Shown: piece after piece, positions 1-48,664 of the stretch | Position numbering within the stretch: position 1 is the stretch's first letter | Layout of the letters: every line of letters starts with the position of its first letter | Source: an uncultured Gammaproteobacteria bacterium | GTDB lineage: Bacteria; Patescibacteriota; Patescibacteriia; UBA1558; S5-K13 | Assembly: GCA_964639335.1 (NCBI GenBank) | Contig: CAZXCJ010000002.1 | Span: forward strand, 1 to 48,664 | DNA length: 48,664 bases | Reading direction: 5' to 3' | Made by a program: the position numbers and the translations under genes | The notes under the pieces: model-generated | Told to the model about the DNA's origin: nothing | The model's input: the letters and a program-made list of their open reading frames with translations, nothing else | The model's database searches: none

Positions 1-65
1 AACAGGATTTTTCATGGAAGCAAAGTGCAAAAAAATACATTAAACTTTATAAAAAGTTAATGTGA
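1..65 (+). CDS. 3' end of a CDS cut by the window edge; tail resembles GT1-family glycosyltransferase / glycogen-synthase-like enzymes
   Basis: Frame 3 reads QDFSWKQSAKKYIKLYKKLM with stop TGA at 63-65. The FSW..SAK.Y..LY pattern is the usual C-terminal helix of GT-B glycosyltransferases. Only 21 codons are visible. Confidence 0.4.
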   Translation, partial: QDFSWKQSAKKYIKLYKKLM

Positions 66-324
66 AATTTAATAATATTTAAAACAGAGAAGTAAAATAA
101 AATTTGTTAAAATTAAAAAGTAAAATATTAAATTAACCCTGTTAAATAATTTTAAATTTAGTCTATTGTGCTATACTTATGTTTTAAAAGTAGATAAAAA
201 TAAAATTATACAGGATATATAAACAATTTAAAATTAAGATTTATTTATTAAATCTTATTTAAACCTGTTAAATAGTATCGCAATTTAGCGATAATTTAAC
301 AGGTTTAACAGGGTAAATAAAATT

Positions 325-1257
325 ATGTTACAAAAATCAGAACTTAGAAAAGATTATATTCAAAACAAATATGTTATTATTGCTCCCAAAAGAGCTCAAC
401 GTCCTAATATTCGTAAAATTAAGAAATTAAAAATAAAGAAAAATAAAAAAGACCAGAATTGTCCTTTATGTCCTATAAATGTTGATAAGGTAAAAGATTT
501 GTTTACAACGGGCTTTAAAAATCATTGGTATGTTAAGGTAATAAAAAATAAATTTCCAGCAGTGAGCTTAGATAATAAGAAAGCCTATGGTCAGCAAGAA
601 GTAATCATTGACACCCCTGATCATTCATTAGAAATTGAAAATTTATCTATTAAGCATATTGTGAAAATTTTTGATGCCTATTCTGAGAGAACAAAAATTA
701 TTAGCAAAAATAAAAAGATTGGTTACATTATAATTTTTAAAAATAATGGCGGAATAGCAGGGGCTTCTTTAGAACATTCTCATTCCCAGATTTTTGCGAC
801 AAATTTTATTCCTCCGCATTTAGCTGATAAATCGCAAAAACAGCAAGAGTATAAATTAAAATATGGAACTTGTGTTTATTGTGATGTTATAAAAAAAGAA
901 TCTAAAGGACCGCGAGTGATTTATCAAGATAAAAATATCATTGCTTTTTGTCCTTACGCTCCTATATATAATTATGAGGCCTGGATTATGCCAAAAAGGC
1001 ATTTAGATAATATTACATTATTAAATCAATCTGAAAAAGAATCTTTTGCAAAAGCATTGAAATTAATTTTATCAAAAATAAATTTACTAAACTTACCATA
1101 TAATTTTTATTTTCATCAGGTAATACATGATGAAGATCAGCATCTATATATGAAAATAGTTCCTAGGGGAAGCGTATGGGCGGGATTGGAAATAGGTTCA
1201 GGTGTTGTTATTAATCCTATTGATCCTGATGAGGCTGCTAAATTTTATAGATCATAA
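325..1257 (+). CDS. galT: Galactose-1-phosphate uridylyltransferase-like (GalT / HIT-superfamily nucleotidyltransferase)
   Basis: 310-aa ORF with an N-terminal CPLCP zinc-type motif, the H-x-H-x-Q active-site motif (HSHSQIF) and a second half-domain (AFCPYAPIYNYEAWIMPKRH) typical of the two-lobed GalT fold. Confidence 0.75.
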   Translation: MLQKSELRKDYIQNKYVIIAPKRAQRPNIRKIKKLKIKKNKKDQNCPLCPINVDKVKDLFTTGFKNHWYVKVIKNKFPAVSLDNKKAYGQQEVIIDTPDHSLEIENLSIKHIVKIFDAYSERTKIISKNKKIGYIIIFKNNGGIAGASLEHSHSQIFATNFIPPHLADKSQKQQEYKLKYGTCVYCDVIKKESKGPRVIYQDKNIIAFCPYAPIYNYEAWIMPKRHLDNITLLNQSEKESFAKALKLILSKINLLNLPYNFYFHQVIHDEDQHLYMKIVPRGSVWAGLEIGSGVVINPIDPDEAAKFYRS

Positions 1258-1429
1258 AAATTAAGAAATAATAAATGTAAAGATTAAAGATTTAGAGAAA
1301 TATTTGAAGTAAGAATTAGGTATTATGAATTAAGAATTAAGGATTAAGTATTATGGATAAGTATCTTCAAATAATGCAGAATTTTGTTTTGATAATTTTT
1401 ACATTACTAATACCTTTTTTGGAGATCAA

Positions 1430-1618
1430 TTGAATTTGTATTATATTGAAAAATACATTGAGGAATTAGAGGAATTAAAGAATGAATACAAAGAAGATAA
1501 TGAGAAAGAGAATAAAAGAGATAGATATCTATATATATTTAATGCAATTAAAGATAAATTAGAATCTAGAGAAATTGAAAAAAAGAATGCTTCAAAATTA
1601 GTCCAGAAGAAAAAATGA
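1430..1618 (+). CDS. Hypothetical small charged coiled-coil protein (TTG start)
   Basis: 62-aa ORF with a non-ATG start and no recognisable motif. Coding status is uncertain. Confidence 0.3.
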   Translation: MNLYYIEKYIEELEELKNEYKEDNEKENKRDRYLYIFNAIKDKLESREIEKKNASKLVQKKK

Positions 1619-1692
1619 TTTGATTTTTATTTTAAAAGTGTTAATATAAATAATCCTTTGTATTTGTATAATATATTTAGTATAATAAAAGT

Positions 1693-2025
1693 ATGATAAA
1701 TAGTATTTATAATAAAATTTTTAGATTATTTGCGCCGGGTAAACCAGCTTTAGAGATTAAGAAAGAATACAATATCCCCAATGAGTTGAGTATGAAAATT
1801 CGTTTTACTAAAGATGGATATTTTATTCTAACTTGTAATGAGTTACCAGGATTAATTACAGAAGCTAAGAATGGTAAAGAACTTGTCCATATGTTTAATG
1901 ATGCTGTTCTTAGTTATTTTGATGTTCCTAAACAAGAAGGAGATGTTGTTTATGACGGATTAAACATAGAGGGATATGGGACCTTTACTATAAACGATGC
2001 TAAAAAAGTTACTCAGTTAGCATAA
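1693..2025 (+). CDS. hicB: HicB-like antitoxin (UPF0150-type fold)
   Basis: The pattern DGYFILTCNELPGLITEAKNGKELVHMFNDAVLSYF matches the HicB N-terminal core (..y.a.vpelPG..t.G.t.eE....eAi). It lies 4 nt upstream of a HicA-like ORF. A TATAAT box at 1681-1686 sits 6 nt before the ATG. Confidence 0.55.
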   Translation: MINSIYNKIFRLFAPGKPALEIKKEYNIPNELSMKIRFTKDGYFILTCNELPGLITEAKNGKELVHMFNDAVLSYFDVPKQEGDVVYDGLNIEGYGTFTINDAKKVTQLA

Positions 2026-2029
2026 ATTT

Positions 2030-2290
2030 ATGAGAAAAGTTGATTTTAATAGAAAACAGTGCATTAAATCTTTAAAAAAGTTAGGTTTTATAAAAAAGAA
2101 TACTAGACGTAGTAAACATGATAAATTTTTTGCTCCGAAGGATTTATTAGAGAGTAAACAAGAAAATCAACCACCTTTTATAATGATTCCAAGATCTAGA
2201 CAAATTCATTGTCAACTAGAAATTAGAAAAGAAATTTGGGCATTTGGTGGCGACGAGTTGATTAAGAAATTTTTGGATAACATGAAATAA
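2030..2290 (+). CDS. hicA: HicA-like mRNA interferase toxin
   Basis: The N-terminus KQCIKSLKKLGFIKKNTRRSKHDKF fits the HicA/YcfA signature (l.k.L.klGf......GSH..f). It is small (86 aa) and adjacent to the HicB-like gene. Confidence 0.55.
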   Translation: MRKVDFNRKQCIKSLKKLGFIKKNTRRSKHDKFFAPKDLLESKQENQPPFIMIPRSRQIHCQLEIRKEIWAFGGDELIKKFLDNMK

Positions 2291-4465
2291 TTACTCTAAA
2301 TGCACATCATTAGAAATTTGAGAGATTTTATCCTTAAGTAAAGGATATTTTTTTAATTCTGGGTCTTCGGAAAATATTTTTTCCACCCAGATTCTAACTT
2401 TTTTATTTAATTCTAAATCAGACAAGTCGGCAATCTTAATTTGACTTAAAAATCCAGACTGGGTAGTGCCATAAATATCACCACTGCCTCTAAATTTTAA
2501 ATCAGCTTCCGCTAACTTAAAACCATCATTAGTTTGGGTTAAAATTTCCAATCTTTTTTTGGTTTTAAAGCTAGTATTATCAGTGAATAAAAAGCAAAAA
2601 GATTGATATTCACTACGACCAACTCGGCCTCGAAATTGATGTAAAGAAGCCAATCCAAACCTATCCGCATCTTCAATCATCATAATAGTAGCATTAGGAT
2701 AATCAACGCCTACTTCAATTATTGAAGTAGAAACTAAAATTTTAGTTTTATTATTAGCAAAATTATCTAAAACGTCTTTTTTTTCAGCTTCTTTCATTTT
2801 GCCATGTAAAAAACCAATTTCTAAATTAGGAAAGACCTCATTATTTAATTTTTCATATTCGGTAGTAACTGATTTAACTCCTAATTTATCAGATTCGTTA
2901 ATTAAGGGGCAGACTACAAAAACTTGGTGGCCTTTTTTAATATGATTGTAAATAAATTCGTAGGCCTTAGCTCTGTTTTTTGGTTCAACTAATTTTGTAA
3001 TGATTTCTTTGCGTCCCAGCGGCTTTTCTTTAATTTGAGAAATGTCTAAATCGCCGTAAATACTTAAAGCCAAAGAACGAGGGATGGGAGTAGCGGTCAT
3101 AGATAAAAAATGAGGTGATTTACTGTTTGAGGCGGGTTTTTTTCCGCCAGAGGCGGATCCGCCTCTGGCGGATAATAATTCATGTCTTTGTTTTACCCCA
3201 AAACGATGTTGTTCATCAACAACAATAAGGCCTAATTTTTTAAACTGAATATCTTTTTGAATTATAGAATGTGTACCAATAATGAATTTGATTTCTCCTT
3301 TATTAATTCTTTCAATAAGTTTCTTTTTACTTAATGTTTCGGCCCGCTTCGCCGTAGCTTCAGCGAGGCGAGCTATTTCTTTTTTACCATTATAAACTCG
3401 CCTGTCTTTATTAGTAAAGAGGGCGATAGTGATATTTTCTTTTTTTAGATATTTAATAATATTTTTAAAATGCTGTTTAGCTAAAATTTGAGTAGGAACC
3501 ATAAAAGCAATTTGGTATTTATTTAAAACAGTATTATAAGCAGATATTAGGGCAACGATTGTTTTTCCAGAGCCAACGTCTCCTTCTAATAATCTATTCA
3601 TAGGTACATTTTTTTCTAAATCTTGTAATATTTGCCAAGCAGATTTTTTTTGATCTGTTGTTAATTTAAATGGCAGAGATTGGACAAATTTTTTAATTTT
3701 ATTTTCTTTAAATTCAATTTGTATGGCTTTATTTTTTTGATTATCTCTTTTAATTGATTTGGCCAAAGAAATTAAAATAAATATTTCATTAAAGGCAATT
3801 CTTTTTTTAGCTTGTTTTAATTTTTTTTCATTGTCAGGAAAATGAATTTGTCTAATGGCCTCGTCTAAAACTAATAGATTTTCTTTTTTTCCCGCGAACG
3901 GGATCCCGCTTTGCGGTGATAATATTTCTTGAGGAAGCCATTCTTTTAAAAGATATGTTGCCGGTAAGCAGGTTTTTATTAAATAGCGAATTTGTTTTTG
4001 ACTCAATCTTTCTGTACTGGGATAAATTGGTACAATTCTAGCAGTGTGAGCTGTTTTATTGCTTATTTTTTCATAGGCAGGGCTAACAAAAGAATAACCC
4101 AGCAGGCTTTTTTTAACTTTCCCAGAAATAAATATTTTATCGCCAGGACGGATATTTTTAATAATAAAAGGTTGATTAAACCAAACAATCTGTACTTGTC
4201 CAGTTTCATCTTCTAAAAGGGCTTCAGTAATATTCATGCGTCTGGTTTTGGCTCTTTTATTATTTATCAAACTTATTTTACCCTGAACGGTTGTTGTTTC
4301 ATCGTCTTCTAATTCAGCAATTTTTTTGATTTTAGAATAATCGTCATAGCGAAAAGGATAATAAAAAAGAATGTCCTCGACTTTATTTAAGCCCAATTTT
4401 TGAAGCTTTTTGTAAATACTTGCTCCAATGCCGTAGATTTGATCTAATTTAGTATTTAAGTCCAT
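2291..4465 (-). CDS. recG: ATP-dependent DNA helicase RecG
   Basis: 724 aa with an N-terminal wedge/OB region, Walker A GDVGSGKT, VVDEQHRFG, MTATPIPRSL and HQFRGRVGR. It carries three short GC-rich in-frame inserts (see findings). Confidence 0.95.
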   Translation of the reverse strand: MDLNTKLDQIYGIGASIYKKLQKLGLNKVEDILFYYPFRYDDYSKIKKIAELEDDETTTVQGKISLINNKRAKTRRMNITEALLEDETGQVQIVWFNQPFIIKNIRPGDKIFISGKVKKSLLGYSFVSPAYEKISNKTAHTARIVPIYPSTERLSQKQIRYLIKTCLPATYLLKEWLPQEILSPQSGIPFAGKKENLLVLDEAIRQIHFPDNEKKLKQAKKRIAFNEIFILISLAKSIKRDNQKNKAIQIEFKENKIKKFVQSLPFKLTTDQKKSAWQILQDLEKNVPMNRLLEGDVGSGKTIVALISAYNTVLNKYQIAFMVPTQILAKQHFKNIIKYLKKENITIALFTNKDRRVYNGKKEIARLAEATAKRAETLSKKKLIERINKGEIKFIIGTHSIIQKDIQFKKLGLIVVDEQHRFGVKQRHELLSARGGSASGGKKPASNSKSPHFLSMTATPIPRSLALSIYGDLDISQIKEKPLGRKEIITKLVEPKNRAKAYEFIYNHIKKGHQVFVVCPLINESDKLGVKSVTTEYEKLNNEVFPNLEIGFLHGKMKEAEKKDVLDNFANNKTKILVSTSIIEVGVDYPNATIMMIEDADRFGLASLHQFRGRVGRSEYQSFCFLFTDNTSFKTKKRLEILTQTNDGFKLAEADLKFRGSGDIYGTTQSGFLSQIKIADLSDLELNKKVRIWVEKIFSEDPELKKYPLLKDKISQISNDVHLE
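3131..3171. repeat. GC-rich hairpin module inside recG, kept in frame
   Basis: Contains hairpin ggcgg-gttttttt-ccgcc followed by the perfect 22-nt palindrome ccagaggcggatccgcctctgg. It encodes ...ARGGSASGGKKPAS... in a variable loop just before the MTATPIPR motif. Confidence 0.7.
3891..3919. repeat. GC-rich module inside recG, homologous to the one inside smpB
   Basis: The sequence cccgcgaacgggatcccgctttgcggtga encodes SPQSGIPFAGK. Nearly the same DNA lies at 42940-42989 in smpB and encodes SPQS..SGIPFAGK. Confidence 0.8.
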
Positions 4466-4684
4466 AATTTAATCTTAGCAGATATTTTGGGAAATTGAAA
4501 AATTAACCACGTGGTTGTCAACCTATTTTACTATTTTATAATAAAATATGAATAGATTTTTTATTGTTTTGTGAGTTTTTTTCTCTTCCACCTTGAACCT
4601 TAATTTTCTCTTGTTTTTTATGCTTAATTTTACTATAATTAAATGGTGAGGCGATAATTTAATTAATAAATAATAAGAAAAAAT

Positions 4685-4996
4685 ATGGATAAAAAGAAAA
4701 TTTTAGGAATTGTTTTGGTTATTTTAGCTGTAGCATTACAACTTTCAAAAGTTTTACCCCTATGGCTTAATGTAATTATTTTAGTTTTAGGTATAGTAAT
4801 GTTATTGTGTCAATGTAAAAAATGTGTTAAGAAAACAGAGGAAGCACATCCCGCAGAAGTAAAACCAGAAGAACCCAAGATAGAGGAAGAAGTAAAACCA
4901 GAGGAGCCAGCCGAAGATTTTGACAAAGGAGAAATTGCTAAGACCCCAGCAGAAGAAAATGTAGTAGAGGAAGAAAAAGAAGATATTAATATTTAG
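4685..4996 (+). CDS. Small membrane protein with an acidic Pro/Glu-rich tail
   Basis: 103 aa with two N-terminal hydrophobic helices, then a PEEP/EEE low-complexity tail. No family recognised. Confidence 0.5.
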   Translation: MDKKKILGIVLVILAVALQLSKVLPLWLNVIILVLGIVMLLCQCKKCVKKTEEAHPAEVKPEEPKIEEEVKPEEPAEDFDKGEIAKTPAEENVVEEEKEDINI

Positions 4997-5103
4997 TTAT
5001 TGTATAAAAACCTTGTACCATACGGCACGGGGTTTTTGTTTTGTTTTAAAAAACTATCATAAATTGGTATAATAAAAACACTTAATCAATAATAATAAAA
5101 GAC

Positions 5104-5685
5104 ATGGAAACTATTAAAAATTTAACCAAGGCCTTTATTGGGGAGAGCCAGGCTAGGAATAGGTATACTTTTTATTCCAAAATAGCCAAAAAGGAGGGTT
5201 ATGAAAAAATTGCGGCTATTTTTGAATTAACCGCCAATCAGGAAAAAGAACATGCCAAATGGTTAATGCGAATGATTAATGAATTAAAAGAAAAATTAGA
5301 CAATGCTACTGAATATGATGAAATTAAAGTTGAGGCTGGGTGTCCTACAATTTTAAAAGACACAATAAATAATTTAAAGGCGGCCATTGCTGGAGAGAAT
5401 TATGAACATACTGATATGTATCCTACTTTTGCTGATAAGGCAGAGGAAGAAGGTTATCTGGAAATTGCTCAAAGGTTGCGAGCCATAGCTAAAGCTGAAT
5501 CTTTTCACGAAGAAAGGTATCAAAAATTATTAGGCGAATTAGAAAATAAATCAGTTTTCAAAAAAGAAGAAAAAATATATTGGGTTTGTCATAATTGTGG
5601 TTATATTCATGAAGGAGAAGAAGCTCCCGAAGAATGTCCTTCTTGCTCACATCCTCGGGCCTATTTTGAGGAAAAATGTATTTAA
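5104..5685 (+). CDS. rbr: Rubrerythrin
   Basis: Ferritin-like di-iron domain with E..H motifs ([15 protein letters not shown]) plus a C-terminal rubredoxin-like CHNCG...CPSC. Confidence 0.9.
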
Positions 5686-5741
5686 ATAGCTATCAGCTTT
5701 CAGCTTTTAGCAATTAGTTATTATTAATTAGTTGGAAATAC

Positions 5742-6209
5742 ATGACTAAGAAAAGAGAAATTTATAAATGTGAAATTTGTGGAAATATTATAGAGATTCT
5801 GCATGTTGGTGTTGGAGAATTAGTTTGTTGTGGGCAAGCTATGAAATTAATGACTGAAAAAACCCAAGACGAAAATCAAGAGAAGCCCGCCGACGCTACC
5901 TCCTTCGATAAATCTTCGGAGGTCAGGAAAGCTTTGGCGGACGGGCATTTGCCAGTTATTGAAAAATTACCAGACAATGTTTGCCGAGGTGGAGATGGAA
6001 TTATTGTTAGAGTCGGAGAAATTGCTCATCCCATGGAGGAAAAACATTATATTGAGTGGGTGGAAGTAAAAACCAAAACTGGTAAAATTGGTAAGCAATT
6101 TTTAAAACCAGGAGATAGTACAGAAATGGAATTTCAAACCAGGGACGATATAGTTGAGGTTAGAGTTTATTGTAATCTGCATGGTTTGTGGGTTAAAAAG
6201 ATTGATTAG
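5742..6209 (+). CDS. dfx: Desulfoferrodoxin (2Fe superoxide reductase) carrying a 20-aa in-frame insert
   Basis: N-terminal desulforedoxin-like CEICGN...VCCGQAMKLM, and a C-terminal neelaredoxin domain with HLPVIE, HPMEEKHYIEW and CNLHGLW. Confidence 0.9.
   Translation: MTKKREIYKCEICGNIIEILHVGVGELVCCGQAMKLMTEKTQDENQEKPADATSFDKSSEVRKALADGHLPVIEKLPDNVCRGGDGIIVRVGEIAHPMEEKHYIEWVEVKTKTGKIGKQFLKPGDSTEMEFQTRDDIVEVRVYCNLHGLWVKKID
5886..5945. repeat. 60-nt GC-rich module inserted in frame in dfx
   Basis: Codons 49-68 (PADATSFDKSSEVRKALADG). The DNA shares ccgataaatcttcggagg and tcaggaaagct.tggcgg with the intergenic island at 43305-43437. Confidence 0.8.
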
Positions 6210-6231
6210 ATAAAAAATAAGGCAAAATTAT

Positions 6232-6269
6232 GACTAAGTCTCTTTGGGATGACTTAGTCTTGATTTTTT
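6232..6269 (+). terminator. Rho-independent terminator after dfx
   Basis: A 9-bp perfect stem gactaagtc / gacttagtc (6232-6240, 6251-6259) is followed by ttgatttttt. Confidence 0.55.
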
Positions 6270-6275
6270 AGATTC

Positions 6276-7136
6276 ATGCCAGAATTACCGGAAGTACAAA
6301 CAATTATTAATGGTTTAAAAAAACATGTTTTAAAGAAAAAAATAAAACAGGTTAGGGTTTTGTTACCTAAAATTATTAGAGGTTCTAAAAATAAATTTAT
6401 TCAAGTTCTTAAAAATAATAATTTTATAGATATTAATCGGCGAGGAAAATTTATTATTTTTAGTTTAAAAAATAAGCAATTTTTAATCATTCACTTGAGA
6501 ATGACTGGCCAACTAATTTACATTCAGCAAAATGAAATTATTGCTGGCGGACACAGTAATCAGAGGAATAATTTTAATTTACCACATAAACAAACCCATC
6601 TTATTTTTTCTTTTCAGGATCAGTCGCAATTATTCTATAATGACCAGCGTCAATTTGGCTTTTTAGAAATAAGAGGCCAAAAGGAGCTGAAGGATTTAGA
6701 TAACAAATGGGGAATAGAACCACTTTCTAAAAAATTTACTTTAATTTATTTAAAAAAATTATTAAAAAATAAGAGAATTAATATTAAGGCCTTTTTATTG
6801 AACCAAAAACATATTGCTGGTTTAGGAAATATTTATACCGATGAATCACTTTTTAAAGCTTATATTTTACCAACTCGCCAGACGGATTCTTTAACAGAAA
6901 AAGAAATTAAAAATCTATATCAGGCCATTAAGCAAATTTTAAAATTAGCTCTTCAATATCGAGGAACCACCTTTAATAATTATATAGATGTTCATGGTCG
7001 AAGAGGTAATTTTATTCAGAAATTAAAGGTTTATGGCCGAGAAAATAAAAAATGTCTTCGTTGCCGGCAGGGGATTATTAAAAAGATTAAAGTGGCTGGC
7101 CGAGGAACGCATTATTGTCCGCAGTGTCAGAAGTAA
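6276..7136 (+). CDS. mutM: Formamidopyrimidine-DNA glycosylase
   Basis: Starts MPELPEV (catalytic Pro2/Glu3), has an H2TH region, and ends with the zinc finger CLRC...CPQC. Confidence 0.95.
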   Translation: MPELPEVQTIINGLKKHVLKKKIKQVRVLLPKIIRGSKNKFIQVLKNNNFIDINRRGKFIIFSLKNKQFLIIHLRMTGQLIYIQQNEIIAGGHSNQRNNFNLPHKQTHLIFSFQDQSQLFYNDQRQFGFLEIRGQKELKDLDNKWGIEPLSKKFTLIYLKKLLKNKRINIKAFLLNQKHIAGLGNIYTDESLFKAYILPTRQTDSLTEKEIKNLYQAIKQILKLALQYRGTTFNNYIDVHGRRGNFIQKLKVYGRENKKCLRCRQGIIKKIKVAGRGTHYCPQCQK

Positions 7137-7157
7137 GCTGTCAGCCATATTAATTTA

Positions 7158-7166
7158 TGCTATAAT
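7158..7166 (+). promoter_or_regulatory. Extended -10 promoter element TGCTATAAT
   Basis: Lies within a 24-nt block (7151-7174, taatttatgctataataaaggtat) that recurs exactly at 8779-8802. Confidence 0.4.
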
Positions 7167-7257
7167 AAAGGTATATTTACCCAGCTCCTTTCTGAAATTT
7201 TTAGCTTGTTGCTGGGAAAAAAGATTATTTTGACGATTTTTTTAATCTTTAAAAATT

Positions 7258-8721
7258 ATGTTTGATGAAATTTTACAACAATCACCAGATAATTCTAACA
7301 ATCAACAATCTATTGAACAAAAAGATAGTAAATTAGTTCAAGAATACATAGAACCAACCCCAAAACAACCAGAAGGTGGGATTAAAGTAGAACAATTGCC
7401 GAAAATTGGAAAAAAGATAAAATCAAAATTATTGTTTTTAGTGATTATAGCTATCTCATTGATTATTTTAGGGGGAGGATATTTTTATTATGCAAAAGGA
7501 GAGGCCTTGTTATTAAGTAAAAATATGGAATGGAGGTGGGGTAATGAAACTGAAAATTATTATACAAAAAGTAGCTTGTTTTTAAAAATTAAAAATATTG
7601 ACTTGAAAAATCAATCTTCTAATGTTTTTTTAATGACTGATTCTATTCCAGAAAGTCTGCAATTAAATTTCAATTCTAATATTAAGAGTATAGAAAAAAA
7701 TGGAGAAGGTTTTTTAGCCTTAGAATTAGATATTGGTTCAAAATTAGATTTAGATTTGGATTTTAAAAAAATAGATCAAAATTTATATTTAAAACCTAAA
7801 ATTATTGGTTTAAGCGAGATTATTCCTTTTATTTCAATATCAGATATAGATTTAGAAGACGAGTGGATATTGTTAGAAATAGATGATCAAAATATTCCTT
7901 TATATGGTTTTAGTAAGGCAGGGCCAGATTCTTTAGAAGAGGTTTTAAATGAAAAAATTCCAATTTTTTTAGATAATTTAAAAAAGGAAAATATTTTTTC
8001 CATAGAAGAACCGCATGAGAATAAAATTTTAGAAGGAGCTAAGTTAAAAAAGGTTGGGTATTTTATAAAAGAATCTAAAATGGATGATTTTATATTTTTA
8101 TCAATAGATACATTTTCAGAAGATGAAGATAGGGCTTATGAGACAAAAAAGGAATTTATTGAAAGTAAAACAAAAAAACCAGAGGAATGGAAAAATATTA
8201 AGAATTTTATTCAAAATTTAAAGATCTCTTTGTGGATTGATAAACAAAATAAGATTATTAAAGGAATTGATTTTAATTTAAATAATTTTGAAGTTGATAC
8301 TAAAGATTTTGCAGCTGATATTGATTTAGAATTTAGTAATTTAATGGATGATATTGAAAAAACAGAAATTTTAGCTCCAAATAATCATATTTCTATGGAG
8401 GATTTTTTACAAAGTATGCAGGACTCTTTCGGTCTTAATTTAAATACTTCGATTAAGGAAAGTGCGGAATTGATTGATGGAGAAAATTTTAATAATAAAG
8501 ACTCAGATGGAGACGGGCTAACAGATTATATTGAACAGATTATAGGTACAGATATAAATAAGAAGGATACAGACGGAGACACCTATTTAGATTTAGAAGA
8601 AATAGTGGCAGGATATGATCCTTTGAGTGATGGTAAATTAGAATTGGAGATTTTAGATGCATATATTAAATTGATAGAAGATAATAAATTAAATAACAAT
8701 GTTAATAACATAGATAATTAG
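7258..8721 (+). CDS. Membrane-anchored hypothetical protein with C-terminal Ca-binding (thrombospondin type-3-like) Asp repeats
   Basis: 487 aa with one TM helix (LLFLVIIAISLIILGGGYFYY) and C-terminal DSDGDGLTD / DTDGDTYLD motifs. Confidence 0.6.
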   Translation: MFDEILQQSPDNSNNQQSIEQKDSKLVQEYIEPTPKQPEGGIKVEQLPKIGKKIKSKLLFLVIIAISLIILGGGYFYYAKGEALLLSKNMEWRWGNETENYYTKSSLFLKIKNIDLKNQSSNVFLMTDSIPESLQLNFNSNIKSIEKNGEGFLALELDIGSKLDLDLDFKKIDQNLYLKPKIIGLSEIIPFISISDIDLEDEWILLEIDDQNIPLYGFSKAGPDSLEEVLNEKIPIFLDNLKKENIFSIEEPHENKILEGAKLKKVGYFIKESKMDDFIFLSIDTFSEDEDRAYETKKEFIESKTKKPEEWKNIKNFIQNLKISLWIDKQNKIIKGIDFNLNNFEVDTKDFAADIDLEFSNLMDDIEKTEILAPNNHISMEDFLQSMQDSFGLNLNTSIKESAELIDGENFNNKDSDGDGLTDYIEQIIGTDINKKDTDGDTYLDLEEIVAGYDPLSDGKLELEILDAYIKLIEDNKLNNNVNNIDN

Positions 8722-8743
8722 ATAATGAAAAATTAAATTTTAA

Positions 8744-9562
8744 ATGATTAAAATAATAATTTTTTTCAATTTTATAATTAATTTATGCTATAATAAAGGT
8801 ATGTTTATCATACTTTTCTTTATTTTAGGCCTTATTTTTGGTAGTTTTATAAACTGCCTTGTTTATCGTTTAAAAGAAGAAAAAACAATAATGGGTCGTT
8901 CTTTTTGTCCTCAATGCGGACATAAATTGGGATTTTGGGATTTAATTCCTTTATTTTCTTTTATATTTTTGAAAAGAAAATGCAGATATTGTCAGAAAAA
9001 AATAGCCACACAGTATTTTTTAGCAGAATTAATCACTGGATTCATTTTCGCCTTAGGCTATTGGTTTTATTTTTTGAGCACATCTGCCAGTTTCAATTTT
9101 TTAGCCCTAGGTTTTTATTTAATTATTTCTGTTTTTTTATTAATTCTTTTTATATATGATTTTAAGTATTATTTAATACCAGATATTATTGTCTGGCCAG
9201 CCATCATTATTGCCCTGGGATTTAATTTATTATTAGGTTGGGAAATTGGTAATTTATTATTGGCTGGACTAATTGGCTTAGTTTTTTTTGGTTTTCAGTA
9301 TTTTATTTCCAAGGGCAAGTGGATAGGCGAGGGAGATATTTTATTAGGTATATTGGTGGGTTTTATAGTGGGTTGGCCCCAAATTTTATTAACTTTATTT
9401 ATTTCGTATATTTTGGGCAGTGTGATTGGAATTATTTTAATACTTTTTAAGAAAAAAAATTGGTCTAGTAAAATTTCCTTTGGTCCATTTTTAGTTTTAG
9501 GAACATGGATAAGTATTTTTTGGGGGGATTGTATTATTAAATGGTATTTTTCATTATACTAA
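8744..9562 (+). CDS. pilD: Type IV prepilin peptidase (A24 family)
   Basis: Zn-finger-like CPQCGH...CRYCQKKI, multiple TM helices and the GEGDILLG aspartyl motif. The true start is probably the ATG at 8801 (MFIILFF...). Confidence 0.85.
   Translation: MIKIIIFFNFIINLCYNKGMFIILFFILGLIFGSFINCLVYRLKEEKTIMGRSFCPQCGHKLGFWDLIPLFSFIFLKRKCRYCQKKIATQYFLAELITGFIFALGYWFYFLSTSASFNFLALGFYLIISVFLLILFIYDFKYYLIPDIIVWPAIIIALGFNLLLGWEIGNLLLAGLIGLVFFGFQYFISKGKWIGEGDILLGILVGFIVGWPQILLTLFISYILGSVIGIILILFKKKNWSSKISFGPFLVLGTWISIFWGDCIIKWYFSLY
8786..8794 (+). promoter_or_regulatory. Extended -10 promoter TGCTATAAT, 6 nt upstream of the ATG at 8801
   Basis: Second copy of the 24-nt block. The spacing implies a leaderless pilD transcript starting at or next to the ATG at 8801. 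Confidence 0.4.
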
Positions 9563-9756
9563 TATACGATGCTAATACCTGCCCGCCACTGGCTTCGCCA
9601 TAGGCGATGGCAGGCGGGTACGAATGTTACTAATGATACTAATATACAATGCTAATATACGAATTACGAATCAGATACTAATCCCGCAATAATTATATTA
9701 TAGATAGAGGTAGGATAATACTAATATTATACAAATTAAATTACATACTAATTATA

Positions 9757-10371
9757 ATGAAAATGCAGATGATTTTAATAAAAGGTAATCTAAATTCGGA
9801 TAATTCGGATAGAAATTCGGGTCATTCGGGCCGATTAAATAGCTTTACTTTAATAGAAATCTTGATTTCAATGGCTATTTTTATTGTTTTATTGCTTTTT
9901 GTCTTGGTTAATTATAATCACGGAGAAAATTCTAATAGTTTCCGTTTACAGGCTTTTGATTTAGAAGATTTAATTTATAGTGTTCAAAATATGGCTTTAA
10001 CTGGTCAAAAAATTGATAATGAAATTCCCGACAACTATGGCATAAATTTTACTTTAGATAATAATACCTATACTATTTTTGGTGATTTGAATGATAATGA
10101 AATTTATGATTCGGGCACCGACTCAATTTATAGTAGTGGCAGCTTGTACAATAATATTGAATTTTCTGAGAATGAAATTACTTGTGAATCTGAGGAGGAT
10201 CCAGATTCCTACGATATTGTTTTTATTCCACCCCAGCCAGAAATGATTATAAACAATAATGAGGATAATAATGAATGCAATTTATCAATTATTAGTAATA
10301 ATGTGGACGGCAGATGGGATATATTTTTTGATGCCATTACCCAAAGAGTTTGGATTAATTTTGAAGAATAA
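9757..10371 (+). CDS. Type IV pilin-like protein (prepilin N-terminal methylation domain)
   Basis: SGRLNSFTLIEILISMAIFIVLL is a class-III signal followed by a hydrophobic helix with Glu at +5. Confidence 0.7.
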   Translation: MKMQMILIKGNLNSDNSDRNSGHSGRLNSFTLIEILISMAIFIVLLLFVLVNYNHGENSNSFRLQAFDLEDLIYSVQNMALTGQKIDNEIPDNYGINFTLDNNTYTIFGDLNDNEIYDSGTDSIYSSGSLYNNIEFSENEITCESEEDPDSYDIVFIPPQPEMIINNNEDNNECNLSIISNNVDGRWDIFFDAITQRVWINFEE

Positions 10372-10373
10372 TT

Positions 10374-11042
10374 ATGTTTTTATTATTTAAAAAAAGAAAT
10401 TATAAGTCCCAGGGCATAATAGAATCCTTAGTGGCCATAACCGTAGTAGTGGTTGGTTTGGTTTCAGTTTTAACTTTAGCAGTTTTTAATTTAAGAGTGC
10501 AGGTTTATAGCCACGATATGTTAATCGCCACTAATTTAGCCAAAGAGGGCATTGAAGTTGTTCGCAGTATTCGGGATACTAATTGGATGAATGGTGACGA
10601 CTGGGATCAGGGTTTGATAACCGAGTATGATAATCCTGTTAGCGAAGAAAGGGGTTTTTTATTTAGAAATGGATCTGTTTGGGAGGGGGAGGATGATGAA
10701 TATTTTATAGAGGATATTGGTTGTTCTTGGGAAGAATGTGTTATTTCTGATGATTTAGCTAGATTATATTTAAAATCTTTAGATGATAAAATTCTATATG
10801 ATCAATCGGGCTTTATGAGTCCTTTAGAATTTGTAGCTACTAAATTTTATCGAGTAGTTTTTGTAAATGAGATATGTTTGGATGATAGTAATCAAGAATA
10901 TATTTTAACAGTTTACAATCAACATTGTGAAGATTTTACTGATGAAAAGATTGGATTTCAAATAAAGTCAAAAGTCGGTTGGTATGATAAAGACATTATG
11001 AGGACCGTAGAGGCAGAAGAATGGATTTATAATTGGAGATAA
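10374..11042 (+). CDS. Divergent pilin/pseudopilin-like protein
   Basis: The N-terminal QGIIESLVAITVVVVGLVSVL helix resembles a degenerate prepilin signal. It sits 2 nt after the preceding pilin gene. Confidence 0.45.
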   Translation: MFLLFKKRNYKSQGIIESLVAITVVVVGLVSVLTLAVFNLRVQVYSHDMLIATNLAKEGIEVVRSIRDTNWMNGDDWDQGLITEYDNPVSEERGFLFRNGSVWEGEDDEYFIEDIGCSWEECVISDDLARLYLKSLDDKILYDQSGFMSPLEFVATKFYRVVFVNEICLDDSNQEYILTVYNQHCEDFTDEKIGFQIKSKVGWYDKDIMRTVEAEEWIYNWR

Positions 11043-11077
11043 GAGATACTAATGATACAAATAATTATAATGCTAGT

Positions 11078-11237
11078 GAATTATTCTCCCCCTCCTCCCC
11101 TTAATAAGGGGAGGTGTCCCGCGGATGCGGGACGGAGGGGTAGGGGAGACACAGCCTGCCTGCGCGTAGCAGAAGCTACGCTTCGGTCGCCGACGTGCCA
11201 AAGCCACTTTGGCGACGGCACGCGAAGGTAGGAGGGG
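11078..11237. repeat. Mosaic GC-rich hairpin island (modules A-B-C)
   Basis: A chain of hairpins: cccctcctcccctt-aataa-ggggagg, cccgcggatgcggg, gcgcgtagcagaagctacgc, and gtcgccgacgtgccaaagccactttggcgacggcac. Modules recur in reverse orientation at 27165-27312 and 38082-38140. Confidence 0.85.
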
Positions 11238-11282
11238 TTATTTGTACGAATGGTACGAATTTAAAACAATTAAATATTAAAA

Positions 11283-11876
11283 ATGGTAGAAATAAGTTTC
11301 AAAAATTGCAATTCGGGTCGATTAAAAGCTTTTACTCTTTTAGAAATGATAATTGCTACGGCATTATTTTTAACGGCCATGACCATGTCTATTGGGATTT
11401 TTATTGCTACCATGAATGCTAATAATAAAATTACCAGAATCCAAGATGTAGAGAATGAGGCCAGATATATTTTAGAAATGATATCTAAAGAGGTGAGGTT
11501 GGGTACAATCAATTATGATTATTATAAAATTATTTATGGAGATACTTTTGAAAATCCCGCATCTATATTATCAATTGTAGATGCTGCTGACGATGTTAGC
11601 TATTTTGCTTTAAATGGAGATGAGAATAGTTCGGGAATAATTCAGCTTAGTTTAGATGGGGGAGATAATTGGAGCAATTTAACTACTGACAGTATTCAAG
11701 TTCAATCTTTGGATTTTTATTTAATACCAGAAACCAATCCTTATGCCGGAGATGCAAGCAATATTAAACAGCCATTAGTATTGGTGTATTTAAGCGCTAA
11801 TTATAATAGAGATGGAGAGATGGATGGAAAAATTGATATTCAAACCGCTATTAGTTCCAGAATATATAAAAAATAG
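11283..11876 (+). CDS. Type IV pilin-like protein
   Basis: NSGRLKAFTLLEMIIATALF prepilin signal. The leader motif is shared with the 9757 gene. Confidence 0.7.
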   Translation: MVEISFKNCNSGRLKAFTLLEMIIATALFLTAMTMSIGIFIATMNANNKITRIQDVENEARYILEMISKEVRLGTINYDYYKIIYGDTFENPASILSIVDAADDVSYFALNGDENSSGIIQLSLDGGDNWSNLTTDSIQVQSLDFYLIPETNPYAGDASNIKQPLVLVYLSANYNRDGEMDGKIDIQTAISSRIYKK

Positions 11877-11879
11877 TTT

Positions 11880-13019
11880 ATGAAAATTTTTAATAAAAAT
11901 CGAGAGGCCTCTACAATTTTAGTATCACTTTTAATTATGTCGGTAGTCCTTTCTAGCGCTCTTTATATCAATGTTATATCTTTACGACAAATGAGGCAGT
12001 CCAATAATATAGACAATTCTATTATGGCTTTTTATGCGGCTGAAAGCGGAAACGAACAGGCGGTTTATTATATTAGAAAAATGGAAGATTTAGATGTGGG
12101 GGAATTAGCAATAGGACATTCTATTAGCGGACCAGATAATTTAGTAGAAAGGGTAGTTACTGATGAATTGCCAAGTATTAATATTGGTTTGAAAAAAAAT
12201 GAATTTTACCAAATAGATATTTTTGATCAAGAAGACCTTGGATCAATAAGTGATTTAAGTACTTTGTCTATAGAATGGGATTCTGACTGCGGTGCGGATT
12301 CTTGGATAGAATTAACTATCAATGAGTGGGAAACAGCAGGAAATGTGGATTGGGGCGTTGGTGAATATCAAGAAGCCCATATTAAAAAATGCCTTTTAAA
12401 CCCACCAGATGAACCAAATACATTTCCAATTATAATAGGCGATGGAAGTGCATGTATTGATTTTAATCCTAATAATGCCTATCAGTTTAGATTTAAGGCC
12501 CTTTATTGTGATGTTAGTAATCTAAATATTGGCGCCAAAAAGGATGATGGTAGCGTTTTACCTTTTAAAAATATTTATAATTCTCTAAGCATTGGAGAAT
12601 ATCCTTTGGATGGAGAAGAAGCCAGTCGGCAGGCCCTCAGAGTTAGTTTGAGAAAATTTAGTCCATTGTCTGGTTTATTTGATTATGTAATTTTTTCAGA
12701 AAAATCTTTAGTTAAAGATATTGAGGCCTATACAGGCGGATGGTTTACAGAAAATTTATTTATTGCTACTAATAATTTGCCCAACGGGGTTATTGGAGAA
12801 AATTATAATTATACAGTAACTGCGGTTAATGGTATTCCGCCTTATATTTGGGATTTATCAGGAACTTATCCATTGGGATTTGATATTGATGAAATTACGG
12901 GCACTTTAAGCGGAAACGTTGGGACTAGTCCAGTAACTTATACCCTTATAATATCGGTAGAAGATTCAGAGCTTAATGTTGATGAAAAAATCTTATTTTT
13001 AGAAGTAGTGGGGGAATGA
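11880..13019 (+). CDS. PilX-like minor pilin / pilus-associated protein with a C-terminal Ig-like (He_PIG / cadherin-like) domain
   Basis: N-terminal hydrophobic STILVSLLIMSVVL. The C-terminus LPNGVIGENYNYTVTAVNGIPPYIWDL...ITGTLSG matches the 'putative Ig' repeat pattern. Confidence 0.5.
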   Translation: MKIFNKNREASTILVSLLIMSVVLSSALYINVISLRQMRQSNNIDNSIMAFYAAESGNEQAVYYIRKMEDLDVGELAIGHSISGPDNLVERVVTDELPSINIGLKKNEFYQIDIFDQEDLGSISDLSTLSIEWDSDCGADSWIELTINEWETAGNVDWGVGEYQEAHIKKCLLNPPDEPNTFPIIIGDGSACIDFNPNNAYQFRFKALYCDVSNLNIGAKKDDGSVLPFKNIYNSLSIGEYPLDGEEASRQALRVSLRKFSPLSGLFDYVIFSEKSLVKDIEAYTGGWFTENLFIATNNLPNGVIGENYNYTVTAVNGIPPYIWDLSGTYPLGFDIDEITGTLSGNVGTSPVTYTLIISVEDSELNVDEKILFLEVVGE

Positions 13020-13025
13020 TTATGA

Positions 13026-15115
<2,090 letters not shown>

Positions 15116-15146
15116 AGAAGATTGGTTTTTATGCTAAAGTTAAAAT

Positions 15147-15449
15147 ATGTTAAAAAAAGATTTATCTTCCGTATCCTTGATGAAGGAAGAAGACATTCAA
15201 AAATTAGCTAAATTATCGCGGATTGAATTAAAATCCAAGGACATTAAAGAATTCAGTAAACAATTGAGCAGTATTTTAGATTATGTTAATAAAATCCAAA
15301 ATTATAAATTTTCCGCAATTAAATCAAACGAAAACCAAAAGATCCCAGATTTAAGAAAAGATGAAATTAAAAAATTTGACGGACAGGGAATTATTAAACA
15401 ATTTAGCGAGCAAGAAAGAAAATTATTAAGAGTTAAAAAGATACTGTAG
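15147..15449 (+). CDS. gatC: Asp/Glu-tRNA amidotransferase subunit C
   Basis: 100 aa; the pattern DIQKLAKLSRIELKSKDIKEFSKQLSSILDYVNKI and its position upstream of gatA. Confidence 0.85.
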   Translation: MLKKDLSSVSLMKEEDIQKLAKLSRIELKSKDIKEFSKQLSSILDYVNKIQNYKFSAIKSNENQKIPDLRKDEIKKFDGQGIIKQFSEQERKLLRVKKIL

Positions 15450-15544
15450 GCATTAGGCGATAGTCGTTAGGCAATAGCCCGCCTTAATTTTTATAAAATT
15501 ATGGCGGGTAGGCGCTATTCCTATTGACTATTGACTAATAACTA

Positions 15545-16984
15545 ATGACTAGATATATGAAAGAATTTACTATCAATAAAATTAAAGAAGATTTGGAAAA
15601 TAAAATTTTCTCCTGCCAAGAACTAGTGCAGAATTTTTTAATTAAAATTGAAAAAGATAAATTAAATGATTTTATAAATTTATTTGCCGAAGAGGCCGTA
15701 GCTCGGGCCAAGAAGATTGATTTAAAAATTAAGGCCGGTAAAAAATTGGAGCAATTAGAAGGTATTCCCATTGCCATTAAAGACAATATTCTAATCAAAG
15801 ATAAAATAAGTACTGGCGCATCTCATATTTTAGAAAATTATATAGCTACCTATGATGCTTATGTAATAGAAAAATTGCAGGATAAGGGAGTTATTTTTTT
15901 AGGAAAAACAAATTTAGATGAATTTGCTATGGGGACTTCTAATGAAACTTCTTATTTTGGTCCAGTTTTAAATCCGCATGATAAAACAAGAGTTCCGGGC
16001 GGTTCTTCTGGTGGTAGTGCGACAGCAGTAGCTAGCCATCATTGTGTTTTTGCTTTGGGAAGTGATACGGGCGGTTCTATTCGTCAGCCGGCTGCCTTTT
16101 GCGGAGTAACTGGATTTAAGCCCAGTTATGGTCGAATATCTAGAAATGGGCTGATGTCTCTAGCGTCTTCCTTAGATCAAATTGGCCCCCTGACTAATTC
16201 CGTGGAAGATGCCCTTGTTGTTTTTAACTCTATTTCTGGAAAGGATCATCATGACATGACAAGTCAAGAATCAAATTTAATTGATTTAAAAAACATAAAA
16301 AAAGATATTAAGCAGAAAATTATTGGAGTACCTAAAGATTATTATGATTTAAGCATTGATCAAGAAATTAGAAATAATTTTCAAAAAACCATAAATCAAT
16401 TAAAAAATGCAAAAGTTAAAGTTAAAGAAGTTGATTTATCTTTTTTGGATGCTGCTTTAGCAGTTTATTATATAATTCAGCCCGCGGAGGCCTCAACTAA
16501 TTTAGCTCGATATGACGGACTGCGTTATGGTTTAAATCAAAATCACGGCAAGGATTTATTAGAGGTTTATCTAAAAAATAGAGGAGAGGGCTTTGGTCAA
16601 GAAGTAAAAAGAAGGATTATGATTGGAACTTATGTTTTGTCCGAGGGTTATCGGGATGCTTATTATAATCAGGCCAAAAAAGTTCAGCAAGATATTAAAT
16701 ATAGATTTAAAAAAATATTTCAAGATGTAGATGCTATTATTTTACCTACCACACCTAGCATGGCATTTAAATTAAAAGAAAAGTTTAACGACCCCCTAAC
16801 CATGTATCTTTCTGATATTTTTACGGTCGCCATTAATATATCCGGTTTGCCAGCCATATCTATTCCCACTGGCCAGAGCAATAATTTACCAATCGGCACT
16901 CAAATTATTGGAGATTTTATGCAGGACGAAAAGGTTTTAAACATTGCTTATAATATGGAGAAGTTAGGCGTTAGTAGATACTAA
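15545..16984 (+). CDS. gatA: Asp/Glu-tRNA amidotransferase subunit A
   Basis: Amidase signature GGSSGGSATAVA, plus IPIAIKDN and GSDTGGSIRQPA. gatB is not adjacent. Confidence 0.95.
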   Translation: MTRYMKEFTINKIKEDLENKIFSCQELVQNFLIKIEKDKLNDFINLFAEEAVARAKKIDLKIKAGKKLEQLEGIPIAIKDNILIKDKISTGASHILENYIATYDAYVIEKLQDKGVIFLGKTNLDEFAMGTSNETSYFGPVLNPHDKTRVPGGSSGGSATAVASHHCVFALGSDTGGSIRQPAAFCGVTGFKPSYGRISRNGLMSLASSLDQIGPLTNSVEDALVVFNSISGKDHHDMTSQESNLIDLKNIKKDIKQKIIGVPKDYYDLSIDQEIRNNFQKTINQLKNAKVKVKEVDLSFLDAALAVYYIIQPAEASTNLARYDGLRYGLNQNHGKDLLEVYLKNRGEGFGQEVKRRIMIGTYVLSEGYRDAYYNQAKKVQQDIKYRFKKIFQDVDAIILPTTPSMAFKLKEKFNDPLTMYLSDIFTVAINISGLPAISIPTGQSNNLPIGTQIIGDFMQDEKVLNIAYNMEKLGVSRY

Positions 16985-17102
16985 AATGTATAATGATGTA
17001 TAATGTATAATGTATTATGTATTATGTATAATGTATAATGATGTATAATGTATTATGAATTATGAATTATGTATAATGTAATAATTTAACAATATAATAT
17101 CT
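16984..17102. repeat. Degenerate tandem repeat (TGTATAA/TGTATTA, period 7-8) filling the gatA-dsbA spacer
   Basis: atgtataatgatgtataatgtataatgtattatgtattatgtataatg... runs up to the ATG at 17103 and contains many overlapping TATAAT boxes. Confidence 0.85.
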
Positions 17103-17840
17103 ATGAATCAAAACAAAAAATTACCTCAAATAAAAAAAAGCAGATGGTATTTTAAATGGTGGGGAGTGGGAATAATACTTTTGGTTCTATTAATTGTTTC
17201 TATAAGTTTTTATTTTTATGACAGAGTGTTATTTTATAAAAAGGCCATAGAATCCGGAGGTATTTTATTAGGTGGTTATTCTGCTTATGAGGGAGGTGTT
17301 ATTCAGGGCTCAGATGAATCCATTACTAGAGAAGATTTAGAATCAGGCCATAATCCTAGCATAGGAGCCGATAATCCAGTTATGACTATGGTATTGTTTT
17401 CTGACTTTAATTGTCCTTACTGCTATGGTTATTATCCAGTTTTACGGCAATTTGTTTTAGAAAATAATGAAAAAACTAAATTGATTTTTAGAGATTTTCC
17501 TTTAGACGATGATAAGGCTTCTTTGGCAGCTAATTGCGCTTTTGCACAGGGAAGATTTTGGCAAATGCATGATAAATTGTTTTCTAACCAATCAGAATTG
17601 GATGACAGCTCTATTTTGAAAATAGCTGAAGAAATTGATTTAGATTTAGACAAATTTAATAATTGTTATCTTCAAGAAGAATTTAAAAATGATATTGGAG
17701 AAGATTTTATATTAGGTGCTCGGGCAGGAGTTAGCGGTACGCCTACTCTTTTTATTAATGGCAGTAAATTTCCTGGAGTAATGAGCAAAAATATTTTGGA
17801 ACAAATTTTAGCGGTTTTAGAAAATGAACCTGAAAATTAA
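17103..17840 (+). CDS. Membrane-anchored DsbA-like thiol:disulfide oxidoreductase
   Basis: N-terminal TM helix and a thioredoxin fold with the CPYC active site. Confidence 0.8.
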   Translation: MNQNKKLPQIKKSRWYFKWWGVGIILLVLLIVSISFYFYDRVLFYKKAIESGGILLGGYSAYEGGVIQGSDESITREDLESGHNPSIGADNPVMTMVLFSDFNCPYCYGYYPVLRQFVLENNEKTKLIFRDFPLDDDKASLAANCAFAQGRFWQMHDKLFSNQSELDDSSILKIAEEIDLDLDKFNNCYLQEEFKNDIGEDFILGARAGVSGTPTLFINGSKFPGVMSKNILEQILAVLENEPEN

Positions 17841-17851
17841 TATTTAAAAAA

Positions 17852-18631
17852 GTGGGAATAAACATTATATTTAATCCAGTATTAGTTGATTTTGGTTTTG
17901 TAAAAATATATTGGTATGGTTTTATAATATCTTTAGGGATTTTGATTTCCCTATTTTTTGTTCATAGGACAGCTAAACAAAAAGGATATAATTTGAAAAA
18001 AATAGAGGATTTGTATTTTTATGTTATAATTTTTGGTTTAATCGGAGCCCGACTTTATGAAGTGTTTTTTTTCAATTGGTCTTATTATCAAAATAATCTA
18101 ATTAATATTTTTAAGGTTTGGGAGGGCGGTCTGGCTATACAAGGTACTATTCTATTTGGTGTACTTACGGTTTATGTGTTTTGTAGAAAGAATAAATTAG
18201 CATTTTGGAGATATACAGATTTATTAGTTTTGGGTTTAATTTTGGGCCAAGCCATAGGAAGATGGGGTAATTTTTTTAATCAAGAGCTTTATGGCAAAAT
18301 TTCAACTTTACCATGGGCTATATATATAGAGAGGACAGGATTTTTTCATCATCCTGTTTTTTTGTATGAGTCAATATTAAATTTAATATTATTCTTTATT
18401 TTAAGACAGGTTTTTAAAAAACAACGAAATTTTGGCTTAACCACTTTATTATATATAGGCGGTTATAGTTTTATCAGGTTTTTGATGGAATTTATTAGAA
18501 TTGATCCTTGTCCAATTGTTTTTGGGGTTAGATTACCGCAATTAGTTAGTTTTATTGTTGTAATTTTTATGATTTTAATTTTATTTTTTAAATTTAAACC
18601 ACATAAATCAAAGCCGTCTATGGGCACCTAA
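17852..18631 (+). CDS. lgt: Prolipoprotein diacylglyceryl transferase
   Basis: Polytopic membrane protein with GARLYEV and the GRWGNFFNQELYG signature. GTG start. Confidence 0.9.
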   Translation: MGINIIFNPVLVDFGFVKIYWYGFIISLGILISLFFVHRTAKQKGYNLKKIEDLYFYVIIFGLIGARLYEVFFFNWSYYQNNLINIFKVWEGGLAIQGTILFGVLTVYVFCRKNKLAFWRYTDLLVLGLILGQAIGRWGNFFNQELYGKISTLPWAIYIERTGFFHHPVFLYESILNLILFFILRQVFKKQRNFGLTTLLYIGGYSFIRFLMEFIRIDPCPIVFGVRLPQLVSFIVVIFMILILFFKFKPHKSKPSMGT

Positions 18632-18780
18632 TTTTTTGTGGATAACTAACTTTACAATTTAAAATTTAAATATTATATTTTAAGCAATGAAAAGCGCAAT
18701 AAAAAATTTAGGTTTTTATAAAGAGCAGAATCATGCGAGTGGTTTTGTTTTAATTTAAACTGCTAAATTGCCAAACTGCT

Positions 18781-19158
18781 ATGAGTAAAAAATATTTAAC
18801 AATAGATGATATTAGTTCTTATAAGATTGCTTATGATTTATCTAATTATGTTTGGAATGTTGTTATTAATTGGAATTATTTTGCCTTAAAAACTATTGGT
18901 AATCAATTTGTAAGATCTATTGATTCTATATCTGCTAATATTGCAGAAGGTTTTGGGAGATATAATAAAAAAGAAAAGATTCATTTTTATCGTTATAGTC
19001 AGGGTTCGATTATTGAATCAAAAGATTGGAATGCAAAAGCAAGGGCAAGGTCTTTATTAAAAGATGAGGAGGATCAATATATCTGTGATAAATTAACTAA
19101 GTTGCCAAAGGAAGTTAATACTTTGATAAAATTTACTAGAGATAAGCTTTCGGAGTAA
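18781..19158 (+). CDS. Four-helix-bundle protein of the 23S rRNA intervening-sequence / Avd family (orphan copy)
   Basis: SIDSISANIAEGFGRYNKKEKIHFYRYSQGSIIES matches the family core (..siaaNIAEG.gR.s.kef..Fl.iA.GS..E). Confidence 0.8.
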   Translation: MSKKYLTIDDISSYKIAYDLSNYVWNVVINWNYFALKTIGNQFVRSIDSISANIAEGFGRYNKKEKIHFYRYSQGSIIESKDWNAKARARSLLKDEEDQYICDKLTKLPKEVNTLIKFTRDKLSE

Positions 19159-19300
19159 ACTGTTAAACTGTTAAACTGCTAAACTGCTAAATTGCCAAAT
19201 TGCCAAATTGCTGAATTTTAACAATATAACCATTTAACCATTTAACAATATAACCATTTAACCATTTAACAATTTAGTAACCATTTAACCATTTAACCAC
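19157..19300. repeat. AT-rich tandem word repeats (AAACTGYT, AAATTGCC, AACCATTTA; period 8-9)
   Basis: The repeats fill the whole spacer between stop 19158 and ATG 19302. The AAACTGCTAAATTGCC flavour also precedes the 18781 gene. Confidence 0.85.
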
Positions 19301-19301
19301 T

Positions 19302-20015
19302 ATGGACAAAAAATTTATAGTATTGATAATCGTAATTTTATTAATCGCCGTCGTATATATAATAGTAGGTGATTTGAAAAAAACAAAAGAAATAGAGGTT
19401 GTAAAAGAAAGCGCTATTGAAGAAGCTGAAGAAGACATTGATTCTACTATCAATTATTTTAATTCCCATTATAATTTTTCTGTAGATGTGCCGATAGGTC
19501 TTAAGTATTGTTTAAATGATTTTTGTGATGATAGTGCTCAAGATAAAGATGTTAATTTTAAAATTACAGCTTATAATTTTTTAGAGTATCAAAATATTGA
19601 GATTACTGAAGAAATTTCAACATATCCATATTTAGAAATAAGACCTCGTAAAAATTTACTTGGTATGTCGGCAATTGATTTTGCTAAGCGTTCTCTTGAT
19701 TTTAACCGAAAATATAGTAAGAATTTTAAGGACACATATTCACAGGAAGAAAAAATTGTATTTGCTGGTGAAGATGCCTATTCATTTATTGCTGAGAAAG
19801 GTTTTGAGGAAAGGGGGGCTTTGGTTGATGACGAGGGGGCAAAGGATTCTCCAAAATTTTATGAAACCGCTGGGGAAGGCACCCTTTTAGAATTACCTCA
19901 TAAGATAATTTATTTGGATCATGATGGCATTATGTATCGAATCATATATCCAATTGAAAATGAAATAGCAGTGGATATTATAGATTCGTTTAAATTTATT
20001 GAACCTACTGAATAA
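19302..20015 (+). CDS. Hypothetical N-terminally anchored protein
   Basis: 237 aa with one N-terminal TM helix and no recognisable motif. Confidence 0.5.
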   Translation: MDKKFIVLIIVILLIAVVYIIVGDLKKTKEIEVVKESAIEEAEEDIDSTINYFNSHYNFSVDVPIGLKYCLNDFCDDSAQDKDVNFKITAYNFLEYQNIEITEEISTYPYLEIRPRKNLLGMSAIDFAKRSLDFNRKYSKNFKDTYSQEEKIVFAGEDAYSFIAEKGFEERGALVDDEGAKDSPKFYETAGEGTLLELPHKIIYLDHDGIMYRIIYPIENEIAVDIIDSFKFIEPTE

Positions 20016-20040
20016 TATAATTATATATTAGTTTTTCAAC

Positions 20041-20210
20041 TTAAACTGTTAAACCGTTGAACTGTTGAACTGTTGAACTGTTGAATTGTTTTAAATTGCT
20101 TTAATAATTTAGTAATTTATTCTAACCATTTAACAATTTAACCATTTAACAATTTAGTAACCATTTAACCATTTAATAACAATTTAACAATTTAGTAACC
20201 ATTTAACAAC
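20041..20210. repeat. AT-rich tandem word repeats (AACTGTTG period 8, then AACCATTTAACAATTT period 8-9)
   Basis: cttaaactgttaaaccgttgaactgttgaactgttgaactgttgaattg ... aaccatttaacaatttaaccatttaacaatttagtaaccatttaacc... Confidence 0.85.
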
Positions 20211-20338
20211 TTAATATAAGAAGGAAAAGCGATTTATTCACCAGTCAGAGATTTTGTCTTTGACATAATGTATTAACTTAAGGGCCGTATTTTTGCGGTC
20301 CTTTTTAATTTAATGAAAACAACCCATGGAGGTTTAAG

Positions 20339-22948
20339 ATGAAAAAGATTGTAAAATTAGTAGCTATTATAATGGTAGCTATGTTCGTAAAATTAGAGGC
20401 AGATGACCATTTTTTGACTCTGCCAGTAATTGGAAGCGATATTGAAGTTGAACATGCCTGGTATTATCACCCCGATGTTGGAGGAGGACTTCATCAAGCA
20501 ATTGATTATACTCGTTTAGTGCCTGGGGCAATTGAAGGCCAAAATATTTTGGCAAGTTATGGCGGCATAGTGGTCCACATTACTAATGATGTTCCAAACA
20601 ATACTAATCCACCGGGTCAGGCCTATGGTAATTATGTTAAAATTGACCATGATAATGGATATGAAACTCTTTATGCTCATTGTTTATGCAATAGCATTCC
20701 ACTTAATGTTGGTGATTATGTATACCAGGGCCAAATTATTGGCCAAGTAGGAATAACCGGCCTGACTAGCGGAGCTCATTTACATTTTGAATTGATTTAC
20801 AACGGAGAAAAGATTGATCCTTATGGCTGGTACACTTATCCGAATACTCCCAATACTTATCCAAATTGTAATCCCGATGAATATTATTGGATGCAAAGCC
20901 CGCCTGCCGGGCCTCCTAATGTTAACTCCGACAGACAGTTGCCAAATGATTTATTAGTACATGTTTTAGGAACTCCAGATTATTGTTATTTAGAAAATGA
21001 CTTGATGTGCAAATTTGATTGTGAGTACCCTTTTTATACTTGGGGTTTTGAATGGGACGAAGCTGTTGACATTAGCCAAGATGAGTTTTCCGATTTCTTA
21101 ATAGGTCCTGATGTTGAAGTTATGCCCGGAGCCGGTGTTTATGACCAAAATTACCAAAGATGGGTTTTTGACTACAGCTCTGATACTTCGCCAGTTATTG
21201 TCAAAAGAAAGGCGACTAATTGGTCGCAATTAGGTTATGCAGTGGATATTTGGATTCCAGTTTCTAATGATTTTATGGCTCAATTTAATCAAGGTTCAGA
21301 ATTGTTAAATGTTAGTGATTATCCTTATGGAGCTGTTTTACAAAATCAAAACAATTTGTCTCAAAGATATGTTTTGGTTAATGGCAGTAATTATGGAATG
21401 CCAAGTCAGAAAATGAAAATTCCTTTGTTTTCCGATGATGCTTATCATATTAATTATTATCATCACAATTTCAATGTTTTGGTTTCTAATTCAGCTTTAG
21501 CCAATTTCCCAACTATTAATGGAGTGTGCAGTATGATTCGCGACGGAAAATTGATTAGTGGTTCAGGAGCAGAAATTTACTATTTGGAAAATGGTCAAAA
21601 AAGAAAGATTGTTGATGCCAATTCTTTTATCTATTATGGTTTTGATTATGCTAATGTTCATGAAGTTAGTAATGCTGACATTGATATTTTTCCTAATGGA
21701 GCAGATATTTTCTTTAGTCCAAGCGGTGGTGCGGCTTATGCTGGCGGTGAATTAGAAGATGGTGGTTTTGATTCAGGATTAAGTGCTTATTGGAATTTCT
21801 TTGACTGGCAGGAAGTGGCTGACTTTGACGTAACAGCTAACAATTCAATTTCAGGTGTGTTTAAAGCGGAAGTAGATGTTTTTTCTTCGGTCAATTCTTA
21901 TGATGTAGAACTTAAACAGTTAGTAGAAGTTGAAAATGAAGCATTATATCATTTCTCGTTTTGGATTAAATCTATTGATCAGATGCCAGTTACTATAGCT
22001 CTACAAAATGATAATTCTCCTTGGAATAATTACGGTTTATGGAAAGAAATCAGCACTTCTGGTGATTGGAGTAAATATCAATATGTCTTTACAGCTAATG
22101 GCTTTGATGATTTGGCCCGTCTTAGTTTTCAAGTTGGCCAGTCAACTGGACATCTTTATCTTGACCAAGTTGTTTTTGAAAAAATAGAAGAAATTCTACC
22201 CCCAGCTGGAAATTTATTGGCTAATGGAGATTTTGAATTGGGACATTACGCCCCATATCAAGTAGAGGACCATAATTCTACGGCCTCTTACTATACCGAT
22301 GAATTAGAATCTTACCATGGCCAGTATTCCTTGTTCATTGATCCTAATCAAAACGGAGAGTTTTATCAAGTGCAGTTAAAACAAATTGTAGAAGTTGAAG
22401 AAGACCAAGAGTATCAGCTTTCTTTTTGGGCTAAAGCACAAACTGAGAGAACGGTTCTTGTGGAACTTTGCCAAGATGTTTCTCCTTGGACTAATTATGG
22501 ACTATGGGAAGAAATTTCTATTAGCCCCGGCTGGAATTTATATCAGATAGAATTTACAACTGATAATGTCGGTACAGCTCGCTTAGCCATTCATTTAGGA
22601 AATCAGGACATTGCTCTGTGGTTAGATGATATTTCCTTATTAGATTCTTTTTCCATTGCTGATAATCCAATTGAAACGGGAAATGTTTCTTTATGGCAAA
22701 ATTACCCCAATCCTTTTGAAACCAGTACTTCTATCTCTTATTCCTTGTTAGAGTTTGATTGTCATTTGTTGATTTACAACATTAAGGGTCAAATTGTTCA
22801 AGATTTTCTTTTAGATAATAGTCAGAATAGTATTCTTTGGTCAGGCAATGACCAAACTGGCTTTTCAGTTCCTAGTGGAGTGTATTTTTATCAAATTAAA
22901 GGTTCCACTATACAAAGTTCGGTGAAAAAAATGCTTTTCCTTAAATAA
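20339..22948 (+). CDS. Secreted M23 metallopeptidase with two CBM4/9-like modules and a T9SS-type (Por) C-terminal sorting domain
   Basis: Signal peptide MKKIVKLVAIIMVAMFVKLEA. M23 motifs are HQAIDY, GNYVKIDHDNGYETLYAH and GAHLHFE. Two GGFD/NGDFE...W...LDD(V/I) jelly-roll modules follow. The C-terminus QNYPNPFETSTSISY...IYNIKGQIV...PSGVYFYQIKG is the classic T9SS CTD. A GGAGG Shine-Dalgarno lies 5 nt upstream of the ATG. Confidence 0.85.
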   Translation: MKKIVKLVAIIMVAMFVKLEADDHFLTLPVIGSDIEVEHAWYYHPDVGGGLHQAIDYTRLVPGAIEGQNILASYGGIVVHITNDVPNNTNPPGQAYGNYVKIDHDNGYETLYAHCLCNSIPLNVGDYVYQGQIIGQVGITGLTSGAHLHFELIYNGEKIDPYGWYTYPNTPNTYPNCNPDEYYWMQSPPAGPPNVNSDRQLPNDLLVHVLGTPDYCYLENDLMCKFDCEYPFYTWGFEWDEAVDISQDEFSDFLIGPDVEVMPGAGVYDQNYQRWVFDYSSDTSPVIVKRKATNWSQLGYAVDIWIPVSNDFMAQFNQGSELLNVSDYPYGAVLQNQNNLSQRYVLVNGSNYGMPSQKMKIPLFSDDAYHINYYHHNFNVLVSNSALANFPTINGVCSMIRDGKLISGSGAEIYYLENGQKRKIVDANSFIYYGFDYANVHEVSNADIDIFPNGADIFFSPSGGAAYAGGELEDGGFDSGLSAYWNFFDWQEVADFDVTANNSISGVFKAEVDVFSSVNSYDVELKQLVEVENEALYHFSFWIKSIDQMPVTIALQNDNSPWNNYGLWKEISTSGDWSKYQYVFTANGFDDLARLSFQVGQSTGHLYLDQVVFEKIEEILPPAGNLLANGDFELGHYAPYQVEDHNSTASYYTDELESYHGQYSLFIDPNQNGEFYQVQLKQIVEVEEDQEYQLSFWAKAQTERTVLVELCQDVSPWTNYGLWEEISISPGWNLYQIEFTTDNVGTARLAIHLGNQDIALWLDDISLLDSFSIADNPIETGNVSLWQNYPNPFETSTSISYSLLEFDCHLLIYNIKGQIVQDFLLDNSQNSILWSGNDQTGFSVPSGVYFYQIKGSTIQSSVKKMLFLK

Positions 22949-22956
22949 GTAAAAAT

Positions 22957-23050
22957 CACCTTTAAGGTGATAAATCCCACACCTTTTTTTAGGAAAAGGT
23001 GTGGGATAAATCCCTGTCTTTTAATTGACGGGGATTTTTTTGTTTTTTTA
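22957..23050 (+). terminator. Cluster of four stem-loops; the third is a T-tract terminator
   Basis: tcaccttt-aaggtga; cccacacc-N14-ggtgtggg (22976-23005); tccctgtc-N8-gacgggga followed by tttttttgttttttt; gccacctttttc-tag-aaaaaggtggc (23051-23076). Confidence 0.55.
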
Positions 23051-23086
23051 GCCACCTTTTTCTAGAAAAAGGTGGCGCTAAAAAGT

Positions 23087-23240
23087 CGCGCCCCTTACAA
23101 AAATTTATATAATTTTATCACTACACTGGCTAAAATTTCGAAACTCACCCCCACTTTTTTCAAAAGTGGGGGTTCAAACAGTCGAAATTTTTTTACGCCA
23201 GTTTCGTTCAAATTCTAGATAAATTTTTGTAAGGGGCGCG
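23087..23240. repeat. 154-nt nested inverted repeat (long hairpin)
   Basis: Outer arms are cgcgccccttacaaaaatttat / ataaatttttgtaaggggcgcg, middle arms ctggctaaaatttcga / tcgaaatttttttacgccag, and the core cccccacttttttcaaaagtggggg. Confidence 0.7.
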
Positions 23241-23316
23241 GGAATTATATATTAAAATAAAAATTGATGAATTAATCAGCGTGATAAGAGTGTTAGTATT
23301 ATGGCCAAGGATTTTT

Positions 23317-24591
23317 TTACATATCTTTTCTCAAAGCGAGGATTGGGTCCATTTTAGCGGCTTTGCGGGCTGGGAAAACTCCAAAAACTAATCCAGACAA
23401 AATGGAGAAACTAAAAGCAATAATTAAGCCAATTAAAGGAATAACTAATTTCCAGTCTAAGCCATAATAATTAGCTCCGATTGAAATTAATAAAGCAATT
23501 AAGATTCCCAGAACTATTCCTACTAAAGCTCCAATTAAAGCGATAATTATAGCTTCAATTAAAAATTGCCACAAAATGTCTTTTTGTTTAGCGCCAACGG
23601 CTTTACGCAAACCAATTTCAAAAGTTCTTTCACTGACAATAACATACATGATGTTCATAATGCCTACTCCGCCGACAATTAGAGAAACGACAACTATAGC
23701 CAAGAGAAGCAAGGTGATATAAGCAGTTATTTCATCAACCATAGACATCATTTCTTCCATGGTATAAACCACAAAGTCATCTTTGGCAGTATCAGCCTCG
23801 GGATTATTAATATCGTGATTTTCGCGTAATAAAACCCTAATATCTTCAGCAGTTTGGTCGGCCAAAGACAAATCTTCTATTTGATGAACCATGTACATTA
23901 AATAATCAATGCCCATAATTCTTTTTTGCAAAGTGCGAACAGGAATATAAATATATTCATCAAAGTCAACGCTCATTACTGCCCCCCTTTCTTCCATAAT
24001 TCCAATAACTTTATATTTAGATTTTCCTAATTTAATAAACCTTCCTAAAGCGTCAGAATCAGCAAAAAGCGTTTCTTTAACCTTTGAACCTAAAACCACT
24101 ACTCGCGCCAAAGATTTATCTTCTCCTGCGGTAAAAAATCTTCCTTGAGCAACTTCACTTTTATCTATATTTATATAAGCGGGACTAACTCCAAATAAAA
24201 ATATTTTTTTTCTTTTGTTTTCATGAGTAGCCAATTCTTGACCCATGATTCCGCCATAACCATCTAGGACATTGGGTAACTTAATAGCATCTTCAACATC
24301 ATCTAAAGTCAGAGTAGTTATTTGCACTCCTTGGGCCATAGCAGTGGCGGTCTCCATATCACTAGTACCACCCTTTTTGCTTTTTTCTGGAATACGCACT
24401 TCGCTTTCTATAATATCAGTTCCAAAAGATTCTACCTGTTGGACAATTAAATTTTTAAATCCCTCTCCAGCAGAAAAAACAACCATGATGCTGGTTACTC
24501 CGACAACCATACCTAAAATAGTTAAAAAAGTTCTAGTTTTATTATTTTTAATTGATTGCCAAACGATTTTTAAAGGAGTTTTTAGGTTCAT
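23317..24591 (-). CDS. ABC transporter permease, MacB/FtsX family (copy 2)
   Basis: N-terminal TM helix, a large extracytoplasmic MacB_PCD-like domain and a C-terminal FtsX 3-TM bundle with EIGLRKAVGA. Confidence 0.9.
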   Translation of the reverse strand: MNLKTPLKIVWQSIKNNKTRTFLTILGMVVGVTSIMVVFSAGEGFKNLIVQQVESFGTDIIESEVRIPEKSKKGGTSDMETATAMAQGVQITTLTLDDVEDAIKLPNVLDGYGGIMGQELATHENKRKKIFLFGVSPAYINIDKSEVAQGRFFTAGEDKSLARVVVLGSKVKETLFADSDALGRFIKLGKSKYKVIGIMEERGAVMSVDFDEYIYIPVRTLQKRIMGIDYLMYMVHQIEDLSLADQTAEDIRVLLRENHDINNPEADTAKDDFVVYTMEEMMSMVDEITAYITLLLLAIVVVSLIVGGVGIMNIMYVIVSERTFEIGLRKAVGAKQKDILWQFLIEAIIIALIGALVGIVLGILIALLISIGANYYGLDWKLVIPLIGLIIAFSFSILSGLVFGVFPARKAAKMDPILALRKDM

Positions 24592-24664
24592 TTTTATTAA
24601 ATTGTTGAATGGTTACTAAATGGTTAAATTGTTAAATGGTTAAATGGTTAAATGGTTAAATTGT

Positions 24665-24722
24665 CGAAGATCCCGAGTTTATCGAGGGATCGAAGACCCT
24701 GAGTGGGTGAAACGAATCGAAG
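24665..24722. repeat. 58-nt GC-rich insert, identical to 39762-39819, flanked by 11-bp direct repeats GGTTAAATTGT
   Basis: cgaagatcccgagtttatcgagggatcgaagaccctgagtgggtgaaacgaatcgaag. The direct repeats are at 24654-24664 and 24723-24733. Confidence 0.85.
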
Positions 24723-24851
24723 GGTTAAATTGTTGTATGATTTTTATCAATATAACAATTAAGCCATAGAATAATATAACGATTTATTGTTAGTTGTAAA
24801 TTGTCTGCTTGCCGGTAGGCGGGGTAGGCGGGTTTATTGGTAATTGAAAAT

Positions 24852-26108
24852 TTATTCATAGCGCAGGGCTTCAATGGGGTTTAGTTTACTGGCTTTTTTA
24901 GCCGGATAAATGCCAAAACCAATTCCAACTAAACTAGAAACGCTTAGTCCTAAAAAGATAGAGGGAAGAGAAATAATAAACGGCCAAGCATAACCCAATA
25001 AATGAGTAATTACAAAACTAATTAAAGCAGAAACTATAAAGCCGAGGACAATTCCCAAAATTCCACCAATAATAGTCATGGTTACGGTTTCTACTAAGAA
25101 TTGGGTTAAAATATTTTGATTATTTGCCCCCAGGGCCTTACGTAAGCCAATTTCATTAGTTCTTTCAGTAACATTAACTAACATAATATTCATAATTCCA
25201 ATTCCGCCAACAATTAAAGATAGACCAGCCATTGCGGCTAAAAATAATTTCAAAGAATCAGTAATGGTTTTAATCATCTCCATTGCTTGAGCAGCACTAT
25301 TAACAGTAAAATCATCGCTAGCACCGCTTTGGTCTTTGATTTCATGTTTTTCTCTTAAGGTTGTTTCAATATCCCGAATACTGATTTGAATATTTTCTTC
25401 TTTATCTACTTTAGCTCGAATTACGCTGACATGATTAACTCCGGCAATTAATTTTTGCATAGTTTTGATTGGTAGAAAAATGCGATCATCAAAATTTTGA
25501 AAGCCAACATTGCCCTTTTCTTTCATAATACCAATAACTTCAAAGATTTGTTTTTTAATTTTAATTCTTTGATTCAGAGCTTCGGAATCACCAAAAAGCT
25601 CTTCCTTGACTTTACTGCCCAAAACCGCCACTTTAGCGAGATTAGTTTCTTCGGCTTCAGTAAAAAATCTACCTCTTTCTACTTTTGCTTGGGTAATTTC
25701 TAAGTGTCCGACATTGGTACCACTAATATCAGTATTATAATTATTGGATTTCCAAATAATATTTTCTACTCCATTAGTGTAGACCGCTACCGCACTAATA
25801 TGAGGAGCATTATTTCCTTTTAGTAAAGCCTGTGCATCTTCATAAGTTAAAGAAGTGATGGCAATACCCATAACCGAAGCCGGGGGCTGGCCTTCTTCTG
25901 ATTTACCGGGCATAATGCTAATAGTATTTGAACCCAAGCTTTCCACTTGTGATAGAATTAGTTCTTGAGCTCCGGCCCCAACTGCCATAATAATAATAAC
26001 GGCGGCGACACCAATGATGATTCCGAGCATAGTTAAAAAACTTCTAGCTTTATTAGCTAGTAGAGCAGTGGCGGCGATCTTAATACATTGTTTGCAAAAT
26101 TCCAGCAT
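24852..26108 (-). CDS. ABC transporter permease, MacB/FtsX family (copy 1)
   Basis: Same architecture as copy 2; contains EIGLRKALGA. Confidence 0.9.
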   Translation of the reverse strand: MLEFCKQCIKIAATALLANKARSFLTMLGIIIGVAAVIIIMAVGAGAQELILSQVESLGSNTISIMPGKSEEGQPPASVMGIAITSLTYEDAQALLKGNNAPHISAVAVYTNGVENIIWKSNNYNTDISGTNVGHLEITQAKVERGRFFTEAEETNLAKVAVLGSKVKEELFGDSEALNQRIKIKKQIFEVIGIMKEKGNVGFQNFDDRIFLPIKTMQKLIAGVNHVSVIRAKVDKEENIQISIRDIETTLREKHEIKDQSGASDDFTVNSAAQAMEMIKTITDSLKLFLAAMAGLSLIVGGIGIMNIMLVNVTERTNEIGLRKALGANNQNILTQFLVETVTMTIIGGILGIVLGFIVSALISFVITHLLGYAWPFIISLPSIFLGLSVSSLVGIGFGIYPAKKASKLNPIEALRYE

Positions 26109-26114
26109 AAGAGA

Positions 26115-26828
26115 TTATTTAATGCCGTCTTCTTGAGTTGCCAACCTTCTTTTAGTAACCGAGCTGTCTTTAATTATTAAACCATCTTTAATACTGATGA
26201 TTCTATCAGCATGTTCGGCAGTATAGGTTTCATGAGTAACTAAAATGACAGTTTTGCCCCGATCGTTTAGGGCTTGAAGAATTTCCATAACTTGTTTTCC
26301 GGATTTAGAGTCCAAATTTCCCGTAGGTTCGTCAGCAAAAACTACATCGGGATCATTCACTAAAGCACGGGCAATAGCTACGCGTTGTTTTTCCCCGCCA
26401 GATATTTGATTAGAATGATAATTTAGACGATGACTTAAATTAACGCTTTCTAAAACTTTTTTTGCTTGTTTTTTATGATCACCCTTGTTATGGGAATAAG
26501 TTAGCGGTAAAATTACATTTTCTAAGACAGTGGTTTTGGGTAATAAATGAAAGGCCTGAAAAACAAAACCAATTTTTTGATTTCTTAATTTAGCTAATTG
26601 ATCGTCGTCTAATTGAGAAACGTCTTGATTTTCAAAATAATAAGTACCGCTAGTTGGTCGGTCTAAAAGGCCTAAAATATGCATTAAAGTTGATTTACCA
26701 GAACCAGAGGGACCCATAATTGAAACAAATTCTCCAGCTTTAATTTCAAAAGACAAACCATGAAGTATTTTAGTAATAACTTCTCCGGTTTCATATTGTT
26801 TTTTTAAGTTTTGCACTTTAATTAACAT
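26115..26828 (-). CDS. ABC transporter ATP-binding protein (MacB/LolD-type)
   Basis: Walker [11 protein letters not shown]-loop, signature [15 protein letters not shown], Walker [13 protein letters not shown] and H-loop VTHE. Confidence 0.95.
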
Positions 26829-27065
26829 AGGGGGTTAGTTATAAATTGGAGAGTTTGCGGGGCTATTGTATTTAAATTTCATATTCTTACTTTTTTACCC
26901 ACTCTTTAATTTTCCCACTAATCCCGTTATTCGACGAGACAAGCATAGGGGGAGAATATATGGTAATTTGATTTGTCCCCTCCTTACCTCGCCCCGTATA
27001 AAGCGAAGCTTTTGTATGGGGTAAAGGAGGGGATAGGGGAGGTTATAATATGGCTTTTTTGGCAA

Positions 27066-27089
27066 TTATTTGTTAAATAATTTAGTCAT
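27066..27089 (-). pseudogene. Deletion remnant of a DUF559 gene (7 codons, MTKLFNK then stop)
   Basis: 27071-27130 matches 42216-42272, which is the 5' end plus upstream flank of the intact DUF559 gene at 41885-42238. 26977-27050 matches that gene's other flank (41817-41888). The gene body is missing. Confidence 0.55.
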
Positions 27090-27164
27090 AATCGCTTTTC
27101 GTTAATGATTGGCTTTTTATATTAACCCCTCCTGCCTTCGTCCCTCAACAAGTTCGGGACTACG

Positions 27165-27312
27165 GCAGGCAGGCTGTATCTCCCCTACCCCTCCGTCCCG
27201 CATCCGCGGGGCACCTCCCCTTATTAAGGGGAGGAGGGGGAGAATAATTCTAATTAACTCCCTCATCCCCTGTCTTCGCCGAAGCGTAGCTTCTGCTACG
27301 CGCAGGCAGGCC
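27165..27312. repeat. Mosaic GC-rich hairpin island (modules A and B, reverse orientation, rearranged)
   Basis: 27169-27250 is approximately the reverse complement of 11078-11160, and 27275-27312 of 11150-11195, but here the two are separated by a spacer. Confidence 0.85.
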
Positions 27313-27539
27313 AGCCCTTCTCCCTCGACTTCGAAGGAGAAGGGAGTTTATCCCGTAAAGTAGCAAAGCTACTAACGGGATTTACTCGTAGAGTTATTAA
27401 TGTAATAAATAATTTTCAAACATTACAAGTATTAATAGATATTCAAGTAAGTGCCCCTCTCTGTCGAGCTTAGCTCGATGGAGAGAGGGTTAGGGGTGAG
27501 GGGAGAATAATTAATTAAAAGCTAAAAGCCGATAGCTAA

Positions 27540-29306
27540 TTACTCTTTAATATAAGTAATAATTTCTTGTCCTTCTTTTAGGCCAGATAAAATTTCTACC
27601 AGACCCTCATCACCATATATACCAGTTATTACATTAATTTCTTTGACTTGATCATTTTCTAAAACTCGGACAATTTTACCTTGGCCATTTTTTTCTACTA
27701 TTGCTCGGGCAGGAACTACTAAGATATCTTTTTTTTCGGCAGTAATAATTGTGGCATTAGCAGTCATTCCTGGTTTAATTTCTTGCTCTAAATTTTCGGG
27801 AGTATCAAATTTAATTTTAGTTTTATAATAAGTAACATCTTGGATAATAGTTTCTGCCGGCTCAATGTCATAAACCTGGCCATAAAGTTTTAAATCATCT
27901 CCAAAAGCATCCAGAGTTATTTCTACTTGATCATTTTTTGATATTTTATTGATATCTGTTTCAGAGATGTCTATTTCCACTTCTAATTGATTATCAGTTA
28001 ATAAATGTATAATAGACACATTCATGCCTACTTGTTCTCCTGGGTCATATTTAATTTTAGTAATAGTTCCGTTTATTGGCGCTTCAATAATGCTATTTTG
28101 AATTTGATTTTTAACAGAATCAAGAGAGGCCTGGGCTTGTCTTACTTGGGCTTGATAGAGGAGAGTGTCTTGATATGCTGGCGGAGCTTTTAATTTTTCT
28201 AGTTCGGCTTCTGCCACTTTTAATAATTCTAAATTAGTGTCTACCTTGGCTTCATAAGTAGTTATTTGCTGTTCTCCAGATACTATGGCCGTATTTAAGG
28301 CATTGCTTTTAGAAAGAATGGCGTCATTTAAATCTTGTTTGTCTACTTGAACATAAGATATGGCTGTGCTAATGGTAGTAATTTGAGTGCTGATGGTTGT
28401 TTTATATGCATCTAATTCTGTTTGAGTAAAAGAAGAGGAGGTTATGGTATTTTCCAACATATCATAGGAATAATTAAGAGTAGTAAAAACTTGAGTTAAA
28501 AAATCAAGGCAATTATCTAAAGCATCATTGATATTATCCTCGGTATTATTTATTTTGGCATTATTTAAACTTTCATCAAGGCCGTATATTAGATTTAAAG
28601 CGGTTTGTAAAGAGTTTTTTGTATTAGTTAAAGTTGATGTTTGTCGAGCTCCTAATAGATTTTCTGCCTCACTATCATCTAAGATGGTATTAATATTATC
28701 CAAAGCCGTTTCCCCTTTGATTGAATTTGTTTCTATACTTAAAATGGCATCTAATTTTTTATTATTTATTTCCGATTCTTTGTTTTTTTCGGCCTGTGAT
28801 ATATTTTCTTGAGCTGTATTGCGTATAGTTTCTAATTCTGTAATTGATGTTAAATATGCAGTACGAGCTCTATTAACATTTGCATTACTGACAGCAATTT
28901 CATAAGTAGTTGCTCCGGCAATGAGCTTATTTAATTTAGCTTGGGTTATCTCTAAATTTGCCTGATATTCCTGTTTTTTAATTAATAAGTCCTGATAGTT
29001 TAATTTAGCTAAAATTTGAGTACTACTAACTTGTTCTCCAATTTCAACTAATATTTCTGATATTTTTCCAGAATTTGAAAAGCTAAGCTCAAGTTCATTA
29101 ACAGATTTAACGGTCCCGGTTTCGCTAACTGTTTGAATTAAATTTTTTCTTTCCACTTGAGCAAAAGTATATTCAGCATTACTTTTTTTGGATATAGCAA
29201 AATATATTACTAGAACTACTAATATAATAGAGAGGACTATAATTATTATTTTTTTAAGTTTTTTCTTCGGCTTTTTAATTTTTTTATCTAAAATTTCTTC
29301 AGACAT
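27540..29306 (-). CDS. Periplasmic adaptor / membrane-fusion protein (HlyD/MacA family) with an extended coiled coil
   Basis: N-terminal TM helix, a lipoyl-like segment (GTVKSVNELELSFSNSGKISEILVEIGEQV), a very long helical hairpin, and a beta-barrel ending GMTANATIITAEKKDILVVPARAI. Confidence 0.85.
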   Translation of the reverse strand: MSEEILDKKIKKPKKKLKKIIIIVLSIILVVLVIYFAISKKSNAEYTFAQVERKNLIQTVSETGTVKSVNELELSFSNSGKISEILVEIGEQVSSTQILAKLNYQDLLIKKQEYQANLEITQAKLNKLIAGATTYEIAVSNANVNRARTAYLTSITELETIRNTAQENISQAEKNKESEINNKKLDAILSIETNSIKGETALDNINTILDDSEAENLLGARQTSTLTNTKNSLQTALNLIYGLDESLNNAKINNTEDNINDALDNCLDFLTQVFTTLNYSYDMLENTITSSSFTQTELDAYKTTISTQITTISTAISYVQVDKQDLNDAILSKSNALNTAIVSGEQQITTYEAKVDTNLELLKVAEAELEKLKAPPAYQDTLLYQAQVRQAQASLDSVKNQIQNSIIEAPINGTITKIKYDPGEQVGMNVSIIHLLTDNQLEVEIDISETDINKISKNDQVEITLDAFGDDLKLYGQVYDIEPAETIIQDVTYYKTKIKFDTPENLEQEIKPGMTANATIITAEKKDILVVPARAIVEKNGQGKIVRVLENDQVKEINVITGIYGDEGLVEILSGLKEGQEIITYIKE

Positions 29307-29430
29307 ATATTTTTTATTATTTTTTTAAAAAATTAAGATTCATTAACTCTTAAATAATTGTATCAAAGTATTATATGTTTGGGAAATTTTTCACCCTGAG
29401 GGTTGACCACCCTTAGGGTCGATTTAAAAT

Positions 29431-29802
29431 CTATTCATCATTTATTGTTTTAATATCATCTTCTATTTTCATACATACGCCTGCAATATTTTCCAAAATT
29501 TCATTATTTAAAAATCTAATTACTTTAATATTTAAAGAATTAAAATATTGAGTTCTCTTTTTGTCATATACTATGCTTTTTTGCTCTAAGTGTTGACTAC
29601 CGTCTAATTCAATAACTAATTTTAATTCTGGACAGTAGAAATCTACAATATATGGTCCAATACCGTGTTGTCGTCTAAATTTGTAATTAGTAAAATCTTT
29701 ACCTTTTAATATGCACCAAAGTTTAATTTCTGCTAAAGTCATGTTATGACGAAGTTTTTTACGGGTAGTTTTATATTTTTTTAAGTTATGTACTGTTCTC
29801 AT
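29431..29802 (-). CDS. DUF559 endonuclease-like protein (Vsr/restriction-endonuclease-like fold)
   Basis: LRHNMTLAEIKLWCILKG...YKFRRQHGIGPYIVDFYCPELKLVIELDGSQH is shared with the ORFs at 34131 and 41885. Confidence 0.85.
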   Translation of the reverse strand: MRTVHNLKKYKTTRKKLRHNMTLAEIKLWCILKGKDFTNYKFRRQHGIGPYIVDFYCPELKLVIELDGSQHLEQKSIVYDKKRTQYFNSLNIKVIRFLNNEILENIAGVCMKIEDDIKTINDE

Positions 29803-30158
29803 ACTTTTTCAACACCTCCCCTGTCTCCCCTCCTCAGCTGAGGAGGGGAAGTAAAGGGGTGGTGATGTTTATGCTTATTTATAATAAGGGAAGTAAGTAA
29901 ATAAAAACCAAGCCATCCCTTCCTTGCTGAGGAGGGAAAGTAAAGGGGTGGTGGATTTTTTCTTTTTTTATTTTTACCCCCTTATATATAAATAAAGGGG
30001 TAAAAAAAAGATCGCTTTTGCGACCCATCTATCTAAATATTAAATTAAATAAATAAAATTGTCAAATCAAAAAATCGACCCTCAGGGTCGCCCTACATTG
30101 ATATAAAAATGTATATGTTATATTATATATATAGATAATTAATAACAATATTATGTTC

Positions 30159-30259
30159 ACCCCGTTAGAAATTTAGGTTTTAGCGGGAATACAAAATTAA
30201 ATTAAATATAAATATGGACAAGAAAAATAACACAATCAATAAGGGCTTTCTAACGGGGT
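30159..30259. mobile_element. 101-bp MITE-like element with 13-bp perfect terminal inverted repeats ACCCCGTTAGAAA, enclosing the start codon of the DGR target gene
   Basis: Arms lie at 30159-30171 and 30247-30259. The interior shares atacaaaattaaattaa with the ligA-proximal copy. The ATG at 30214 lies inside the element, and the right arm encodes FLTGF. Confidence 0.65.
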
Positions 30260-33200
30260 TTAAAAATAAAAAATTAATTGTATTTTTAGCGGTAATTGTT
30301 GTTTTAATTATTGGTTTTGCAATTGTAAGCGCTACCGGTGGTTTTGGATTTTTTGGTGTTTCAGCTCCAAGTTCAGGTGGTGGATTAGTGGGGTATTGGA
30401 GCTTAGCGGAGTCAGACCTCTACGATACAGATATATTTCAAGACCTTAGCGGTAATGGAAACAATGGAACTTCTGCTAATACTCCTGTTTATGTATCTGA
30501 CCAAGCAGGTGTTCCTAATCAAGCAATGACTTTTAATGGAACTACTGATGCAGTTAATTGTGGAAGTGGAACTACTATTGATGACATTTTTGATTCTGGT
30601 GGAACTGCGAGTGCTTGGATAAATCCGAGTAGTGATGGGGAAGGAGGTTATGGAAAGATATTCAGCAAATGGACTGGTTTTTCTTTTGATACCAGAGAAG
30701 AATCTGGGGGAGATGTAAAAATTAGTTTTAATTATGATTTTGATGGTGCATCAGATGGTCGTTGGGCAACTGCAACAGCAATAATTCCTATAAATACTTG
30801 GACACATATAGCAGTTAATTATGATTCTGATGCAGCTGCTAATAATCCTACTTTTTACATAAATGGTGTTCCTTATACTGTTGCAAGTGGATTAACAGAA
30901 GCACAGACTCCCATAGGGACAAGAGTTTCAGATGCTGGAGCAACTTTATATTTAGGTAATAATGCTGCTACTGTTTTTACCTTTGACGGCTCTATCTCTG
31001 ACGTTATGCTATTCTCTTCAACCCTCACAGAAGACCAAGTTAGACAACTTTATTTATCTGGTAGGACTACTGCGAGAATAAAAGTGGATGCGAGGGAGTT
31101 GATTACTAATGGTGATTTCGCTACTGATAGCGATTGGGATAAAGCTAATGGAGCAACAATAGCTGGTGGTGTAGGTATATTAGATAACACAAATGCATCA
31201 TCTTTGTCTCAAACAGGCATAATAGTTGTTGGAAAAAAATATTTATTAAACTATGAAGTAGTATCAACAGATTTGTCTGGTGGAACATTTAGGATAAGTG
31301 GAATGGAAACGACAGCACTTACAAATGCTGTTGGAAAATATAATAGGGTTATTACTGCTACTGGGACATATTTACGATTTATTGCTTTTGATAATACTTC
31401 TGGAACTTTGGAATTAGATAACATTTCAATAGTAGATATAACAAACGCTATTACTCCTAAACTCCAAAAAGGTTTAATACTTGATATGCCTTTGAATAGT
31501 AGATATACAGAAGCAGGAAGTGGACTTATAACTGGTGATGATTCAACATTTGATAGTGATACTGGAAATTGGACTAAAGGAACTGGATGGACTATTGGAG
31601 GTAATGTTGCTTCTTGTAGTGGAGCTCAAAGTGCTTATAGTAATTTATTATATGCTGATATTTTAACATTAGGACATAGATATTATATAACGGCAGATAT
31701 CACAAGAACAGCTGGAACTATGTATGTTAAAGCTGGTACTAGTGGTAATTACGAAACAATAACTTCTAATCAAAGTATAGCATTTATTTCTACTGCTACT
31801 GGTAATGATGATTTATATTTTCAAGCAAATGCAGATTTTATTGGAACTGTTGATAACATAATAGTAAAAGAACTTGACGGCATAACTAAAGACCGAACCC
31901 CACAAGGAAATGATGGAACAGTAAGTGGAGCTACAATTAAATATGATGGGTTAGTAAATGCTGGTGCTGGTATTGCTTATATAAATCAAGACAAGGCTTA
32001 TGGCACTTTTGAATTTTCGGTTAATAAAGGAGCTGATGGAAATTTACATTATACTGAATTTATTGCAGATTCAAATGATAAAAGTGGAGATGGTTATTTT
32101 TTTTATGTATCTAATACTGAAGCAGTTAGATTGTATAGAAGGGATGATGGTTCAGGTACGATAATAATGTCGTCTGCAGATTCTTATGTAACAATAAACA
32201 CTGATTATCGTATTAAAATAACTCGTTCTCTCGCTGGTGTATTTACTGTTTACATCAAAGGTGGTGCTTTTGGTTGGGATGATTGGACAACTGTTGTGGC
32301 TGATAGCGGTTCTAATCCTGTTACAGATAACACTTATACAACTTCAAATTACTTAGTAGCAGACCTTGATAGTGGCGACACAATTTCTAATCTCAAAATA
32401 GATAGTAAAAGAATAAGTCTAGCAGGTGCAGTTCAAAGCACAGGGACTTGGACATTAACAGGAGACGCTTATGATTTTGATGGAACAGATGATTACATCT
32501 CAATAACTGACACAGATGATTTAAGTTTTGGAGATGGGACAGATGATAATCCTTTTTCAATAAGTAGCTGGGTTTATATAGACGATGCTACTAATTTTAA
32601 TATAATAAGCAAGGGGATTTATAATACCGACGGGGAATGGAGATTTTATTCAGGAGCAGATGATAAAGTATATTTTCAGTTTTATGATGAAAGTGTTGCT
32701 GATACTTATGTAGGCAGAATGTTTAATACCGCTTTAACTGAAGGAGAATGGGTTTCTTTAATCGCAACTTATAGCGGAGACAGCACTAGTGATAGTAATT
32801 CATTTTTTCAAGATGGAATTAAAATTTATTTAAATGGCAATAGAGCAGACAATACTGACGTTGAATCAGGAGCTTATGTGGCAATGGAAAATCTTGACCA
32901 TAATGTATGGCTGGGGAGATATAATACAGATTATGCTAATGGTCAAATAAGAGATATTAAAGTTTATAATAGAGTATTAAATAGTGGAGAAATTCAGTCA
33001 TTGTCAGAAAATTACACAGATTGTCCGTCAGATATGGTATGGGTAGATTATGCTTGGACTTGGCAATCAACTACTTGGAGTAATAGGGGCGGATTTTGTA
33101 TTGATAAATACGAAGCTTCAAATGGCGGAGGAGCTTATTATGTTGATATAAATGGCGACGGTGATATTCTTGATACAGCGGTTGATGTTTATGGCGATGG

Positions 33201-33852
33201 CACTACTTTTAATGAGACCACAGCAACCGCAAAAGCAGTTTCAGAATATAATGCTAATCCTTGGATTTCTATCAATCAAGTAAACGCCAAGGCAGCTTGT
33301 TTAGCCGCGGGCAAGCGTTTAGCCACAAATTATGAATGGCTTTTAGCTTCAAAAGGAACGCCCGATCCGCATACTTCAGTTCCTGCCACAGGCACAGAGT
33401 CCTGCCAAATATGGAATACTGGTGCTTGGCCTGATTATTCAGGGAAGAAACCAGATGGTTCTACTTGGACAGATAGTCCAGCAGGAACAAATTCTATAAA
33501 GACAGGCACTGCTGTTAATTGCGTTTCAGATGCAGGAGCTTATGATTTAATCGGCAATGTTTGGGAATGGACTGATAATGTAATCAATGGAGGGCTTCAT
33601 CCTGTTACTGGTGCTGCTTTGCCTGCTCAGAGTTATATCACTGGTTTAGATGTTTATGGTATCCCAAGTTCTACTGGTTCAGCTACCACTAATTATAATT
33701 ATGACCATTTTTGGATTAACGCCGTTGGTTATCGTGGCTTCATCCGTGGCGGCATTTGGGATCTTGGTTCGGCTGCCGGCCTCTTTGCCCTGCACCTCAA
33801 CTACGCTCCGTCCATTACGAGCTTCACCCTTGGCTTTCGCTGCGTCCGCTGA
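30214..33852 (+). CDS. DGR target protein: membrane-anchored, multi-LamG/lectin-like protein with a C-terminal FGE-sulfatase/C-type-lectin-fold variable domain
   Basis: 1212 aa with an N-terminal TM helix. LamG-like modules are present (MTFNGTTDAVNCGS...WTHIAVNYD...LYLGNN...FDGSISDVMLF; FDGTDDYISI...WVSLIATYSG...VWLGRY...IRDIKVYNRVL). The C-terminal CLec fold shows FCIDKYEAS, RLATNYEWLLASKG, YDLIGNVWEWTDN and RGG.W....GFRCVR. The last 118 nt are the VR. Confidence 0.9.
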   Translation: MDKKNNTINKGFLTGFKNKKLIVFLAVIVVLIIGFAIVSATGGFGFFGVSAPSSGGGLVGYWSLAESDLYDTDIFQDLSGNGNNGTSANTPVYVSDQAGVPNQAMTFNGTTDAVNCGSGTTIDDIFDSGGTASAWINPSSDGEGGYGKIFSKWTGFSFDTREESGGDVKISFNYDFDGASDGRWATATAIIPINTWTHIAVNYDSDAAANNPTFYINGVPYTVASGLTEAQTPIGTRVSDAGATLYLGNNAATVFTFDGSISDVMLFSSTLTEDQVRQLYLSGRTTARIKVDARELITNGDFATDSDWDKANGATIAGGVGILDNTNASSLSQTGIIVVGKKYLLNYEVVSTDLSGGTFRISGMETTALTNAVGKYNRVITATGTYLRFIAFDNTSGTLELDNISIVDITNAITPKLQKGLILDMPLNSRYTEAGSGLITGDDSTFDSDTGNWTKGTGWTIGGNVASCSGAQSAYSNLLYADILTLGHRYYITADITRTAGTMYVKAGTSGNYETITSNQSIAFISTATGNDDLYFQANADFIGTVDNIIVKELDGITKDRTPQGNDGTVSGATIKYDGLVNAGAGIAYINQDKAYGTFEFSVNKGADGNLHYTEFIADSNDKSGDGYFFYVSNTEAVRLYRRDDGSGTIIMSSADSYVTINTDYRIKITRSLAGVFTVYIKGGAFGWDDWTTVVADSGSNPVTDNTYTTSNYLVADLDSGDTISNLKIDSKRISLAGAVQSTGTWTLTGDAYDFDGTDDYISITDTDDLSFGDGTDDNPFSISSWVYIDDATNFNIISKGIYNTDGEWRFYSGADDKVYFQFYDESVADTYVGRMFNTALTEGEWVSLIATYSGDSTSDSNSFFQDGIKIYLNGNRADNTDVESGAYVAMENLDHNVWLGRYNTDYANGQIRDIKVYNRVLNSGEIQSLSENYTDCPSDMVWVDYAWTWQSTTWSNRGGFCIDKYEASNGGGAYYVDINGDGDILDTAVDVYGDGTTFNETTATAKAVSEYNANPWISINQVNAKAACLAAGKRLATNYEWLLASKGTPDPHTSVPATGTESCQIWNTGAWPDYSGKKPDGSTWTDSPAGTNSIKTGTAVNCVSDAGAYDLIGNVWEWTDNVINGGLHPVTGAALPAQSYITGLDVYGIPSSTGSATTNYNYDHFWINAVGYRGFIRGGIWDLGSAAGLFALHLNYAPSITSFTLGFRCVR
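33733..33850 (+). other. DGR variable repeat (VR)
   Basis: Ungapped 118-nt match to 35110-35227. There are 14 mismatches, all at TR adenines, and it ends at the stop codon. Confidence 0.92.
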
Positions 33853-33895
33853 ACCCCGTGAGATAGAGCTCGCAGAGCTCGCTATCTCACGGGGT
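33853..33895 (+). promoter_or_regulatory. Strong hairpin immediately 3' of VR (candidate DGR target-recognition cruciform)
   Basis: accccgtgagatag / ctatctcacggggt form a 14-bp stem, with an inner 6-bp GAGCTC stem and a 3-nt loop. It starts 1 nt after the stop and is followed by GTGAAGGGG. Confidence 0.7.
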
Positions 33896-33960
33896 GAAGG
33901 GGTTTAAGATTTTAATCTATAATCTAAAAATCTGATATTTAAATTACCTCACCCCAATTC

Positions 33961-34110
33961 GCCTCACCCCAAACCCCTCTCCATTTTTTTAAGAAAAATA
34001 GAGAGGGGCACAGGCAAAATGTCGTTATAAAATATTTAGTACATTAATTAATATTCGAGTAAGCGCCTTTCTCCTTCAGGGTCGAGGGAGAAGGGATGGG
34101 GATGAGGGAG
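33961..34110. repeat. About 150-bp two-hairpin repeat element, copy A (upstream flank of DUF559)
   Basis: gcctcaccccaaacccctctccatttttttaagaaaaatagagaggggca ... ctccttcagggtcgagggagaagggatggggatgagggag. Homologous to 34481-34640. Confidence 0.7.
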
Positions 34111-34130
34111 TCCATAGGATAAAAATATTT

Positions 34131-34481
34131 ATGACCAAAAAAGAAAAAATATATATTGCTAGAAAATTTAGAAAAAATCAAACTACAACCGAACAAATAA
34201 TTTGGGAAAAATTAAGAAATAGGCAATTAATGAATTTAAAATTCAGAAGACAATATTTAATAGAAGGATATATAGTTGATTTCTATTGTCCAAAGTTGAA
34301 ATTAACTATAGAAATAGATGGACCGATTCATTCAAGACAGGTTAAAGAAGACAAACAAAGACAAAAAGACATAGAAGAAAAAGGAATAAGATTTATTAGA
34401 TTTAAAAATAAGGATGTGCGATATAATCTTAAAGAAGTATTAAAAAAATTAAGAGTGTTTATTAAAAAAATAAGTAAATAG
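34131..34481 (+). CDS. DUF559 endonuclease-like protein inserted between the DGR VR and avd
   Basis: RKNQTTTEQIIWEKLRNRQLMNLKFRRQYLIEGYIVDFYCPKLKLTIEIDGPIHS. Confidence 0.85.
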   Translation: MTKKEKIYIARKFRKNQTTTEQIIWEKLRNRQLMNLKFRRQYLIEGYIVDFYCPKLKLTIEIDGPIHSRQVKEDKQRQKDIEEKGIRFIRFKNKDVRYNLKEVLKKLRVFIKKISK

Positions 34482-34640
34482 CCTCACCCCAAACCCCTCT
34501 CCATTTTTTTGAGAAAAATAGAGAGGGGCACATACCTAATCTGTTTATTACTGTTTGTAAATATTTATGTGTAATTAATGGATATACAAGTAAACGCCCC
34601 TCTCCTTCAGAGTTGAAGGAGAGGGGGTTGGGGGTGAGGC
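34481..34640. repeat. 160-bp two-hairpin repeat element, copy B, with about 22-bp terminal inverted repeats
   Basis: Starts gcctcaccccaaacccctctcc and ends ggagagggggttgggggtgaggc. Internal hairpins are cccctctcc-att..-agagagggg and cccctctccttca-gag-ttgaaggagagggg. Its first base is the last base of the DUF559 stop codon. Confidence 0.75.
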
Positions 34641-34681
34641 AGAGATTAACAGTGCGTGAAATTACAAAATAACATTTATGC

Positions 34682-35029
34682 GTGAAAAATATGCTCTATG
34701 ATTTAACAATTTTCCAAAAAGCTTATGATTTTCTGTTATGGATAAAGCCGACAGTTCAAAGATTTACTAAAGTTCATAAATATAGTTTGGGGATTGAATT
34801 AGAAAAAGAAACAATAGAGCTTTTAAAACAGATTGTAAGAACCAATTTTAAAAAGGATGATAGAAAAAAGGACATAGAAGAGTGTTTTGTTCATTACGAA
34901 ATAATTAAGATTTTAATTAGAGTATCCAAAGATTACCATCTTTTGAATTTAAAGCAGTACGAGTTTGCCTCTCAAAAATTAGACGAGATAGGTAAATTAC
35001 TTGGTGGTTGGTATAAAAAATTTTCATAG
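34682..35029 (+). CDS. avd: DGR accessory variability determinant (Avd-like four-helix bundle)
   Basis: About 112 aa and basic. KAYDFLLWIKPTVQRFTKVHKYSLGIELEKETIELL...LGGWYKKF fits the Avd / 23S-IVS family, and it is positioned immediately 5' of TR. The likely start is the ATG at 34691. Confidence 0.8.
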   Translation: MKNMLYDLTIFQKAYDFLLWIKPTVQRFTKVHKYSLGIELEKETIELLKQIVRTNFKKDDRKKDIEECFVHYEIIKILIRVSKDYHLLNLKQYEFASQKLDEIGKLLGGWYKKFS

Positions 35030-35050
35030 CTATCTATTTTATTTAGATAG

Positions 35051-35082
35051 ACCCCATTAGATAATTTCATATCTAACGGGGT
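35051..35082 (+). promoter_or_regulatory. Hairpin 28 nt upstream of TR, related to the post-VR hairpin
   Basis: accccattagat / atctaacggggt form an 11/12-bp stem with an 8-nt loop, followed by GTGAAGGGA. The post-VR hairpin is followed by GTGAAGGGG. Confidence 0.65.
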
Positions 35083-35109
35083 GAAGGGATTAAATCAATA
35101 AGTGGCACG

Positions 35110-35227
35110 CGTGGCTTCATCCGTGGCGGCAATTGGAATAATGGTTCGAATGCCGGCCTCTTTGCCCTGAACCTCAACAACGCTCCGTCCAATACGAACA
35201 ACAACATTGGCTTTCGCTGCGTCCGCT
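35110..35227 (+). other. DGR template repeat (TR)
   Basis: Intergenic 118 nt rich in AAY codons. In the VR frame it reads RGFIRGGNWNNGSNAGLFALNLNNAPSNTNNNIGFRCVR. Confidence 0.92.
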
Positions 35228-35426
35228 TCAGTGGTTATTATAATAAACTTGCTAGAATTTCTATTCTTTATGTAGATAGAGAGAGAGCACTATAAACCCC
35301 AGATTTTATTCCTTTTTTCTGTTTTAGAATTGCAGGGGAAAAATATTAAGGCTTTTGGGATTGGCTTGTATTAGTAATTTTTTTGAGTGAAAATTCAGGT
35401 CAATCCGCCGAGTCTTTAAAATTAAA

Positions 35427-42629: not shown

Positions 42630-43151
42630 TTAAATATGTAATTTATATTTTTGATCAAGTTTTCTTTTTAAATCCTTTTTTTTCATATCTTCTCGCTTGT
42701 CATATTTTTTCTTACCGCTGGCTAAAGCAATTTCTATTTTGATAAGATTGTTTTTAATAAAAATTTTAGTGGGTACAATGGCATAGTTTTTTTGATTAAG
42801 GAATGTTTTTAATTTTATAATTTCTTTTTTGTTTAATAAAATTTTTATATCTCTGCCTGGTTTATGTTTGATTGTATTTAGATTTGATTTTTTATATTTG
42901 GGAATTTTTATATTTGTTAAATAGGCCTGATTATTTTTTCCCGCAAACGGGATCCCGCTTGTCCCGCTTTTGCGGTGGCTCTGCGGTGATATTTTAATAA
43001 AAGAACCATCTAAATTTATTTTTTGACTTTTGATTGATTTAACTTCATCACCGAATAAAATCATACCAGCTTTAAAAGTTTCTTTAATTTGATAAAGGTG
43101 GTTTATTTTTTTATTTAGAGCGACAATTTTATTTTCAGGTTTTTTAAGCAT
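42630..43151 (-). CDS. smpB: SsrA-binding protein SmpB carrying an in-frame GC-rich insert
   Basis: NKKINHLYQIKETFKAGMILFGDEVKSIK...ILLNKKEIIKL...IEIALASGKKKYDKRED plus a basic C-tail. Confidence 0.9.
   Translation of the reverse strand: MLKKPENKIVALNKKINHLYQIKETFKAGMILFGDEVKSIKSQKINLDGSFIKISPQSHRKSGTSGIPFAGKNNQAYLTNIKIPKYKKSNLNTIKHKPGRDIKILLNKKEIIKLKTFLNQKNYAIVPTKIFIKNNLIKIEIALASGKKKYDKREDMKKKDLKRKLDQKYKLHI
42940..42989. repeat. GC-rich module inside smpB (homologue of 3891-3919 in recG)
   Basis: cccgcaaacgggatcccgcttgtcccgcttttgcggtggctctgcggtga encodes SPQSHRKSGTSGIPFAGK. Confidence 0.8.
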
Positions 43152-43304
43152 ATATTTAGTATATAGTATATAGGAAAAAGTATAAAGGTTGCCTTGTTAA
43201 ATAATATTATTAAAATGATAATTTTAACCTGTTAAATATTATCTAAAATGATAATTTAACAGGTTTAACAGGTTTAACAGGTTAAATAGGGTAAAAAATT
43301 TAAA

Positions 43305-43437
43305 GTTGCCCTCCTGCGCTACCACCTACGTTAAAACTTCCTCCTCCGATAAATCTTCGGAGGATAAATCGGAGGTCAAGAAAGCTACGGCGGGCCACGT
43401 TTGACGTGGCAGGCAGGCAAGTTGCAAGGTGGGTGTG
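43305..43437. repeat. GC-rich hairpin island (long version of the dfx insert)
   Basis: ...cctcctccgataaatcttcggaggataaatcggaggtcaagaaagctacggcgggccacgtttgacgtggcaggcaggc... Confidence 0.8.
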
Positions 43438-43670
43438 AGTATTAAGGAGCAAGGAGTAAGTATTAAGGTATATGCGAAATCTTATCTTCCATATGTTTAA
43501 ATAATAAGTATCCAATACTCTAATTTAACAATTATTAACTATTTATATTGTTTATCAATCATCAACCATTAACTATTATTAATCACAGACGACTTTATCG
43601 CGAATTGTTTAAAAATAAGAGTTAGAATTGTTTTTATTAAAGGCGTTTTAATGATTTAAGGTATCGGATA

Positions 43671-44450
43671 GATGGGTATAGGGTCATTTTTAGTTGTATT
43701 TAAAGTAAATTGATAGATTTTGAATACAATATATCGGATAAAAAAATATTAAATATCGGATAGGTATTTTATTTATTTATAATATATCGGTTATTAAATA
43801 TGGGCAAAAATGGATCTATCGTATAGACATAGTCCTTTTTTAGTTTATTATCTATTTTAAAGGCATATCAGGGTTTTATGATACGATATATTTGTTTTTA
43901 TATTTAATCGAGTAGATGTTTTGGCTATATAAGGTATTTATTTTAGCCATGAGGTTCTTATTTAGCTTAATTAAATGGATATTTTGTTGTTTAAAGTGTT
44001 TATTTGCTTATAAATGTTTATTTAAATTAGCTTTCTTAGCTTGATTAGTTTTTTGGGTTATTAGTTTTTTGGGTTATTAGTTTTTTCCTTTTTTTCTATT
44101 ATTGATTTTAGATTTTTTTATTTAATTTAAATTTAATTCTTATTTAATTTTAAATTTTGTTTTTATTAATTTTTTAATAAAATTTTATATATATTTTAAT
44201 TATTTCAATGATTAATTTTTTTGACTAATTTTATGTTATTTTTTAATAATTTTAGCTGTGGATAACTCTATATATTTTTACAGTTTTTTTTGGCTATTTT
44301 TATTATATCGGTTAGAACTTTAAACGATATGTTTTAGAAGAAAAACAGCCTTTTTTGTTTAAGTGGTTTTTTGGCTTAAATAAGCCACATTTAATATATC
44401 GGATATCTATCGGATGGCTTTAAAGTACCCTTTGTTTATATCGTTATAAT
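43671..44450. repeat. Field of at least 10 dispersed iteron-like ATATCGGWTA / ATATCGTWT motifs in an ORF-free AT-rich region
   Basis: Motif copies lie at about 43671, 43731, 43751, 43783, 43816, 43881(rc), 44304, 44321(rc), 44394, 44408 and 44436. The region also holds the tandem TTAGTTTTTTGGGTTA x2.5 (44045-44090) and a perfect DnaA-box 9-mer TGTGGATAA (44257-44265). Confidence 0.7.
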
Positions 44451-44823
44451 GTTGTATAATTATTAGTAGAAAGGGGCTTTATTGGGAGGGGTAAAAAAGA
44501 TAGATTTTTATAGTTTTTATACTCAAAATGGGGGGTTTAAAAAAGCGTTAAAAAATAAAAAAAATTATTAGTTTTTTCTCAAAAAAATAAAAACAAAAAC
44601 AAAAACAAAAACAAAAAATAAATCCCTACACCTTTTTGAAGAAAGGGTGAGGGATAAAAAATAAAAACAAAAATAGAAGTTATTTTGTTTTTTTGTTTTT
44701 TATAAAAAGCTTAATATAGATTAAATAAGCTAAAAATAGAAATAAACCCTCAAACACCTTTATAAGGTGTGGGGGTGAATCCCTACACCTTTTTAAAAAG
44801 GTGAGCGGATAAAAAGGTTTCCC

Positions 44824-47800
44824 ATGCAACCCACAAACCAAAAAGAAAATATTTCTGAAGAAAAGTTAATTTCTTTAGCTGAAGCAGCTGAATATTGTTC
44901 GTATTCTCAGGACTATTTATCTCTCCGAGCAAGGCAGGGGAAACTTAAGTCAGTAAAAAGAGGTCGAAATTGGTTTACCACTAAAGAATGGTTAGAGGAG
45001 TATGAAGGATATATCCCTCTGGCCCAAGCAAGCGAACATTGTTCATACTCTCAAGATTATTTATCTCTTCGCGCTCGCCAAGGAAAACTTAAAGCAATTA
45101 AATTGGGGCGCAACTGGGTAACTAAAAAAGAATGGGTTAGAGAATATGAAAAACAAAATTCAGATTTTAAATTAGAAGAAGATGGAGATTGGAAGCCAAT
45201 AGAAAAAAAAGAAATTCAAGACGAAGAAGTTTTGGAACATTTAGATAATTTGGAAAAAGTTTCAGCAAAAGGATCTGCAAAAGATTTAGAATCTTCAAAA
45301 TTATTAAAACCGATAAATTTAAAAGATGGCTGGGCCAATCTTTTTTATTCTACAAAAAATTTATTTTTAGATCTAGGACATTATTTTTCTAATTTAAAAT
45401 TAAAGAAATTAGCAACTGATAAAAAATTACCTCGCTTTAAATTTAATAACTATTCTTTAGATCAATTTTTAAGGTCTTTAAATTTTAGCGTTGCTCTTTT
45501 AATTATTTTTATATCTTTAAGAACCATTACTCCAATTGCTTTAGGTTTTTATGAAAATCAGGGTGGCGATTTAAAAAATTTATTATCTAGGTCTTCGGAA
45601 AAAATAATTTCAGTTTCTAATAATACTTTTCAAAATATTAGTTATCAACTATCAAATTTTAATGAAGATTTAGTTCAGAGGTACCGCGAGCTTCCTGAGC
45701 AAATTAATTTAAGCTATTTGGTTTTAAAAAATAATTTAAAGAATTTAGATTATTCATTGAGAGAAAGGTTTAATATTTTTGATTTAGAAAAAAAACAATT
45801 TGATGTTTCTAAATTATCTCAAATCGGATTAGATATAGTATCTTATAGTGATGCCTCTAAAATATTATTGGACAGAGATTCTATTTTAGATGAAAATGCA
45901 AAAAGTGAGGTTTTGGGGGTTAGTGAAGAAAATGTTTTAGTTTCTGAAGATTATTTTTCTAAAAAAGGAATTATTTCTCGGTTTTGGGGACTCTTTAATA
46001 AAATAAATTCTTATAGAGAACTTCCTGAAAAAATTTCTAAGGAATTGGCTCAAAAATCATCAGATATAAATTTGGCTTTTTGGAAAAATCTATTAGGGGC
46101 CTTTAAAGATATTTTAAATATTGGGGAAACTCAATATGCTATAAAACAAGTACCCTTAGAATTAGGAGGGGCACCAATTGTTGTTAAAAATTATTATACT
46201 ACCGACTCAGGACAGATGATTGAAGTTAAGGGAGAAAGGGGAGAGCGGGGTCTTTTGGGACAAGAAGGTCCCCCCGGCCCCGAAGGTTCGCAAGGGCCAC
46301 CGGGAGAGAGAGGTCCTTCTGGAAGCGGTGGAGGAGGAACAACAATAATTCAAGGCGCTTCTTTAGACGGAAACAATACATGGACGAATACAAATACATT
46401 TACAGCCCAAGTTCTCATGAAAGACCTTGGGGTTTCGCGTTATTTGGGTAGTAGATATTTATCAGTAGCTGATGCGCTTTCTGTTCAAAGCGATGAAGAA
46501 GGAGGAATGGTTGTTAATGCAGACGCTACTTTTAACGACCCAGTAATTTTTAATGATACAGTAGATATAATAGGGGCTTTAAGTTTAACTGGCGATTTAA
46601 ATTTAATCGGCAATGAAACAATTTCGGGAAATTTAGAAGTAGGCGGCAATTTAGATGTTTTAGGAATTGGGACATTTGCTACATTCACAACTCCTTATGA
46701 TAATGTGATTACAGTTGCTAAAAGCGGTGGGGACCATGTAAGCATTACGGATGCTTTAAATTCCATTACAGATAATTCTAGCACGAATAAATATTTAGTC
46801 AGGGTAATGCCGGGCATATACACAGAGTCGGTGATTATGAAAGAATATGTAGATTTAATTTCCGAGGGTGGTAGAGAGGTTACAGAAATTACTCAGGCAG
46901 ATGCTGGATTGATTACTGCAACTTCTTCATCACGAATTGAGGGTTTTGCTTTGTCAATTAGTGACTTGGGCTCTATAACAACGACCACAAAAAACATTAT
47001 TACAATAGCAACCAGCACAAGTCCTTATATTGCAGATTGTAAATTAGAATTAGATTCCAGTACCACTACTATCGGTTATGGCATAGCTGTAATTACTGGC
47101 AGTCCTATTTTTGAAAATTTAGAAATGAGTGGCAATGCTTTGGCTAGAGGTTTAAGTTTAACCGGAGTCGGAACTTCTACAATAATGAATTCAGTCATCA
47201 CTGCTACTGAAGATGATTTATATGCCAGCGCTGGAATTATAAAATCAAAATATAATAGATTGCTTGGTTCTAATAATAATATTACTACTTTGGCCAGCGC
47301 GATTATTGAAACAAGCTTTGATGAATATAAAACAACTAATATTGCTGACTCTAATCAATTTCATCATTATGCTTTTGGGGCCACTCCTTCTACTACAGCT
47401 CCGAGTTTGTTAATCCAACCGCAAGGCACGACTAGTTTTGATACTACAACTACAACATATTTAATGGTAAATGCCTCATCTGGTTTTGATGGGAATCTTT
47501 TTGATTTGCAGGTTGATGGTACGACTTTATTTAGTGTTGATTCTGATGGAAATGTTTTTCAAGTTGCTTCTTTCAACAGCGATTTAATTCCTTTATTTGA
47601 TAATACCTTTGATGTTGGCAGCGAGGTGGCTAGATGGAGAAGAGGATTTTTTTCAGATTATTTACAAATATCCAAAGACGACAAAACAGCAACTAGTACT
47701 TTTGATTATAACAATATTTCAACTCAAGCTACAGATTTTACTATGCAGACGGCAGCAGGTTATGATTTGAATTTAGTCTCGGGAGATGATTTAGAAATTA

Positions 47801-48664
47801 CGGCAACTTCTACCAATATTACGGGACGCCTAGCTGTCACCGCTTCTTCTACCCAAGCTTTCACAGTGGGTGATGATTTAGGCTACACTCTAGTAGTTGA
47901 TACAGTTAATGATGATTTATGGATTGGGGCTGATGCTTCTAGTACAGCTCCTTTTTATGTTGATTCTTCCGAAGCTAGTTTAAGATTAGCTACCGGCATC
48001 GCTACTACCACCCATGGAGCCGATTATTTAACTTCTCAAAATGAATATACTTTACAAACTACCAGCGGTAATTTAATTTTAACTTCTGCCGCATTACTAG
48101 ATATTAATGCTGGAGCAGATTTAGATTTAGATGTTACTGGTAATGGAACTATTGATACTAGCGGAACATTAACAGTTAATTCAGTTGGTAATTCATCTTG
48201 GACTACTACTTCTGGAGATTTAAGTGTTGTCACAGCGACAGCTGGAGACATTAATGTTACTTCGGCCGAAGACATTGCTTTGCAAGCTGGAACAGATATG
48301 TCATTAACTTATGGTAATACTTTCTTGCTAACTGATGGCACACCAAGATTTGAAATCGGACCAAGCGGAATTATTACTCTAGGAGATTCTTCGGCTAGTA
48401 CAACTTTAGATACTTACAACTACGATATCAATGCCGCTAACAATTATACTTTGTCAGCAGTAGGTAATATTGATCTGGCCGGAGTAAATTATACTTTAAC
48501 TACTTCTGGAACATACGATCGTCTAATATCAGGAGTAGCTAGCACTACATATTTAAGTCATGCGACTTCCACAATCTTAGGAAACTATACTGTTGATTCT
48601 ACGGGACAAATTAGTTTTGATTCTGATGCGGAAGTAATTATTGGTGGAACTTTAGTAAGTATTG
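44824..48664 (+). CDS. Giant surface protein (at least 1280 aa, 3' end beyond the window): two N-terminal HTH-like repeats, a TM helix, a collagen-like (G-X-Y)12 stretch and a beta-helix / fibre-like region
   Basis: It is absent from the ORF track, probably because it has no stop in the window. I translated the frame by hand and found no stop from the ATG at 44824 to 48664. It starts MQPTNQKENISEEKLISLAEAAEYCSYSQDYLSLRARQGKLKSVKRGRNWFTTKEWLEEY, then repeats SEHCSYSQDYLSLRARQGKLKAIKLGRNWVTKKEWVREY. The TM helix is around LNFSVALLIIFISLRTITPIALGF. GERGERGLLGQEGPPGPEGSQGPPGERGPSGSGGGG lies at 46231-46338. A pectin-lyase-like segment follows (VAKSGGDHVSITDALNSI...YLVRVMPGIYTE), then Thr/Ser/Gly-rich repeats. 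Confidence 0.8.
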   Translation, partial: MQPTNQKENISEEKLISLAEAAEYCSYSQDYLSLRARQGKLKSVKRGRNWFTTKEWLEEYEGYIPLAQASEHCSYSQDYLSLRARQGKLKAIKLGRNWVTKKEWVREYEKQNSDFKLEEDGDWKPIEKKEIQDEEVLEHLDNLEKVSAKGSAKDLESSKLLKPINLKDGWANLFYSTKNLFLDLGHYFSNLKLKKLATDKKLPRFKFNNYSLDQFLRSLNFSVALLIIFISLRTITPIALGFYENQGGDLKNLLSRSSEKIISVSNNTFQNISYQLSNFNEDLVQRYRELPEQINLSYLVLKNNLKNLDYSLRERFNIFDLEKKQFDVSKLSQIGLDIVSYSDASKILLDRDSILDENAKSEVLGVSEENVLVSEDYFSKKGIISRFWGLFNKINSYRELPEKISKELAQKSSDINLAFWKNLLGAFKDILNIGETQYAIKQVPLELGGAPIVVKNYYTTDSGQMIEVKGERGERGLLGQEGPPGPEGSQGPPGERGPSGSGGGGTTIIQGASLDGNNTWTNTNTFTAQVLMKDLGVSRYLGSRYLSVADALSVQSDEEGGMVVNADATFNDPVIFNDTVDIIGALSLTGDLNLIGNETISGNLEVGGNLDVLGIGTFATFTTPYDNVITVAKSGGDHVSITDALNSITDNSSTNKYLVRVMPGIYTESVIMKEYVDLISEGGREVTEITQADAGLITATSSSRIEGFALSISDLGSITTTTKNIITIATSTSPYIADCKLELDSSTTTIGYGIAVITGSPIFENLEMSGNALARGLSLTGVGTSTIMNSVITATEDDLYASAGIIKSKYNRLLGSNNNITTLASAIIETSFDEYKTTNIADSNQFHHYAFGATPSTTAPSLLIQPQGTTSFDTTTTTYLMVNASSGFDGNLFDLQVDGTTLFSVDSDGNVFQVASFNSDLIPLFDNTFDVGSEVARWRRGFFSDYLQISKDDKTATSTFDYNNISTQATDFTMQTAAGYDLNLVSGDDLEITATSTNITGRLAVTASSTQAFTVGDDLGYTLVVDTVNDDLWIGADASSTAPFYVDSSEASLRLATGIATTTHGADYLTSQNEYTLQTTSGNLILTSAALLDINAGADLDLDVTGNGTIDTSGTLTVNSVGNSSWTTTSGDLSVVTATAGDINVTSAEDIALQAGTDMSLTYGNTFLLTDGTPRFEIGPSGIITLGDSSASTTLDTYNYDINAANNYTLSAVGNIDLAGVNYTLTTSGTYDRLISGVASTTYLSHATSTILGNYTVDSTGQISFDSDAEVIIGGTLVSI

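What the first reader, a model, noticed from the sequence alone, without database searches (positions are those of the whole stretch)
2291..4465. The same GC-rich element is translated as SPQS..SGIPFAGK in both recG and smpB; recG holds three such inserts
The recG segment 3891-3919 (cccgcgaacgggatcccgctttgcggtga) and the smpB segment 42940-42989 (cccgcaaacgggatcccgctt[gtcccgcttttgcggtggctc]tgcggtga) are clearly the same element. They lie in the same orientation relative to each gene. They yield EILSPQSGIPFAGKKE in RecG and KISPQSHRKSGTSGIPFAGKNN in SmpB.

recG has two more GC-rich palindromic patches:
- 3131-3171 encodes ARGGSASGGKKPAS just before MTATPIPR.
- 3341-3373 encodes ARLAEATAKRAET and contains the gaagctacg core seen in the intergenic modules.

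Every insert preserves the reading frame in an essential or near-essential gene. This parallels the Rickettsia palindromic elements, selfish repeats that insert in frame into protein-coding genes. To my knowledge it is not a textbook feature of this kind of genome.
Basis: partly seen in the sequence, partly recalled or inferred. Interest (0 to 1): 0.7.

Follow-up and report, generated by a model that had tools for sequence, protein, structure and literature searches.

The report
Tiny GC-rich hairpin inserts inside genes
An AT-rich Patescibacteria (CPR) genome carries 30-base GC-rich double-hairpin DNA elements inserted in frame into essential genes such as recG and smpB; they resemble the Rickettsia palindromic elements and mitochondrial GC-rich hairpin elements and appear not to have been described for this group.

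Summary
recG 3890-3919 and smpB 42939-42989 carry the same GC-rich element, in the same orientation and frame; no similar match appeared in 100 shuffles. Close orthologues (79-87% identical) have clean empty sites for all three recG patches (30, 30 and about 33 nt) and for the smpB patch (51 nt). The models place the inserts in low-confidence loops.

Element A is two adjacent 15-nt hairpins joined at GGATCC. recG insert 3 (family B) has the same build. recG insert 2 is a separate 30-nt hairpin, and its claimed link to the intergenic modules is no better than chance.

I found 49 distinct A copies in public contigs (window copies included). About 29 lie in unrelated genes (TrmD, ValRS, ClpB, adenylate kinase and others), in five of the six frames. 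About 20 are non-coding. Copies sit at TTTA|NAA junctions, mostly without target duplication.

Desulfoferrodoxin shows empty, 30-nt and nested 60-nt states. Its inner unit matches an intergenic module.

Best reading: these are selfish hairpin elements that behave like Rickettsia palindromic elements and mitochondrial double-hairpin elements. They are tolerated because 30 nt is 10 codons, they rarely contain stop codons, and A-run targets often encode lysine-rich loops. The mobilising enzyme is unknown. I rate this a new variant of a known kind.

The parts
2291..4465 (-). recG (724 aa), the host gene for three in-frame hairpin inserts. Close relatives have a baseline length of 693 aa.
   Evidence: Pfam, PDB alignment and alignment of 24 orthologues, A3. 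The inserts of 10 + 10 + 11 aa account for the 31-aa excess.
3890..3919 (-). recG insert 1: element A, short form, 30 nt. In the gene sense it reads TCACCGC-AAA-GCGGGA|TCCCG-TTCG-CGGGA and encodes SPQSGIPFAG.
   Evidence: The site is empty in L009 and L010 (GAAATATT|AAAAAA). A diverged copy fills it in L008. It matches the smpB copy. It lies in the low-confidence linker 136-201 of the RecG model.
3341..3370 (-). recG insert 2: a separate 30-nt GC-rich single hairpin, CGCCTCGCTGAAGCTACGGCGAAGCGGGCC, encoding RLAEATAKRA.
   Evidence: It is absent from all 23 other close RecG sequences. The empty site is ATAGCT|GAAAC. Fold: -20 kcal/mol, z = -3.4. It coincides with the pLDDT<50 segment 363-377. 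It has no significant match elsewhere in the window.
3143..3172 (.). recG insert 3: element B, a perfect 30-nt palindrome, TCCGCC-AGA-GGCGGA|TCCGCC-TCT-GGCGGA, encoding SARGGSASGG. The net gain at this site is 33 nt once the adjacent linker change at 3134-3142 is counted.
   Evidence: The site is empty in L008 and L010. L009 has the same family in the same frame but three codons further downstream. Fold: -28.8 kcal/mol, z = -6.5. It coincides with the pLDDT<50 segment 433-447.
42630..43151 (-). smpB (173 aa), the host gene for one in-frame insert. Relatives are 156-157 aa.
   Evidence: Pfam match split into two stretches, PDB alignments and orthologue alignment A1.
42939..42989 (-). smpB insert: element A, long form, 51 nt. 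It has the same termini as recG insert 1 plus a 21-nt nested hairpin in loop I, and encodes SPQSHRKSGTSGIPFAG.
   Evidence: Clean 51-nt gap against L001 and L006 (empty site ATTAAAAT|AAAAAA). A diverged copy is present in L004. The same 51-nt form sits in a glycosyltransferase gene in L151. It matches the pLDDT<50 loop 58-71, between strands 51-54 and 76-79.
5886..5945 (+). Desulfoferrodoxin insert: two nested 30-nt hairpin elements. The outer one is 5886-5897 plus 5928-5945; the inner one is 5898-5927. Together they encode PADATSFDKSSEVRKALADG in the inter-domain linker.
   Evidence: Absent from all solved Dfx structures. Three states are seen: empty in L182, 30 nt in L181, 60 nt in the window. 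The inner unit matches intergenic 43337-43363 at 25 of 27 positions, score 44 against a null of 22.6 +/- 2.0.
43337..43395 (+). Intergenic GC-rich module that holds the homologue of the inner Dfx element.
   Evidence: (family D20).
36007..36177 (+). A 171-nt (57-codon) in-frame insert in the DGR reverse transcriptase. It carries the GC-rich hairpins CCCCGTCAGCTTGCTGCGGGG and CCAGAGCTTGCTCTGG. It is a larger composite and its family is unassigned.
   Evidence: Absent from the RT genes of L001 and L003, between GATTCTT and ATTCTGAG. The Pfam RVT_1 match is split into two stretches.
11117..11132 (+). A-type unit hairpin, TCCCGC-GGAT-GCGGGA, inside a large intergenic GC-rich module. An inverted copy of the module lies at 27165-27250.
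   Evidence: (I1).
39278..39292 (+). A-type unit hairpin, TCCCGC-TTA-GCGGGG, in intergenic DNA.
39845..39860 (+). B-type unit hairpin, TCCGCC-AGTT-GGCGGA, in intergenic DNA. A partial second copy lies at 42542-42555.

Best explanation
The GC-rich patches are insertions of very small, non-autonomous, palindromic DNA elements that have spread through an AT-rich (32% GC) Patescibacteria genome and its relatives.

What the elements are:
- The basic unit is a 15-nt hairpin of the form TCC-SSS-loop-SSS-GGA.
- Two such units side by side make a 30-nt double hairpin joined at GGA|TCC.
- Family A is TC(A)CCGC-NNN-GCGGGA|TCCCG-TYYG-CGGGA. It is recG insert 1 and the smpB insert.
- Family B is TCCGCC-NNN-GGCGGA twice over. 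It is recG insert 3.
- Other 30-nt hairpins exist: recG insert 2 and the two Dfx units.

What is shown:
- The elements are dispersed. They occur in non-coding DNA and in many unrelated genes.
- They sit at T-rich|A-rich junctions, with the consensus TTTA|NAA.
- They usually have no target-site duplication.
- They can insert into the loop of an earlier copy. That produces long forms and composite GC-rich modules.

Why coding copies survive (inferred):
- 30 nt is exactly 10 codons.
- A GC-rich palindrome is free of stop codons in five of the six frames.
- In an AT-rich genome the A-run target is often a run of lysine codons in an exposed loop.
- Once inserted, the element is simply translated as a disordered loop. 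The hairpin then decays while the reading frame is kept.

What is inferred and not shown:
- Movement is carried out in trans by an enzyme that acts on hairpin or cruciform DNA.
- Candidates are an HUH/Y1 (REP-RAYT-like) transposase encoded elsewhere in the genome, or break repair started by the free-standing DUF559/Vsr-like and GIY-YIG nucleases that are abundant in this window.
For: 1. The inserts are lineage-specific and the insertions are precise.
- smpB has a 51-nt gap and recG has 30-, 30- and about 33-nt gaps against orthologues 79-87% identical.
- Every solved RecG, SmpB and Dfx structure lacks them.

2. The same sequence sits in different genes.
- recG and smpB copies: no match in 100 shuffles; score 39 against 20.2 +/- 1.8.
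- The 51-nt long form recurs in a glycosyltransferase gene in L151.

3. The family is dispersed.
- A metagenome scan found 48 copies on 46 contigs.
- A genome scan found copies in MAGs labelled Komeilibacteria, Saccharibacteria and Patescibacteria group.
- Of 49 distinct copies, about 29 are coding and about 20 are non-coding.
- Host genes include TrmD, ValRS, a class-I aaRS, ClpB, adenylate kinase, MreC, PrmC, SpoU, Mur ligase, GT4, Wzy, a P-type ATPase and XerC.

4. The peptide is not what is conserved. Three sense frames and two antisense frames are used.

5. There is a target signal. T is seen at positions -4, -3 and -2 in 23, 30 and 34 of 49 copies, A at -1 in 29, and A at +2 and +3 in 39 and 32. 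No target duplication is seen in 27 of 49. This agrees with the four empty sites.

6. Insertions recur independently.
- Family B in L009 lies three codons from the window's copy.
- The distant SmpB P0059 has a B-type composite at the same loop.

7. Elements nest. Dfx shows empty, 30-nt and 60-nt states. The long forms of A carry different nested hairpins in loop I.

8. The inserts sit in loops. They coincide with pLDDT<50 coil in both models.

9. Every strong GC-rich 30-nt hairpin found inside a window ORF is one of these inserts. Thirty-five more lie in non-ORF DNA.

10. Copies decay. L004 has CC changed to TT in the stem of hairpin II, and the outer Dfx unit in L181 has drifted towards AT, yet the frame is kept.
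Against: - No mobilising gene was found in the window or next to copies.
- Copy number per contig is low, 1 to 4. That is unlike typical high-copy MITEs or REPs.
- The inserts are fixed and identical in all members of the species-level clusters. No ongoing mobility was seen directly.
- Copies that are 29-30/30 identical in contigs of 25-59% GC and in different classes are unusual for a selfish element. They could instead mean the sequence is under functional constraint.
- The census used exact-match patterns. It is therefore blind to stem variation and is biased towards well-kept copies.
- Five copies carry 7- or 14-nt flanking direct repeats. A single insertion mode without duplication does not explain these.
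- I did not check whether the inserts are translated or kept in the mRNA.
Confidence: 0.75

Rival explanations
1. The element is a functional nucleic-acid signal, such as a binding site for a host protein or an RNA processing or stability hairpin. On this view it is kept for that role, and the coding copies are by-products of it.
For: The stems are near-identical across distant lineages and across contigs of 25-59% GC. The two-hairpin architecture is conserved while the loops and nested hairpins vary. Copy number per contig is low. The flanks follow a palindromic TTTA...NAA pattern.
Against: - No Rfam family matches, even at E<=1.
- The T-run lies 5' and the A-run 3' of the hairpins, which is the reverse of an intrinsic terminator.
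- Copies arrive as clean insertions at unrelated positions, including inside essential genes, and in both orientations.
- Older copies lose stem pairing.
- The stem conservation in the census was partly imposed by the exact-match search pattern.
Confidence: 0.12
2. The hairpins are created anew at each site by replication or repair errors, such as fold-back or template-switch synthesis at breaks. On this view they are not copies of a mobile family.
For: Several lineage-specific RecG inserts are unique hairpins with no known second copy: recG insert 2, and the P0124 and P0139 inserts. Short templated inverted insertions at DNA breaks are documented in yeast (PMC11724301, abstract seen).
Against: Fold-back synthesis copies local sequence, which here would be AT-rich. 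It cannot produce the same 30-51-nt GC-rich sequence in recG, smpB, a glycosyltransferase, TrmD, ClpB and many other genes in different genomes. It also does not explain the match between the Dfx insert and the intergenic module.
Confidence: 0.08
3. The segments are ancestral or adaptive protein loops. On this view the peptides SPQSGIPFAG and SARGGSASGG are selected at the protein level.
For: Frame 0, which gives SP[QR]SGIPFAG, is the commonest frame among coding copies, about 14 of 29. The inserts are fixed within the species.
Against: - The segments are absent from nearly all close orthologues and from all solved structures.
- The same DNA is read in five different frames, giving unrelated peptides.
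- About 20 of 49 copies are non-coding.
- The inserts are modelled as low-confidence coil.
Confidence: 0.03
4. The patches are a cloning or assembly artefact, for example BamHI-linker-like palindromes such as CGGGATCCCG.
For: Families A and B both centre on GGATCC, and CGGGATCCCG resembles a synthetic linker (this resemblance is from my own knowledge).
Against: - The RecG and SmpB proteins with the inserts are each found on 8 contigs from several sources.
- Diverged copies lie at the same sites in related genomes from other samples, L004 and L008.
- Copies come from many independent JGI and ENA shotgun assemblies.
- The copies are always embedded in continuous ORFs.
Confidence: 0.01

Closest known systems
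Rickettsia palindromic elements (RPEs)
   Same: Both are palindromic repeats found in non-coding DNA and inserted in frame into many unrelated housekeeping genes of a reduced, AT-rich bacterial genome. In both cases the inserted peptides appear compatible with protein fold and function. No transposase is known for either. (RPE facts are from review PMC10969869, section 13.)
   Different: RPEs are about 150 bp and fall into ten families, each encoding a conserved peptide, and they are known from Rickettsia. The elements here are 30-51 nt, far more GC-rich than their host genome, built from 15-nt hairpin units, read in five different frames, and found in Patescibacteria. I did not compare them with RPE sequences.
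Mitochondrial GC-rich hairpin elements: yeast GC clusters such as GC42, Allomyces double-hairpin elements, and sponge repetitive hairpin-forming elements
   Same: - They are short GC-rich hairpins of 17-84 nt, including double and triple hairpins, invading a very AT-rich genome.
[quoted passage not shown]
- The Allomyces elements lack flanking duplications.
- Elements merge and nest into composite clusters.
- Changes concentrate in the loops.
(Sources: PMC4478555; PMC2800124.)
   Different: Those elements live in organelle genomes of fungi and sponges, whereas these are in bacterial chromosomes. Yeast GC42 is 42 nt and has an AG target duplication, whereas here the target is TTTA|NAA and there is usually no duplication. 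No sequence relationship is expected, and none was tested.
REP / REPIN elements mobilised by RAYT (Y1/HUH) transposases
   Same: Both are imperfect palindromes of 20-40 nt. Both occur singly or as inverted pairs inside larger modules, as in L153. Both are non-autonomous and lack a target duplication. A hairpin recognised as single-stranded DNA is a plausible substrate in both cases.
   Different: REPs are by definition extragenic, carry a conserved 5' GTAG-type motif and co-occur with a RAYT gene (from my own knowledge). Here about 60% of copies are inside genes, there is no GTAG motif, and no RAYT gene was seen in the sequences examined.
Intragenic MITEs and small mobile sequences, such as intragenic ERIC and the enterobacterial RU elements
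   Same: Both are small non-autonomous repeats that can create in-frame fusions with host ORFs (PMC10969869; PMC2759123, abstract seen).
   Different: MITEs are usually 50-500 bp, have terminal inverted repeats derived from an insertion sequence, and create target-site duplications. The elements here are 30 nt and mostly lack duplications.

Membership tests
Rickettsia palindromic elements | Palindromic repeat inserted in frame into unrelated protein-coding genes, and also present in non-coding DNA | tested here: met
Rickettsia palindromic elements | Length of about 100-150 bp, with each family encoding a conserved peptide | tested here: not met
   The elements are 30-51 nt. The same DNA is read in five frames, giving different peptides.
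Rickettsia palindromic elements | Sequence homology to RPE families 1-10, and occurrence in Rickettsiales | not tested
The hosts here are Patescibacteria, judging by the names on related proteins and MAGs.
MITE | Target-site duplication of fixed length | tested here: not met
   27 of 49 copies have none and 11 share 1 nt, which could be chance. Only 5 have 7- or 14-nt direct repeats. The recG and smpB empty sites show no duplication.
MITE | Terminal inverted repeats shared with an autonomous insertion sequence that encodes the transposase | tested here: inconclusive
   The whole element is a palindrome. No related insertion sequence or transposase was found in the window or in L153, but whole genomes were not searched.
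REP/REPIN-RAYT | Extragenic location | tested here: not met
   About 29 of 49 copies lie inside ORFs.
REP/REPIN-RAYT | Co-occurring RAYT (Y1 transposase) gene | not testable with these tools
   Only 48.7 kb of the source genome is available, and no Y1_Tnp hit appears among the window ORFs. Complete genomes could not be scanned.
Mitochondrial GC clusters / double-hairpin elements | Short GC-rich hairpin or double hairpin, dispersed in a very AT-rich genome, mostly intergenic but also inside genes | tested here: met
Mitochondrial GC clusters / double-hairpin elements | Resides in a mitochondrial genome | tested here: not met
   The context is bacterial: recG, smpB, tmRNA, type IV pilus genes and a DGR.
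Mitochondrial GC clusters / double-hairpin elements | Retained in the transcript and translated when inside a gene | not testable with these tools
   There is indirect support only. All coding long forms are 3n (51 or 48 nt), while non-coding variants of 31 and 33 nt exist. The frame is kept while the stems decay.
Intrinsic terminator | GC-rich hairpin followed by a T-run on the transcribed strand | tested here: not met
   The consensus has TTTA 5' and NAA(A) 3' of the hairpins, and this reads the same way on either strand.
Known structured RNA (Rfam) | Match to a curated covariance model | tested here: not met
   The window contains only tRNA-Asp and tmRNA at gathering score. Nothing overlaps the elements at E<=1.

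The most novel reading that the evidence does not exclude
The inserts report on an undescribed insertion system that adds DNA in fixed 30-nt steps. A trans-acting enzyme, shared across Patescibacteria and perhaps other phyla, would insert 30-nt hairpin units at TTTA|NAA sites and into the loops of earlier units. On this reading the system builds the GC-rich intergenic modules of these reduced genomes and continually remodels the surface loops of essential proteins. All five simple inserts in this window are exactly 30 nt although their sequences are unrelated. That would point to a length-measuring mechanism rather than to selection for multiples of three.
Probability: 0.25. Interest if true: 0.85.

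Novelty: new variant of a known kind. Interest (0 to 1): 0.68.

Why it matters
- **Extends a rare phenomenon.** Selfish DNA that survives inside essential genes by being translated is known mainly from Rickettsia and from mitochondria. This finding extends it to the Candidate Phyla Radiation, a large and poorly understood part of bacterial diversity.
- **Improves annotation.** It gives a concrete explanation for many of the short lineage-specific loops and GC-rich islands that complicate alignment, annotation and structure prediction of Patescibacteria proteins.
- **Offers a tractable system.** The elements are only 30 nt, have a sharp target consensus, and can be caught in empty, single and nested states. 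How hairpin elements move has never been resolved for the mitochondrial GC clusters or double-hairpin elements, and this system could make that question testable.
- **Possible use in protein engineering.** The insertion sites mark permissive loops in RecG, SmpB, TrmD, ClpB, adenylate kinase and other proteins.

Tried and rejected
- **Insert 2 and the intergenic modules.** I tested whether recG insert 2 is related to the modules through the gaagctacg core. The best score was 24 against a null of 19.6 +/- 2.1, so I rejected the link as unsupported.
- **First genome-collection scan.** Only hits in AT-rich contigs were usable.
- **Viral contigs.** No copies were found, so nothing points to a phage vector.
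- **Known RNA families.** Nothing matched at the gathering score or at E<=1.
- **A mobilising gene.** Pfam annotation of about 30 window ORFs and of the cassette bracketed by inverted copies in L153 found no transposase. It found only DUF559 and GIY-YIG nucleases in the window and ordinary genes in L153.
- **Recent polymorphism.** All members of the 90% identity clusters carry identical inserts.
- **Ideas considered and dropped.**
  - CRISPR repeat: there are no arrays.
  - DNA uptake sequence: copy number is low, and copies arise as insertions rather than by point mutation.
  - Intrinsic terminator: the flanks have the wrong polarity.
  - Product of DGR retrohoming: there is no homology to TR or VR.
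  - BamHI-linker artefact: independent assemblies carry diverged copies.
- **Literature.** Seven searches found no description of such elements in Patescibacteria or CPR. One further query failed because a search term was too long.
Full report
**1. The observation**

The window is 32% GC and has about 100 short GC-rich islands. ORF 2291-4465(-) is RecG and ORF 42630-43151(-) is SmpB.

- The 21-mer CCCGCRAACGGGATCCCGCTT occurs exactly twice, at 3891 and 42940, both on the + strand. That is the same orientation relative to both minus-strand genes. None of 100 shuffles gave a match, even with up to 3 mismatches allowed.
- A local alignment of the two patches scores 39, against 20.2 +/- 1.8 for shuffled queries.
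- The two other recG patches are real hairpins. 3143-3172 is a perfect 30-nt palindrome (-28.8 kcal/mol, z = -6.5). 3341-3370 folds at -20 kcal/mol, z = -3.4.
- One sub-claim fails. Insert 2 does share 9-12-mers with the intergenic modules, but the score of 24 against 19.6 +/- 2.1 (maximum 27) is not above chance.

**2. The patches are insertions, not ancestral sequence**

- All four patches fall in gaps against solved structures. The SmpB patch is a 17-residue gap against every SmpB structure.
- SmpB relatives P0003 and P0004 are 86-87% identical and lack exactly the 17 residues. P0002 has a diverged copy.
- At DNA level the smpB insert is a clean 51-nt insertion between ATTAAAAT and AAAAAA.
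- In 24 close RecG sequences the baseline length is 693 aa. The window protein has 724 aa, which is 693 + 10 + 10 + 11. Insert 1 is shared only with P0122. Inserts 2 and 3 are unique to the window protein.
- DNA alignments give these recG insertions:
  - Insert 1 is 30 nt, (A)TCACCGCAAAGCGGGATCCCGTTCGCGGG(A), between GAAATATT and AAAAAA.
  - Insert 2 is 30 nt, between ATAGCT and GAAAC.
  - Insert 3 is the 30-nt palindrome after GAATTATTA.
- The relative L009 carries the same palindrome family, TCCGCCAAAGGCGGATCCGCCCCCGGCGGA, in the same frame but three codons further downstream. This is most simply a second, independent insertion.
- All members of the species-level protein clusters carry identical inserts.

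**3. Anatomy**

- Element A is two adjacent hairpins, TC(A)CCGC-NNN-GCGGGA and TCCCG-TYYG-CGGGA.
- Element B is TCCGCC-AGA-GGCGGA followed by TCCGCC-TCT-GGCGGA.
- Both are therefore pairs of 15-nt hairpin units joined at GGA|TCC. Three of the window's four GGATCC sites lie in these elements.
- The smpB copy and two copies in a Komeilibacteria MAG fold the same way. Hairpin I carries a different nested hairpin in its loop in each copy, and hairpin II is constant.
- A-type and B-type unit hairpins also occur inside the large intergenic GC-rich modules, at 11117, 39278 and 39845.
- No Rfam family matches the elements.

**4. Distribution**

- A first scan of species-representative genomes was noisy. 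Even so, it found copies with matching flanks in MAGs labelled Komeilibacteria, Saccharibacteria and Patescibacteria group.
- A more specific metagenome scan found 48 copies on 46 contigs. The viral collection gave none.
- After removing duplicates, and including the window and relatives' copies, there are 49 distinct copies:
  - 38 are exactly 30 nt. This length also dominates among non-coding copies, so the 3n length belongs to the element itself.
  - About 29 lie in long ORFs and about 20 do not.
- Host genes are unrelated and mostly housekeeping: TrmD, ValRS, a class-I aaRS, ClpB, adenylate kinase, MreC, PrmC, SpoU methylase, Mur ligase, GT4 glycosyltransferases, Wzy ligases, a P-type ATPase, a radical-SAM enzyme and a XerC-like recombinase.
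- Coding copies use three sense frames (SP[QR]SGIPFAG, ITAKRDPVRG, HRxAGSRSRE) and two antisense frames. Only the antisense frame that reads TGA is closed. Sense copies outnumber antisense ones by about 23 to 6, and frame 0 is the commonest.
- The 51-nt long form from smpB recurs in a glycosyltransferase gene in L151, so it is itself a dispersed variant.
- Alignments to solved structures show a net gain of about 14 residues in a TrmD loop and 8-10 residues in adenylate kinase.

**5. Target site**

- Across the 49 copies the flanks are strongly non-random. T is seen at positions -4, -3 and -2 in 23, 30 and 34 copies, A at -1 in 29, and A at +2 and +3 in 39 and 32. The mean flank GC is 39%.
- This matches the four empty sites seen directly, which read ...TTA|AAAAA......ATA|AAAAA... 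and ...TCT|AAAA....
- 27 of 49 copies have no flanking duplication. Five have 7- or 14-nt direct repeats on both sides, for example GAAACAGGCGACAA in ClpB and GCGAAAAGCGAAAA in TrmD. Several copies sit exactly between units of heptamer arrays. I cannot explain this subset.
- In an AT-rich genome, A-runs inside genes are often lysine codons. This offers a simple reason why insertions land in exposed loops, but it is an inference.

**6. Nesting, and the link to the intergenic modules**

- Desulfoferrodoxin (5742-6209) has a 60-nt insert in its inter-domain linker, which is absent from all solved structures.
- Orthologues show three states at this one site: empty (GAAAAA|CAT), one 30-nt element, and that element with a second 30-nt unit inserted at GCT|AAAG in its loop.
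- The inner unit matches the intergenic module at 43337-43363 at 25 of 27 positions, score 44 against 22.6 +/- 2.0. This is the statistically sound link between coding inserts and intergenic modules.
- An unbiased scan for strong GC-rich 30-nt hairpins finds five inside ORFs, all of them inserts identified here. It finds 35 in the 14.5 kb of non-ORF DNA.
- The DGR reverse transcriptase also has a 171-nt in-frame insert carrying GC-rich hairpins.
- Other lineage-specific inserts are mostly hairpins as well. These include the 36-, 45- and 33-nt RecG inserts in relatives and the 78-nt composite in the distant SmpB P0059. P0059's insert begins with a B-type unit and lies at the same loop as the window's A copy.

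**7. Structure**

- In the SmpB model the only internal segment with pLDDT below 50, apart from three residues at 149-151, is 58-71. It lies inside the insert, in a loop between strands 51-54 and 76-79.
- In the RecG model inserts 2 and 3 coincide with the discrete low-confidence coils 363-377 and 433-447. Insert 1 lies in the low-confidence linker 136-201.

**8. Mechanism**

*Shown:*
- The insertions are precise and recur.
- One sequence family sits in many genes and in non-coding DNA.
- There is a target preference.
- Elements insert into the loops of earlier elements.
- The reading frame is kept while the stems decay.

*Inferred:*
- The elements are selfish and non-autonomous.
- They survive in genes because 30 nt is 10 codons, GC-rich palindromes rarely contain stop codons, and the target favours lysine-rich loops.
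- All coding long forms are 3n (51 or 48 nt), while 31- and 33-nt variants occur only in non-coding DNA. This supports translation rather than removal from the RNA, but the numbers are small.

*Unknown:*
- The enzyme. No transposase was found.
- The window does hold three free-standing DUF559/Vsr-like nuclease genes and one GIY-YIG gene, all inside the GC-rich islands. One DUF559 gene sits at a different position within the DGR locus than it does in a relative.
- These nucleases, or an HUH/Y1 enzyme encoded elsewhere in the genome, are the leading candidates.

**9. Comparison with known elements, and novelty**

- In behaviour this matches the Rickettsia palindromic elements, which are about 150 bp, fall into ten families and are often in frame in unrelated genes (PMC10969869).
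- In size, composition and architecture it matches the mitochondrial GC-rich hairpin elements. Examples are yeast GC42, a 42-nt element with an AG target (PMC4478555), and the Allomyces double-hairpin and sponge hairpin elements. Those include double and triple hairpins above 70% GC, occur inside nad genes and rRNA genes, lack flanking duplications and are not removed from transcripts (PMC2800124).
- It fails the defining tests for Rickettsia elements (size, conserved peptide), MITEs (target duplication, size) and REPs (extragenic location).
- Seven literature searches found no description in Patescibacteria or CPR.
- I rate it a new variant of a known kind.

**10. Caveats**

- The census relied on exact-match patterns, so stem conservation cannot be measured from it.
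- Some near-duplicate loci may be the same insertion event seen in related genomes.
- Taxon labels on MAG contigs may be wrong. L153 has gene content that looks unlike CPR.
- Only 48.7 kb of the source genome was available.
- Translation of the inserts was not observed directly.

Noticed in passing
window 30214-36725: A complete diversity-generating retroelement. The target gene is 30214-33852 (Laminin_G_3 plus an FGE-sulfatase-type C-terminus). VR is 33733-33850, followed by a GC-rich hairpin at 33855-33896. bAvd is 34682-35029, TR is 35110-35227 and the RT is 35427-36725. All 14 VR/TR mismatches fall at TR adenines.
   Followed up: yes
window 36007-36177: The DGR reverse transcriptase has a 171-nt (57-codon) in-frame insert carrying GC-rich hairpins. 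The insert is absent from the RT genes of relatives L001 and L003. I did not assess whether the RT is still active.
   Followed up: partly
window 29431-29802(-), 34131-34481(+), 41885-42238(-), 40308-40592(-): Three free-standing DUF559/Vsr-like nuclease genes and one GIY-YIG nuclease gene lie inside the GC-rich intergenic islands. The DUF559 gene at 34131-34481 is bracketed by direct repeats (33956-34101 and 34476-34632). It also occupies a different slot in the DGR locus than the one in relative L001, which suggests a mobile, homing-endonuclease-like cassette. 27065-27131 is a 94% identical copy of the DUF559 5' region at 42208-42274, but no ORF follows it.
   Followed up: partly
window 19148-19311, 20034-20221, 24590-24671, 39722-39776, 43250-43300, 295-329, 16982-17083: Arrays of 7-8-nt tandem repeats (TAAACTGT, TAACCATT, TGTATAA and similar) lie in intergenic DNA, often directly upstream of start codons. 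In other genomes, element A copies sit exactly between units of comparable heptamer arrays (L131, L135, L145, L152, L155). Their function and origin are unknown.
   Followed up: partly
window 11078-11238, 27124-27333, 38077-38161: Large GC-rich intergenic modules are dispersed as near-identical inverted copies: 11078-11163 against 27165-27250 at 98%, 11169-11232 against 38080-38143 at 97%, and 11154-11186 against 27279-27311 at 100%. They fold as nested hairpins. The corresponding intergenic spacers in the syntenic relatives L009 and L010 are only a few bases long.
   Followed up: partly
RecG loop after motif II (window aa 431-450) and SmpB loop (window aa 54-72); loci L009, L177, L178, L179: These two loops are recurrent insertion hot spots. 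Different lineages carry different hairpin inserts at the same positions or within a few codons of them (P0123, P0124, P0139 and P0059).
   Followed up: yes
L153 3200-3400 and 4700-4800: On a contig whose gene content looks unlike CPR (HemD/CobA, DprA, an AMP-binding enzyme), element A copies lie inside inverted modules of about 90 nt. These modules bracket a DUF2752-SCP2-HU gene cassette. The contig has four copies in 11 kb and no transposase.
   Followed up: partly
window 3119-3142 (recG aa 444-451): Just downstream of recG insert 3 the linker differs between strains of the same species cluster (KKPASNSK against KKSALEQ in P0364). The window also has an extra CCCGCC that pairs with the GGCGG end of the palindrome. 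This suggests continuing local rearrangement around the insert.
   Followed up: no

What the first reader, a model, noticed from the sequence alone, without database searches (positions are those of the whole stretch)
5886..5945. A repeat module is inserted in frame exactly between the Lys and His of the E-K-H-x-P active-site motif of desulfoferrodoxin
Superoxide reductases carry a conserved EKHVP loop: Glu47 and Lys48 sit next to the His49 iron ligand (D. baarsii numbering), and P. furiosus has GEKHVPVIE.

Here the protein reads ...QE47K48-[PADATSFDKSSEVRKALADG]-H69LPVIEK. The 60-nt bracketed segment is GC-rich, partly palindromic (cctcc-ttcgataaatcttc-ggagg), and is a short version of the intergenic island at 43305-43437.

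The frame and all other ligand motifs (HPMEEKH, CNLHG) are intact. A 20-residue loop splitting the catalytic Lys from the iron-ligand His is either a remarkable case of structural tolerance or a silent inactivation of SOR, in an organism that also keeps rubrerythrin next door.
Basis: partly seen in the sequence, partly recalled or inferred. Interest (0 to 1): 0.72.

Follow-up and report, generated by a model that had tools for sequence, protein, structure and literature searches.

The report
Hairpin repeat translated inside superoxide reductase
A 60-base GC-rich hairpin repeat, one of a family scattered through this tiny AT-rich bacterial genome, sits in frame at the active-site loop of a superoxide-detoxifying enzyme, and the gene has stayed under purifying selection; this resembles the "selfish DNA inside genes" known from Rickettsia and yeast mitochondria.

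Summary
The dfx ORF (5742-6209) has 60 extra in-frame bases (5886-5945). They are 59% GC against 34% for the rest of the gene and lie between the Glu47-Lys48 pair and the His49 iron ligand.

The segment is repeat-derived. Its core hairpin matches the intergenic island at 43340-43363 (23/24). It belongs to a clade-specific family of nested GC-rich hairpin modules. Other families of similar GC-rich hairpin repeats are also read through in frame in RecG, SmpB and a reverse transcriptase in the same window.

The insert is not unique to this genome. Relatives at 61-97% identity carry 30-, 60-, 72- or 84-nt versions at the same site, and other close relatives carry none. All lengths are multiples of three.

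- Outside the insert, dN/dS is 0.11-0.27.
- AlphaFold keeps the SOR fold and predicts the insert as a disordered loop.
- The hairpin, not the peptide, is conserved, through compensatory changes.

Tolerance is therefore favoured over silent inactivation.

One nuance matters. Most alleles end in ...D-K-H, which recreates an acid-Lys-His motif. Only the window lineage reads D-G-H.

I rate it a new variant of a known kind, closest to Rickettsia RPEs and yeast mitochondrial GC clusters.

The parts
5742..6209 (+). dfx gene (2Fe superoxide reductase / desulfoferrodoxin), 155 aa, carrying the insert
   Evidence: ORF; Pfam PF06397 + PF01880; PDB phmmer E = 3e-33 to D. baarsii SOR; AF2 model with target-normalised TM 0.87-0.91 to 2ji2/1vzg
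5886..5945 (+). 60-nt in-frame GC-rich insert encoding PADATSFDKSSEVRKALADG (residues 49-68)
   Evidence: Absent from solved SORs and from close relatives L002-L004 and L082. The 63 nt between the Glu47 and His codons are 59% GC against 34% for the rest of the gene. pLDDT is below 50 for residues 49-66.
5887..5893 (+). 5' arm of the outer stem (CCGCCGA), pairing with 5934-5940
   Evidence: RNAfold MFE; pairs kept across alleles, with three pair types at one position
5934..5940 (+). 3' arm of the outer stem (TTGGCGG)
5899..5922 (+). Nested core module CCTCC-TTC-GAT-AA-ATC-TTC-GGAGG
   Evidence: 23/24 identical to 43340-43363. The same architecture occurs with complementary variants in L081 (GCT/AGC) and L163 (GTT/AAC).
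5883..5885 (+). AAG codon (Lys48) at the 5' junction; possible target-site copy
   Evidence: Insert-free alleles read GAA AAR|CAT. Insert alleles read AAR|...|AAG CAT.
5943..5945 (+). GGG codon (Gly68) at the 3' junction. It is AAG (Lys) in all other insert alleles and is changed only in this lineage.
5946..5948 (+). CAT codon of His69, the iron ligand equivalent to His49 of D. baarsii SOR
43305..43437 (+). Intergenic multi-module GC island. It holds a longer relative of the insert, with the same arms and core module plus extra nested pieces.
   Evidence: no Rfam family at gathering score, and the tmRNA hit lies elsewhere
41198..41221 (+). Further copy of the basic module (CCTCC-TAC-GCC-AA-GGC-TTC-GGAGG), intergenic, next to the tmRNA gene
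42333..42356 (+). Further copy of the basic module (CTCTC-TAC-GTC-AA-GAC-TAC-GGGAG), intergenic
5104..5685 (+). Rubrerythrin gene directly upstream; the rubrerythrin-dfx-fpg order is conserved in relatives

Best explanation
The 60-nt segment is a copy of a lineage-specific family of short, GC-rich, nested hairpin repeats. The basic module is about 24-30 nt: a 5-bp GC stem, a 3-nt internal loop, a variable 3-bp stem, and AA. Modules of this family form intergenic islands in this AT-rich Patescibacteria genome; other families of GC-rich hairpin repeats also sit in frame inside genes.

One module landed beside the AAG (Lys48) codon of dfx, and a second module is nested in its loop.

The insert is transcribed and translated as an unstructured 20-residue surface loop. 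It sits on the naturally mobile Glu47-Lys48 lid next to the His49 iron ligand. The enzyme keeps its fold and all metal ligands, and it remains under purifying selection.

In the ancestral form the 3' junction read ...Asp-Lys-His, so an acid-Lys-His motif stayed next to the iron. The window lineage later changed that Lys to Gly.

The hairpin itself is kept palindromic and GC-rich. The most likely cause is gene conversion or re-templating from other genomic copies. The palindrome is also unstable, giving 12-nt tandem expansions, a 30-nt hairpin gain or loss, and precise loss.

Shown: the site, the repeat kinship, the allelic series, frame conservation, purifying selection, the predicted disordered loop, and compensatory changes.

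Inferred: that the insert is translated, that the enzyme is active, the mobility or conversion mechanism, and the order of events.
For: - **Site and intact ligands:**
- **Repeat kinship within the genome:** E about 3e-6 to the 43340 copy. L081's own dfx insert has a perfect 20-nt match (22/24 over the whole module) to an L081 intergenic copy.
- **Module family:** four GC-rich copies in the window. Density is 5.4 per 100 kb in the clade against 0.47 per 100 kb in about 1.07 Mb of unrelated loci.
- **Same habit in other genes:** RecG has extra segments of 10, 21 and 14 aa, and SmpB one of 17 aa, relative to solved homologues. The RecG and SmpB copies share 26/27 nt.
- **Allelic series at the same site:** 30, 60, 72 and 84 nt, all multiples of 3 and without stop codons.
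- **Selection:** dN/dS outside the insert is 0.11-0.27 at dS 0.3-1.3; inside it is about 0.8-1.9.
- **Structure:** AF2 mean pLDDT is 83, with the insert below 50, and target-normalised TM is 0.87-0.91 to D. baarsii SOR.
- **Hairpin covariation:** 94% of cells are paired, six pairs changed on both sides, 0/500 shuffles reach this, and slid controls give 27-48%. RNAalifold finds the same structure on its own.
- **Not an artefact:** the allele is identical in independent assemblies.
- **Recent instability:** L081 and L001 differ only by a 12-nt repeat unit, with dN = dS = 0 elsewhere.
Against: - There is no direct evidence that the insert is present in the mature protein or that the enzyme is active.
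- The window allele has lost the His-adjacent Lys (DGH), which all other alleles keep. In D. baarsii SOR this Lys is catalytically important (Lombard et al. 2001, title cited in PMC3116461; the magnitude is from my own knowledge).
- dN/dS is somewhat higher in insert-bearing pairs (0.18-0.27) than in insert-free pairs (0.07-0.09). This could reflect mild relaxation of selection.
- No transposase or other mobilising enzyme was found in the window.
- Target-site duplication is ambiguous.
- Presence and absence do not fit one gain on the gene or flanking-gene trees. The history needs several losses, several gains or recombination.
Confidence: 0.7

Rival explanations
1. The insert silently inactivates, or is inactivating, the enzyme. 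It displaced Glu47 and Lys48 from the iron. In the window lineage the back-up Lys next to His was then lost, so the gene is on its way to becoming a pseudogene while rubrerythrin covers oxidative stress.
For: - The window and P0001 read D-G-H where every other allele, with or without the insert, has K-H.
- The Lys column is at least 90% conserved in 121 SORs.
- dN/dS is slightly higher in insert-bearing pairs.
- Rubrerythrin is adjacent.
Against: - dN/dS between the window and other insert alleles is 0.11-0.25.
- All nine metal ligands, the frame and the fold are intact.
- The allele is identical on 24 contigs from many samples.
- Natural SORs without this Lys exist. The Ignicoccus hospitalis enzyme has Thr there, as shown by the PDB entry for its T24K mutant. 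By my recollection of the literature it is active.
- The time since the K-to-G change is too short to test that branch: 9 differences, all in a 5' recombination patch.
Confidence: 0.12
2. The hairpin is a selected, functional element inside the coding sequence. It could be an mRNA structure that pauses ribosomes between the two metal-binding domains or sets mRNA stability. Alternatively, the peptide loop could itself be adaptive, for example as a gate for the active site. On this view it is not merely tolerated.
For: - The hairpin is kept by compensatory changes over dS above 1.
- Of the 16 differences between the window and L163 inserts, 10 lie in five pairs that changed on both sides and stayed paired, by my own reading of the pair tables.
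- G-U pairs are tolerated on the sense strand.
- The insert stays GC-rich (0.47-0.59) in genomes of about 30% GC.
- It sits just after the inter-domain linker.
Against: - Close relatives do well without it.
- The short alleles lack the inner hairpin.
- The peptide is not conserved.
- Each insert resembles other copies in its own genome, which points to gene conversion rather than selection in place.
- Similar GC-rich hairpin repeats (of other families) sit in unrelated genes, and copies of the dfx-type module lie in intergenic DNA.
Confidence: 0.13
3. The insert is not in the protein. Either it is removed from the mRNA, or the ribosome hops from the AAG before it to the AAG after it and restores E-K-H. 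Yeast mitochondrial GC-cluster 'byp' elements and T4 gene 60 behave this way.
For: - Matching AAG/AAR codons flank the insert in six of the eight alleles.
- A strong hairpin lies directly after the putative take-off codon.
- GC clusters in Magnusiomyces mitochondrial genes are bypassed in translation (PMC8811140).
Against: - Every allele is a multiple of 3 (30, 60, 72, 84 nt) and has no in-frame stop. That pattern is expected only if the insert is read.
- The window allele lacks the matching landing codon (GGG).
- 60 nt is too short for a group I or group II intron, and there is no Rfam hit.
Confidence: 0.03

Closest known systems
GC clusters of yeast mitochondrial genomes, including the in-frame clusters in var1
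   Same: Both are short GC-rich palindromes in a very AT-rich genome. Both are mostly intergenic but also give in-frame length polymorphism in a protein gene. In both, clusters merge or nest into composite clusters, gene conversion between copies occurs or is suspected, and short terminal direct repeats ending in AG are seen. (PMC8811140; here.)
   Different: Here the host is a bacterial chromosome, not an organelle. No sequence relationship was tested. The insertion is at a catalytic motif of an enzyme rather than in a ribosomal protein. The AAG...AAG terminal repeat is only suggestive.
Rickettsia palindromic elements (RPEs)
   Same: Both are dispersed palindromic repeats found in intergenic DNA and in frame inside many unrelated housekeeping genes of a small AT-rich bacterial genome. 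Both are old enough to be shared by related species, and the host proteins are thought to stay functional. (PMC10969869; PMC1779305.)
   Different: RPEs are 100-150 bp and encode a conserved peptide. Here the modules are 24-30 nt (60 nt when nested), the peptide is not conserved, and the hairpin is kept by compensatory changes. The phylum also differs (Patescibacteria).
REP / BIME elements of proteobacteria
   Same: Both are 20-40 bp GC-rich stem-loops clustered in mosaic intergenic islands (PMC3733652 abstract).
   Different: REPs are extragenic and carry a GTAG or CGTC tag, and they are tied to RAYT transposases. No such tag is shared by the copies here (my reading of the sequences). No RAYT-like gene was found in the scanned ORFs. 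Copies here also lie in frame inside genes.
Natural SORs that lack a residue of the E-K-H motif (Ignicoccus hospitalis, no Lys; Nanoarchaeum equitans, no Glu)
   Same: They show that the Glu or Lys next to the His ligand is not indispensable. The sources are the PDB entries 4bk8, 4brj (T24K) and 6gq8 and the title of Rodrigues et al. 2008 in the reference list of PMC3116461.
   Different: Those are point substitutions in 1Fe-SORs. Here a 20-residue loop is inserted in a 2Fe-SOR, and both residues are displaced or replaced (D-G-H).

Membership tests
2Fe superoxide reductase (desulfoferrodoxin) | N-terminal desulforedoxin-like domain with four Cys (CxxC...CC) | tested here: met
   PF06397 E = 1.4e-18; C10, C13, C29 and C30 are invariant
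2Fe superoxide reductase (desulfoferrodoxin) | Centre II ligands: four His and one Cys (H49, H69, H75, C116, H119 in D. baarsii) | tested here: met
   H69, H96, H102, C144 and H147 align to them; PF01880 E = 4.9e-17
2Fe superoxide reductase (desulfoferrodoxin) | Contiguous E-K-H-x-P loop | tested here: not met
   It reads E47-K48-[insert]-D67-G68-H69-L-P. Orthologues with the insert read ...D-K-H-L-P.
2Fe superoxide reductase (desulfoferrodoxin) | Superoxide reductase activity | not testable with these tools
   Only indirect evidence: purifying selection and an intact predicted fold
Rickettsia palindromic elements | Interspersed repeats of 100-150 bp | tested here: not met
   The insert is 60 nt and the basic module 24-30 nt. 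RPE size is taken from PMC1779305.
Rickettsia palindromic elements | Palindromic, and present both between genes and in frame within genes | tested here: met
Rickettsia palindromic elements | Sequence similarity to an RPE family, with a conserved encoded peptide | not tested
   No RPE models were on hand. The peptide here is not conserved (dN/dS about 0.8-1.9).
Mitochondrial GC clusters | Short GC-rich palindrome in an AT-rich genome, with in-frame polymorphism in a coding gene | tested here: met
   59% GC in a 32% GC window; allelic series of 0, 30, 60, 72 and 84 nt
Mitochondrial GC clusters | Terminal direct repeats (AG or TAG) taken as target-site duplication | tested here: inconclusive
   AAR...AAG flanks the insert in six of the eight alleles, and AAG...GGG in the window. 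Too few copies have known empty sites.
Mitochondrial GC clusters | Resident in a mitochondrial genome | tested here: not met
   The context is a bacterial chromosome: RecG, LigA, GatCAB, SmpB, tmRNA
REP / RAYT system | GTAG or CGTC tag at one end of the palindrome, and a RAYT transposase in the genome | tested here: not met
   The copies share no common tag (my reading of the sequences). No Y1 transposase appears among the ORFs scanned, but only 48 kb of the genome was seen.
Programmed translational bypass (T4 gene 60, byp elements) | Matched take-off and landing codons around a gap that would otherwise break the frame or carry a stop | tested here: not met
   Matched AAG codons occur in most alleles, but all inserts are in frame and free of stops, and the window has AAG/GGG

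The most novel reading that the evidence does not exclude
The nested hairpin is not passive junk. On this reading it is a selected nucleic-acid element working inside coding sequences of these ultra-small bacteria. It could be recognised by a genome-encoded factor that also homogenises the copies, or it could make ribosomes pause or even hop AAG-to-AAG at the domain boundary. Either way, the active-site loop of SOR would be a programmable, rapidly length-variable site.
Probability: 0.1. Interest if true: 0.85.

Novelty: new variant of a known kind. Interest (0 to 1): 0.6.

Why it matters
Enzymology: it is a natural experiment. A 2Fe-SOR has had 10-28 extra residues beside its iron ligand for a long time (dS above 1), and one lineage has replaced the 'essential' Lys with Gly. 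This is directly testable with recombinant proteins.

Genome biology: it suggests that Patescibacteria, which have minimal genomes, host a system of nested GC-rich hairpin repeats. These invade surface loops of core proteins (SOR, RecG, SmpB, a reverse transcriptase), much as RPEs do in Rickettsia and GC clusters do in yeast mitochondria. I found no description of this for the group in the searched literature.

Annotation: such inserts split domain hits, and they create strain-level length polymorphism in proteins.

Tried and rejected
- **Known RNA at the island:** Rfam at gathering score finds only tRNA-Asp (39092-39165; ARAGORN 39089-39165) and tmRNA (41295-41718). Nothing matches at the insert or at 43305-43437.
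- **WOR-3 loci L040, L073 and L152:** their roughly 690-nt matches looked like large inserts in dfx. They are an upstream desulforedoxin-like gene joined to the hit, with no insert.
- **More insert-bearing alleles:** a profile search with the insert region found none; all 23 hits lack the insert.
- **Mobilising enzyme:** Pfam scans of 29 ORFs found none. The only mobile-element-like genes are a DGR reverse transcriptase and a DUF559 endonuclease-like protein.
- **Single-gain test:** dfx, rubrerythrin and Fpg NJ trees do not make the insert-bearing alleles monophyletic. Bootstrap values were not displayed and the trees are short, so gain against loss stays open. My first insert-length labels were wrong for four rows: window and L168 should read 20, and L085 and L087 should read 0.
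- **Literature:** searches for this phenomenon in CPR/Patescibacteria gave nothing relevant. The key RPE paper (PMC186582) is not held. A search for Lys48/Glu47 papers found none in the library.

Full report
**1. The observation**

The window is 31.9% GC. ORF 5742-6209 (+) encodes a 155-aa protein. It has a desulforedoxin-like N-terminal domain (PF06397, residues 2-37) and the SOR catalytic domain (PF01880, residues 66-152).

phmmer against all PDB sequences aligns residues 1-48 with residues 1-48 of Desulfoarculus baarsii SOR. It resumes at query H69 = H49. The 20 residues PADATSFDKSSEVRKALADG (nt 5886-5945) have no counterpart.

The four Cys of centre I and the four His and one Cys of centre II are all present.

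The region between the Glu47 and His codons (the insert plus the Lys48 codon) is 59% GC against 34% for the rest of the gene. The insert folds into a long imperfect hairpin of -32.2 kcal/mol, z = -2.9.

The exact protein is found on 24 contigs from JGI, ENA, Logan and NCBI assemblies. The gene DNA is identical in the four I compared.

**2. The insert is repeat-derived**

The central 24 nt (5899-5922, CCTCC-TTC-GAT-AA-ATC-TTC-GGAGG) matches 43340-43363 in the intergenic island at 23/24, E about 3e-6 to 8e-6. The next 18 nt match at 17/18. The flanking arms align at 12/15 and 16/23.

The island is not a known RNA. Rfam finds only tRNA-Asp and a tmRNA, the latter at 41295-41718.

A structural scan gives four GC-rich copies in the window, all on the + strand: 5899, 41198, 42333 and 43340. 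They share one plan: a 5-bp stem, T-N-C, a 3-bp stem, AA, the 3-bp complement, T-T/A-C, and the 5-bp complement. Their inner stems differ but remain complementary (GAT/ATC, GCC/GGC, GTC/GAC).

The plan occurs at 5.4 per 100 kb in loci of this clade and 0.47 per 100 kb in about 1.07 Mb of unrelated loci. None of the outside hits has the characteristic internal loops.

The 60-nt insert is itself nested. An outer module (CCGCC-GAC-GCT...AA-AGC-TTT-GGCGG) carries the core module inside its loop. This is my reading.

**3. It is one case of a genome-wide habit**

Of 39 GC islands in the window, four with strong folding lie inside long ORFs.

- RecG has three extra segments relative to the T. maritima structure, of 10, 21 and 14 aa.
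- SmpB has a 17-aa extra segment relative to solved SmpBs.
- A reverse transcriptase has its RVT_1 hit split by another island.

The RecG (3885-3911) and SmpB (42934-42960) segments share 26 of 27 nt. Both are read as ...SGIPFAGK.... The same repeat lies between genes in L081.

The 30-nt perfect palindrome in RecG (3143-3172) recurs in relatives L082, L085 and L087.

**4. Relatives**

Among the 120 best homologues, the closest have lengths of 155, 157, 145, 143, 135 and 134 aa. Alignment and DNA retrieval give an allelic series at exactly this site.

| State | Where |
|---|---|
| no insert | L002 (labelled Candidatus Komeilibacteria), L003, L004, L082, L084-L089 |
| 30 nt | L165, L166, L167 |
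| 60 nt | window, L168, and L163, whose host protein is only 61% identical |
| 72 nt | L081 |
| 84 nt | L001, L083 |

The 72- and 84-nt forms differ by one or two extra copies of a 12-nt unit. L081 and L001 are otherwise identical (dN = dS = 0), so this expansion is very recent.

The 30-nt forms correspond to the outer module alone.

All lengths are multiples of three, and no allele has an in-frame stop.

The junctions are shared: 5' AAR-YCC-NYC-GAC..., 3' ...GAC-AAG|CAT.

In six of the eight insert-bearing alleles the protein therefore reads E-K-[insert]-D-K-H-L-P, and an acid-Lys-His motif persists next to the iron. Only the window and L168 read D-G-H (AAG changed to GGG).

MAFFT in fact aligns G68 with the Lys column.

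**5. Is the gene alive?**

Outside the insert, dN/dS between insert-bearing alleles is 0.11-0.27 at dS 0.3-1.3. Insert-free pairs give 0.07-0.09. The gene has therefore been under purifying selection long after the insertion, perhaps slightly relaxed.

AlphaFold2 with a 121-sequence alignment gives mean pLDDT 83 and pTM 0.78. Values exceed 90 over most of both domains and fall below 50 for residues 49-66.

The model superposes on D. baarsii SOR with target-normalised TM 0.87-0.91.

The insert is thus predicted to be a disordered surface loop on the lid that carries Glu47 and Lys48. From my own knowledge, that lid is mobile between redox states.

The role of Glu47 and Lys48 was studied by Lombard et al. 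2001 (title cited in PMC3116461). Natural SORs without the Lys (Ignicoccus hospitalis; PDB T24K mutant) or without the Glu (Nanoarchaeum equitans) exist.

Tolerance is therefore well supported. Activity of the D-G-H allele itself is not shown.

**6. What is conserved is the hairpin**

Inside the insert, dN/dS is about 0.8-1.9.

On the allele alignment, my nested structure has 93.8% of cells paired and six pairs with changes on both sides. No shuffle out of 500 reaches the observed pairing or covariation score, and slid controls reach only 27-48%.

RNAalifold finds the same structure independently: 17 pairs, six of them compensatory.

Of the 16 differences between the window and L163 inserts, ten lie in five pairs that changed on both sides and remain paired; this count is my own reading of the pair tables.

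G-U pairs occur on the sense strand.

Each genome's dfx hairpin also resembles another copy in the same genome more than it resembles the orthologous insert:

- window to its own island, 23/24
- L081 dfx to an L081 intergenic copy, 22/24, including a perfect 20-mer
- window to L081 dfx, 20/24

The arms, by contrast, are closest to the orthologues (3' arm 18/23 against 16/23).

I read this as vertical inheritance of the insertion plus short-patch gene conversion, or re-templating, from other copies. Gene conversion between copies is documented for yeast mitochondrial GC clusters (PMC8811140). Selection on the structure in place cannot be excluded.

**7. History**

Rubrerythrin, Fpg and dfx trees group the window with L081, L001 and L166, all insert-bearing. 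L165 (30 nt) falls among insert-free genomes. L163 (60 nt) falls outside, and its nearest relatives P0020 and P0128 lack the insert.

This requires several precise losses, or parallel events, or recombination.

- Precise loss is plausible because a hairpin flanked by GAR-AAG...GAC-AAG direct repeats is prone to it.
- Recombination is seen directly in L168. Its only differences from the window gene are nine substitutions in the first 31 nt.

**8. Comparison with known systems**

The closest analogues are yeast mitochondrial GC clusters and Rickettsia palindromic elements. Membership of either family fails on defining features: the host is not an organelle, and the elements are not 100-150 bp with a conserved peptide.

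REP/RAYT membership is not supported. There is no shared tag and no transposase was found.

Translational bypass, as in Magnusiomyces GC clusters, is suggested by the matched AAG codons. It is contradicted by strict frame conservation and by the window's GGG.

I found no report of such repeats in Patescibacteria.

**9. Verdict**

- The repeat origin is supported.
- Silent inactivation is disfavoured.
- The insertion is old, polymorphic and part of a lineage-wide system of coding hairpin repeats.
- It is a new variant of a known kind, and of moderate to good interest.

Noticed in passing
window 2291-4465 (-), islands at 3143-3172, 3330-3381 and 3885-3911: RecG carries three in-frame extra segments relative to T. 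maritima RecG. One is a perfect 30-nt palindrome (TCCGCCAGAGGCGGATCCGCCTCTGGCGGA) between helicase motifs II and III. The same palindrome recurs in relatives L082, L085 and L087.
   Followed up: partly
window 42630-43151 (-), 42934-42960: SmpB has a 17-aa in-frame insert. Its 27-nt core (TTTTTTCCCGCAAACGGGATCCCGCTT) is 26/27 identical to the RecG insert at 3885-3911. It is read in the same frame (SGIPFAGK) and also lies between genes in L081 (4173-4202, 8991-9015).
   Followed up: partly
window 30214-36725: A diversity-generating retroelement. The template repeat at 35110-35227 and the variable repeat at 33733-33850 differ at 14 positions, all adenines in the template. The variable repeat is at the C-terminus of a 1212-aa protein with Laminin_G_3 and FGE-sulfatase (lectin-fold) domains. 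The reverse transcriptase (35427-36725) is itself interrupted in frame by a GC island (36065-36192).
   Followed up: yes
window 19148-19311, 20034-20221, 24617-24734, 39722-39831: Arrays of 8-nt tandem repeats (TAAACTGY, TAACCATT) flank a PF05635 ('23S rRNA intervening sequence protein', Avd-like) gene at 18781-19158 and the ORF 19302-20015. A 103-nt repeat is shared by 24632-24734 and 39729-39831 at 97% identity.
   Followed up: no
window 41295-41718 (-) and 39089-39165 (-): The tmRNA gene lies about 900 nt from smpB, and tRNA-Asp lies nearby. Both are embedded among multi-module GC islands (38055-38277, 38892-39068, 39224-39338, 41241-41344).
   Followed up: partly
window 5967-5993 (dfx residues 76-84): A second segment, LPDNVCRGG, is extra relative to D. 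baarsii SOR. It contains a Cys and is shared by all Patescibacteria-type relatives. It is not GC-rich and does not look like a repeat. It is a clade feature and not part of the finding.
   Followed up: no
L168 20-50: The 97% allele P0001 differs from the window gene only by nine substitutions in the first 31 nt. They give the N-terminus of the L081 type (MTKQNQIY). This is a recombination mosaic between lineages.
   Followed up: partly
window 44797-48664, GC-rich stretch 46217-46359: A very long ORF (more than 1289 codons) runs off the end of the window. It contains a collagen-like Gly-X-Y stretch (GERGERGLLGQEGPPGPEGSQGPPGERGPSG).
   Followed up: no
L082 617-642: The RecG-type 30-nt palindrome lies inside the called gene 50-778 (PF23477 zinc-finger protein) of a relative. 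This may be another in-frame case in a different gene.
   Followed up: no

What the first reader, a model, noticed from the sequence alone, without database searches (positions are those of the whole stretch)
33853..35110. Related hairpins sit just after VR and just before TR and share the tail GGGGTGAAGGG
One nucleotide after the target gene's stop there is a 14-bp stem (accccgtgagatag / ctatctcacggggt) with an inner GAGCTC stem, followed by GTGAAGGGG.

Twenty-eight nucleotides upstream of TR there is a hairpin built from the same arm family (accccattagat / atctaacggggt), followed by GTGAAGGGA.

A hairpin or cruciform 3' of VR is known from the Bordetella-phage DGR to promote target recognition. 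A sequence-related hairpin on the TR side, upstream rather than downstream, is not part of the textbook layout. It may be structural mimicry between donor RNA and target DNA, or it may simply be two copies of the ACCCCGTTAGA element family (see the separate finding).
Basis: partly seen in the sequence, partly recalled or inferred. Interest (0 to 1): 0.68.

Follow-up and report, generated by a model that had tools for sequence, protein, structure and literature searches.

The report
Mobile palindromes inserted into a DGR
The two look-alike hairpins beside the variable and template repeats are real, but they are copies of a small mobile palindromic repeat found across many bacterial phyla, not conserved working parts of the diversity-generating retroelement.

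Summary
Both hairpins are present as described: 33853-33895 directly after the target gene's stop, and 35051-35082, 27 nt before TR. Both fold far better than shuffled sequence.

They are short members of a MITE-like family. The family has terminal inverted repeats ACCCCGTTAGA/TCTAACGGGGT and a 4-nt TNNA target-site duplication. At least 119 loci from Patescibacteria, Omnitrophota, Planctomycetota, Deltaproteobacteria and other groups carry it, and none of those loci has a DGR nearby.

The VR-side hairpin is a clean 43-nt presence/absence polymorphism within this species. It is absent from the syntenic sister-species DGR and from most of 21 related DGRs, whose VRs still vary at TR adenines.

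The TR-side hairpin is also an insertion. It sits between an older hairpin (35030-35050) and a conserved box.

The shared tail is not part of the hairpins. It is the element end, then TGAA, then local flank. On the TR side GAAGGGATTAAATC is the upstream strand of a covarying duplex with the spacer, the counterpart of the BPP-1 "cPRT Stop" duplex.

The donor/target mimicry idea is not supported. The "two copies of a repeat family" alternative is.

The parts
33733..33850 (+). VR, the 3' end of the DGR target gene 30214-33852
   Evidence: 118-nt repeat with TR. All 14 mismatches are at TR adenines.
33853..33895 (.). VR-side hairpin: a 43-nt perfect-armed palindrome, a short member of the ACCCCGTTAGA/TCTAACGGGGT MITE-like family. 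TGAA is duplicated at 33850-33853 and 33895-33898.
   Evidence: Fold z -6.2. Absent from same-species contigs L006, L007 and L026, which read cgcTGA|GAAGGGG, and from sister species L011-L018, which read cgcTGAAGGGG. TGAA..TGAA fits the family's target-site duplication.
33896..33908 (+). VR-side 'tail' GAAGGGGTTTAAG: pre-existing flank of VR, not part of the hairpin
   Evidence: The same sequence directly follows the stop codon in loci without a hairpin: L006, L026, L011, L045 and L079.
33914..33936 (+). AATCTA / AATCTA / AATCTGA short direct repeats downstream of VR
   Evidence: ATCT occurs 39 times against 4.2 expected, and TCTG 32 times against 3.3 expected, in the 50 nt after VR in 21 related loci. 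The period is 7-8 or 14 nt.
35030..35050 (+). Older hairpin CTATCTA-TTTTATT-TAGATAG directly after the avd stop
   Evidence: Predicted. The homologous hairpin GCTATCC-ATTTTT-AGGATAG directly abuts the box in L038, L043, L045 and L079.
35051..35082 (.). TR-side hairpin: a 32-nt palindrome of the same family, inserted between the older hairpin and the box
   Evidence: Fixed in all contigs of this species. Absent in the sister species and in all other relatives. The 3' arm TATCTAACGGGGT matches the arms of most other copies. Flanks TAGA and TGAA do not match, so the duplication is degenerate here.
35083..35096 (+). TR-side 'tail' GAAGGGATTAAATC: the upstream strand of the long-range duplex that closes TR (cPRT-Stop-like)
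   Evidence: Conserved box in relatives. It pairs with 35302-35316 in the MFE and centroid folds. Covariation is shown. The BPP-1 precedent is bioRxiv 10.1101/2023.10.23.563531.
35110..35227 (+). TR
35302..35316 (+). Spacer strand GATTTTATTCCTTTT, which pairs with the box. It is followed by a stem-loop and an A-rich run.
35427..36725 (+). DGR reverse transcriptase. It carries an in-frame family copy (arms at 35989-35999 and 36215-36225) and a further ~57-aa in-frame insert (~36009-36179) containing GC-rich hairpins.
30159..30259 (.). 101-nt long-form family copy spanning the start of the DGR target gene. It supplies the ATG at 30214 and the first 15 codons.
   Evidence: Conserved in the sister species with a TTTA duplication.
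13026..13128 (.). 103-nt long-form family copy, with TGAA duplication, in the intergenic space upstream of NAD-dependent DNA ligase. It has no connection to the DGR.

Best explanation
Both hairpins are short, internally reduced copies of a mobile palindromic repeat, a MITE-like element. Its terminal inverted repeats are ACCCCGTTAGA...TCTAACGGGGT. It inserts at TNNA sites and duplicates those 4 nt.

One copy landed at the TGAA that includes the target gene's stop codon, directly 3' of VR. The other landed at the 5' edge of the box that lies upstream of TR.

The hairpins look related because they carry the same terminal repeats. The shared tail arises differently. Each element end (GGGG) is followed by TGAA and then by local flanks that both begin GGG.
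- On the VR side the TGAA is the duplicated target site.
- On the TR side GAAGGGATTAAATC is ancestral DGR RNA sequence. It is the upstream strand of a duplex with the spacer that encloses TR and, by analogy with BPP-1, stops and organises cDNA synthesis.

What is shown:
- membership of the family;
- the insertion/empty-site relationship;
- the within-species polymorphism;
- absence of the hairpins in orthologues;
- covariation of the box:spacer duplex.

What is inferred:
- that the insertions are neutral or merely tolerated by the DGR;
- the transposition mechanism itself, since no transposase was identified.
For: Family.
They come from Patescibacteria, Omnitrophota, Planctomycetota, Deltaproteobacteria and other groups.
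- There are 125 distinct copies of 77-136 nt with inverted repeats of 11-18 bp. In 83 of 125 an identical TNNA 4-mer straddles both ends. Permuted controls gave a mean of 16.7 and a maximum of 29.
- Short forms of 28-55 nt with duplications also occur in other phyla.
- None of the 119 loci encodes a DGR RT or Avd nearby.
- In the window, one copy lies upstream of ligA.

VR side.
- Sister-species empty site: cgcTGAAgggg.
- Window: cgcTGAA[CCCC..GGGG]TGAAgggg.
- Same-species contigs L006, L007 and L026: cgcTGA-GAAgggg, which is the exact loss of A[CCCC..GGGG]T.
- L026 is nearly identical to the window on either side: 0 of 165 differences upstream of VR and 1 of 1334 from avd onward. The spacer between VR and DUF559 differs by the hairpin and two further indels. 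L026 has no hairpin, and its VR differs from the window's at 14 of the last 100 positions. Each of the two VRs differs from TR only at TR adenines.
- The hairpin-less sister species shows 4 different VRs among 8 contigs.
- Only 2 of about 21 non-redundant relatives have a strong GC-rich hairpin next to VR.

TR side.
- All relatives lack the ACCCC hairpin.
- L038, L043, L045 and L079 have the homologue of the older hairpin directly abutting the box.

Box:spacer duplex.
- 88% of cells paired, against 45-67% when the partner is slid, with 4 pairs changed on both sides, in the first group of 10 loci, which has GGGATTAAATC-type boxes.
- 98% paired with 5 such pairs in the second group, five distinct sequences from 8 loci, which has GGGTTGGATTG-type boxes; only 1 of 500 shuffles reached this.
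- Present in both the MFE and centroid folds.
- A matching element is described for BPP-1 and 207 other DGRs.
Against: - Five of about six family copies in the 48.7-kb window lie within the 6.6-kb DGR cassette. Under uniform placement this has P of roughly 2e-4. Several related DGRs also carry copies inside the cassette. This local enrichment is not explained. Long non-coding spacers in an otherwise compact genome are a partial explanation.
- Both insertions sit immediately 5' of GAAGGG(G/A)TT. The two flanks are 16/19 identical in this species (z 4.6). Two independent insertions at such similar sites is more than a bare TNNA preference predicts.
- A second lineage (L039) independently carries a GC-rich palindrome right after its VR stop. 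Selection for hairpins at that position therefore cannot be excluded.
- No autonomous element or transposase was found.
- The TR-side copy lacks a clean duplication (TAGA against TGAA).
Confidence: 0.8

Rival explanations
1. Exaptation. The hairpins arrived as mobile palindromes but now work for the DGR. The VR-side copy would act as a facultative cruciform that stimulates cDNA integration, as in BPP-1. The TR-side copy would serve as the hairpin that stacks next to the stop duplex. Gain or loss of the VR-side copy would then modulate diversification rate between strains.
For: - A hairpin whose 3' end lies within 2 nt of the box is found in 13 of 20 related loci, against 8.8% of control windows (per-locus folds). 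The TR-side palindrome restores that adjacency.
- The VR-side copy occupies the position of the BPP-1 hairpin.
- An unrelated GC palindrome sits at the same place in L039 but not in its relatives L041 and L042.
- Family copies are locally enriched in the DGR cassette.
Against: - Hairpin-less strains and the hairpin-less sister species show VR variants at TR adenines.
- The VR hairpin has 14+6 bp of stem, a 3-nt GCA loop and no spacer. In BPP-1, longer stems, non-GRNA loops and deletion of the spacer all reduce function.
- All hairpin-bearing contigs are clonal, with 0-3 differences per ~3 kb (0 in all but L025), and carry one VR, so there is no evidence of activity with the hairpin in place.
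- The older hairpin 35030-35050 is still present, so the TR-side copy is not needed to supply a hairpin.
Confidence: 0.13
2. A conserved pair of related hairpins, one on target DNA 3' of VR and one on donor RNA 5' of TR, plus the common tail, form a recognition system that matches donor to target.
For: - Related arms and an identical 11-mer GGGGTGAAGGG occur at both sites.
- The flanks after the two hairpins are 16/19 identical in this species.
Against: - Neither hairpin is present in the syntenic sister species.
- The VR-side one is polymorphic within the species.
- The flank similarity is absent in 19 other related DGRs: L052 scores high but on a different, gapped match, and the rest are at background.
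- The arms belong to a repeat family found in many phyla without DGRs.
- The TR-side tail already has a pairing partner in the spacer.
Confidence: 0.04
3. The hairpins are transcript-level elements unrelated to the DGR mechanism. The VR-side one would be a terminator or 3' stabiliser of the target mRNA. The TR-side one would be a processing or stability signal between avd and TR.
For: Stable RNA hairpins lie at a gene's 3' end and in an intergenic spacer. REP-like palindromes in other bacteria are known, from general knowledge, to stabilise upstream mRNA.
Against: Neither is followed by a T-run, and neither is called terminator-like. Both are absent in close relatives with the same gene order. 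This is a possible side effect of the insertions rather than a separate origin.
Confidence: 0.03

Closest known systems
Bacterial MITEs and palindromic repeats, such as Neisseria Correia elements and Rickettsia palindromic elements (RPEs). This comparison rests on general knowledge.
   Same: - Short (28-136 nt) non-coding elements with conserved terminal inverted repeats and target-site duplications.
- Many copies per genome.
- Found in intergenic spacers and, like RPEs, in frame inside protein-coding genes. Here that means the DGR RT, the start of the DGR target gene, and pilin-like genes elsewhere.
- Presence/absence polymorphism between strains.
   Different: - The 11-nt terminal repeat, which the scan required to be exact at both ends, turned up in very distant phyla, whereas most described MITE families are lineage-specific.
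- The duplication is TNNA (4 nt).
- No partner transposase was identified.
- No paper in the searched library contains the terminal sequence.
BPP-1-type hairpin/cruciform 3' of VR (Guo et al. 2011, PMC3240598)
   Same: An inverted repeat immediately downstream of VR and of the stop codon of a DGR target gene, able to form a hairpin on either DNA strand.
   Different: - The stem is 14+6 bp instead of 7-10 bp.
- The loop is GCA (3 nt) instead of 4-nt GRNA.
- There is no spacer.
- It is not conserved in orthologous or related DGRs, and it is polymorphic within the species.
cPRT Stop (avd:Sp duplex) of the BPP-1 DGR RNA (Handa et al., bioRxiv 10.1101/2023.10.23.563531)
   Same: - About 13-14 bp of pairing between a segment 13 nt upstream of TR (35083-35096) and a spacer segment about 75 nt downstream of TR (35302-35316).
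- The spacer strand is followed by a stem-loop and an A-rich run.
- The pairing covaries among relatives.
   Different: This concerns only the 'tail' of the TR-side hairpin, not the hairpin. In this clade a hairpin usually abuts the upstream strand, which was not reported for BPP-1. Function is inferred, not tested.

Membership tests
BPP-1-type VR-proximal hairpin/cruciform | GC-rich stem of 7-10 bp | tested here: not met
   The outer stem is 14 bp (8 of 14 G/C) and the inner stem is 6 bp.
BPP-1-type VR-proximal hairpin/cruciform | 4-nt loop with sense-strand consensus GRNA | tested here: not met
   The loop is GCA, 3 nt.
BPP-1-type VR-proximal hairpin/cruciform | Located 4-34 bp downstream of VR | tested here: not met
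   It starts directly after the stop codon, 2 nt after the VR/TR homology ends. In BPP-1, deleting the spacer reduced function.
BPP-1-type VR-proximal hairpin/cruciform | Conserved among related DGR targets | tested here: not met
   Absent in same-species strains, in the sister species, and in about 19 of 21 related loci.
BPP-1-type VR-proximal hairpin/cruciform | Required for efficient retrohoming | not testable with these tools
   This needs a homing assay. Indirectly, hairpin-less relatives show A-site VR variants.
MITE-like dispersed palindromic repeat | Conserved terminal inverted repeats shared by many copies with unrelated interiors | tested here: met
   125 distinct copies share arms that match for 11-18 nt, with diverse interiors. 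The VR and TR copies share these arms with 1 mismatch each.
MITE-like dispersed palindromic repeat | Target-site duplication | tested here: met
   83 of 125 copies have an identical TNNA; permutation maximum 29. The VR copy has TGAA/TGAA. The TR copy has TAGA/TGAA, so the feature is not met for that copy.
MITE-like dispersed palindromic repeat | Empty sites in related genomes | tested here: met
   VR side: the sister species has TGAAGGGG and same-species contigs have TGA-GAAGGGG. TR side: L038, L043, L045 and L079 have the older hairpin abutting the box.
MITE-like dispersed palindromic repeat | Dispersed distribution, not tied to one gene system | tested here: met
   At least 119 loci in many phyla with 0 DGR RT or Avd nearby. 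One copy lies upstream of ligA in the window. Caveat: there is local enrichment inside this DGR.
MITE-like dispersed palindromic repeat | Cognate transposase with the same terminal repeats | tested here: inconclusive
   Pairs of ends 0.7-3.5 kb apart enclose housekeeping or pilin-like genes, not transposases. Only the fetched loci were searched.
cPRT-Stop-like duplex of DGR RNA (applies to the TR-side tail) | Complementarity between sequence just upstream of TR and the spacer downstream of TR | tested here: met
   Covariation is shown. Caveat: the paired segments were picked by hand.
cPRT-Stop-like duplex of DGR RNA (applies to the TR-side tail) | Stem-loop and adenosines following the spacer strand | tested here: inconclusive
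   The MFE fold shows a stem-loop right after 35316, followed by GGGGAAAAAUAUUAAG. No tertiary structure test is possible.
cPRT-Stop-like duplex of DGR RNA (applies to the TR-side tail) | cDNA synthesis terminates just before the duplex | not testable with these tools
   This needs cDNA 3'-end mapping.

The most novel reading that the evidence does not exclude
The mobile palindrome acts as a switch or donor of DGR structure. Under this reading, insertion next to VR supplies or removes a cruciform and shifts the conserved ATCT/TCTG repeat array 43 nt away from VR, so its gain or loss turns diversification up or down between strains. The copy upstream of TR has taken over the role of the hairpin that abuts the stop duplex. 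More broadly, a cross-phylum MITE with exact 11-nt ends would repeatedly donate gene 5' ends (start codons, prepilin LTG|FT cleavage sites) and in-frame loops to proteins, including the DGR RT.
Probability: 0.1. Interest if true: 0.7.

Novelty: new member of a known kind. Interest (0 to 1): 0.35.

Why it matters
The result removes a tempting but wrong inference. In this DGR, a hairpin next to VR and a similar one next to TR are recent passengers, not a donor/target recognition pair.

It also sharpens what is conserved in this Patescibacteria DGR clade:
- an upstream:spacer duplex enclosing TR;
- a hairpin abutting that duplex;
- an ATCT/TCTG short-repeat array 3' of VR where BPP-1 has its hairpin.

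Separately, it documents a repeat family with the same terminal repeats in very distant phyla. That family inserts in frame into genes, including a reverse transcriptase, and supplies N-termini to surface proteins. This may be worth a study of its own.

Tried and rejected
- Rfam at gathering threshold found only tRNA-Asp and tmRNA in the window, and nothing at the hairpins.
- Terminator and promoter scans found no call at either hairpin. The only promoter-like site near the cassette is upstream of avd.
- I considered that the VR flank and the TR-upstream box are generally similar, so that the spacer strand could pair with target DNA. The 16/19 match holds only in this species and weakly in the sister. 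It is absent in 19 other loci, so I rejected it as a clade feature.
- I considered integron attC sites, because TCTAAC/GTTAGA resemble the R''/R' boxes. I rejected this because the order of the boxes is inverted relative to attC, and the copies show TNNA duplications.
- I considered invertible promoters flanked by inverted repeats. The duplications and the empty sites make this unlikely.
- I looked for an autonomous element between distant ends with matching duplications. Only housekeeping or pilin-like genes lie between them.
- I considered the 1230-nt segment from 33853 to 35082 (left end of the VR copy to right end of the TR copy, TGAA/TGAA) as a composite element carrying DUF559 and avd. 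I rejected this because the sister species has avd between VR and TR without these ends.
- RNAduplex z-scores against shuffles were uninformative for the upstream:spacer pairing, because long search spaces always find some duplex. I used position-slid and covariation controls instead.
- Literature searches for the terminal sequence and for MITEs in these phyla found nothing relevant.
Full report
**Context.** The window is a 32% G+C bacterial chromosome segment carrying tmRNA and tRNA-Asp. The closest named homologues of its proteins are from Patescibacteria MAGs. It carries a complete DGR:
- a 1212-aa target with Laminin_G_3 and FGE-sulfatase/C-type-lectin-like domains (30214-33852);
- VR at 33733-33850;
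- a DUF559 gene (34131-34481);
- bAvd (34682-35029);
- TR at 35110-35227;
- an RT (35427-36725).

All 14 VR/TR differences are at TR adenines.

**Observation.** Both hairpins are there. The VR-side one is a 43-nt palindrome at 33853-33895. It has 14-bp outer arms, an inner GAGCTC/GAGCTC stem and a GCA loop, and it begins directly after the stop codon. The TR-side one is a 32-nt palindrome at 35051-35082, 12 bp with one A.C mismatch, ending 27 nt before TR. Both fold much better than shuffles as RNA or DNA, with z from -4.2 to -6.7. The 11-mer GGGGTGAAGGG occurs exactly only at these two sites. A 25-nt direct repeat covers arm plus tail.

**The VR-side hairpin is an insertion and is polymorphic.** The same RT protein (100% identical) is found on 16 contigs from several metagenomes. 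More contigs were fetched through the DUF559 gene. Eight contigs, including the window, carry the hairpin. Three (L006, L007, L026) do not. The junctions read as follows:
- window: cgcTGA-ACCCC...GGGGT-GAAGGGGTTTA;
- L006, L007, L026: cgcTGA-GAAGGGGTTTA;
- syntenic sister species (RT 73% identical, same flanking genes): cgcTGAAGGGGTTTA, with avd starting 66 nt after the stop and no GC-rich hairpin in between.

The sister sequence is a simple empty site for a 4-nt TGAA duplication. The three same-species contigs look like exact loss of the palindrome A[CCCC..GGGG]T.

So the "tail" after the hairpin is the old flank of VR. The hairpin-bearing contigs are clonal, with 0 differences in about 3 kb in all but L025 (3 of 1000), so their identical VR says nothing about activity. 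L026 is nearly identical on either side (0 of 165 differences upstream of VR, 1 of 1334 from avd onward). The VR-to-DUF559 spacer between these differs from the window's by the hairpin and two further indels. L026 lacks the hairpin, and its VR differs from the window's at 14 of the last 100 positions. Each of the two VRs differs from TR only at TR adenines. The sister species shows four VR versions among eight contigs.

**Wider comparison.** I fetched 80 related DGR loci from metagenomes. TR/VR pairs were found in about 35 of them. Among about 21 non-redundant ones, only the window's haplotype and L039 have a strong GC-rich hairpin right after VR. L039's hairpin is an unrelated 21-nt palindrome that is missing in its relatives L041 and L042.

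What is conserved after VR is an array of short repeats. ATCT occurs 39 times against 4.2 expected, and TCTG 32 times against 3.3 expected. The spacing is 7-8 or 14 nt, and ATCT is present in 19 of 21 loci. In the window the palindrome sits between VR and this array.

**The TR side.** The ACCCC hairpin is present in every contig of this species but in no other locus. Upstream of TR, relatives share a box, (A)GAAGGGATTAA(A/G)TC or a variant of it. This box pairs with a spacer segment about 55-95 nt after TR.
- In the first group of loci, with GGGATTAAATC-type boxes (10 loci), 88% of cells pair, against 45-67% when the partner is slid. Four pairs change on both sides, for example U-A to C-G in L102.
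- In the second group, with GGGTTGGATTG-type boxes (five distinct sequences from 8 loci), 98% pair with five compensatory pairs. Only 1 of 500 shuffles reached this.
- I chose the segments by eye, which favours the structure. The slid controls and the independent MFE and centroid folds of 35025-35345 agree with it.

This corresponds to the avd:Sp "cPRT Stop" duplex seen by cryo-EM in the BPP-1 RNP and predicted in 207 DGRs (bioRxiv 10.1101/2023.10.23.563531). The correspondence includes a stem-loop and an A-run after the spacer strand. The TR-side "tail" GAAGGGATTAAATC (35083-35096) is therefore that duplex's upstream strand.

A hairpin whose 3' end lies within 2 nt of the box is found in 13 of 20 loci, against 8.8% of control windows (per-locus folds). 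Its sequence differs between loci. In L038, L043, L045 and L079 this hairpin is GCTATCC-ATTTTT-AGGATAG, directly abutting the box. The window has its homologue CTATCTA-TTTTATT-TAGATAG at 35030-35050, and the ACCCC palindrome is wedged between it and the box. The TR-side hairpin is thus also an insertion, into a slot where a hairpin is tolerated or wanted.

**The repeat family.** The window has further copies:
- a 103-nt copy upstream of ligA (13026-13128);
- a 101-nt copy spanning the start of the DGR target gene (30159-30259), conserved in the sister species;
- arms inside the RT gene.

These come from Patescibacteria, Omnitrophota, Planctomycetota, Deltaproteobacteria and other groups. The 125 distinct copies are 77-136 nt, with diverse interiors and arms that match for 11-18 nt. 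In 83 of them an identical TNNA 4-mer straddles the two ends; permutation gave a mean of 16.7 and a maximum of 29.

Short forms of 28-55 nt with such duplications also exist. None of the 119 loci (795 kb) encodes a DGR RT or Avd. The family is therefore a dispersed MITE-like element. The VR-side copy, with TGAA/TGAA, is a typical short member. The TR-side copy has degenerate flanks. I found no transposase between distant ends and no paper containing the terminal sequence.

**Assessment.** The BPP-1-type hairpin is defined by a 7-10-bp GC stem, a 4-nt GRNA loop, a position 4-34 bp from VR, and conservation among targets (PMC3240598). The window's hairpin fails each feature that could be tested.

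Three points remain open:
- why copies cluster in this DGR (5 of about 6 in 6.6 of 48.7 kb);
- why both insertions sit 5' of nearly identical flanks (16/19);
- whether palindromes next to VR are occasionally selected, as L039 hints.

These keep a modest probability for exaptation.

Noticed in passing
window 33914-33936; 50 nt after VR in L006, L011, L045, L047, L052-L058, L068, L072-L074, L077, L080, L088: Immediately 3' of VR, nearly all related DGRs have 2-6 short direct repeats containing ATCT or TCTG, spaced 7-8 or 14 nt apart. ATCT occurs 39 times against 4.2 expected and TCTG 32 times against 3.3 expected, and ATCT is present in 19 of 21 loci. This, rather than a hairpin, is the conserved feature next to VR in this clade. 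Its function is unknown.
   Followed up: partly
window 35030-35050 and the equivalent position in about 13-16 of 20 related loci: A hairpin of variable sequence ends within 0-2 nt of the upstream strand of the upstream:spacer duplex of the DGR RNA: 13 of 20 loci against 8.8% of control windows. The BPP-1 work I read did not describe this.
   Followed up: partly
window 35989-36225 (RT gene), especially ~36009-36179: The RT carries an in-frame family copy, with arms encoding DPIRDSY...SLTGF, that is shared with the sister species. It also carries a further ~57-aa in-frame insert, absent from the sister RT, that contains GC-rich hairpins (ACCCCGTCAGCTTGCTGCGGGGT and CCAGAGCTTGCTCTGG). The ORF stays intact on 16 contigs. 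L043 has another in-frame family hairpin elsewhere in its RT.
   Followed up: partly
window 30159-30259; L124 3025-3106 and 6120-6201; L175; L181: Long-form copies overlap gene starts. In the window the element supplies the ATG and the first 15 codons (MDKKNNTINKGFLTG) of the DGR target. In other phyla the element end plus a TTTA duplication encodes LTG|FT, the prepilin cleavage/methylation site of pilin-like genes.
   Followed up: partly
window 33947-34640; also 29431-29802(-) and 41885-42238(-); L011 7156-7503: There are three DUF559 (Vsr-like endonuclease) genes in 48 kb. The one in the DGR is bracketed by 73-nt and 59-nt GC-rich direct repeats with internal hairpins (CCTCACCCCAAACCCCTCTCC...). 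In the sister species a DUF559 gene lies on the other side of avd, between avd and TR. This suggests a mobile DUF559 cassette.
   Followed up: no
window 33896-33914 compared with 35083-35101 (hairpin-less form in L006): The VR 3' flank GAAGGGGTTTAATCTATAA and the TR 5' flank GAAGGGATTAAATCAATAA are 16/19 identical (z 4.6). The match is weak in the sister species and absent in 19 other related DGRs. It may be a local duplication, a shared insertion target, or chance.
   Followed up: yes
L006/L007 compared with the window, target gene upstream of VR: Hairpin-less strains L006 and L007 differ by about 6.5% in the 1 kb upstream of VR but by only 0-4 of 2000 positions from avd through RT. L026 matches the window upstream of VR and from avd onward but has the L006-type spacer between VR and DUF559. 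The cassette is a recombination mosaic.
   Followed up: partly
window 38900-39060: A cluster of GC-rich hairpins lies just upstream of tRNA-Asp. They include GGCCCCGCATGCGCGGGG, and CCCCGTCATAAAGACGGGG and CCCCGTTTAACGGGG, each followed by CAAGCAG. There is no Rfam match at gathering threshold.
   Followed up: no
L057, L060, L101: In three related loci the repeat next to the RT differs from its partner at T rather than A on the RT strand. This implies a TR in the opposite orientation to the RT gene, with the VR-like copy downstream of the RT.
   Followed up: no
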